Positions 1 through 22,700 of a stretch of 22,700 nucleotides of DNA are shown here, one piece after another. How positions within the stretch are numbered: position 1 is the first letter of the stretch; each line of letters begins with the position of its first letter. This stretch comes from a virus (lineage: Duplodnaviria; Heunggongvirae; Uroviricota; Caudoviricetes). The notes beneath the pieces were generated by a model. The model worked only from the letters and a program-made list of their open reading frames with translations. It ran no database searches and was not told the DNA's origin. Made by a program: the position numbers and the translations under genes. Location of the stretch: the IMG/VR virus record IMGVR_UViG_3300050581_000202; one strand, 5' to 3'.

Positions 1-771
1 TCATGGCTTCTCTCCTCTTTGCAGATGGCCAGCAATCAGGCCCGCAGTGGCAGTTGGCGAGCCGTCGCCGTCAAGGTCGTCTCCGCCAGCGCCCAAAGGG
101 GAAACGACTGCGGCGGCACGTTCCAGGCGCATCTCGAAGCTGCCCTCATCTCCGCTGACCAGTTCGCCCACGTCGCGCAGCAGGCGTTGGTATTCCGCGC
201 GTCCCTCCAGGCGCGATACGAGACTATCGCGCGAGGCCAAGACCTCTTCGGAGCGAATGATGTACTGGTCTACGCGCGCGAGGGCTGCCTTGAGTTCCGC
301 TATCTGGCCATCGAGATCGCGCAGTTGGCCGGTGGCTTGTTCATACCGCCGCATAGTCCGCATAGCATCCTTTTCGAGAACCTCACGGCTGTAGGGCTTG
401 TCCGCCACCATCACCACTGGACTCGGCGAACCTAGAAGACCAGCGATCTCCTTCAGCACCGCCTTGGACTTGGCAACTTCCTCCCTCAAGGTCACCCGCC
501 CGGCCTGGGCGCTTTCGAGGAGTGCCCCGACTCGGTCCCTACGCGACTTGGCCTCGTCAAGGCGCCGCGCCGCAGTGTCGAGCCGGTCCCGCAGGACCGC
601 TAGGTCGTGTGAGGCAACGCCCGCCGTGGCCTGGTGCAAAGCGTTGGAAACCGCGTCGTTTACGCGGCGGGTAATCGGGCGCCCTACCAGCACCCACACC
701 ATCGCGGCGATCACCGCCGCTAGAAATGCAAGCCGCAACAACGGCCGCAGCAGGAACTTAAGGATAGTCAT
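1..771 (-). CDS. Membrane-anchored long coiled-coil protein, PspA/IM30-like (256 aa)
   Basis: ATG at 771 with GGAGGT RBS (782-777). Hydrophobic N-terminal helix (LLRLAFLAAVIAAMVWVLV), then heptad-rich helices. Stop TGA at 3-1 overlaps an ATG at 4-2 that has its own GAGGAG RBS, so the operon continues left of the window. PspA-like label is inference from composition. Confidence 0.75.
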   Translation of the reverse strand: MTILKFLLRPLLRLAFLAAVIAAMVWVLVGRPITRRVNDAVSNALHQATAGVASHDLAVLRDRLDTAARRLDEAKSRRDRVGALLESAQAGRVTLREEVAKSKAVLKEIAGLLGSPSPVVMVADKPYSREVLEKDAMRTMRRYEQATGQLRDLDGQIAELKAALARVDQYIIRSEEVLASRDSLVSRLEGRAEYQRLLRDVGELVSGDEGSFEMRLERAAAVVSPLGAGGDDLDGDGSPTATAGLIAGHLQRGEKP

Positions 772-1093
772 GTCGCACCTCCGTCGCCTGGGGACTGAAG
801 CTGATCCAGCGGACCGTGTCGCACACGGCGTCTAAATGATGTAATGTGGCGGGGCGACGATCACGTTCGCAGAAAATCCCGCTTTTCGCGCTGGTCGCCC
901 ACGACCGGGGGCGTTCTCGTGCGCGTGGCCAGCGTCATGTACAATGGCAACCATTGACGGCAGAGATCGTGGCGACTGGACGAGAAATTCTGAAGATTTT
1001 CAGCACAAAGGACGGCGGCTGACACATATATCCTCGTGGGCGGGCTCCCCGCTGCCCCACCAATGGTCCAGCTAGAGCCCGACCAGGCTGGGC

Positions 1094-2494
1094 ATGCGCG
1101 TCGCCGCCGTGCGTAACACGGGTTATGTCATGGCGAGCGCACCAACAGGCACCGGCCGGCGGGGTCAGCCGTGCGGGGATTGCGTCCAGGAGTTGGAAGT
1201 GATTGCGCGCAGGTCGCTCCATCCGCGAATCGCGCCCATGGCCGCCAGCTTGGCAGTGGCGGTCATGGGCCGTGTGTGCGGTGCTGCAGTTGCGTCGGCG
1301 GCCCGTCAACCGTGCAAGATACGCGAGCGCGCGGGGCGCCGCGTGCGGGAGAGTGCCGAGCGGTGCAACTGGCACTTCTTCGTCTCGGGCGCTCTACGGC
1401 GCTGGGCTGACGACCCTGAACTGATAGCTGTGGCCGGTGCGGGTCTTGGGACTCGATTTGACGGGCAAGCAGGAGTTGTGGTGCGGGCGGCCGTGCTTGC
1501 TTGGTGCGAGCACGTCGCCACGGGCGGCAGGGCCAAGTCTGAGCCCGCGGTGCGGGTTTGGTTGGGGGAGCAGGTCGCTGTGCAGGTTCGGATTCGGCTT
1601 CTGCGCTACTTGGCCGCTGGGCTCTATCGCCGTTGGGGGAACGTCCTCACAGAACACGCTCGCGGCTTGCTGCCGCCCACCTACCTCTCGGGCAGCGAGG
1701 GAGCCCTGGTGCGTGAGACGTTGGCGCGGTTCATCCGTCGCTTGCTTTCGGACTCGGCCGCTCCTAGCCACGACCCGGCCTCGGCACAACTTCAGGAAAT
1801 CATGGCCGAATTGCAGCAGCGGCGCGAGGCTTTGGAGGGCGAGATCGCCAAGATCGCTCACGGGGAAAAAGAGGCTGCCAACAGAGGTGGGCACGGCCGG
1901 TTGTGGAATTACTCCCGCCGAAGACTCAGCATCTTGGACAGACCGACACCCGATACCGACCCAGAGAACTTCGTGCAACAGGCATACGAGGTTCTGCTCA
2001 AGAAGGCACACGGGTACGACTGGGAGGGGGCGATCGAACGCCGGGTCGTCTCTGCTGGCTTGCGCGGGACAATCCGGCAGCTCATCTTTGACACCGCGCG
2101 GCGACGAAGTGAGTTGCTCTTGCCCGACCCGCAGGTCGACGCTGACGACGACGACACGCAACCACGGCCTGAGGACCAGGTAGAAGGGCCGATGAATTCG
2201 GTTGCTGCGCGGTTGGAACTTGCTGACCTAACCGAGCAAGTGCTCCGTCACGTACCTTGCCTCCCTCTTCGTCGCGACTTTGAGAAAGTGCTTGGCATTC
2301 TCCAGGACGTAGCGGATGGGAGCAGGGTGGATGAAGCCTGCAAGAAACACGAAATGAGTCGAACACAGTTCTACGGTTTGCTGGGCCGCCTGAAGTCGTA
2401 TCTGCTCCGCGCATCATGGATACGGAACGCGGAGGAGGACGTTCCTCGCGTGAAGAGCCCCAACCGGCATGAGGAGAGCGACAGATGGACATAA
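1094..2494 (+). CDS. Atypical ECF-type sigma-70 factor with long N-terminal extension (true start uncertain, probably downstream of 1094)
   Basis: Region-2-like segment DPENFVQQAYEVLLKKAHGYDWEG...LRGTIRQLIFDTARRR and C-terminal HTH-like segment DGSRVDEACKKHEMSRTQFYGLLGRLKSYL. The first ~80 codons look non-coding-like. Overlaps the next gene by 10 nt. Confidence 0.65.
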   Translation: MRVAAVRNTGYVMASAPTGTGRRGQPCGDCVQELEVIARRSLHPRIAPMAASLAVAVMGRVCGAAVASAARQPCKIRERAGRRVRESAERCNWHFFVSGALRRWADDPELIAVAGAGLGTRFDGQAGVVVRAAVLAWCEHVATGGRAKSEPAVRVWLGEQVAVQVRIRLLRYLAAGLYRRWGNVLTEHARGLLPPTYLSGSEGALVRETLARFIRRLLSDSAAPSHDPASAQLQEIMAELQQRREALEGEIAKIAHGEKEAANRGGHGRLWNYSRRRLSILDRPTPDTDPENFVQQAYEVLLKKAHGYDWEGAIERRVVSAGLRGTIRQLIFDTARRRSELLLPDPQVDADDDDTQPRPEDQVEGPMNSVAARLELADLTEQVLRHVPCLPLRRDFEKVLGILQDVADGSRVDEACKKHEMSRTQFYGLLGRLKSYLLRASWIRNAEEDVPRVKSPNRHEESDRWT

Positions 2495-3789
2495 AGAAGT
2501 TGATTGAAGACTTGCAGGCAACTGGTGCCATCGCGCCGCCAGAAGCCTTTGATGAGAGTCCGGATACGAAGAAGTGGCTTGACGATATTATGCGCCGGGA
2601 AAATCGCCAAACGGACAACCGGCGTTCTAAACAAAAGGCATTCCTGGGGAACCTTGCCCCGTACGTGGCGATTCTCCTTGCCATTGGTCCCGTATATTAC
2701 GCACTATTCTCAGGCTGGCCCCGTTCCCCAGCGCCCGGTGCCGCAGTCGTCCAGTCTGCCCAGAATCCCACCGCACTCCTCGCACGTCTGATTCTCGCCG
2801 AGGATATCCAACGCCGCGAGCGGTCCCGCCTTGACGCAGCGTCGGTGGGCGGGCCTTACGCTCGGTATCTCTTGGCCTCTGGTGCAATCGCACAGGAAGA
2901 GATGAAATCAGCCGATCGAATCCGATATGCTGTTGCCACGGGGCAAAGCGACCTTCGATTTGAAGAGGTGGTGGCTCTCTACGGGATCGAACTTCTGCAC
3001 GGGAAAGGCGCATCCGACGGGCCTGTGCTCCCGGTCAACGGCGACCAGTATCCTGCGGAACGCGCACAAGATAGCAGACAAATAGCTGCGTATCTTTACG
3101 CTGAACTAGCGGCACGGCGCCTGCGGGACCTTCTCAATGTGCCACATGACAGCAATGCGGGCGCGAACGCTCGTCTGGTCGTGAGGGTAGAACCTGATGC
3201 GAGCAATCTTGGGTCTGGCGAAGTCCGTTTCGCCGTTGTGAACTCTCGTACTGGGGCGGTCGAGTCGACCGAGTCGCGTCGTTTCGTTGGGTCATTGGCT
3301 CCCATTTCTTTCCGCCAGTGTTTTCCCGAAGCGGACCACCTGCGCGGGGCTTCCATCTCGTCAGGCCAGACCGCAGAGGAAATCGTGATGACTTTCACGG
3401 CCACGGAGTCCCCGACTTCCTCCGCGTCGCTGGTTCGCCACAACGGATTAGAGTTGCTTTCGGAGGTATTCGGGAGTGATAAGAAGATCGAAGTGTATTT
3501 TGAGACGAAGGCGGACTTCACCGGATCTGGCCCGCTGCCAACGGTTCAGTTCGCCACGGGCGGCACCGATGTCGTGCAAACGAGCCTCCCGCCACAGCCG
3601 GTTAGCACGCAGTGGACTACCGTGGTAATCCCAGTTGATTTGGTCGGCTCTAGTCGTTGGCATGAAGGCCTAACAGTCACGGTCACAGGTCTGTCTCGCG
3701 GTGCTCCAGTCACGTTGCGAATCAGGAACGCCTACATCCGTGTGTTGGGCGACCGTGCGCAATCGAAGACCGCGCCGGGAACGGCATGA
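2485..3789 (+). CDS. Putative anti-sigma factor: short cytoplasmic N-terminus, one TM helix, large extracytoplasmic part ending in a beta-sandwich module (434 aa)
   Basis: GAGGAG RBS upstream and coupled to the sigma gene. Basic stretch, then TM (LAPYVAILLAIGPVYYALF). C-terminal TVQFATGG...QWTTVVIPV...LRIRNAYIR aligns by eye with the module in the downstream genes. Anti-sigma role is inferred from position and topology. Confidence 0.65.
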   Translation: MDIKKLIEDLQATGAIAPPEAFDESPDTKKWLDDIMRRENRQTDNRRSKQKAFLGNLAPYVAILLAIGPVYYALFSGWPRSPAPGAAVVQSAQNPTALLARLILAEDIQRRERSRLDAASVGGPYARYLLASGAIAQEEMKSADRIRYAVATGQSDLRFEEVVALYGIELLHGKGASDGPVLPVNGDQYPAERAQDSRQIAAYLYAELAARRLRDLLNVPHDSNAGANARLVVRVEPDASNLGSGEVRFAVVNSRTGAVESTESRRFVGSLAPISFRQCFPEADHLRGASISSGQTAEEIVMTFTATESPTSSASLVRHNGLELLSEVFGSDKKIEVYFETKADFTGSGPLPTVQFATGGTDVVQTSLPPQPVSTQWTTVVIPVDLVGSSRWHEGLTVTVTGLSRGAPVTLRIRNAYIRVLGDRAQSKTAPGTA

Positions 3790-3841
3790 AGTTCCATTGG
3801 ACAACACCCTACCACTCATTTTTTCGAAAAGGAGGAAAGAG

Positions 3842-4558
3842 ATGCGTTACGTCACAGGCTCTTCCATGGCAGTCTTGGTACTCCTGGTGCTGGCACCCCA
3901 ATTGCGAGCGCAGTACGTCCCGAGTGCGCCGCCTCTCCGCGACGGAGGTGGCGGCAAGGCGGAAACGCAGGCAGATGATGAGGTTGGCCAGCCTTACTAC
4001 GTCTTCGATGATAAGATTCACCATTTTTCGCCGGGTGGTTACATGCCTGGTGGTGACATCCGGGTGTCGCAGTCTCAGGTTTGCGAAACCGAGCCACACC
4101 GCGGCAAGTATTGCTACCGCGTCGTTTGTGACCTGCGTCAGGACGCGTGGATGGGGATCGCCTTCCTTCCGGGCGGCAAATGGACGCCGGTGCTGAAGAT
4201 CGACGTGTTTGAAAAGCTGGGCGGAGCGAAGAAGGGGGATCCGATTGTGCTCCGCTTCTGGGCGCGATCCCCGAACGGCGCCACTGTGCAGTTCAAAGTG
4301 GGAGGCATCGATGAAGACTCAGTTCAGTTTCCTGTCGCCTCCCAATGGGTTCATCTCACGAAGGACTGGCGGAAGTACACGCTTGACCTCACAGGCCAGG
4401 ACTTATCTGGGCTTCGGGCGGGGTTCATGTGGGTCATCAACATCGACAACAACCCAAGGCTTGAACGGCCCGAGTTCTGCACGGACGATATTTATTTCAC
4501 GAAAGTCAAGGCCCGGCCTCGCGACACCGTCAATGAAGGGACGCTTCGCGACGAATAG
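3842..4558 (+). CDS. Secreted protein made of a single carbohydrate-binding-like beta-sandwich module (238 aa)
   Basis: AGGAGG RBS at 3830-3835, ATG at 3842 (the ORF track start at 3701 is too early). Sec signal peptide (MAVLVLLVLAPQLRA/Q). Module motifs: PGGYM, PHRGKYC, LRFWARS, VQFKVGG, DWRKYTLDL, DDIYF. Confidence 0.8.
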   Translation: MRYVTGSSMAVLVLLVLAPQLRAQYVPSAPPLRDGGGGKAETQADDEVGQPYYVFDDKIHHFSPGGYMPGGDIRVSQSQVCETEPHRGKYCYRVVCDLRQDAWMGIAFLPGGKWTPVLKIDVFEKLGGAKKGDPIVLRFWARSPNGATVQFKVGGIDEDSVQFPVASQWVHLTKDWRKYTLDLTGQDLSGLRAGFMWVINIDNNPRLERPEFCTDDIYFTKVKARPRDTVNEGTLRDE

Positions 4559-4767
4559 GGTTGGCCGCCTTGTGGGATTTGGCGGCGGCGCAGGCCGCAG
4601 ACGCTGCACCGGTATCACAAAGCCTGTCGCTACCGGGTGTCAGGACGGGAATACCAACTCTATGGTTGCTTCGGCCAAGAATGGGCCCGTCATCAGGCGC
4701 TTCGTTATCTCGTTATCTCGGCTGGGGAGACGATGCGTCACGCCGAACTATTAGGAGGCCAAACCCC

Positions 4768-5856
4768 ATGTTGCGTCGACCCCAGCTTCTGCCTGTGGCC
4801 CTCGTGGCCGTTCTTTCTCTGCTAGCCAGCACGTGCCGCGCGCAGCTCGCGGGCGCCGTATGGAAGAAAGGGGTCGTGTGGCAGAAAGGGGACCATTTCG
4901 TCACGATGTATCCCGAGACGCCCGTGCGCGATGGAGACCGCACGCTCGCGACCTTGGCCGCCGGCGCGGAGTTGGTTGCCGAGGATGTCAAGGACGACTG
5001 GGTGCTGGTGACCGTGGCCCAAGGCCGGCGCCAGGTGCAAGGGTGGGTGTACGCGGTGCATCTTGACGATGAAGTCGGGCCGCGTCTTGTGCTTTACGAC
5101 GAAGGACATAGGGCCGGGTTTGTCCCCAGCGGCTGGATGCCCGACGGCCGGGGGCTAGCCCAGAACGTTCATTGTGAAGATAGCCCGCACAGCGGCAAGT
5201 ATTGTGTTCGGACGGCTTATCGGGCTGCTGACAACCCTTGGGCGGGGATCGCTTGGCTCCTGGACGGAGCCTGGTTCCCCAAGCGAGAGTTCAACCTCTA
5301 CGAAAAGCTCCGAGCCCATCAAGGCGACCCAATCGTCTTGCGCTTTTGGGCGCGCTCCAAACAGGGGGCTCGCATCGAGTTCTGTGCCGGCGGGGGCAAC
5401 GGCGATTCCATCCGTTTCAAACTCTGCCCGTTTGCGGAGCGTATGGAGAAGCTTCCTTTGCTGGATGGGAAGGAGGATTCGATGCGTTTGCCAGCGCGCG
5501 ACGTGGAACTCTCGGCCCAGTGGGAGCGCTTTCAGATCGACTTGTCCGACGCGGATCTCTCGCATGTCGTGCAACTGTTTGCCTCCACGGCCGCCTCGTT
5601 CAACGCTCCGGAAATTGAAGCTCTCTTTCGGAGGCCGAAGGAGCGAAGTTGCCAAGAGGCAGACGCAGAGTTCCGTGAAACCCTGAACCGGCTGGTGGTG
5701 GAGTGGGACCTCGACGACATTTACGTTGTGCGGGCGCGCAACCGGCCGCCGGTGCCGTTGGACCGAAAGGCGATTCGGCTCGGGCCCCCCATTCGCACTC
5801 CTCCGGCACCAATGCCTGTTCTCGCTCCTCCGGCGCCGATGCCTCGCGAAGACTAG
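4768..5856 (+). CDS. Secreted protein: SH3b-like domain, carbohydrate-binding-like module with insertions, Pro-rich tail (362 aa)
   Basis: AGGAGG RBS at 4753-4758, ATG at 4768. Signal peptide (LLPVALVAVLSLLASTCRA/Q). SH3-like pattern (ATLAAGAELVAEDVKDDWVLV...QGWV). Module motifs: PSGWMPDG, PHSGKYC, LRFWARS, WERFQIDL, WDLDDIY. Confidence 0.8.
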   Translation: MLRRPQLLPVALVAVLSLLASTCRAQLAGAVWKKGVVWQKGDHFVTMYPETPVRDGDRTLATLAAGAELVAEDVKDDWVLVTVAQGRRQVQGWVYAVHLDDEVGPRLVLYDEGHRAGFVPSGWMPDGRGLAQNVHCEDSPHSGKYCVRTAYRAADNPWAGIAWLLDGAWFPKREFNLYEKLRAHQGDPIVLRFWARSKQGARIEFCAGGGNGDSIRFKLCPFAERMEKLPLLDGKEDSMRLPARDVELSAQWERFQIDLSDADLSHVVQLFASTAASFNAPEIEALFRRPKERSCQEADAEFRETLNRLVVEWDLDDIYVVRARNRPPVPLDRKAIRLGPPIRTPPAPMPVLAPPAPMPRED

Positions 5857-5953
5857 CACCGCCCGGATGGCCGTGGGCCGCGGGGCGTGGTTTGCAGACT
5901 GACAAGAAAGTACAAATCGTTGTTACTTCATCGCGTCGGAAGGGAGGTTCCCC

Positions 5954-7600
5954 ATGCTTGTCTCGGATAGAAAGGGACCGGTCGTTTTGGCCTTAAGCCG
6001 CCGCCACGCGCTTCGTCATCTCGGCGCGGCCCTCATCGTGCTTCTGGGTGCGGGCGGTGCCCCGGCGCAACAGGTGCCCGGGATCGAGCCGCGTGGTACG
6101 AACCATGAGGCAGGTTCCCACAGGAACCGAAGTGCCCAATCGGATGCCGCCACGGAAGCCGGCCCTCCCTACTATGTATACGCCGACAAGCCCGCCGACT
6201 TTATTCCCTCCGGCTGGATGCCGGACGGGCGTGGGCTAGCACAAGAGGTCCGTTGCCAGGATGGCCCGCACGCGGGGAAGTATTGCGTCCGTTCGCAATA
6301 CCGCCCTCAAGAGAACTCTTGGGCCGGCATTGGGTGGGAGCTTGATGGTCAGTGGAATCCAAATCGCAAGTTAGACCTGTTCGCCAAGCTTCAGGCCCGT
6401 CCGGGCGATCGGATTGTGCTCCGTTTCTGGGCTAGGTCGAAGGATCGGGCGTGGGTCAAGTTCATCGCTGGAGGCGGCAACGGTGACTCGGTTCGCGAGG
6501 CGATCACCTCAAAGCCGGAATGGGTCCAGCTTGCCCCTGACTGGACCGGGTACGAGGTCGACCTGACGGGAAAGGACTTGAGCGGAGTGGTCCAGGCGTT
6601 TGCGTGTTTCCTTGAGCGCGATCGGAACGGCGGCGCGGGCAAGACGCCCCTGCAATGGGACCTCGACGAAATCTATTTCGTGCGATTGGCCCCTCCGGCA
6701 GCGAAAGCCCCGCGCCCGCCCGGGAGTTTTGCGGCCAACCGCGAGCGGTTCCATCGGAAACTTGCCACCCTGCGATGGATTGACTACAGCCCCAGCACGT
6801 TCAACCCAGACGCTGGCCAGGCTGTCTTGCCAGAGGACATCGAGGCCGACCTGAAGGCACTGGCTGCGCACGGCTTCCCACCGCAGCAGTCGGGGATTTG
6901 CACATACGGGTGCTCGCCACGCTTCGGTGGCGATAAGGTCCCCGAGATAGCACGAAGACTGGGTTTCTCCGGCGTGATTCTGGGGGTATGGTCAATCGAC
7001 GGGGATTCCGACGAGGTGCCAGTTGCACGGCGTTTGGCTGCCGATGGGCTGATTGACGCCGTGTGCATGGGTAACGAGGGGCTCTTCTTCTCACGCTACT
7101 CGTCCTCCCGCTTGGTGGCCGCGGTGCGTGACATGCGCGCAGCTACGGGACTCCCGATAAGCACGAGCGAAGTTATTGACAGCTACGGCAACGATATTCT
7201 TACGGACGAAAAAGAGATGGACTGGGTGTACCCTAACGTGCATCCCGTCTTTCACAATTACTCCGATCCGAAGAAAGCCGTTCAATGGATGCACGCCACC
7301 TTCAATAAGCTTGCGCAGCGTACTAAGTTGCCCATCCTGGTCCACGAGACCGGTTGGCCTTCGCACGGTCTGGCCCACCACAACGAAGACAAACAACGCG
7401 AGTTCTGGGAGCTTGCGCTCAAGTCCGGCCATCGGTTCGCAGTCTTTGAAGCGTTCGATCAGCCGTGGAAGCACGAGAAGCACCAAGGTGCGGATATCGG
7501 TACGTCCTGGGGTTGGTTTACTGCAAAGCGTCAGCCGAAAGCGGTCGTTAACGTGGTGAAGGAGGGCCAAGCTTTGCGGGTCGAGGGTTCTACGAAATAG
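5954..7600 (+). CDS. Exported GH17-family (exo-beta-1,3-glucanase/transglucosylase, COG5309-like) enzyme with N-terminal carbohydrate-binding-like module (548 aa)
   Basis: GGAGGT RBS at 5943-5948. Twin-arginine-like signal (SRRHALR plus hydrophobic core). GH17 catalytic motifs MGNEG (acid/base Glu codon 7076) and HETGWPS (nucleophile Glu codon 7346), plus NVHPVF and FEAFDQPWK. Confidence 0.85.
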   Translation: MLVSDRKGPVVLALSRRHALRHLGAALIVLLGAGGAPAQQVPGIEPRGTNHEAGSHRNRSAQSDAATEAGPPYYVYADKPADFIPSGWMPDGRGLAQEVRCQDGPHAGKYCVRSQYRPQENSWAGIGWELDGQWNPNRKLDLFAKLQARPGDRIVLRFWARSKDRAWVKFIAGGGNGDSVREAITSKPEWVQLAPDWTGYEVDLTGKDLSGVVQAFACFLERDRNGGAGKTPLQWDLDEIYFVRLAPPAAKAPRPPGSFAANRERFHRKLATLRWIDYSPSTFNPDAGQAVLPEDIEADLKALAAHGFPPQQSGICTYGCSPRFGGDKVPEIARRLGFSGVILGVWSIDGDSDEVPVARRLAADGLIDAVCMGNEGLFFSRYSSSRLVAAVRDMRAATGLPISTSEVIDSYGNDILTDEKEMDWVYPNVHPVFHNYSDPKKAVQWMHATFNKLAQRTKLPILVHETGWPSHGLAHHNEDKQREFWELALKSGHRFAVFEAFDQPWKHEKHQGADIGTSWGWFTAKRQPKAVVNVVKEGQALRVEGSTK

Positions 7601-7674
7601 GTTGGACCGTCTACAGAATCACCGGCCCGTTTTGCTCCAAGACAATGCCGTCGTTGTTGGCGAGGTGAATTCAC

Positions 7675-8631
7675 ATGAGTCGGCCAAGCAGCATTTCGAA
7701 GGCGAATGTTATCGTATTCGTGGCGGTTGCTCTAGCCTTTGCGAACCTCACCGGCTGCGCCCGGCAACCCGAGGACCGAAACGGAACAGACGCGGACGGC
7801 AGATCGCGGTCTTCTTTGGGCAAGGTATCCGCTAGTGATACCGTGCCTTTGACTCGGCCCAAACTGGACCGCGCGTACCCCGCGACAGATCCTCTATCGG
7901 CCGGCCGCGGGACCTACCTACCTTTGGCTGAAGGCAACCGTTGGACTTATCGGAAAACCATTCTGCCAGGTGGCCAGCCGCGTCTTTGGTCCATGTTTCC
8001 CGCTCCGAAGGAGAAGGGAGATCTCGTCATTTCGGTCGGTGGCAACCATTTTGAATCAGGCGTCACAGAAGAGACATATCTTGTTGGCAAAAGATCGTCT
8101 GACGGGCGGTGGGACGTGACCGTGACGAGCGATATGGCAAGAGACGGAAGATATGCAGGCAACTTCATGGGAAGCTCCGTCCAGCGTATATCATGGGGCC
8201 CCATGATAAAGAGGCCACGCCCCGACTTGATCGTGATCGATGAAGTCATCGTAATGAGCCGTTGGCCGCCCTACGGAGATGGACCGCTCGAACGAGTGGA
8301 CTACCTCCTCATAGAAACGAACACCTCCCGCCCCAGCGGCAAGCACGCTACACTCTGGACCGGGTGGTCGCGAGTTGAGGCAGAACATACATCCGAAGAG
8401 ATCCGGGTTCCGGCCGGACAGTGGCGCCATTGTATCAGAATGATCACCAACTTCGGCAAGGAACCGATCAAGAACACGAAAGCGCACAGAGAGGATGCGA
8501 CGCGCTGGTCAACGGTCTCGTATTATGCGCGAGATGTTGGCTTGATCAAGGAACAGCAAGTCGACCACGATGGCCGAGCAACGTACACAATGGAGCTGAC
8601 GAATTACTCCGTTCACGGTGCCAGCCTGTAA
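7675..8631 (+). CDS. Lipoprotein with DUF3108/TapB-like beta-sheet domain (318 aa)
   Basis: GAGGTG RBS; lipobox LTGC. Motifs YLPLAEGNRWTY, EEIRVPAG and YYARDVGLIKE are typical of the VPAG...GVGLVK families. Confidence 0.7.
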   Translation: MSRPSSISKANVIVFVAVALAFANLTGCARQPEDRNGTDADGRSRSSLGKVSASDTVPLTRPKLDRAYPATDPLSAGRGTYLPLAEGNRWTYRKTILPGGQPRLWSMFPAPKEKGDLVISVGGNHFESGVTEETYLVGKRSSDGRWDVTVTSDMARDGRYAGNFMGSSVQRISWGPMIKRPRPDLIVIDEVIVMSRWPPYGDGPLERVDYLLIETNTSRPSGKHATLWTGWSRVEAEHTSEEIRVPAGQWRHCIRMITNFGKEPIKNTKAHREDATRWSTVSYYARDVGLIKEQQVDHDGRATYTMELTNYSVHGASL

Positions 8632-8725
8632 TCGTGGACGAGGCGGCCAAGGTTCGGCTCGCAGACTTATTCCAACTTTGTGCGCGCCGCTTGACAGCTC
8701 ATACCGACAGGACGGGAGGTGGGCA

Positions 8726-9625
8726 ATGTCCCAGGTCATCAAGGGTAGCTGCCCGATGTGTTACGTTGCGGTCTATCTCTGTGGTATTCTGTCACAGTGT
8801 GTGCTTCTGACCGGATGTCAACCGGAAAGCAAGAAACCGCCGGAAGGGCAGACGGCACATTCAGTGTCGCAAGGCCATCCTATTCCGGCCCCGTCGAACA
8901 CGTCGAACGCCGAGACCTCTGGGCCGGAGTTGCACAGGACATTCACTAACACTGCGAAACTCTACGTGGACTCAGTGCCGGCCGGCGCAGACGTCTACGT
9001 GGAAACGCCTGAGCAGCCGAGACAGACAGATGAGTCGGGGAATCTGAAGTCGCAGGGCAAGACGCCGCTCACGCTTGACGTTCCGGAACGGCGAGAGGTG
9101 AAGGTTGCGATCGTGTGGGAAATGAAGGAGTACATCACCAAGGTCAAGCACCTCCCTTCCATGGACGGTTGGACCACACGATTCAGTGCCCCTCGGCCAT
9201 TTGGACAGAGCCCACTTGCTGCTTGGGACTATTTCTCGTTTGACACCTCGCAGACATGGGTCGTCCAATCGAAAGGGAATGAGATTCTCGCTCTTGGGCC
9301 CGTTTACAGCCTCGACGACTTTCCCGGCAACCGCTTGTGCGCCCTGTTTATCCCGCGAGGAATCAAACCATCCACGTTCCATAGCCTCATGCCAAATCCC
9401 GACTCATTCGAGATCGACTTTGCTGGATGGAAGAGGGACCTTCGCTATCGCGGCCTCTCGGAGGACCAAGCGATTGAAGCGGTTGAATGCCTGCGCCGTT
9501 GCGGTAAGTATGTAGCTATAGTCAAGGATCGGTCAAACCCCAACAAGAGCGTCTTGGTGGCGAGCACAGCACAGAGAACCAGTCCGCCTCGCTTCTTGAC
9601 GCAGACTCGTGTTCTCGACCATTAG
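8726..9625 (+). CDS. Lipoprotein with PEGA-like domain (299 aa)
   Basis: GGAGGT RBS at 8715-8720, ATG at 8726; lipobox LTGC. LYVDSVPAGADVYV...GKTPLTLDV is the PEGA pattern. C-terminal part unassigned. Confidence 0.7.
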   Translation: MSQVIKGSCPMCYVAVYLCGILSQCVLLTGCQPESKKPPEGQTAHSVSQGHPIPAPSNTSNAETSGPELHRTFTNTAKLYVDSVPAGADVYVETPEQPRQTDESGNLKSQGKTPLTLDVPERREVKVAIVWEMKEYITKVKHLPSMDGWTTRFSAPRPFGQSPLAAWDYFSFDTSQTWVVQSKGNEILALGPVYSLDDFPGNRLCALFIPRGIKPSTFHSLMPNPDSFEIDFAGWKRDLRYRGLSEDQAIEAVECLRRCGKYVAIVKDRSNPNKSVLVASTAQRTSPPRFLTQTRVLDH

Positions 9626-9824
9626 CCGACCGTCAACGTGTGTTCGAGGAATTCCGCCGCGACCGCGATCATCAACCGGTCGTTGGGCGTGTCGGGCCGG
9701 AACTCACGGGTCTCGGGCCGAGTTTGGTAGCCGAAGCTCGGGGCCAGTCGCTCGTAGGTCTCGTGGAATAGCTTGGCCAACTCTACCGGCGACAGGTTAC
9801 AGGCCGCTCCTGTGATTCCCAGAA

Positions 9825-10136
9825 TCAGATCATGCCCGACATGATCTTGTCGCAGAAGCTCGCCGACACGCCCCGCAGCCAGAGGCTTGCGAACAAGGCG
9901 GCGGCCTTGCGGGCGATGATCTCGCTCGTAGGGCCGATATGGATGGCCCCGTGCTTCCAGTGAAAGCCCCAGCCAGCGAACTCACATGCTCGATGCTTGT
10001 TGCCGTTGCCGTCCACCAATTCGTCGCACCACTCGACGGTGACGCCGTTCTCCTTCAACACGGCGTCGTAGTCCCAGCCATCGGGCTTGCCGTCCTTCCA
10101 GTCGTCCAGTGGCGGGAGGGAGTTGCAGCGGTTCAT
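9825..10136 (-). CDS. Hypothetical protein (103 aa), last gene of the helicase operon
   Basis: High-GC3 codon usage like its neighbours; starts 29 nt after the previous stop on the same strand. Confidence 0.65.
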   Translation of the reverse strand: MNRCNSLPPLDDWKDGKPDGWDYDAVLKENGVTVEWCDELVDGNGNKHRACEFAGWGFHWKHGAIHIGPTSEIIARKAAALFASLWLRGVSASFCDKIMSGMI

Positions 10137-10165
10137 GGAATCTTAGTCCAGCGGCAGACACGTGA

Positions 10166-10756
10166 TTACGCGGCGCAGTTCTGCCGGCGATTGCGGAACA
10201 CGAACGTCCCCATGACCGTCCGCGAGCGGTGCCCGGTCCCATCATACAGGTAGCAACGGCCGTCGTAACCCCAGCCGCTCCGCATCGCGTGCCGAAACTG
10301 TTGACATTGGCCCAAGCGTCGGAGAACGTGGTCGGGATCGCAGCGGTAACCCCGGTGCTCCATGATAAAGTTGGCGATGAGCACGGCGGCAAATGGCTCA
10401 AGAAGGTGGAGGACGCGGGCGATGTAGTCCGCGGCCGTGTCCACTGTCTGGAGCAGGTCGGCGTTGACTAGGCTCGGGTTGAAGCCTTCGCATCCGCGCA
10501 TCACCTGGAAGAAGTCGCCGTGGTGCCAGGCTAGGTTCGGCCAGGCCGCCACGTTGGCGTCGTGGATGTCGCGGTTGATCTCGACGCCGTGGAATTGCTC
10601 GGGCCGGATGAAGCCGGCTTTGAGTATCTGGTCCACCTCGCAGCCCTGGCTCGTCGAGAGTCCGGCCATCGACCAATACTGGTTGGCGACAGGGCCGTTA
10701 GCCAAGATCGTCTCGATGCGTGCGGCTTGCTTCTTCGGGCAGGACCAGGTTTTCAT
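10166..10756 (-). CDS. SAM-dependent methyltransferase-like (Rossmann) protein with atypical motif I (196 aa)
   Basis: ATG at 10756 overlaps the upstream TGA (ATGA). Motif II-like FHGVEIN, motif III-like WHHGDFF, then LVNADL. No GxGxG and no NPPY/DPPY/PC motif seen. Confidence 0.6.
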   Translation of the reverse strand: MKTWSCPKKQAARIETILANGPVANQYWSMAGLSTSQGCEVDQILKAGFIRPEQFHGVEINRDIHDANVAAWPNLAWHHGDFFQVMRGCEGFNPSLVNADLLQTVDTAADYIARVLHLLEPFAAVLIANFIMEHRGYRCDPDHVLRRLGQCQQFRHAMRSGWGYDGRCYLYDGTGHRSRTVMGTFVFRNRRQNCAA

Positions 10757-12024
10757 GGCTTCAAGTGCGCAAAGAGTTTGGGATGCTTTCGCATTGCAGC
10801 GTAGAGGCCCCAATACCCGTGCGTCTGGAGCCAGTATGGTCTCGGTAGTTTGCCGTGCTGTTTCACCAGCTTTTCCGCTTCCGCTAACCATTTCCGAGGC
10901 GTGCGGCGACGGCTCTTATTCTTTCGCGGAAAGACACCGAATCGTTCGGGGTATTTCCGTATGGCCGAATACAGGCTCCCGTATCCGTGCGTTTGCAACC
11001 ATCGTGCGCCCGGTAGCTTTCCGTATTGTTTGACCAGGCCGCGAGCATCCTGGACGTGTCGGTCCAGCCTAGTTTGGAACTCGCGTCGTTGTGCAATGTG
11101 GGCGAAGGCGTCGGGGCGTCTGTTTCGTGCTTGGATCAGTGCGGCGTAGCCATGCTTGATAAGCCAGGAGCAGGTGGGAAGCTGCCCGTACCTTTTCGCT
11201 AGTGTCTCGGCTTCCTTGACGTGCGCCGCAATTCCTTTTCCTCCTTTGTAGTCCTGCTTGATGTGAGAAAACTCCTCTGGGTTATGGGCGATGCAGCGGG
11301 CCAGTGCGGCGTGGCCGTGTATACGAAGCCAAGTGCGATGCGGCAATCGTCCGTGCTTCTTTTCGAGACGTTCGGCCTCTTCAATATGCTCGGCACGCGA
11401 CTTTCCCTTCTTTGTTGCTTGCTTGATTTTCGCAAAAGCTGCCGGGTACTTGCGCATCATGTTGTATAGATCACCATGTCCATGCTTGAGCAGCCAGAAG
11501 CAGTGCGGCAATTCGCCATATTTCCTTGCAAGTTGCTTTGCAGCCCGAACATGCTCCACAAGGGTCTTGATACCTTTGGCGCGCCGAATATGGGCGAACG
11601 CTGATGGCTCCCTGTACAGTGCGTGGATAAGTGCGTCTTGACCGTGTGCCCTCAGCCAAGATGTATGGGGCAAAGCGCCGTACCTCTGTGCCAATCGTTC
11701 AGCGGCTTCGACGTGCTTGGCAATGCTCCTTCGCCGGGTCTCCTGGTGAATATGGGAGAACGCATCAGGACGCCGTTGCATCGCACCAACGAGATCGCAA
11801 TGGCCGTGGGCTTTGAGCCAAGTGTAGTGCGGCAGCTTTCCGTGTTTCTTCATCAAGCGTTCTGCCGTGCGGACGTGCGCCGTAATGGATTCTCCGCGTG
11901 GCTTGATGTCTTGTTGCAGATGCGCGAACGCTTCGGGGTGCTTCCACATCATTTTGCGGAGGCAGCCGTATCCATTCCGAATGAGCCAGGCAGGGCTGGG
12001 AACTTTCCCCAAGACTTTTTTCAT
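10753..12024 (-). CDS. Basic protein built of tandem ~54-55-aa His/Trp-containing helical repeats (423 aa)
   Basis: ATG at 12024 overlaps the helicase TGA (ATGA), with GAGGGG RBS. Repeats are visible in the translation. Confidence 0.85.
   Translation of the reverse strand: MKKVLGKVPSPAWLIRNGYGCLRKMMWKHPEAFAHLQQDIKPRGESITAHVRTAERLMKKHGKLPHYTWLKAHGHCDLVGAMQRRPDAFSHIHQETRRRSIAKHVEAAERLAQRYGALPHTSWLRAHGQDALIHALYREPSAFAHIRRAKGIKTLVEHVRAAKQLARKYGELPHCFWLLKHGHGDLYNMMRKYPAAFAKIKQATKKGKSRAEHIEEAERLEKKHGRLPHRTWLRIHGHAALARCIAHNPEEFSHIKQDYKGGKGIAAHVKEAETLAKRYGQLPTCSWLIKHGYAALIQARNRRPDAFAHIAQRREFQTRLDRHVQDARGLVKQYGKLPGARWLQTHGYGSLYSAIRKYPERFGVFPRKNKSRRRTPRKWLAEAEKLVKQHGKLPRPYWLQTHGYWGLYAAMRKHPKLFAHLKP
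10756..12024 (-). repeat. Protein-level tandem repeat: 7 full units plus 1 N-truncated unit, consensus HVxxAExLxKxxGxLPxxxWLxxHGxxxLxxAxxxxPxAFxHI
   Basis: Example units: HVRTAERLMKKHGKLPHYTWLKAHGHCDL, HVEAAERLAQRYGALPHTSWLRAHGQDAL, HIEEAERLEKKHGRLPHRTWLRIHGHAAL. Diverged at DNA level. Confidence 0.95.
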
Positions 12025-13766
12025 GCAGCTAGCTCCCCTCTCGCGTTTCGAGCGGCCAACTCTTCCGCCATCAACACGCACTCTTCCAACGTGTGATCCT
12101 CGCGGCTGATCACCTTCCGCAACTCCTGGAAGGTCATGGTTCCGCAAAGGCCCGATGCCAGCGTCAGCAGTCCCTCGCTCAGATCGGTCTTCTTCAAGAC
12201 CTCGAAGGGGACATCAAGGCGAAGCCCCTTCAGCTTCCGGGTGACAAGGGCGTGCTGCCGCCAGAGTTTTCGCCAGACCTGCTCCCACTCCGCGTTCGGA
12301 ATGTCGTACTCGGCCAGGACGGATGGGGCCAATCGCCACGATTGGTCATAGTCCCGGCCGTTGGCGGCGACGAGGAAATCGCGGGAGAGCGATTGCCAGG
12401 TTTCGGTGTCCGTGACAGTTTCGATCAGACGGTCAGTGCGGTCACGTTTGCTTTTCTTCGGGACGCTGGATAGCGGGATCGGCAGGAACACGTCTTCCAG
12501 TAGCATGGCCGAAAAAACCACCGTGAGGATCGCGTTGCGCTGGTCCTTGAACCGCTTGCTGTTGGGAACGGCCGCCGGCAGGATTTGATAAACCTCGGCG
12601 TGCGTCTTGCCCTCGGCCCGCCGGAAAAGCCGGCCGATCATCTGGATCAATTCCGGGATGGAATGGCGCTCGCCGAGGATGATCGAGCGTTCGGCCTCGG
12701 GCCAGTCGAAGCCCTCCTTGCAGGTGTCCAGTGCGATGATGATGTCCACGTTGCCGCCGTCGTCCAGATAGGCTTTTCGGGCGTCCCGTCCCTTCTCCGT
12801 GACCAGATCGAGCACCTTCAGGTCGCCGACCAGGATCAATTCGCCCTGACGGCGGATGCGCGCGTTGAGCCGCTTGCTGATTCGGCGGACGACCTGCTTG
12901 ACTTCCACGTACTTGCACCGCCCGGCGTAGCGGCTGTTGCGCTTGGCCAGGTAAAGGATCGTCGGGCGCGGCTTGGCGAAAATCGAGTCCAACGCCTTGA
13001 GCGTGTCCCCGGCGATGATGTTGAACTCGAAAGATTCGACCGGCTGGACTTCCTCGAAATAGAGATCGTAGGGTATTTTGACGTGGGTGAACGTGGCCAG
13101 CATTTTGTCTGGCAGGATGTGGCGTGCGTCGCCTCGCATGTAGGTCGCGGTCGCCAGGCCGACGTGGTTGCCATGCGTCAGGCAATAGGTCGCCAGCGCC
13201 CCAAGGGAGTTGCTTACGGTGCCGTTGCCCTCCGCGATCTGGGCATTCTTGACGTGGTGGCCCTCGTCGATCCAGAGCACCAGGTCCTTCAGCAGCCCGA
13301 GCTGGCGGCGTTCTTTGAGCCGTTTATACGCATGAGCCAGCGTGGCGTGAGTGCAAACGAGGACGCGATCGCCGAGCGACTTGTGCCCGCCTTGGAGGAA
13401 GCGGATCAAGCCGGCGACGGTTCCGGCCGCCTGTTTGTGGCAGAGGTTGTGCTGGACGATCCAATCGACCAGCCGCCCGGCGATCCGTAGCTTCCAGTCG
13501 CGGGCGAACCCGCGAGCGATCAGAGTTTGCGGCACGGCGATGATGCACCGCAGGCTCGGGTTTCGGAGCAGTTTGTAGAGTACAAGGGATGCAATTATCA
13601 GGCTCTTGCCCCAACCGGTTGGCGCTTGGAGCACGACGCGCTCCTTATCTTTCATGGCGGCGAAGGCTCGGGCCTGCGAGCGGCGGAGTGTGGGCTTCGT
13701 CGGTTCAGTGATCGCCAGCGGATTCGTCTGGACCCATTTGCCGGAGAAGAGCGTCTGCGATTTCAT
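12021..13766 (-). CDS. Superfamily 2 (DEAD/DEAH-like, ResIII-type) helicase/ATPase (581 aa)
   Basis: Motif I APTGWGKS, Ia AVP, II WIDEGHH, III TAT(YMRGD), V KEGFDWP, VI QMIGRLFR. No nuclease domain seen. Confidence 0.92.
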   Translation of the reverse strand: MKSQTLFSGKWVQTNPLAITEPTKPTLRRSQARAFAAMKDKERVVLQAPTGWGKSLIIASLVLYKLLRNPSLRCIIAVPQTLIARGFARDWKLRIAGRLVDWIVQHNLCHKQAAGTVAGLIRFLQGGHKSLGDRVLVCTHATLAHAYKRLKERRQLGLLKDLVLWIDEGHHVKNAQIAEGNGTVSNSLGALATYCLTHGNHVGLATATYMRGDARHILPDKMLATFTHVKIPYDLYFEEVQPVESFEFNIIAGDTLKALDSIFAKPRPTILYLAKRNSRYAGRCKYVEVKQVVRRISKRLNARIRRQGELILVGDLKVLDLVTEKGRDARKAYLDDGGNVDIIIALDTCKEGFDWPEAERSIILGERHSIPELIQMIGRLFRRAEGKTHAEVYQILPAAVPNSKRFKDQRNAILTVVFSAMLLEDVFLPIPLSSVPKKSKRDRTDRLIETVTDTETWQSLSRDFLVAANGRDYDQSWRLAPSVLAEYDIPNAEWEQVWRKLWRQHALVTRKLKGLRLDVPFEVLKKTDLSEGLLTLASGLCGTMTFQELRKVISREDHTLEECVLMAEELAARNARGELAA

Positions 13767-13833
13767 AGTAGTGTGCCCTGAAGGTGTGACAGTGGTAGGC
13801 CAAAGCCTTGACCGCCGTAGCGGTCCAATGCAA

Positions 13834-14097
13834 TCAGTCCAAGTTCAGTTCACGGAGCAGCTTCACCAGCACGTCGCCGTGGCACGCCTCGGGCTTGCAG
13901 TGGCAGCCCAGCCGCTTCCCGGCCAGTTCGGGCAAGGCGGCCAAGAGATCGGGGCATCGGCGGAGGTGAATCTCGTATAGCTTTATGACCAGCTCGCGGT
14001 CCCTATCCCGGCCGATCAGGAACGGGTTTCCCCACTTCGACGGCCGGGCGATCAGCACGTCGTATTCTTCGTGGTGGAGGTTGACGACTCGGGTCAT
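13834..14097 (-). CDS. DUF4326 domain protein (87 aa)
   Basis: Signature RPSKWGNPF and LGCHCKPEACHGDVL. ATG overlaps the sigma-factor stop (ATGA). Confidence 0.9.
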   Translation of the reverse strand: MTRVVNLHHEEYDVLIARPSKWGNPFLIGRDRDRELVIKLYEIHLRRCPDLLAALPELAGKRLGCHCKPEACHGDVLVKLLRELNLD

Positions 14098-14945
14098 CTC
14101 ACGCCGCCTGAAGCACGTTTGACGCCGGGTATCGGCTCCTTGCGGCTTCGGGCACTCTCAGACGTAGGAGTCGGCCATCCTCCTCGCGGTAAAGCCAAGA
14201 GCGGTCGGGGTTGGATGGAGGGGATACCGCAAGCGTCCCTTCTTTGTGGCGGCTCAGGGGCTCCTCGTCGATTGCCAGACGACAATTCGCTGCGACCGGC
14301 CAGATCATCAGCGATTGCCATTCCCTTGAGCCGCCGCCGGGCACTGCGGACCCGCGACCAGGTGGTGCTTTCTGACAGGTTCAGGGCCTTGGCCGCCGCC
14401 GGTATCGTGTACTCTTTCAGGTCTACCAGTCGCAGGGCCTCGGCCTCGGGCGGCGGCAGTCTTTCGACATACTCCTCCGCCTCGATGCAGGCTTGCTGCC
14501 GGGCCGGCGCACATTTTGGGTCTTCAAGGCTGTTGCAGCCGATGTCGTGGCCGTCGCCGTCGTAATCGCCGCTCGGTCCGCAGTCGCTGTCCCAGGAGAT
14601 CGTCCTGTGGTGGTCTCGCATTTGGGCCGTAGCCTTTTCGACGTGCTTGAGGAGATACCTCTTGGCCGCCTTGTGGAGCAGGCCGTTAACCGACCTGACC
14701 GGCGCGCGGCAGCGCATCACTGACTTGAAAACGTTTTGCAGGATGTCCTGAACAGCGTCGGTGGTTACGCCCCGTCCTTCGAACTTCGTTTCGATCTGCC
14801 GGCGGAGGAATCGTCGCAGGCCAGGGACGAGCCGATCATGGAGCACTTGAAACGCCTCGTGGTCCTGGTGCTGGTGCCATCGGTTGAGCAGGGCTTCGTT
14901 GCTTTCCTCTTTTGCGGGCTGGTCCAGATTGGTCGGCTTTTCCAT
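14094..14945 (-). CDS. ECF-type RNA polymerase sigma-70 factor with low-complexity C-terminal extension (283 aa)
   Basis: Probable ATG at 14945 (GGAG/GAGG upstream). Region 2 (EAFQVLHDRL...DAVQDILQNVF) and region 4 (ERLPPPEAEALRL...AAAKALNLSESTTWSRVRSARRRLK). Confidence 0.85.
   Translation of the reverse strand: MEKPTNLDQPAKEESNEALLNRWHQHQDHEAFQVLHDRLVPGLRRFLRRQIETKFEGRGVTTDAVQDILQNVFKSVMRCRAPVRSVNGLLHKAAKRYLLKHVEKATAQMRDHHRTISWDSDCGPSGDYDGDGHDIGCNSLEDPKCAPARQQACIEAEEYVERLPPPEAEALRLVDLKEYTIPAAAKALNLSESTTWSRVRSARRRLKGMAIADDLAGRSELSSGNRRGAPEPPQRRDACGIPSIQPRPLLALPRGGWPTPTSESARSRKEPIPGVKRASGGVR
14099..14308 (-). CDS. Possible 69-aa protein (MIWPVAANCR...) overlapping the sigma C-terminal extension in another frame
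   Basis: ATG at 14308 with AAGGGA upstream, starting just after the sigma region 4 ends. Its stop lies 1 nt before the DUF4326 ATG. Looks more protein-like than the sigma tail. Confidence 0.4.
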   Translation of the reverse strand: MIWPVAANCRLAIDEEPLSRHKEGTLAVSPPSNPDRSWLYREEDGRLLRLRVPEAARSRYPASNVLQAA

Positions 14946-15498
14946 AAAATCCTCATCTCCAGACGCGACTCGGTGATGGCACGAGGTAGGGGCGTGGCTA
15001 CCTGCCCCGCATACTTTCCCTGATCCTCGCCATGAAAACATGCGCTACGGTTTGCCTGCCAGCGGGCATCAGTTCAATTCTTTTGAGGAAAAATCTACTG
15101 AGCCGCTGCATGGCTTCCTCGGACTGTGCGAGGCCGTCAAAGCGGGCGAACAGACACCCGAAGCTGCGTAGGGTTCCGGGTTTTTGTCGCTTAGAGAGGT
15201 AGGACCGGACGGCGAAACGAATCTGGCGCACAGCTTCGCCTGTTTCGCTATATTTCCCAGTTTCACTTGCCGTCGGCGCTGCTTATGACGGTCGCGCCGG
15301 CGTCGACTCGTCTTAATGCGAGCGAAGGAGAGGGATAGCGCCATCCCAAGAGAGTCGTGGGGACGTTGGTTGACTCCCCGCCGGGAGCCGGTATCTTGAA
15401 GAGAGTCGAGGGCGCCCAACAACGGGCCGGGACCGAGGCTCGTACCGGCTAGGTTGCCGTGCTCGATGTTGGACGTCTGTTGGGCGCGGCGTGAGAGC

Positions 15499-15592
15499 CA
15501 ACTAGGTCGAAGACCTAGCGCGAGCCATCGAAAGCGCGCCCAACAATCTTGTTCGGGAAATCGTCGAGTCAACTAGGTCACAGACCTAGCGC
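15499..15592. repeat. Two 23-bp direct repeats CAACTAGGTC-N3-GACCTAGCGC (15499-15521, 15570-15592), each holding the palindrome CTAGGTC-N3-GACCTAG
   Basis: Read directly: caactaggtcgaagacctagcgc and caactaggtcacagacctagcgc, period 71 bp. Confidence 0.9.
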
Positions 15593-15789
15593 CCGCCGCA
15601 CACGGCCGATTTGCCCTATTAGGCTGTAAGACTAGGATTAGCAGGGGTTTGAGACACGCGCCAGGCATATATCCTAGCGCGATTTGCGCCCAACAAATGT
15701 CCAACACATGAAGTCAGAATGAGGCGTTTTGAGGGGGACTGAACGGGAGTGCCAAAGAACGTAAGTACAAGCCACGTAACGCAATAGAT

Positions 15790-15813
15790 TTATCCACAAG
15801 GAGTTGTGAAAAG
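15790..15813. promoter_or_regulatory. Pair of inverted DnaA boxes: TTATCCACA (perfect) and TGTGAAAAG (8/9)
   Basis: TTATCCACA at 15790-15798 and a reverse-strand near-match at 15805-15813, 6 bp apart. Function not shown. Confidence 0.5.
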
Positions 15814-15825
15814 TAGACGCTCCTC

Positions 15826-15879
15826 TTGAGGGCCTAGTGGCCGCAAGGCCGTGCAGGTTCAAGTCCTGTTTCCCGCACC
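15826..15879 (+). pseudogene. 3' half of tRNA-Leu(GAG): att-site fragment, not an intact tRNA
   Basis: Loop TT-GAG-GG, 3' anticodon strand CCTAG, long variable arm GGCC-GCAA-GGCC, T-arm GCAGG-TTCAAGT-CCTGT, acceptor strand TTCCCGC-A-CC. The upstream sequence (TCCTC; CAAGGAG) cannot form the anticodon stem or a full acceptor stem. Confidence 0.8.
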
Positions 15880-15888
15880 TTGCTACAT

Positions 15889-15922
15889 AAGGACTTACGT
15901 CGATTCGGCGTGAGTCCTTTTT
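15889..15922 (+). terminator. Rho-independent terminator downstream of the tRNA 3' fragment
   Basis: AAGGACTTACGTCG-ATT-CGGCGTGAGTCCTT hairpin (14 bp with G:U pairs) ending in a T run. Confidence 0.75.
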
Positions 15923-16117
15923 CTTGCGCCTTGCAAATATAGCAAGTTTCTATCAAGCTGTATTGTATAGTTGTAGTAAGGCGTTGCGGCGATTCCGAAG
16001 GGTCGTTGCAGCTTCGCAGGGAGGCCGTGTAGCAGCCAGCCAGTCGTCTCGCTCGCCTGCCCCATCTACGTCCACTTGCTGCTCTGCCGAGCCCGCACCG
16101 ACTTGATAGGACTTGAT

Positions 16118-17341
16118 ATGGCCTCCATCGAACAAGACCCGGCCTCCGGCAACTGGCGCATCCGAATCTACTTCGACAAGAAGCAGTATTTCCGTTCCTG
16201 CGACACGACGGATGAGGACGCCGCCCGGCGCACCCTGGGCACCGTCGAAGAAACGATTTCCCTTCTCAAGAGGGGAAGGCTAGTCATCCCAGACGAAACG
16301 GATGACATCGCCGAGTTCCTGATTAACGGCGGGAAGGTGACGGAGAAGGCACCGAAGATGGTGCGAAAGACGCTCAAGGAAGTGATCGACGCCTACTTCG
16401 CAGCCATCCCCTCGGGGGCCAAGGAAGCGAACTCCTTGCTCACGGAGAGAATCCACCTGGGGCACTTCCAACGACTGCTCAAGGGCACGACGCCGATCCG
16501 GGCAATCGGGGTGCCGGCATTGCAGAAGTATGTCGTCGAACGGAGCGACGAAAGCGGCATCCGGGGCCGCAAGATCAAGTCCGGCACGATTCGGAAGGAA
16601 CTGGTCACGTTCGGTCAGTTGTGGCGGTTTGCCAAGGCAAACAACTGGGTCAGCACGGACTATGACCGCAAAGCCATCAAGCTGCCAAAGTCGGCCGAGA
16701 AGCCACCCTTCCAGACCTGGGAGGAAATCGAAGCCAAGGTCAAGGCCGGCGGCTTGACTGATGCGGAAGTCAGCGACCTGTGGGACTGCCTGTTCTTGCG
16801 AGGCAAAGAGATTTTGGCCTTCCTCACCTACGTCGAAAAGAATGGCAAGGCCCCTTGGATTCACCCGGCGTTGGCAATCGCAGCCTATACCGGCGCGCGC
16901 CGATCTGAGATCATGCGGTCGGAGTGCGCGGATTTCGACTTTCAGCGGCCGATGGTGCTGCTCCGCGAGAAGAAGCGAGAGCGAGGAAAAGTGACCTTCC
17001 GAACGGTCGATTTCCACGACGACCTTCAGACGATCATGCGGAAGTGGTTCAAGGAGGGACACCCCGGCGGCAAGTACACGATCTGCGCGGAGGCGAATGT
17101 TCCCCTAACGCCCGATGAAGCCGATCGCACCTTCCAGGCGACGATCGCCGGTAGCAAGTGGGCGGTGCTTCGAGGCTACCATGTGCTGCGGCACTCCTTC
17201 GCTTCGCTCTGTGCGATGAAGGCGGTGCCGGAGCACACGATTAGCCGATGGATGGGCCACGAGACCGAGGAAATGAAGAAGAGATACCGGCATCTCTACC
17301 CGGAGCAGACGAAGCGGGCCATGCAGAAGCTATTTGGCTGA
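16118..17341 (+). CDS. Tyrosine recombinase/phage integrase (407 aa)
   Basis: ATG at 16118 with AGGA RBS. N-terminal arm-binding-like beta segment (WRIRIYFDKKQYFRS). Catalytic set: R (YTGARRSEI), HxxR (HVLRH), H (MGH), Y (KRYRH). Confidence 0.95.
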   Translation: MASIEQDPASGNWRIRIYFDKKQYFRSCDTTDEDAARRTLGTVEETISLLKRGRLVIPDETDDIAEFLINGGKVTEKAPKMVRKTLKEVIDAYFAAIPSGAKEANSLLTERIHLGHFQRLLKGTTPIRAIGVPALQKYVVERSDESGIRGRKIKSGTIRKELVTFGQLWRFAKANNWVSTDYDRKAIKLPKSAEKPPFQTWEEIEAKVKAGGLTDAEVSDLWDCLFLRGKEILAFLTYVEKNGKAPWIHPALAIAAYTGARRSEIMRSECADFDFQRPMVLLREKKRERGKVTFRTVDFHDDLQTIMRKWFKEGHPGGKYTICAEANVPLTPDEADRTFQATIAGSKWAVLRGYHVLRHSFASLCAMKAVPEHTISRWMGHETEEMKKRYRHLYPEQTKRAMQKLFG

Positions 17342-17632
17342 TCGCGGCGGGAGTCTGGGCACGCCCTCTTGTTCAAGCCGCGTCAGTTCATCGGCCGCAA
17401 TGCGCCACTGGCTGTCCTCGCCCTTTTCGGCTCGAATCTTGCCGTGGCTGCACAACTGCCGCAGCGTCCATGCGGCGCGGTTGAGCCGTTCTCCAGCGTC
17501 TTGCAAGTTGTACCATCGCCGGTCCCTGGCTACGCGCATCAGGCGCAGGATTTCCAAATTCTGCTCCTTGATTTGACGGATTTCTTCCAGGATGCCAGGG
17601 GCGACGGCGGTGTTCGATTCCGATGGTGTCAT
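17330..17632 (-). CDS. Excisionase-like MerR/HTH_17 DNA-binding protein (100 aa; alternative start at 17701)
   Basis: WYNLQDAGERLNRAAWTLRQLCSHGKIRAEKGEDSQWRIAADEL winged-HTH pattern; overlaps the integrase 3' end convergently by 12 nt. Confidence 0.8.
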   Translation of the reverse strand: MTPSESNTAVAPGILEEIRQIKEQNLEILRLMRVARDRRWYNLQDAGERLNRAAWTLRQLCSHGKIRAEKGEDSQWRIAADELTRLEQEGVPRLPPRSAK

Positions 17633-17675
17633 GGTCGAGATGCTAGTTGGTCGATGCGCTCGAAACGTTGCTGGA

Positions 17676-17978
17676 TTACGAAATTCGTCGGCGAGCCTCA
17701 TGCCGCTCGATTTCCTCGACAGGGATGCGGACGCGCCCGCCGACCCGCACGCAACGGAGATGGCCGGCCAGGCACATTTGGTAGACCCTCTTGCTGCTTG
17801 TGTGCAGTAGCTCGGCCGCCTCTTTCACTCCGAGCGCTTGCCGGTCGTCCGGTTCAATGATGATCGGCCCCGGTGTCGGTCGGCTGAGCATGTCGGCCAA
17901 CGTGAGCACGGCAGCGGCCACCGGGTCGCTGGCTTCGAGAAGGTACTCGGTGAAGAGTCGTTTGGTCTCGGCGTTCAT
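17676..17978 (-). CDS. Excisionase-like HTH_17 DNA-binding protein (100 aa)
   Basis: LGVKEAAELLHTSSKRVYQMCLAGHLRCVRVGGRVRIPVEEIE is the classic excisionase-family pattern. Confidence 0.88.
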   Translation of the reverse strand: MNAETKRLFTEYLLEASDPVAAAVLTLADMLSRPTPGPIIIEPDDRQALGVKEAAELLHTSSKRVYQMCLAGHLRCVRVGGRVRIPVEEIERHEARRRIS

Positions 17979-17984
17979 GCGGTC

Positions 17985-18350
17985 TTAGCGGCGGCGGAAC
18001 AGTCCCCGGCGGCAAGGCTGACAGGCGGGGCGCGGCTCGGTTCGTGGTTCTACCACCTTGGCGGCCAGCGGCTCGGGCACCGCGGCGATTGGGGCCGCGA
18101 TCTCCACTTCCACGGGCACCTCGATGGTGGTCGGCGTGACTGTGGGCGGGGTCGGCGTCGGTGCCAGAATCGGCTCGGGGGCGATCTTGACCGGCGGAGC
18201 GGCAGTCAGCGGCGCGAGGGTCAGCCAGACACCCAGGGCCACGGCCGAGGCAATCAGGGCGGCAGCGGTAGTCAGGCGGCTGAGCAGGTCGGGACGAGTC
18301 ATGGTGCGGCGTCTTTCACGTAGGTGTAATCCTTGTCGGGATTGGGACAT
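17985..18350 (-). CDS. Membrane-anchored Pro/Thr-rich protein with CxxC-RRGLFRRR tail (start at 18350 or 18302)
   Basis: TM segment AAALIASAVALGVWLTLA, Pro-rich stalk; TGATG coupling to the upstream gene. Confidence 0.65.
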   Translation of the reverse strand: MSQSRQGLHLRERRRTMTRPDLLSRLTTAAALIASAVALGVWLTLAPLTAAPPVKIAPEPILAPTPTPPTVTPTTIEVPVEVEIAAPIAAVPEPLAAKVVEPRTEPRPACQPCRRGLFRRR

Positions 18351-18610
18351 CAGCCGTGCTTCTCGTTGATGTCATGGACGACGCCCTTTATGAACCGGCG
18401 TGCGGCCTTGAAGCGGAGGATCAAGGCACTGCCCAGACACCCGCCCACGGCCATGCCGATGCCCGAAAGCGTGGACGTGGCGAGGTTCAAGAGGGTTTCC
18501 GAGCGGTGCATCGCGGCGTAGGTCAGAGCCGAGGCGGCGGATGCCGCGACGACCAACAGGGCCAGCGTGCCGGTCAAGTAGGCAATCAGGCGTTGCAGGT
18601 TTGCTTTCAT
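18350..18610 (-). CDS. Small two-TM membrane protein (86 aa)
   Basis: Likely ATG at 18610 (MKANLQRL...), two hydrophobic helices and a charged C-terminus. Confidence 0.7.
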   Translation of the reverse strand: MKANLQRLIAYLTGTLALLVVAASAASALTYAAMHRSETLLNLATSTLSGIGMAVGGCLGSALILRFKAARRFIKGVVHDINEKHG

Positions 18611-18641
18611 CGGTTCACCATTCGTATGAGTCGGTAGCTTC

Positions 18642-18968
18642 TCATGGCAGCGGTCCCCACAGCCCCAGTTCCTCTCCGTAGCGGTCGGCATACCGGAAGA
18701 AATCCTCTTCGTGTGCATGTTCATCACCGAGGGCCTGGATTGCGGCATATAGCTCGTTGAAGCGACGGGCTAGGGTCTCGGCGACCTCGCGGGAACGTTG
18801 CCCCTGGTCCAGGCAGCGGCCAATCTCCTCCAGTTCCGCCATCATCGTCTGGGCATCCTTCCGCATTTGCTGAATCTGCCTGGCGGCCCGGTGGCAGATG
18901 ACTACGGCCTGCTTCTGTTGCGGCGTTAGAGAATTCCACTTTTCTTCCCACTCAGTCACGGCGTTCAT
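18642..18968 (-). CDS. Hypothetical helical protein (108 aa)
   Basis: ATG at 18968 with AAGGAG RBS, ATGA-coupled to the upstream small ORF. Confidence 0.75.
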   Translation of the reverse strand: MNAVTEWEEKWNSLTPQQKQAVVICHRAARQIQQMRKDAQTMMAELEEIGRCLDQGQRSREVAETLARRFNELYAAIQALGDEHAHEEDFFRYADRYGEELGLWGPLP

Positions 18969-19120
18969 TTCTCCTTGGCGAGTTCGCGTTTGGCGGCAGC
19001 CCGCTCCAGCCGATGAGTGACGGTCTTGTTCTTCTTGCCCGGATCGACGCAGCCCTTCGTTGGCCGACGGGACCAGTATTCGTAGCCCGGCCCCTTGGCA
19101 CCCTTCTTCGTGCGGCTCAC
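18965..19120 (-). CDS. Small basic protein MSRTKKGAKGPGYEYWSRRP... (51 aa, not in the ORF track)
   Basis: GTG overlaps the upstream TGA (GTGA) and its TGA overlaps the downstream ATG (ATGA); fills the gap exactly. Confidence 0.75.
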   Translation of the reverse strand: MSRTKKGAKGPGYEYWSRRPTKGCVDPGKKNKTVTHRLERAAAKRELAKEK

Positions 19121-19326
19121 TGGATCGTTCCTCGTTCATCCGGTCGCGCAGGCGGGCGAAAGCACGGGCGCGGCGTCAGGTCGCCGTTGCTGTGGATCAG
19201 CTTCCAATGCTTCCTTCGACACTGCCAACAGTAGCGATGGCTGCCCTGGGCCGTGCGGATCGTGCGGAACGTTGCTCCGCAATCGGGACAAATCTTGGTT
19301 AGTAGTGGCAGTGGCATCGGTGTCAC
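19117..19326 (-). CDS. Small zinc-finger protein (69 aa)
   Basis: CPDC...CWQC; GTGA coupling at both ends. Confidence 0.7.
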   Translation of the reverse strand: MTPMPLPLLTKICPDCGATFRTIRTAQGSHRYCWQCRRKHWKLIHSNGDLTPRPCFRPPARPDERGTIQ

Positions 19327-19496
19327 TCCAGCGGCGGCAGTCTCAGGTCATGGGCGATCTTTGCGGCCAGCTTGTGTTCGAGGGCATCGAGGCCGGGTCC
19401 ACCAGCGATTTCGCGCAGGTGCTCGTAGACCCGGCGTGCCTCGGCCGTCGAGAGAATCACAATCGCGCTGCCGTCGATGTCGGTGCTGGGCATCAT
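19323..19496 (-). CDS. Small hypothetical protein MMPSTDIDGSAIVILS... (57 aa, not in the ORF track)
   Basis: GGAGA RBS at 19505-19501, directly after the tRNA; stop overlaps the next GTG. Confidence 0.65.
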   Translation of the reverse strand: MMPSTDIDGSAIVILSTAEARRVYEHLREIAGGPGLDALEHKLAAKIAHDLRLPPLE

Positions 19497-19507
19497 TCAT
19501 TCTCCAG

Positions 19508-19581
19508 TAGCCCCGGCGGGACTCGAACCCGCATCCCAGGCTTGAAGGGCCTTATCCTGTCCAATTAGAAATGACGGGGCT
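19508..19581 (-). tRNA. Element-borne tRNA-Glu(TTC)-like gene with non-canonical features
   Basis: Perfect 7-bp acceptor AGCCCCG/CGGGGCT plus discriminator A; perfect T-arm GCGGG-TTCGAGT-CCCGC; anticodon arm AGGC-CCTTCAA-GCCT. C instead of U at position 33, a 4-bp anticodon stem, enlarged/weak D-arm, no encoded CCA. Confidence 0.7.
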
Positions 19582-19587
19582 TGCGGT

Positions 19588-19887
19588 TCACTTTGGTTCC
19601 TTCTTCAGCACTCGCCCAACGGCCTTGCTGGCGGCAGCCGCCAGCTTGCCCAGTTCGGTCTTAGCATCCACGGCGGCCTGGGTTAGTTGCAGCAGGCCGA
19701 CGAGATCGCTGGCGGCGGTACTGTAGGCCGGGTCGGTCGAATCGGCAGAGTTGACTACGCCGGTCTGCGTCTCGACCTCCTTGCGAAGGGCCGTTACCAG
19801 AACGGTCAACTCGTTGTCGGTCGCGGCCAGGTCGGCGATGCGGAGTTGCTTCAGACGGCCGAGGCTCTCACGGATGTCGCTGTTCAT
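19588..19887 (-). CDS. Hypothetical coiled-coil protein (99 aa)
   Basis: ATG directly follows the exonuclease TGA; Ala/Leu-rich helices. Confidence 0.7.
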   Translation of the reverse strand: MNSDIRESLGRLKQLRIADLAATDNELTVLVTALRKEVETQTGVVNSADSTDPAYSTAASDLVGLLQLTQAAVDAKTELGKLAAAASKAVGRVLKKEPK

Positions 19888-20592
19888 TCACGTTCCTTTC
19901 AGTCGTTTGATGCCCAGTCGAACCAGCCGCACAACCGCCAGGGCATCTTCCACGGCGGTGTGGGCTACTTTGCCGTCCAGCCCGGCCCGCTCGTAGCAAG
20001 TCTTGCTGTCGGGCAGCTTTTCGTCGTTAATAGGCCGCCAATAGAGGATGGCGGGGTCTAGGACGCGGTGCCGAAACTTCACGACGCGCGTGAATCCCGG
20101 CAGCCGGTAAAGAAACTGCATGTCGAAGCTGGCGAAGTTCTTGCCGGCCGCCTGCAAGTGCATTGGGTCCAGGCCGTTGGCCTTGGCCCACTGGGCCAGT
20201 TGCGCGCCCAATTCCTCCGGCTTGCAAAACTCACACGTCTGCGGCGGATTGGCGATCTGCTTCAGCAGACCGGCGTTCAGCGCCATCGCGTAGGGGCTGC
20301 CCGTGACCGTCTCGTAGGTCAGCACCCGCCGGAATCGCTGAAGCTGGTCGATAGGCGTCTTCCAATCGTCTATCACGGCTCCAACTTCGAGCGTCTGGCA
20401 GGCGGCCGGATCGAGCCCCGTGGTTTCGATGTCGATGCTGACGTAGGGCATTTTGGGCGGCGTGGCTGGCAGTGCCGGCTCGTTGGCAGCCCGCCAGTAG
20501 TGGCCGCTCCAACCACAGCCCGAGCACTGGCCAACATCTGGATTGCCGGTCGGCCTCAATAGCTCTTCGCAGTTCGGGCAGAGTTTCTTCAC
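19888..20592 (-). CDS. DEDDh 3'-5' exonuclease (DnaQ/oligoribonuclease-like) with N-terminal zinc ribbon (234 aa)
   Basis: GTG at 20592 (GTGA overlap). ExoI DIETTG, ExoII GKNFASFD, ExoIII HTAVEDA. N-terminal CPNC...CSGCGW. Confidence 0.9.
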   Translation of the reverse strand: MKKLCPNCEELLRPTGNPDVGQCSGCGWSGHYWRAANEPALPATPPKMPYVSIDIETTGLDPAACQTLEVGAVIDDWKTPIDQLQRFRRVLTYETVTGSPYAMALNAGLLKQIANPPQTCEFCKPEELGAQLAQWAKANGLDPMHLQAAGKNFASFDMQFLYRLPGFTRVVKFRHRVLDPAILYWRPINDEKLPDSKTCYERAGLDGKVAHTAVEDALAVVRLVRLGIKRLKGT

Positions 20593-21107
20593 GGCTGATC
20601 TCCGTCGATGATCTCGGCGTTGTGCTTGAAGAGCATGGCTTGAACCCAGTCTTCGCTCTCGATGTGCCAGGCCCCACACGAGCAAGGGCCGATCAGCGTG
20701 TCGCATGGCTGGCCGCCGTTGTAGTGGCGGTCGGTCCAGTTTGCCGGCCACGGAACCGCGCCGTTTATACGGCGTAGCTGCTGTCGCACGGCGCGGCTCC
20801 GTAGCGAGACCAGCATTTCGATGATCGAGTGGACGGCGTGCCGCCGGGCAAGACGGACCCGTTGCAGGTCGGCCTCGGTGGCGTCGCCGGCATCATAAAT
20901 CTGCTCGGCGAGCAATTCTTTGCGGCACACGTCGCGGTACAGTTCGAGGGTCTGCGCGGCGGCTAACACGGGGTTGAATACGTCGCTCTCCGGCGGCACC
21001 AGCAGGACTTCCTGCCGATCTCCCCACCAGCCGCAGACCTCGCACAAGCGGTCGGCGTCTCGGCTGCTTTCCAGGGGTGCCGTGCAACGAGGACAGAACT
21101 CAGCCAT
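20589..21107 (-). CDS. Zinc-ribbon protein with a second Cys/His cluster (172 aa)
   Basis: ATG at 21107 with GAGGA RBS; CPRC...CEVCGWWG and CDTLIGPCSCGAWH. Confidence 0.75.
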   Translation of the reverse strand: MAEFCPRCTAPLESSRDADRLCEVCGWWGDRQEVLLVPPESDVFNPVLAAAQTLELYRDVCRKELLAEQIYDAGDATEADLQRVRLARRHAVHSIIEMLVSLRSRAVRQQLRRINGAVPWPANWTDRHYNGGQPCDTLIGPCSCGAWHIESEDWVQAMLFKHNAEIIDGDQP

Positions 21108-21300
21108 TTTCCGGTTCCTCGTTGAAGCCCTTGCTTTCCAGCTTGAAGTCCACAACCACTTTGTTGGCTGCCTGCCGTCCGAACCTCCGGTCGATCTCGG
21201 CCAGCGCGAGTCGGATGATGTTGTGCGAATATGGCCGCTTGCCCACGTAAGGGGTTTCTCACTTTATCCGCTGCCGTAGTTCGCGCAAGGTTTCGCTCAC
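21100..21300 (-). pseudogene. 66-codon gene interrupted by an in-frame TGA at codon 14 (MSETLRELRQRIK*ETPYVGKRPYSHNII...)
   Basis: GTG at 21300 overlaps the upstream TGA. The frame stays open after TGA 21261-21259 to a stop overlapping the next ATG. Fills the gap exactly. Confidence 0.65.
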
Positions 21301-21680
21301 AGCCTTAGCTCGCGGAGGGCATGGATTTCGTCTTTCGTGAGCCTCTGGAGCGCTTCGCGCCGGAGCCGGTGGAGTCGGTCGTACTCGTCTTTCTCTTGGC
21401 GGTACGCTTCGAGGCTCGCTTGGTACGCTTGGCGGCAGGCTTCTTTGGTGCCTTTGCCACTCCCTCGACACTCGGGGCAGTCGATGCGTCGGACGTTTCG
21501 GTATCCTTCGACCGGGCACGGCGGGTCCGCCGGGTCGTCGATCCGTCCTTGCCCTCGGCAGGCGAGGCAGGGGTAGCGGTTTCCGAAGTCGCTGCCGTGG
21601 GCAAGGCAGAAGAGTCCGAAGTTTTTGTAGGATCGTCGGGGCCGGGCGCGTCGGAAGCCGGTTGTGAATTCTCGGTGCAT
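21297..21680 (-). CDS. DnaJ-type zinc-finger protein (127 aa)
   Basis: Two CxxCxGxG motifs (CLACRGQG, CPECRGSG) and a charged helical tail. Confidence 0.8.
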   Translation of the reverse strand: MHREFTTGFRRARPRRSYKNFGLFCLAHGSDFGNRYPCLACRGQGRIDDPADPPCPVEGYRNVRRIDCPECRGSGKGTKEACRQAYQASLEAYRQEKDEYDRLHRLRREALQRLTKDEIHALRELRL

Positions 21681-22111
21681 GACTCGTCTTCTTCGTCAGT
21701 GCGGTACTTGCCCGGCCGGTTGTCGGTCAGGATGGCATACAGCCGGCGGTCCAGTTTCTTTCTCGCCCACAAGGGCAAGCCGCTCGGCAGCTTGCCGCCG
21801 AACAGTTCCTTCAAGGCCCGAACGCCCGTGGCCTCGCACGCCTTTGCCCAGAGGCGCTTGTGCTTCTCGCACTCCTCCTCGGCCGCCTTCAATGTCTTCA
21901 TCAGGCGGCGGTTGAGATTCACGAAGTCCCACATCGGATGCAGCGTTCCATCGCTGTAGGGGATCAGGGTTCGCACGCACGCCTGGAAACCAGCCGGCAC
22001 GCGAACGCCGTAGACCTCCTTGCGCCAAACGATCCGGTAGCCCTCTTCCGAGAACCACGTTCGCCGGACTTTTTGGTTCTGACCACGCTTCTTCTTGCGG
22101 TGGAATTCCAT
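21305..22111 (-). CDS. Hypothetical phage-type protein: ~144-aa core plus 124-aa Lys/Arg/Ser/Thr-rich tail overlapping the next gene
   Basis: TGATG coupling to the upstream gene; globular-looking N-terminal part; low-complexity tail over 21305-21680. Confidence 0.7.
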   Translation of the reverse strand: MEFHRKKKRGQNQKVRRTWFSEEGYRIVWRKEVYGVRVPAGFQACVRTLIPYSDGTLHPMWDFVNLNRRLMKTLKAAEEECEKHKRLWAKACEATGVRALKELFGGKLPSGLPLWARKKLDRRLYAILTDNRPGKYRTDEEDESCTENSQPASDAPGPDDPTKTSDSSALPTAATSETATPASPAEGKDGSTTRRTRRARSKDTETSDASTAPSVEGVAKAPKKPAAKRTKRASKRTAKRKTSTTDSTGSGAKRSRGSRKTKSMPSAS

Positions 22112-22302
22112 CAGCCTCTTCCTCGGCCCTTACGCGGGTGCCCATCTTCGTACTTGTTGTGCCCCTTGGGTGGCGTCACGAGCACGCGGCGAACCTTCTT
22201 CCGGCCGCATTTCTCGCAGCGCGCGGGCTGCTTGGCGTCCATTGCCTGGAATGCCTCGAACGCATGGCCGCACGCGCTGCACTGAAGGTCATACAGCGGC
22301 AT
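22111..22302 (-). CDS. FmdB-family zinc-ribbon protein (63 aa)
   Basis: MPLYDLQCSACGHAFEAFQAM...CEKCG...VRRVL matches the MPxYxYxCxxCG...CPxCG pattern. Confidence 0.88.
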   Translation of the reverse strand: MPLYDLQCSACGHAFEAFQAMDAKQPARCEKCGRKKVRRVLVTPPKGHNKYEDGHPRKGRGRG

Positions 22303-22303
22303 A

Positions 22304-22522
22304 TCAGTTTTCCGGCTCGGCCTGCGGCCGTTCGACGACGACCACGTTCTTGAGGTTGGTGATCTTCACCGGGCGGCCGGTGTTGCTGTAGCCGCCAACG
22401 GAATCCGGCGTTACACGAATGACGTTCATCTTGTTCAGTCCCATCGCAGAGCCGCGCCGCCACGGGTAGACAATCAGGTCGCCAGGTCGGATTTCGCGGC
22501 CCAGGAAGTCGCTCGGGTTCAT
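22304..22522 (-). CDS. Small beta-rich (KOW/SH3-like) hypothetical phage protein (72 aa)
   Basis: AAGGA RBS; DFLGREIRPGDLIVY start typical of small phage beta-barrels. Confidence 0.75.
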   Translation of the reverse strand: MNPSDFLGREIRPGDLIVYPWRRGSAMGLNKMNVIRVTPDSVGGYSNTGRPVKITNLKNVVVVERPQAEPEN

Positions 22523-22636
22523 GGTTGTCCTTTCACAGGGAAGTAAGAGTGGTGCGACCGTCGATCAACGCGCCCCGCACCGTGGGCCGATTCCAACCCG
22601 TTTCAGGAGGCGAAGGGTCTGGTTGCTTGACGGGCT

Positions 22637-22700
22637 TCAGACGGCGCACCCGCCCGATGTCGCCAGTGCGATGTCTTCGGGAGTCAGCGATTCGTATTCG
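22637..22700 (-). CDS. 3' end of a gene entering from beyond the window (...EYESLTPEDIALATSGGCAV*)
   Basis: Open frame from the window edge to TGA at 22639-22637, same strand as the operon; only 20 codons visible. Confidence 0.4.
   Translation of the reverse strand, partial: EYESLTPEDIALATSGGCAV

Follow-up and report, generated by a model that had tools for sequence, protein, structure and literature searches.

The locus raises the question of whether a sigma-like regulator, a membrane protein and three exported proteins, encoded one after another, could together sense a polysaccharide and respond by making the proteins that act on it. The sequence analysed here (the window, 22,700 nt) is the IMG/VR record IMGVR_UViG_3300050581_000202, a provirus entry, and the locus occupies positions 1094-7600 (Table 1). 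A phage-cargo reading was rejected because the gene order of window positions 98-9617 matches that of a 1.97-Mb chromosomal contig in a Pirellulales MAG; at the DNA level, parts of this stretch are similar. The integrase gene at 16076-17341 lies apart from the operon, and no tRNA genes were found in the window or in the related loci L001, L005, L006 and L007. The shared gene order indicates that the operon is host chromosome adjoining a prophage. On balance we lean towards a reading in which an uncultured, Pirellulales-like planctomycete of an anaerobic digester carries the locus as a chromosomal five-gene operon that works as a polysaccharide-sensing sigma/anti-sigma switch.

Table 1 Features of the locus, in window coordinates.
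Feature	Position	Strand	Remarks
Divergent intergenic/leader region	772-1480	+	Covers ORF 1094-2494 up to codon ~129
Sigma-like regulator	1481-2494	+	~337 aa from the putative start; ORF open from 1094
Single-pass membrane protein P0002, anti-sigma-like	2485-3789	+	434 aa
Domain X, CBM-type beta-sandwich	3181-3774	+	C-terminus of P0002
Exported free module protein P0003	3842-4558	+	238 aa; module ~3971-4534
Exported P0004	4768-5856	+	362 aa; possible SH3-like segment 4855-5064; module ~5062-5751
Exported P0005	5954-7600	+	Module ~6146-6706 fused to GH17-like domain ~6728-7597

As had been noted, the first gene overlaps the gene of the membrane protein P0002; the overlap is 10 nt, since the TAA of the first gene lies at 2492-2494 and the next gene begins with ATG at 2485. 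Whether translation starts at the annotated position 1094 is doubtful, and the first ~129 codons are probably non-coding. The contig of a close relative was only ~87% identical to 772-1480 and carried indels of lengths not divisible by three (+1 at 1143; -1, -2, -2, -2, -1 and -1 at 1288-1308), and the codon-position GC pattern was weak before ~1350. The sequence AGGAG at 1471-1475 is located 5 nt upstream of GTG 1481, the putative start. The gene contains a sigma-2-like stretch (~1964-2107) and a sigma-4-like HTH (~2327-2404).

The original prediction called this gene ECF-like, a label that found no backing in any profile. Pfam, NCBIfam and a six-frame Pfam search of the record gave no sigma match, including none to Sigma-70 region 2 (PF04542 or TIGR-type) at E<=1-10 in the protein or the six-frame record and none to region 4 (PF08281/PF04545) in the first gene. 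Its sole profile matches were to HTH_28/HTH_29 (E 0.004-0.017, sub-threshold) at residues 402-433, the place expected of sigma-4; the verified sigma-4 of L005 also matched HTH_28 weakly, at an equal relative place. Homologues of the first gene were found neither by word-indexed search or PDB phmmer at E<=10, nor by tblastn against 50,697 phage records and the record itself, nor in the Pirellulales MAG G001, and hhalign of its protein against the neighbours' sigma proteins gave no match. In ESM Atlas features, the first gene scored 0.97 to Sigma70_r2/r4_2/ECF clusters, with 175-189 features in common, and its ten best family-bearing matches were all sigma-70/ECF. The gene is directly upstream of, and coupled to, an anti-sigma-like gene, a position held in relatives by profile-verified sigma genes. 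From these features and this position we infer sigma activity for the first gene. Co-folding of residues 255-450 of its product, P0001, with residues 1-58 of P0002 scored 0.24 against a mark of 0.34, a result that speaks neither for nor against binding.

The second protein, P0002, was predicted to span the membrane once, and indeed it has one hydrophobic span, at residues 54-77. Basic residues precede this span, which implies an N-in, C-out topology. Its cytoplasmic N-domain (2485-2643) and TM segment (2644-2715) are followed by a conserved juxtamembrane region and by the periplasmic domain X. P0002 thus has the topology of an anti-sigma factor, being single-pass and N-in/C-out with a sigma-like gene adjacent. 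No Pfam match of any kind, to anti-sigma families included, and no Cys/His zinc motif were found in its residues 1-90. Among the relatives, HxxxCxxC was observed in the N-domains of P0014 and P0015 only, with a weak zf-HC2 match in P0015, and ten other N-termini of the family matched no profile.

Domain X had seemed to be the same module that the exported proteins carry. It proved to be a conserved family of its own, with a CBM-type beta-sandwich fold according to fold-level evidence. Pairwise BLASTP found no significant similarity of P0002 to the modules, whereas hhalign of a 17-sequence X profile against a 14-sequence module profile gave a probability of 83.6% and E 8e-6, and its score of 42.7 compared with 16.7 +/- 3.0 (maximum 29) in 100 block-shuffled controls. 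The alignment covered the C-terminal halves only, at 16% identity, and included the same segments that had been aligned by eye. The similarity is therefore above chance, but it is that of separate, distantly related families. The top-ranked matches of domain X in solved-structure searches were mostly carbohydrate-binding modules, and the Atlas clusters nearest to it, a module-bearing glycosidase cluster among them, ranked at the top for the module too. At a similar Z there were also beta-sandwich matches to protein-binding domains (MAM, the EphA3 ligand-binding domain and Cry toxin domain III); the beta-sandwich fold is common and serves protein binding too. Domain X is rare: it was present in one of the 401 sampled genomes of the order, and scanning metagenomes for a peptide pattern of domain X turned up no relatives.

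The three exported proteins P0003, P0004 and P0005 each contain one paralogous module of ~180 aa, with 38% identity (E 2e-43) between the modules of P0003 and P0005 and 43% (E 1e-50) between those of P0004 and P0005. Each gene has an SD-preceded ATG (at 3842, 4768 and 5954, respectively) and each N-terminus is signal-peptide-like, so that the predicted set of three exported proteins sharing one module was borne out. The module is a jelly-roll like solved CBMs (CBM11/CBM30/CBM4_9-like; PDB 1v0a, 2c24, 4bj0 and 3f95), to which it is 8-14% identical, and it reached no Pfam family, CBM_4_9 giving 17.6 bits against a cut-off of 25.9. Unlike those CBMs, it is also found on a caspase and on anti-sigma-like proteins, and in L002 a Ser/Thr kinase has it as its extracellular part. 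In addition, the module is appended to a GH17-like domain in the window and in L007 and to five Glyco_hydro_2_C-like TIM barrels, and it occurs in tandem arrays of two and eight copies. These contexts suggest a CBM-type module, used elsewhere as a sensor domain, and carbohydrate binding is predicted for it. The module of P0004 has two insertions. Residues 99-168 of P0004 scored 0.91 to Atlas "SH3 domain" clusters (124-136 features in common), which keeps the predicted SH3 tether as a language-model lead, but the segment had no Pfam match at E<=10 and is missing from the P0004 orthologue in L007.

The C-terminus of P0005 matched the GH17 glucanosyltransferase RmBgt17A (4WTP) at a profile E of 6.3e-6 and another GH17 entry, 6FCG, at 0.004. 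Glu375 (GNE, codon 7076-7078) and Glu465 (HETGWPS, codon 7346-7348) align to the catalytic glutamates of 4WTP and are invariant in four homologues; in the deposited variant 4WTR the second of these positions is an Ala (ATGWPS). Both motifs (GxE and ETGWPS) are thus in common with RmBgt17A (4WTP/4WTR) and 6FCG, whereas P0005 is very divergent and has an N-terminal CBM-like module. The proposed fusion of the module with a GH17 domain bearing both catalytic glutamates was upheld, though P0005 scores 20.8 bits against the gathering score of 28.2 for Pfam GH17 (PF00332), and its four homologues are sub-threshold as well. Over 531 aa, P0005 and its orthologue in the Pirellulales MAG share 73% identity. 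The best solved match of the GH17-like domain is a transglycosylase, not a hydrolase. As to the predicted specificity for beta-1,3-glucan, the sub-threshold GH17-like assignment speaks for it, while the presence of the module family on other glycosidases, a caspase and a kinase speaks against it; the glycan is probably beta-1,3-glucan or its oligosaccharides.

To place the operon among its relatives, we compared gene contexts. The order of sigma gene, TM-X gene, module protein gene(s) and GH17 gene is found again in about ten metagenomic loci and in one Pirellulales MAG, where a profile-verified ECF sigma is encoded upstream, and the neighbourhood, whose conservation the original prediction had proposed to check, is thus conserved. 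The order TM-X, module protein(s) and GH17-like is kept in L001, L006 and L007. For several relatives, the upstream genes are known from their length and precomputed Pfam matches alone. Region-4 matches above the gathering score were found in L005, L006 and L007. The gene upstream of P0014 encodes 450 aa and has Sigma70_r2/r4 matches, that upstream of P0021 encodes 438 aa and has weak ones, and that upstream of P0015 has a weak r4_2 match; at other family loci, too, the upstream gene can be long (438-450 aa) or Pfam-negative. In P0014, P0015 and P0032, the TM span, domain X and a true module are joined in one chain, and these fused modules cluster, at a modest support of 83/87, with the free modules of L006 and L001 whose genes directly follow the TM gene. 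A close relative is 94-97% identical in the flanks but differs in two segments, the sigma-like core (1450-2472) and the start of the TM gene (2492-2656, ~57 codons), each of which has dissimilar DNA of almost the same length in its place. Joint replacement of a sigma-like core and an anti-sigma N-domain would be expected if the two form a matched pair.

In the switch that we favor, the sigma-like regulator is translationally coupled to P0002, whose short cytoplasmic N-domain would hold it. Domain X would bind a glycan, probably beta-1,3-glucan or its oligosaccharides, and the free P0003 may take part in binding, because relatives carry the module fused behind X. Once the glycan is bound, the regulator would be set free, probably through regulated proteolysis, and would then activate the operon that encodes it, the binders and the GH17 enzyme thereby being made in the presence of substrate. 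Residues in contact with a ligand could not be assigned. A promoter scan of the + strand gave no sigma-70-type site, and comparing k-mers between the intergenic regions revealed no convincing common ECF-type promoter motif. Runs labelled "METAGENOMIC RNA-Seq" contain pieces of 151 nt that match the locus exactly; they are probably DNA and hence are not evidence of expression. The locus had been described as apparently self-contained, built by using one fold as sensor, free binder and enzyme appendage. All three do belong to the same beta-sandwich fold class, the sensor domain being a distinct family; self-contained the locus is not, since no transporter or downstream sugar-catabolism genes were found there. 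A bolder, rather doubtful extension is a two-part anti-sigma that depends on a binding protein, in which P0003 would be a detachable ligand-binding half that docks on X solely in its glycan-loaded state and triggers sigma release. The TM-X-module fusions would then be its one-piece form, and the module borne by the kinase would mark a portable planctomycete glycan-sensor domain.

Two precedents bear on the earlier remark that no described system of this make-up was known. In SigI/RsgI of Clostridium (Acetivibrio) thermocellum, a membrane anti-sigma factor carries an extracellular CBM-type sensor (PMC10328401; PMC6582324). Both systems have a single-pass anti-sigma protein with a short cytoplasmic N-domain and a CBM-type sensor, which in P0002 is recognized at the fold level only, beside an adjoining sigma gene, and the proposed output here is likewise glycan-active proteins; they differ in phylum, envelope and CBM family. 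RsgI_N and SigI-type domains were absent from Pfam scans at E<=10, and no similarity was seen between the periplasmic domains of P0002 and RsgI. The SigI/RsgI autocleavage site is not conserved, with Asn-Pro at P0002 residues 94-95 and I-P in P0006, P0017 and L007. In contrast to SigI/RsgI, the genes putatively regulated here encode proteins in which a relative of the sensor fold is used again, and the sensor occurs both fused and split. The other precedent is ECF52 of Actinobacteria, such as SCO4117, where ECF signalling is tied to an extracytoplasmic CBM (PMC5826349). It resembles the present family in its CBM-linked ECF signalling, zinc-finger anti-sigma-like element, TM span and proposed proteolytic activation by ligand. 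However, in ECF52, which is restricted to Actinobacteria, one chain combines sigma, ZnF, TM and CBM, whereas here sigma and sensor have separate genes, the CBM type is different, and paralogous binders and a GH17-like enzyme are encoded in the same operon. In C. thermocellum there is also an ECF-type sigma with a membrane anti-sigma, sigma24C/Rsi24C, whose sensor module is GH-like. There too the outer anti-sigma domain comes from the carbohydrate-active-enzyme repertoire, but it is GH-like rather than a CBM-like sandwich and is not known to come with paralogous free binders. The operon described here, with its paralogous modules and putative X sensor, is a variation on the known design of a polysaccharide-sensing sigma switch.

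Several of these observations could be read differently. The pair might report envelope state rather than a nutrient, within an envelope-glycan maintenance regulon in which a GH17-like beta-1,3-glucanosyltransferase remodels the cell's own glucan and the modules bind self-glycan. RmBgt17A, a transglycosylase, is well ahead of 6FCG among the solved matches, monitoring the envelope is a classical task of ECF systems (PMC8103513), and the missing transporter and sugar-catabolism genes would fit such a role. The absence of a glucan synthase from the locus and its syntenic relatives does not, nor does the preference of the module family for hydrolase-type TIM barrels, and a system of such rarity in the order is hard to reconcile with a core envelope function; we regard this reading as rather unlikely. 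A true sigma/anti-sigma pair might also respond to some other signal, with domain X a structural or protein-binding element (for example, one that docks an exported partner) and the module proteins and GH17 merely members of the regulon. The structural matches of similar Z noted above agree with this, as does the status of X as a family of its own that stands in tandem with a true module in the fused forms, which implies that X and the module are not redundant. Yet the carbohydrate-binding modules at the top of the structure searches, the Atlas clusters common to both and the non-random profile similarity between X and the module point towards glycan binding, and we think this explanation unlikely.

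The identity of the first gene invites a further alternative, in which an orphan HTH protein has replaced an ancestral sigma factor, leaving P0002 uncoupled or coupled to a different type of regulator. The failure of every sigma profile at any threshold tried, the HTH_28/HTH_29 matches, the failed hhalign comparison with the neighbours' sigma proteins and the replacement of the segment relative to the close relative are all compatible with it. However, the anti-sigma N-domain was replaced jointly and the 10-nt coupling kept, the Atlas matches agree on sigma-70/ECF, and long or Pfam-negative upstream genes and a weak HTH_28 match in a sigma-4 occur elsewhere in the family, which makes this alternative quite improbable.

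The polysaccharide-sensing switch would matter for how planctomycetes sense polysaccharides, as they degrade glycans well but have no SusC/D loci of the Bacteroidota type. The locus offers a small, testable sensing unit, and the fused and split forms of the sensor, together with the joint replacement of sigma and anti-sigma N-domain, are natural experiments on sensor recruitment and partner specificity. It also defines two uncharacterised CBM-like families, and the module would be a candidate for a new CBM family if it binds beta-1,3-glucan. The two differ in their distribution: the module is widespread in metagenomes, on several types of glycosidase, a kinase and a caspase, whereas domain X is confined to anti-sigma-like proteins.

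Five same-strand genes occupy 1094-7600, and the first two, encoding the sigma-like P0001 and the membrane protein P0002, overlap by 10 nt. P0002 consists of a polar N-terminus of 53 residues with a basic end, a single hydrophobic span (residues 54-77) and a further ~355 residues; because the basic stretch precedes the lone hydrophobic span, an N-in, C-out topology is predicted. The three exported proteins P0003, P0004 and P0005 have one CBM-like module in common, which in P0005 is 38% identical to that of P0003 (E 2e-43) and 43% identical to that of P0004 (E 1e-50). The divergent gene at the left end encodes a protein without a Pfam match and is a conserved operon neighbour, because genes at the same position in two other loci, L005 and L007, are 70% identical to it at the protein level. 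Only the second of the two genes following the GH17-like gene has a counterpart in L007, where the GH17 gene is followed by a lipoprotein-like one.

Coordinates of the locus, its surroundings and selected features of other loci
Feature	Position	Strand	Length	Remarks
P0001, sigma-like (ORF)	1094-2494	+		stop TAA at 2492-2494
P0002, membrane protein with domain X	2485-3789	+	434 aa	ATG at 2485
P0003, module protein	3842-4558	+	238 aa	strong Shine-Dalgarno-like motif; signal-peptide-like N-terminus
P0004, module protein	4768-5856	+	362 aa	strong Shine-Dalgarno-like motif; signal-peptide-like N-terminus
P0005, module and GH17-like domain	5954-7600	+	548 aa	strong Shine-Dalgarno-like motif; signal-peptide-like N-terminus (Tat-like by eye)
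Divergent gene	1-771	-	256 aa	N-terminal hydrophobic span
Two genes after the GH17 gene	7675-9625	+	318 and 335 aa	no clear family
Second sigma-like protein	14094-15041	-	315 aa	Sigma70_r4_2 above threshold, E 1.6e-8
Phage integrase	16076-17341			
Integrase and fragment mosaic adjoining the same sigma locus in another organism	L005:1-2564			
Region of the Ser/Thr protein kinase	L002:1-4317			module as extracellular part
Peptidase_C14 (caspase) protein	L036:7074-9314			caspase domain at E 3e-15, with the module behind it
Giant protein	L052:7140-12419		1760 aa	eight tandem module copies

The original prediction held that the C-terminus of P0002 carries the same module as the exported proteins. 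Pairwise BLASTP gave no match between the two beyond E 0.012 over 25 residues, and the 18 relatives of P0002 found by exhaustive phmmer search all share a C-terminal domain of ~200 residues, domain X. Alignment of the X profile with a 14-sequence module profile by hhalign gave a probability of 83.6% (E 8e-6) over ~70 columns of the C-terminal halves, in the same segments that had been aligned by eye; the score was 42.7, whereas 100 block-shuffled module alignments reached 16.7 +/- 3.0 (at most 29) and reversed ones ~17. AF2 modelled both domains with confidence, X at pLDDT 89.4 and the module at 83.5, and both were CBM-type jelly rolls that matched the same solved chains: 2c24 (CBM30; 13.2 / 10.3), 1v0a (CBM11; 13.1 / 10.4), 3f95 (extra domain of an exo-1,3/1,4-beta-glucanase; 12.7 / 10.9) and 1gwk (CBM29; 11.5 / 11.5). 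Two of the best ESM Atlas matches of X, a 616-aa cluster and a planctomycete cluster with Glyco_hydro_2_C and the module, were also within the module's top four, with TM scores of 0.56-0.59 for X and 0.71-0.75 for the module. X and the module therefore share a fold and likely have a distant common origin. A CBM-type fold and a non-random profile match stand, but domain X is a family distinct from the module. X and a true module occur in tandem behind a membrane span within single proteins in three relatives (P0014, P0015 and P0032).

The C-terminal 290 residues of P0005 were confirmed as a GH17-like domain with both predicted catalytic glutamates, E375 in GNE and E465 in HETGWPS, which align to the family motifs and are invariant; the Pfam GH17 score is sub-threshold (20.8 bits; cut-off 28.2), and all four homologues likewise hit Pfam GH17 below the cut-off. 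A four-sequence profile of the domain matched 4WTP, a GH17 beta-1,3-glucanosyltransferase (E 6.3e-6), and the GH17 entry 6FCG (E 0.004). The corresponding sequence in the deposited variant 4WTR is ATGWPS, where Ala occupies the second position.

Neighbourhood conservation, proposed earlier as a check, was recovered. Upstream of the TM-X gene there is usually a recognisable sigma factor: Sigma70_r2 and r4 matched the gene before P0014 (450 aa), r2 and r4_2 weakly that before P0021 (438 aa), and r4_2 weakly the cut gene before P0015, while region-4 matches passed the gathering score in L005 (182 aa), L006 (4-nt overlap with the TM gene) and L007. The genes before P0022 (244 aa) and P0026 (191 aa) had no Pfam match, as for P0001. 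Downstream, the order TM-X, module(s), GH17-like recurs as two free modules and a stand-alone GH17-like gene in L001, one free module and a GH17-like gene in L006, and three module genes in L007, of which the last also encodes a fused GH17-like domain, 73% identical to P0005. Module-sized genes follow in L005 (module confirmed), P0015, P0021 and P0026. The contig that carries L007 is 1.97 Mb long and belongs to a Pirellulales MAG. Of 401 genomes sampled from this order, one had X; of 401 sampled from Planctomycetota, 14 had the module family, mostly within proteins of ~600-650 aa.

Elsewhere, module relatives at 30-37% identity were found in 55 metagenomic loci, as stand-alone exported proteins of ~200-230 aa, tandem doublets, fusions to Glyco_hydro_2_C-like TIM barrels (five cases) and the giant protein of L052. 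Another giant protein, of 1732 aa (G406 contig C103), had four module copies matched. A caspase domain, as in L036, would not be expected beside a CBM-like module. In L002 the module may serve signalling a second time, on the kinase; after the kinase gene come a free module protein and then a convergently oriented PAS-GGDEF-HD protein. This distribution fits a carbohydrate-binding module and a portable sensor domain alike. Because the module also occurs on TIM barrels, a caspase and a kinase, its ligand specificity is not readable from the GH17 fusion alone.

We lean slightly towards reading the locus as a polysaccharide-sensing sigma/anti-sigma switch, in which the CBM-type domain of the membrane protein would be the sensor and the output operon would provide paralogous-fold binders and a GH17-like enzyme. 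Less likely rivals are remodelling of the cell's own glucan and a domain X that does not bind glycan. In a further, also less likely alternative the first gene is not a sigma factor: no sigma profile matched P0001 in Pfam, NCBIfam or a six-frame record search at E<=10, and no homologue was found by any search route tried. Support for the sigma reading is indirect, drawing on position, coupling with the membrane-protein gene, HTH matches below threshold where sigma-4 would fall, sigma-2-like and sigma-4-like stretches seen by eye, and Atlas language-model features (0.97, 175-189 shared) to Sigma70_r2/r4_2/ECF-bearing clusters. Of the predicted ECF-like sigma gene overlapping the membrane protein, the overlap and the Atlas features speak in favour, but a profile match is missing.

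Contigs of a close relative, aligned to the window, bear on the proposed sigma/anti-sigma pair. At 710-1450 they are ~87% identical and show indels of lengths not divisible by three, so that 1094 is probably not the true start, contrary to the annotation; we infer a start at GTG 1481, 5 nt after AGGAG, giving 337 aa. The sigma-like core (1450-2472, 1021 nt) corresponds to 1027 unlike letters, a 21-nt junction (2472-2492) is kept, the first ~57 TM-gene codons (2492-2656, 163 nt) correspond to 172 unlike letters, and the remainder to 6954 is 94-97% identical. The regulator core and the cytoplasmic/TM part of the membrane protein were therefore swapped together between near-identical loci. Protein alignment agrees: P0002 and its relative P0006 are near-identical from residue ~93 onward, and at its N-terminus P0006 is similar to P0017, which is partnered by a canonical ECF sigma. 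A matched sigma/anti-sigma pair would be expected to change jointly in this way. The relative also has 318 additional letters at 4635-4637.

SigI/RsgI of C. thermocellum operates in the same manner as the proposed switch (PMC10328401), and ECF52 proteins such as SCO4117 resemble the window system (PMC5826349). The locus belongs to neither group, because its proteins showed neither an RsgI_N nor a SigI domain, the Asn-Pro site is not conserved among P0002 relatives and, unlike in ECF52, sigma and sensor are on separate genes. Special to the present case are fused and split sensor forms, module reuse on a kinase and cassette exchange.

The source record is an IMG/VR provirus, and the operon was considered as phage cargo. 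This was rejected: the gene order of 98-9617 is that of the Pirellulales MAG chromosome, with DNA similarity in parts, and the shared stretch takes in the 256-aa divergent gene and the gene at 8618-9625. The operon is thus host DNA despite the provirus record. The record overshoots its left boundary, with 1-9617 sharing gene order with the MAG chromosomal contig. Beside the L005 integrase, short fragments form a mosaic that matches distant parts of the window's prophage (58.7, 75.9, 81.0 and 83.2-83.6 kb) at 75-87% identity and includes a GpA terminase fragment; it has the look of a related prophage that has decayed, on the opposite side of the locus. The sample came from an anaerobic digester, and bioelectrode and sludge metagenomes contain related DNA. 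Between the operon and the integrase, the second sigma-like gene of the window sits in a minus-strand group that also includes an SF2 helicase.

What the first reader, a model, noticed from the sequence alone, without database searches (positions are those of the whole stretch)
9825..14945. Coupled operon of ECF sigma, DUF4326, SF2 helicase, tandem-repeat protein and MTase-like protein: candidate nucleic-acid conflict system
Seen: six same-strand genes, three junctions being ATGA overlaps, next to an att site. The helicase has intact motifs but no nuclease. Its TATYMRGD and KEGFDWP motifs recall, from memory, YeeB-like helicases that usually sit with an MmeI-like methyltransferase and a GIY-YIG protein. 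Here those partners are replaced by a basic 8-repeat protein and a small MTase-like fold lacking DNA-MTase motif IV. Inference: a defence, anti-defence or DNA-translocating module, possibly with its own sigma factor. I recognise no named system with this composition.
Basis: partly seen in the sequence, partly recalled or inferred. Interest (0 to 1): 0.7.

Follow-up and report, generated by a model that had tools for sequence, protein, structure and literature searches.

The report
Phage helicase, repeat array, methyltransferase-fold trio
Three of the six flagged genes (a DNA-motor helicase, its split-off basic repeat tail and a small methyltransferase-shaped protein) form one unit that recurs in many uncultured phages, probably a motor-driven nucleic-acid methylation machine, while the sigma factor and DUF4326 gene are local neighbours.

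Summary
Six minus-strand genes with three ATGA overlaps lie beside an att-type copy of the 3' part of tRNA-Leu(GAG). The helicase motifs are intact and no nuclease domain was found.

The conserved unit is three genes, not six: helicase (12021-13766), a 55-residue repeat array (10753-12024) and a 196-aa protein, p196 (10166-10756).
- Relatives encode helicase and repeats as one protein.
- Distant relatives fuse helicase, Pfam HA (DNA-binding) repeats and a p196 domain in one chain of 1068-1173 aa.
- p196 matches no Pfam family. Its model (pLDDT 90) has a class-I SAM-methyltransferase fold.
- A profile search finds 596 p196 clusters. In nearly every context read, a helicase gene sits just upstream, on phage or jumbo-phage-like contigs.
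- A complex model docks p196 on the helicase N-terminus (0.72, best control 0.05).

Sigma and DUF4326 accompany the trio only in the two nearest copies. The phage's closest relatives lack the whole block.

Best reading: a motor-coupled methyltransferase serving the phage, a new variant of the known DarB-type methylase-helicase pairing. Substrate and role are untested. A sequence look-up in the scan's earlier findings returned only this same stretch.

The parts
12021..13766 (-). SF2 DExH helicase (581 aa), of the YeeB-like/ResIII translocase type. It is the motor of the unit. Its last ~25 residues are the first half of a repeat unit.
   Evidence: Pfam DEAD 8e-10, ResIII 1e-7, Helicase_C 8e-5. 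Motifs I-VI are invariant in 26 relatives. Nearest solved sequences are XPB/Rad25 and the Type ISP motors LlaGI and LlaBIII. It is 31% identical (E 1e-47) to the helicase part of the three-domain fusion P0349.
10753..12024 (-). Basic repeat protein (423 aa): a half unit plus seven units of 54-55 aa, with consensus V..AE.LA...G.LP...WL..HGY..L..A.R..P..FAHI.Q. It is the split-off C-terminal tail of the helicase and a presumed nucleic-acid clamp.
   Evidence: P0007 (948 aa; helicase part 84% identical) carries the same repeats fused in frame. Fused forms of 836-940 aa occur in L008, L010-L012 and L015. pI is 10.6. In P0349 and P0268 the same position holds Pfam HA repeats. A 151-kb viral contig, L052, has this repeat type between a distant helicase and a distant p196.
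10166..10756 (-). p196: a 196-aa class-I SAM-methyltransferase-fold protein of a family with no Pfam model. It is the presumed catalytic subunit.
   Evidence: It has no Pfam, NCBIfam, PHROG or PADLOC hit. AF2 pLDDT 90.2, pTM 0.87. All top Foldseek PDB hits are SAM MTases. VIA Z is 12-14 to Trm5a, Trm14, KsgA, ErmC', RsmD and others. It lies directly downstream of the helicase or repeats in every close locus that reaches it. A profile search finds 596 clusters, some fused behind helicase plus HA. It is predicted to bind the helicase.
13834..14097 (-). DUF4326 protein (87 aa): a lineage-specific neighbour and probably a separate counter-defence enzyme.
   Evidence: Pfam PF14216 at 1.4e-24 and PHROG 464 at 1.6e-32. 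It accompanies the trio only in L007 (81% identical) and L021 (84%). The family has been proposed to process phosphates on ADP-ribose derivatives (PMC9503650, PMC7824862).
14094..14945 (-). ECF-like sigma factor (283 aa) with a ~75-residue low-complexity C-terminal tail: first gene of the block, lineage-specific and fast-evolving.
   Evidence: Sigma70_r4_2 at 1.4e-8; region 2 only 0.086. TIGR02937 scores 36 bits, below the 42.9 cut-off. It is 28-31% identical to the sigmas of L007 and L021, while neighbouring genes are 81-88% identical. It is unrelated to the phage's second sigma at record 32580-33122.
9825..10136 (-). p103: a 103-aa ORF of unknown function and last gene of the run. It is not part of the conserved unit.
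   Evidence: No family hits. Its only match is a 43-residue stretch in L007, beyond the tmRNA gene.
15400..15919 (+). att-type region: repeated GCGCCCAACA and CTAGGTC..GACCTAG boxes (15409-15706), a decayed tRNA 5' half (15799-15825), an exact tRNA-Leu(GAG) 3' part (15826-15878) and a terminator hairpin (15889-15919).
   Evidence: Repeats and sequence. The core is 100% identical to the intact tRNA-Leu(GAG) of G001:C6. Window 15673-15881 is 86.6% identical to L021, where the same boxes flank the core on both sides.
16076..17341 (+). Tyrosine integrase of the adjoining phage, followed by an HTH_17 excisionase-like gene (17330-17701, minus strand).
   Evidence: Phage_integrase at 4.6e-17 and HTH_17 at 9e-4. 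Homology to the closest phage relatives (92% DNA identity) stops at window 17704.

Best explanation
The functional unit is a three-part machine: an SF2 DExH helicase, its detached C-terminal array of basic 55-residue helical repeats, and a small methyltransferase-fold subunit with no target-recognition domain.

Shown here:
- The three parts always travel together.
- They are often one polypeptide.
- They are carried mostly by phages.

Predicted, not shown: the methyltransferase-fold protein docks on the N-terminal strand and first RecA-domain insert of the helicase.

Inferred mechanism: the repeat array holds nucleic acid, most likely double-stranded DNA. The helicase translocates along it using ATP. 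The attached SAM-dependent subunit methylates as it is carried, so the motor and clamp supply substrate access in place of a recognition domain.

Inferred role: marking or protecting the phage's own DNA against host restriction-type immunity, or otherwise countering defence. This is analogous to the methylase-helicase dyad of phage P1 DarB.

The sigma factor most likely drives transcription of this local block, and DUF4326 is a separate counter-defence enzyme. Both are lineage-specific additions, as is p103.
For: Unity of the trio:
- Helicase, repeats and p196 lie in the same order in all close loci that reach that far (L002-L004, L006-L015, L021).
- In distant viral loci, seven distinct contexts have a helicase upstream of p196: L037, L038/L039, L040, L048, L049, L050 and L052.
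- Helicase-repeat fusions exist: P0007, P0023, and the 839-aa and 940-aa genes.
- Helicase + HA x5 + p196 (P0349), helicase + HA x3 + p196 (P0268) and HA x2 + p196 (P0288) occur as single chains.

Predicted contact: complex score (ipSAE) 0.72, 0.73 and 0.67 against a best control of 0.05. Contact agreement is at least 87% and partner pLDDT at least 82. In calibration, 58 of 80 solved complexes and 2 of 110 mismatched pairs reached the mark; those counts hold only roughly because my own alignments and three chains were used. The docking motif SGKWVQTNP is kept as AGRFIQANP in P0349 at 31% overall identity.

Enzymology:
- All helicase motifs are invariant.
- The p196 fold is class-I SAM MTase.
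- The acidic residue after strand 2 (E59) and N98 are nearly invariant among close relatives; the GD after strand 3 (D81) and D100 are invariant.
- The HA domain that occupies the repeat position in relatives binds DNA (Mills 2013, as cited in PMC12191111).

Phage ownership:
- In L010 and L013 the trio is the last block of the early operon, before xis-int-att.
- Distant members lie on 207-546 kb phage-like contigs.

Precedents:
- The DarB methylase-helicase dyad (PMC5512222).
- ATPase-dependent methylation in MANTIS.
- YeeB-like helicases paired with the MTase DnmA.
Against: - No methylation or binding data exist.
- p196 lacks the (D/N)PP(Y/F) and C5 motifs of known DNA methyltransferases, and its glycine loop is atypical (SMAG).
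- Its nearest structural neighbours are a flat plateau that leans towards RNA methyltransferases.
- E59 and D81 are less conserved across the wide family.
- The repeat fold is unknown. The single-sequence model failed (pLDDT 36), and homology to HA was not detected.
- The closest relatives of the adjoining phage (92% DNA identity) lack the block entirely, so it is dispensable.
- In this window the block lies across the att core from the integrase. In L007 and L021 it abuts a tmRNA gene in bacterial contigs, so this copy may be a stranded remnant rather than an active phage gene set.
Confidence: 0.42

Rival explanations
1. The trio is a prophage- or island-borne defence or superinfection-exclusion module. 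It would be a nuclease-less relative of the DnmA-YeeB-YeeC restriction-like cassettes, marking resident DNA or sensing foreign DNA.
For: The helicase is about 30% identical to YeeB-like helicases that sit between an MmeI-like MTase and a T5orf172 protein on small integrative elements. Homologues in Vibrio affect phage sensitivity (PMC9973331). The block lies beside integration modules, and L007 and L021 have defence-like islands nearby. It is accessory among related phages.
Against: There is no nuclease or other effector in the trio and no full-length PADLOC match. The position is conserved inside the early operons of related prophages. The trio is present on jumbo-phage-like contigs of 207-546 kb packed with small genes and RtcB, which argues for a phage-serving function. 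The B. subtilis dnmA-yeeB-yeeC locus itself gave no protection.
Confidence: 0.15
2. It is an RNA-directed machine: an RNA helicase with an RNA-binding repeat array and an RNA methyltransferase. It would modify phage or host RNA, for example protecting or repairing tRNA in the manner of Hen1 in Pnkp/Hen1 repair.
For: The top structural neighbours of p196 are mostly tRNA and rRNA methyltransferases: Trm5a, Trm14, KsgA, ErmC', RsmD and TrmK, with Hen1 at Z 12.2. RtcB, RNA ligase, PTH2 and RF-1 genes lie within about 10 kb in three distant contexts. SF2 DExH enzymes can act on RNA.
Against: The helicase's sequence neighbours are dsDNA translocases: XPB, Type ISP enzymes, Dnd-associated restriction and YeeB. 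HA repeats are reported to bind DNA. The structural plateau is generic to class-I MTases. RNA-repair genes are common in large phages and are not adjacent to the trio.
Confidence: 0.15
3. It is an ordinary phage replication or recombination helicase. The repeat tail would tether it to DNA, and the methyltransferase-fold partner would be a non-catalytic adaptor or SAM sensor.
For: PHROG 16 'DNA helicase' matches at 3.7e-21. The trio sits at the distal end of the early operon among exonuclease-like and other DNA-metabolism genes. The glycine loop and motif IV of p196 are atypical. The SAM-contact residues are less conserved in the wide family.
Against: Many polar residues of p196 are invariant across 23 to 38 sequences (Y27, E40, Q54, D100, W162, Y171; N98 nearly so), which suggests an active site. 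The closest phage relatives replicate without the block.
Confidence: 0.15
4. All six genes (sigma, DUF4326, helicase, repeats, p196, p103) form one coupled conflict system with its own dedicated sigma factor.
For: The six genes share a strand and have three ATGA overlaps. Sigma, DUF4326 and the trio recur in L007 and L021. In L007 the sigma-like and DUF4326 parts lie in one open frame of 424 codons. A sigma also precedes the fused helicase in L008.
Against: Most trio-bearing loci have neither sigma nor DUF4326. The sigma is only 28-31% identical between copies whose neighbours are 81-88% identical. p103 is not conserved. No repeated promoter element links the sigma to the block.
Confidence: 0.08

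Closest known systems
Phage P1 DarB-type 'DNA methylase-helicase dyad' (Iyer et al. 2017, PMC5512222)
   Same: A phage-borne pairing of an SF2 ATPase with a methyltransferase and no nuclease. It is proposed to need motor activity to modify incoming DNA and to protect it from restriction.
   Different: In DarB the MTase is an EcoKI/TaqI-like adenine methylase with NPPY, placed N-terminal to a SWI2/SNF2 motor inside a giant virion-packaged polyvalent protein. Here the order is helicase, then repeats, then MTase fold. The helicase is the YeeB-like/ResIII type. p196 belongs to a family with no model and has N-A-D-L at that position. The genes sit in an early-type operon.
DnmA(YeeA)-YeeB-YeeC cassettes (MmeI-like MTase, SF2 helicase, T5orf172 protein; PMC9973331, PMC2731913)
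   Same: The helicase is a detectable homologue (about 30% identity over about 75% of its length, E about 1e-43). It too works next to a methyltransferase gene.
   Different: There is no MmeI-like MTase/TRD protein and no T5orf172/GIY-YIG protein here. The partners are a repeat array and a 196-aa MTase fold, and the carriers are phages rather than bacterial defence islands.
HA-domain helicases (Pfam PF03457 'Helicase associated domain'; NMR structure of BVU_0683 HA domain, Mills et al. 2013)
   Same: Relatives of this unit (P0349, P0268, P0288) carry 2 to 5 HA domains exactly where the window has its 55-residue repeats, between the helicase and the p196 domain.
   Different: The window's repeats give no significant HA match. 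Pfam shows only a faint HNH_repeat hit at 0.065, and hhalign probability is below 1%. This is positional equivalence; homology is not shown.
Type I/III and Type ISP restriction-modification motors (EcoP15I Res-Mod, LlaGI/LlaBIII) and ATPase-activated methylation in MANTIS (bioRxiv 10.64898/2026.09.23.753747)
   Same: An SF2 or AAA+ ATPase is physically coupled to a methyltransferase on DNA. Helicase motifs V-VI match LlaGI and LlaBIII weakly.
   Different: The window unit has no nuclease, no target-recognition domain and no gamma-class adenine MTase motifs. It is phage-encoded.

Membership tests
DnmA-YeeB-YeeC (MmeI-like MTase / helicase / T5orf172) cassette | Helicase homologous to YeeB-type SF2 helicases | tested here: met
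   P0109 and relatives are 30-33% identical over 69-75% of the query; tblastn gives 29.7% over 455 aa at E 1.7e-43. Their genes sit between MmeI-domain and T5orf172 genes.
DnmA-YeeB-YeeC (MmeI-like MTase / helicase / T5orf172) cassette | Adjacent MmeI-like methyltransferase with TRD | tested here: not met
   No MmeI_* or Eco57I Pfam hit on any of the seven block proteins.
DnmA-YeeB-YeeC (MmeI-like MTase / helicase / T5orf172) cassette | Adjacent T5orf172/GIY-YIG-type protein | tested here: not met
   No T5orf172 or MUG113 hit in the block.
DarB-type methylase-helicase dyad | EcoKI/TaqI-like adenine MTase domain with NPPY-type motif IV | tested here: not met
   p196 has no N6_MTase-type Pfam hit. 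It has the sequence LVNADL at 96-101.
DarB-type methylase-helicase dyad | SWI2/SNF2 ATPase fused C-terminal to the MTase within a polyvalent protein | tested here: not met
   Pfam gives DEAD, ResIII and Helicase_C, not SNF2. The order is helicase first, and the protein has 581 aa.
HA-domain helicase (PF03457) | One or more HA domains above the Pfam threshold after the helicase core | tested here: inconclusive
   Neither the window proteins nor single repeat units match HA. Profile comparison with HA tails gives probability below 1%. The relatives P0349 (141.6 bits), P0268 and P0288 do match.
Class-I SAM-dependent methyltransferase | Seven-stranded Rossmann-like MTase fold | tested here: met
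   AF2 pLDDT 90.2. Foldseek probability is 1.00 to many SAM MTases. Best VIA match: Z 14.2, rmsd 3.7 A over 166 aligned residues.
Class-I SAM-dependent methyltransferase | SAM-binding motifs (Gly-rich loop after strand 1, acidic residue after strand 2, D/N after strand 3) and catalytic activity | tested here: inconclusive
   E59, G80-D81, N98 and D100 are conserved among close relatives, but the loop reads SMAG, and E59 and D81 relax in the wide family. Activity cannot be tested with these tools.
ECF (group 4) sigma-70 factor | Region 2 and region 4 domains above family thresholds | tested here: inconclusive
   Region 4_2 scores 34.7 bits against a cut-off of 25.7. Region 2 scores only 13.1 bits against 24. 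TIGR02937 scores 35.6-36.4 bits against 42.9. The L021 homologue passes both.
DUF4326 (PF14216; rhodanese-phosphatase clade) | Full-length match above the gathering score | tested here: met
   87.0 bits against a cut-off of 25, covering profile positions 2-82 of 82.
Named anti-phage defence systems in PADLOC-DB v2 | Full-length match of the proteins to a system's models | tested here: not met
   The only hits are partial motif-level matches of the helicase to PbeA, HamB, Cas3 and RM fusions. The other six proteins give nothing.

The most novel reading that the evidence does not exclude
p196 founds an undescribed family of minimal methyltransferases that have no recognition domain of their own and work only when riding on a translocating helicase. 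This would give phages a sequence-independent, processive way of marking nucleic acid, possibly at an unusual atom, since the N-A-D-L motif fits no known DNA methyltransferase class. Such a mode of self-protection would be invisible to motif-based methylome surveys.
Probability: 0.2. Interest if true: 0.8.

Novelty: new variant of a known kind. Interest (0 to 1): 0.55.

Why it matters
Helicase-methyltransferase pairings are a recurring but poorly understood theme in phage-host conflict: DarB, DnmA-YeeB, BREX-like systems and MANTIS. This work defines a compact version that occurs both split and fused, and that is widespread in uncultured phages. Its catalytic-looking subunit belongs to a family of about 600 sequence clusters with no family model and no literature found. 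If the unit is a motor-driven methyltransferase, it would be a tractable system of about 1200 residues for studying how translocation is coupled to DNA or RNA modification. It could also explain restriction resistance in phages of Planctomycetota and in some jumbo phages. It also gives the Pfam HA domain a concrete context.

Tried and rejected
- PADLOC, NCBIfam and PHROGs gave nothing beyond generic helicase hits.
- The single-sequence AF2 model of the repeat protein failed (pLDDT 36), so there was no fold search of the repeats.
- Tests for HA or HNH_repeat homology of the repeats were negative or too weak: single units against Pfam, and the repeat profile against the HA tails of P0049 and P0349. 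The repeat profile against PDB sequences gave only spurious hits.
- A second att core copy was sought in the 86.8-kb record and around 9.4-10 kb. None was found, so the prophage limits stay open.
- The window's left-hand genes (GH17-like and the 335-aa ORF) were sought in the genomes that hold L021 and L011. Nothing matched, which is uninformative.
- The phage's private two-box promoter (ACTCCAGA ... CGATCTCCCAGCGGAG, four copies at record 22986-45801) is absent from the block; the one 2-mismatch hit is at chance level. This lowered the idea that the block's sigma reads that promoter class.
- The apparent repeat-p196 fusion in L006 looks like a frameshifted repeat reading through, so it was not used as evidence.
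- The wide p196 alignment was too diverse for a locus scan; a narrower one worked.
- The BFVD fold search gave only generic viral methyltransferases and chromo-domain fusions of giant viruses.

Full report
**1. What is there**

The window is the first 22.7 kb of an 86.8-kb IMG/VR record labelled provirus. Read on the minus strand, the run is:
- a sigma-like gene (14094-14945)
- DUF4326 (13834-14097)
- an SF2 helicase (12021-13766)
- a repeat protein (10753-12024)
- a 196-aa protein, here called p196 (10166-10756)
- a 103-aa ORF, p103 (9825-10136)

ATGA overlaps join sigma to DUF4326, helicase to repeat protein, and repeat protein to p196.

Family searches give the following:
- Sigma70 region 4 at 1.4e-8, with region 2 weak.
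- DUF4326 at 1.4e-24.
- DEAD, ResIII and Helicase_C on the helicase.
- Nothing significant for the repeat protein, p196 or p103.
- PADLOC returns only partial helicase-motif hits.

All helicase motifs are present and invariant in 26 relatives. The repeat protein is extremely basic, with pI 10.6.

**2. The real unit is three genes**

Helicase relatives in the protein collection fall into two length classes: about 580 aa, and 836-951 aa.

The long ones carry the window's repeat type fused in frame. An example is P0007, whose helicase part is 84% identical. The window helicase ends in the first half of a repeat unit, and the next gene begins with the second half. The ATGA junction is therefore an evolved split of one protein. 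About a dozen close relatives of 580-584 aa share it.

p196 follows the repeats in every close locus that reaches that far: L002-L004, L006-L015 and L021.

A word-based search finds only 50 close p196 proteins. Only two of 185,579 species genomes hold one: a Planctomycetaceae MAG and a Thermoguttaceae MAG. A profile search of 1.84 billion representatives finds 596 clusters.

Some of those clusters are the C-terminal domain of long proteins:
- P0349 (1173 aa) is a DEAD/ResIII helicase, five Pfam HA domains and a p196 domain.
- P0268 (1068 aa) has three HA domains.
- P0288 is two HA domains plus a p196 domain.

The helicase part of P0349 is homologous to the window's (31% identity, E 1e-47).

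In the distant contexts read, a helicase gene lies directly upstream of p196 in seven distinct contexts: L037, L038/L039, L040, L048, L049, L050 and L052. L051 and the partial match L053 show none within 6 kb. L052 also carries the window's repeat type between the two.

**3. The parts**

A p196 model built from 23 homologues is confident (pLDDT 90.2). Its fold is that of class-I SAM methyltransferases:
- Foldseek probability is 1.0 to dozens of them.
- VIA-align Z is 12-14.
- The top of that flat list is mostly tRNA and rRNA methyltransferases.

Conserved residues fall where SAM contacts are expected: E59 after strand 2, G80-D81 after strand 3, and N98-A-D100-L after strand 4. The motifs fit no canonical DNA methyltransferase class, however, and some relax in the wide family.

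The helicase's nearest solved relatives by sequence are XPB/Rad25 and the Type ISP motors.

The repeat fold could not be obtained, and homology to HA was not detected. HA domains are reported to bind DNA (Mills 2013, cited in PMC12191111).

**4. Do the parts touch?**

A three-chain prediction used the helicase, the last three repeat units, and p196 as the scored partner. It scored 0.72, 0.73 and 0.67, against a best control of 0.05. Contact agreement was at least 87% and partner pLDDT at least 82.

In the tool's calibration, 58 of 80 solved complexes and 2 of 110 mismatched pairs reached the mark. Those counts hold only roughly here, because my own alignments and three chains were used.

p196 strand 166-172 pairs with helicase residues 7-17, and helicase residues 88-133 also contribute. 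The model supports binding; it does not show it.

**5. Who carries it**

- In the Thermoguttaceae prophage (L010-L012) and in L013/L014, the trio is the last block of a long early operon, followed by an excisionase-like gene, an integrase and host DNA.
- Distant members lie on 207-546 kb contigs packed with small genes and RtcB. These look like jumbo phages.
- The phage adjoining the window's block has relatives with 92% DNA identity (L023, L024). They match window 17704-22700 and then diverge at the end of the excisionase-like gene. They contain no helicase, repeats, p196, sigma or DUF4326.

The block is therefore accessory within this phage group.

**6. The att question**

Window 15826-15878 is identical to the anticodon-loop-to-3'-end part of an intact tRNA-Leu(GAG) gene found elsewhere in the genome that holds L021. 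It is preceded by a decayed 5' half and followed by a terminator and the integrase.

L021 has the same pseudo-tRNA and the same GCGCCCAACA-type boxes next to the same block. Its integrase is different, only 23% identical over 155 residues, and the block is followed by a Peptidase_C92-like gene and a tmRNA gene.

L007 shares 6.4 kb at 88% identity with L021, covering the block, the C92 gene and the tmRNA gene. There, an intact tRNA-Pro and a serine recombinase lie in place of the tRNA-Leu remnant.

Two readings remain:
- The site is an attP and the block is the phage's arm beyond it.
- The block is older resident DNA, a chromosomal island or the far end of an earlier element, next to a decayed tRNA-Leu into which different elements have integrated.

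I lean to the second, about 60:40. Homology between the window and L021 covers the block side of the core only, and the closest phage relatives lack the block. No second core copy exists in the record. An independent assembly reproduces the junction between p103 and the neighbouring plus-strand genes.

**7. Sigma, DUF4326 and p103**

Sigma and DUF4326 precede the trio only in the window, L007 and L021. In L007 they lie in one open frame. L008 has a sigma, a 77-aa gene and ThyX instead.

The sigma is only 28-31% identical between copies whose neighbours are 81-88% identical. It is unrelated to the record's second sigma. The phage's four private promoter copies are absent from the block.

The Aravind group has proposed that DUF4326 processes phosphates on ADP-ribose derivatives in counter-defence. 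They also note its fusion to replication and restriction-modification components.

p103 is not conserved.

**8. Mechanism and comparison**

The best-supported reading is a motor-coupled methyltransferase. The repeat clamp holds the nucleic acid, the ATP-driven helicase moves along it, and a subunit without a recognition domain methylates. It serves the phage.

The nearest concept is the DarB methylase-helicase dyad. The nearest sequence relatives of the motor are YeeB-type helicases of DnmA-YeeB-YeeC cassettes. The defining features of both families were tested and not met, apart from the helicase kinship. I therefore file this as a new variant of a known kind.

The rival readings are a defence module, an RNA-directed machine, and a replication helicase with a non-catalytic adaptor. 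They remain open because the substrate and activity are untested.

Noticed in passing
window 14094-14945; L007:8696-9970; L021:5644-6624: The block's sigma gene is only 28-31% identical between copies in which the adjacent DUF4326, helicase and p196 are 81-88% identical. This suggests very fast evolution or replacement of the sigma alone. In L007 the sigma-like part, a hydrophobic helix and DUF4326 lie in one 424-codon open frame.
   Followed up: partly
L021:10628-11573 and L007:13669-14618: In two bacterial contigs the block is followed by a Peptidase_C92-like gene and a tmRNA gene (tag AKPRFAMAA). Beyond the tmRNA gene the two contigs differ. L021 carries HEPN_LA2681-TPR, Schlafen AlbA_2 and PRiA4_ORF3 genes there, a likely defence island at the tmRNA 3' end.
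   Followed up: partly
window 17704; L023:13025-19992: The closest phage relatives (92% DNA identity) diverge exactly at the end of the excisionase-like gene, a clean swap of the integration module. Instead, L023 has a different HTH_17 gene, unannotated genes, a DDE transposase and a reverse transcriptase (RVT_1) at its end.
   Followed up: partly
window 15409-15706; L021:4400-4980: The motif TTGTTGGGCGC/GCGCCCAACA recurs four or more times in both orientations on the block side of the att core in the window, and on both sides of the core in L021. These could be integrase arm-type sites or operators shared by two elements with different integrases.
   Followed up: partly
record G000 32580-33122 (minus) and 22986, 31961, 37060, 45801: The record has a second, unrelated sigma-like gene and four copies of a two-box element (ACTCCAGA, about 16-17 nt, CGATCTCCCAGCGGAG) upstream of genes outside the window. 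None lies in the block.
   Followed up: partly
L006:4390-5592: A 400-codon ORF joins three repeat units to p196 through what looks like an out-of-frame translation of a fourth unit. It could be a frameshift or an assembly error, not a designed fusion.
   Followed up: partly
window 9622-9780 (minus): A small ORF after p103 (…LAKLFHETYERLAPSFGYQTRPETREF…) has no family hit and no copy in the related loci. Its start codon is unclear.
   Followed up: no
L035/L036 (Logan SRR17288838 contig, 16,480 bp): An independent assembly reproduces window 1 to about 13,900, including the junction between p103 and the plus-strand genes, and extends 2.6 kb further left to a radical-SAM gene. The contig ends just upstream of the helicase start. 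The collection also lists the repeat protein on a 314-kb contig that could not be fetched.
   Followed up: partly
BFVD hits to the p196 model: The best viral structural matches are giant-virus proteins that join a chromo domain to a methyltransferase-like domain (Hyperionvirus, Tetraselmis virus 1; TM 0.55-0.62). A Mimivirus 'helicase domain protein' of 896 aa also matches.
   Followed up: no
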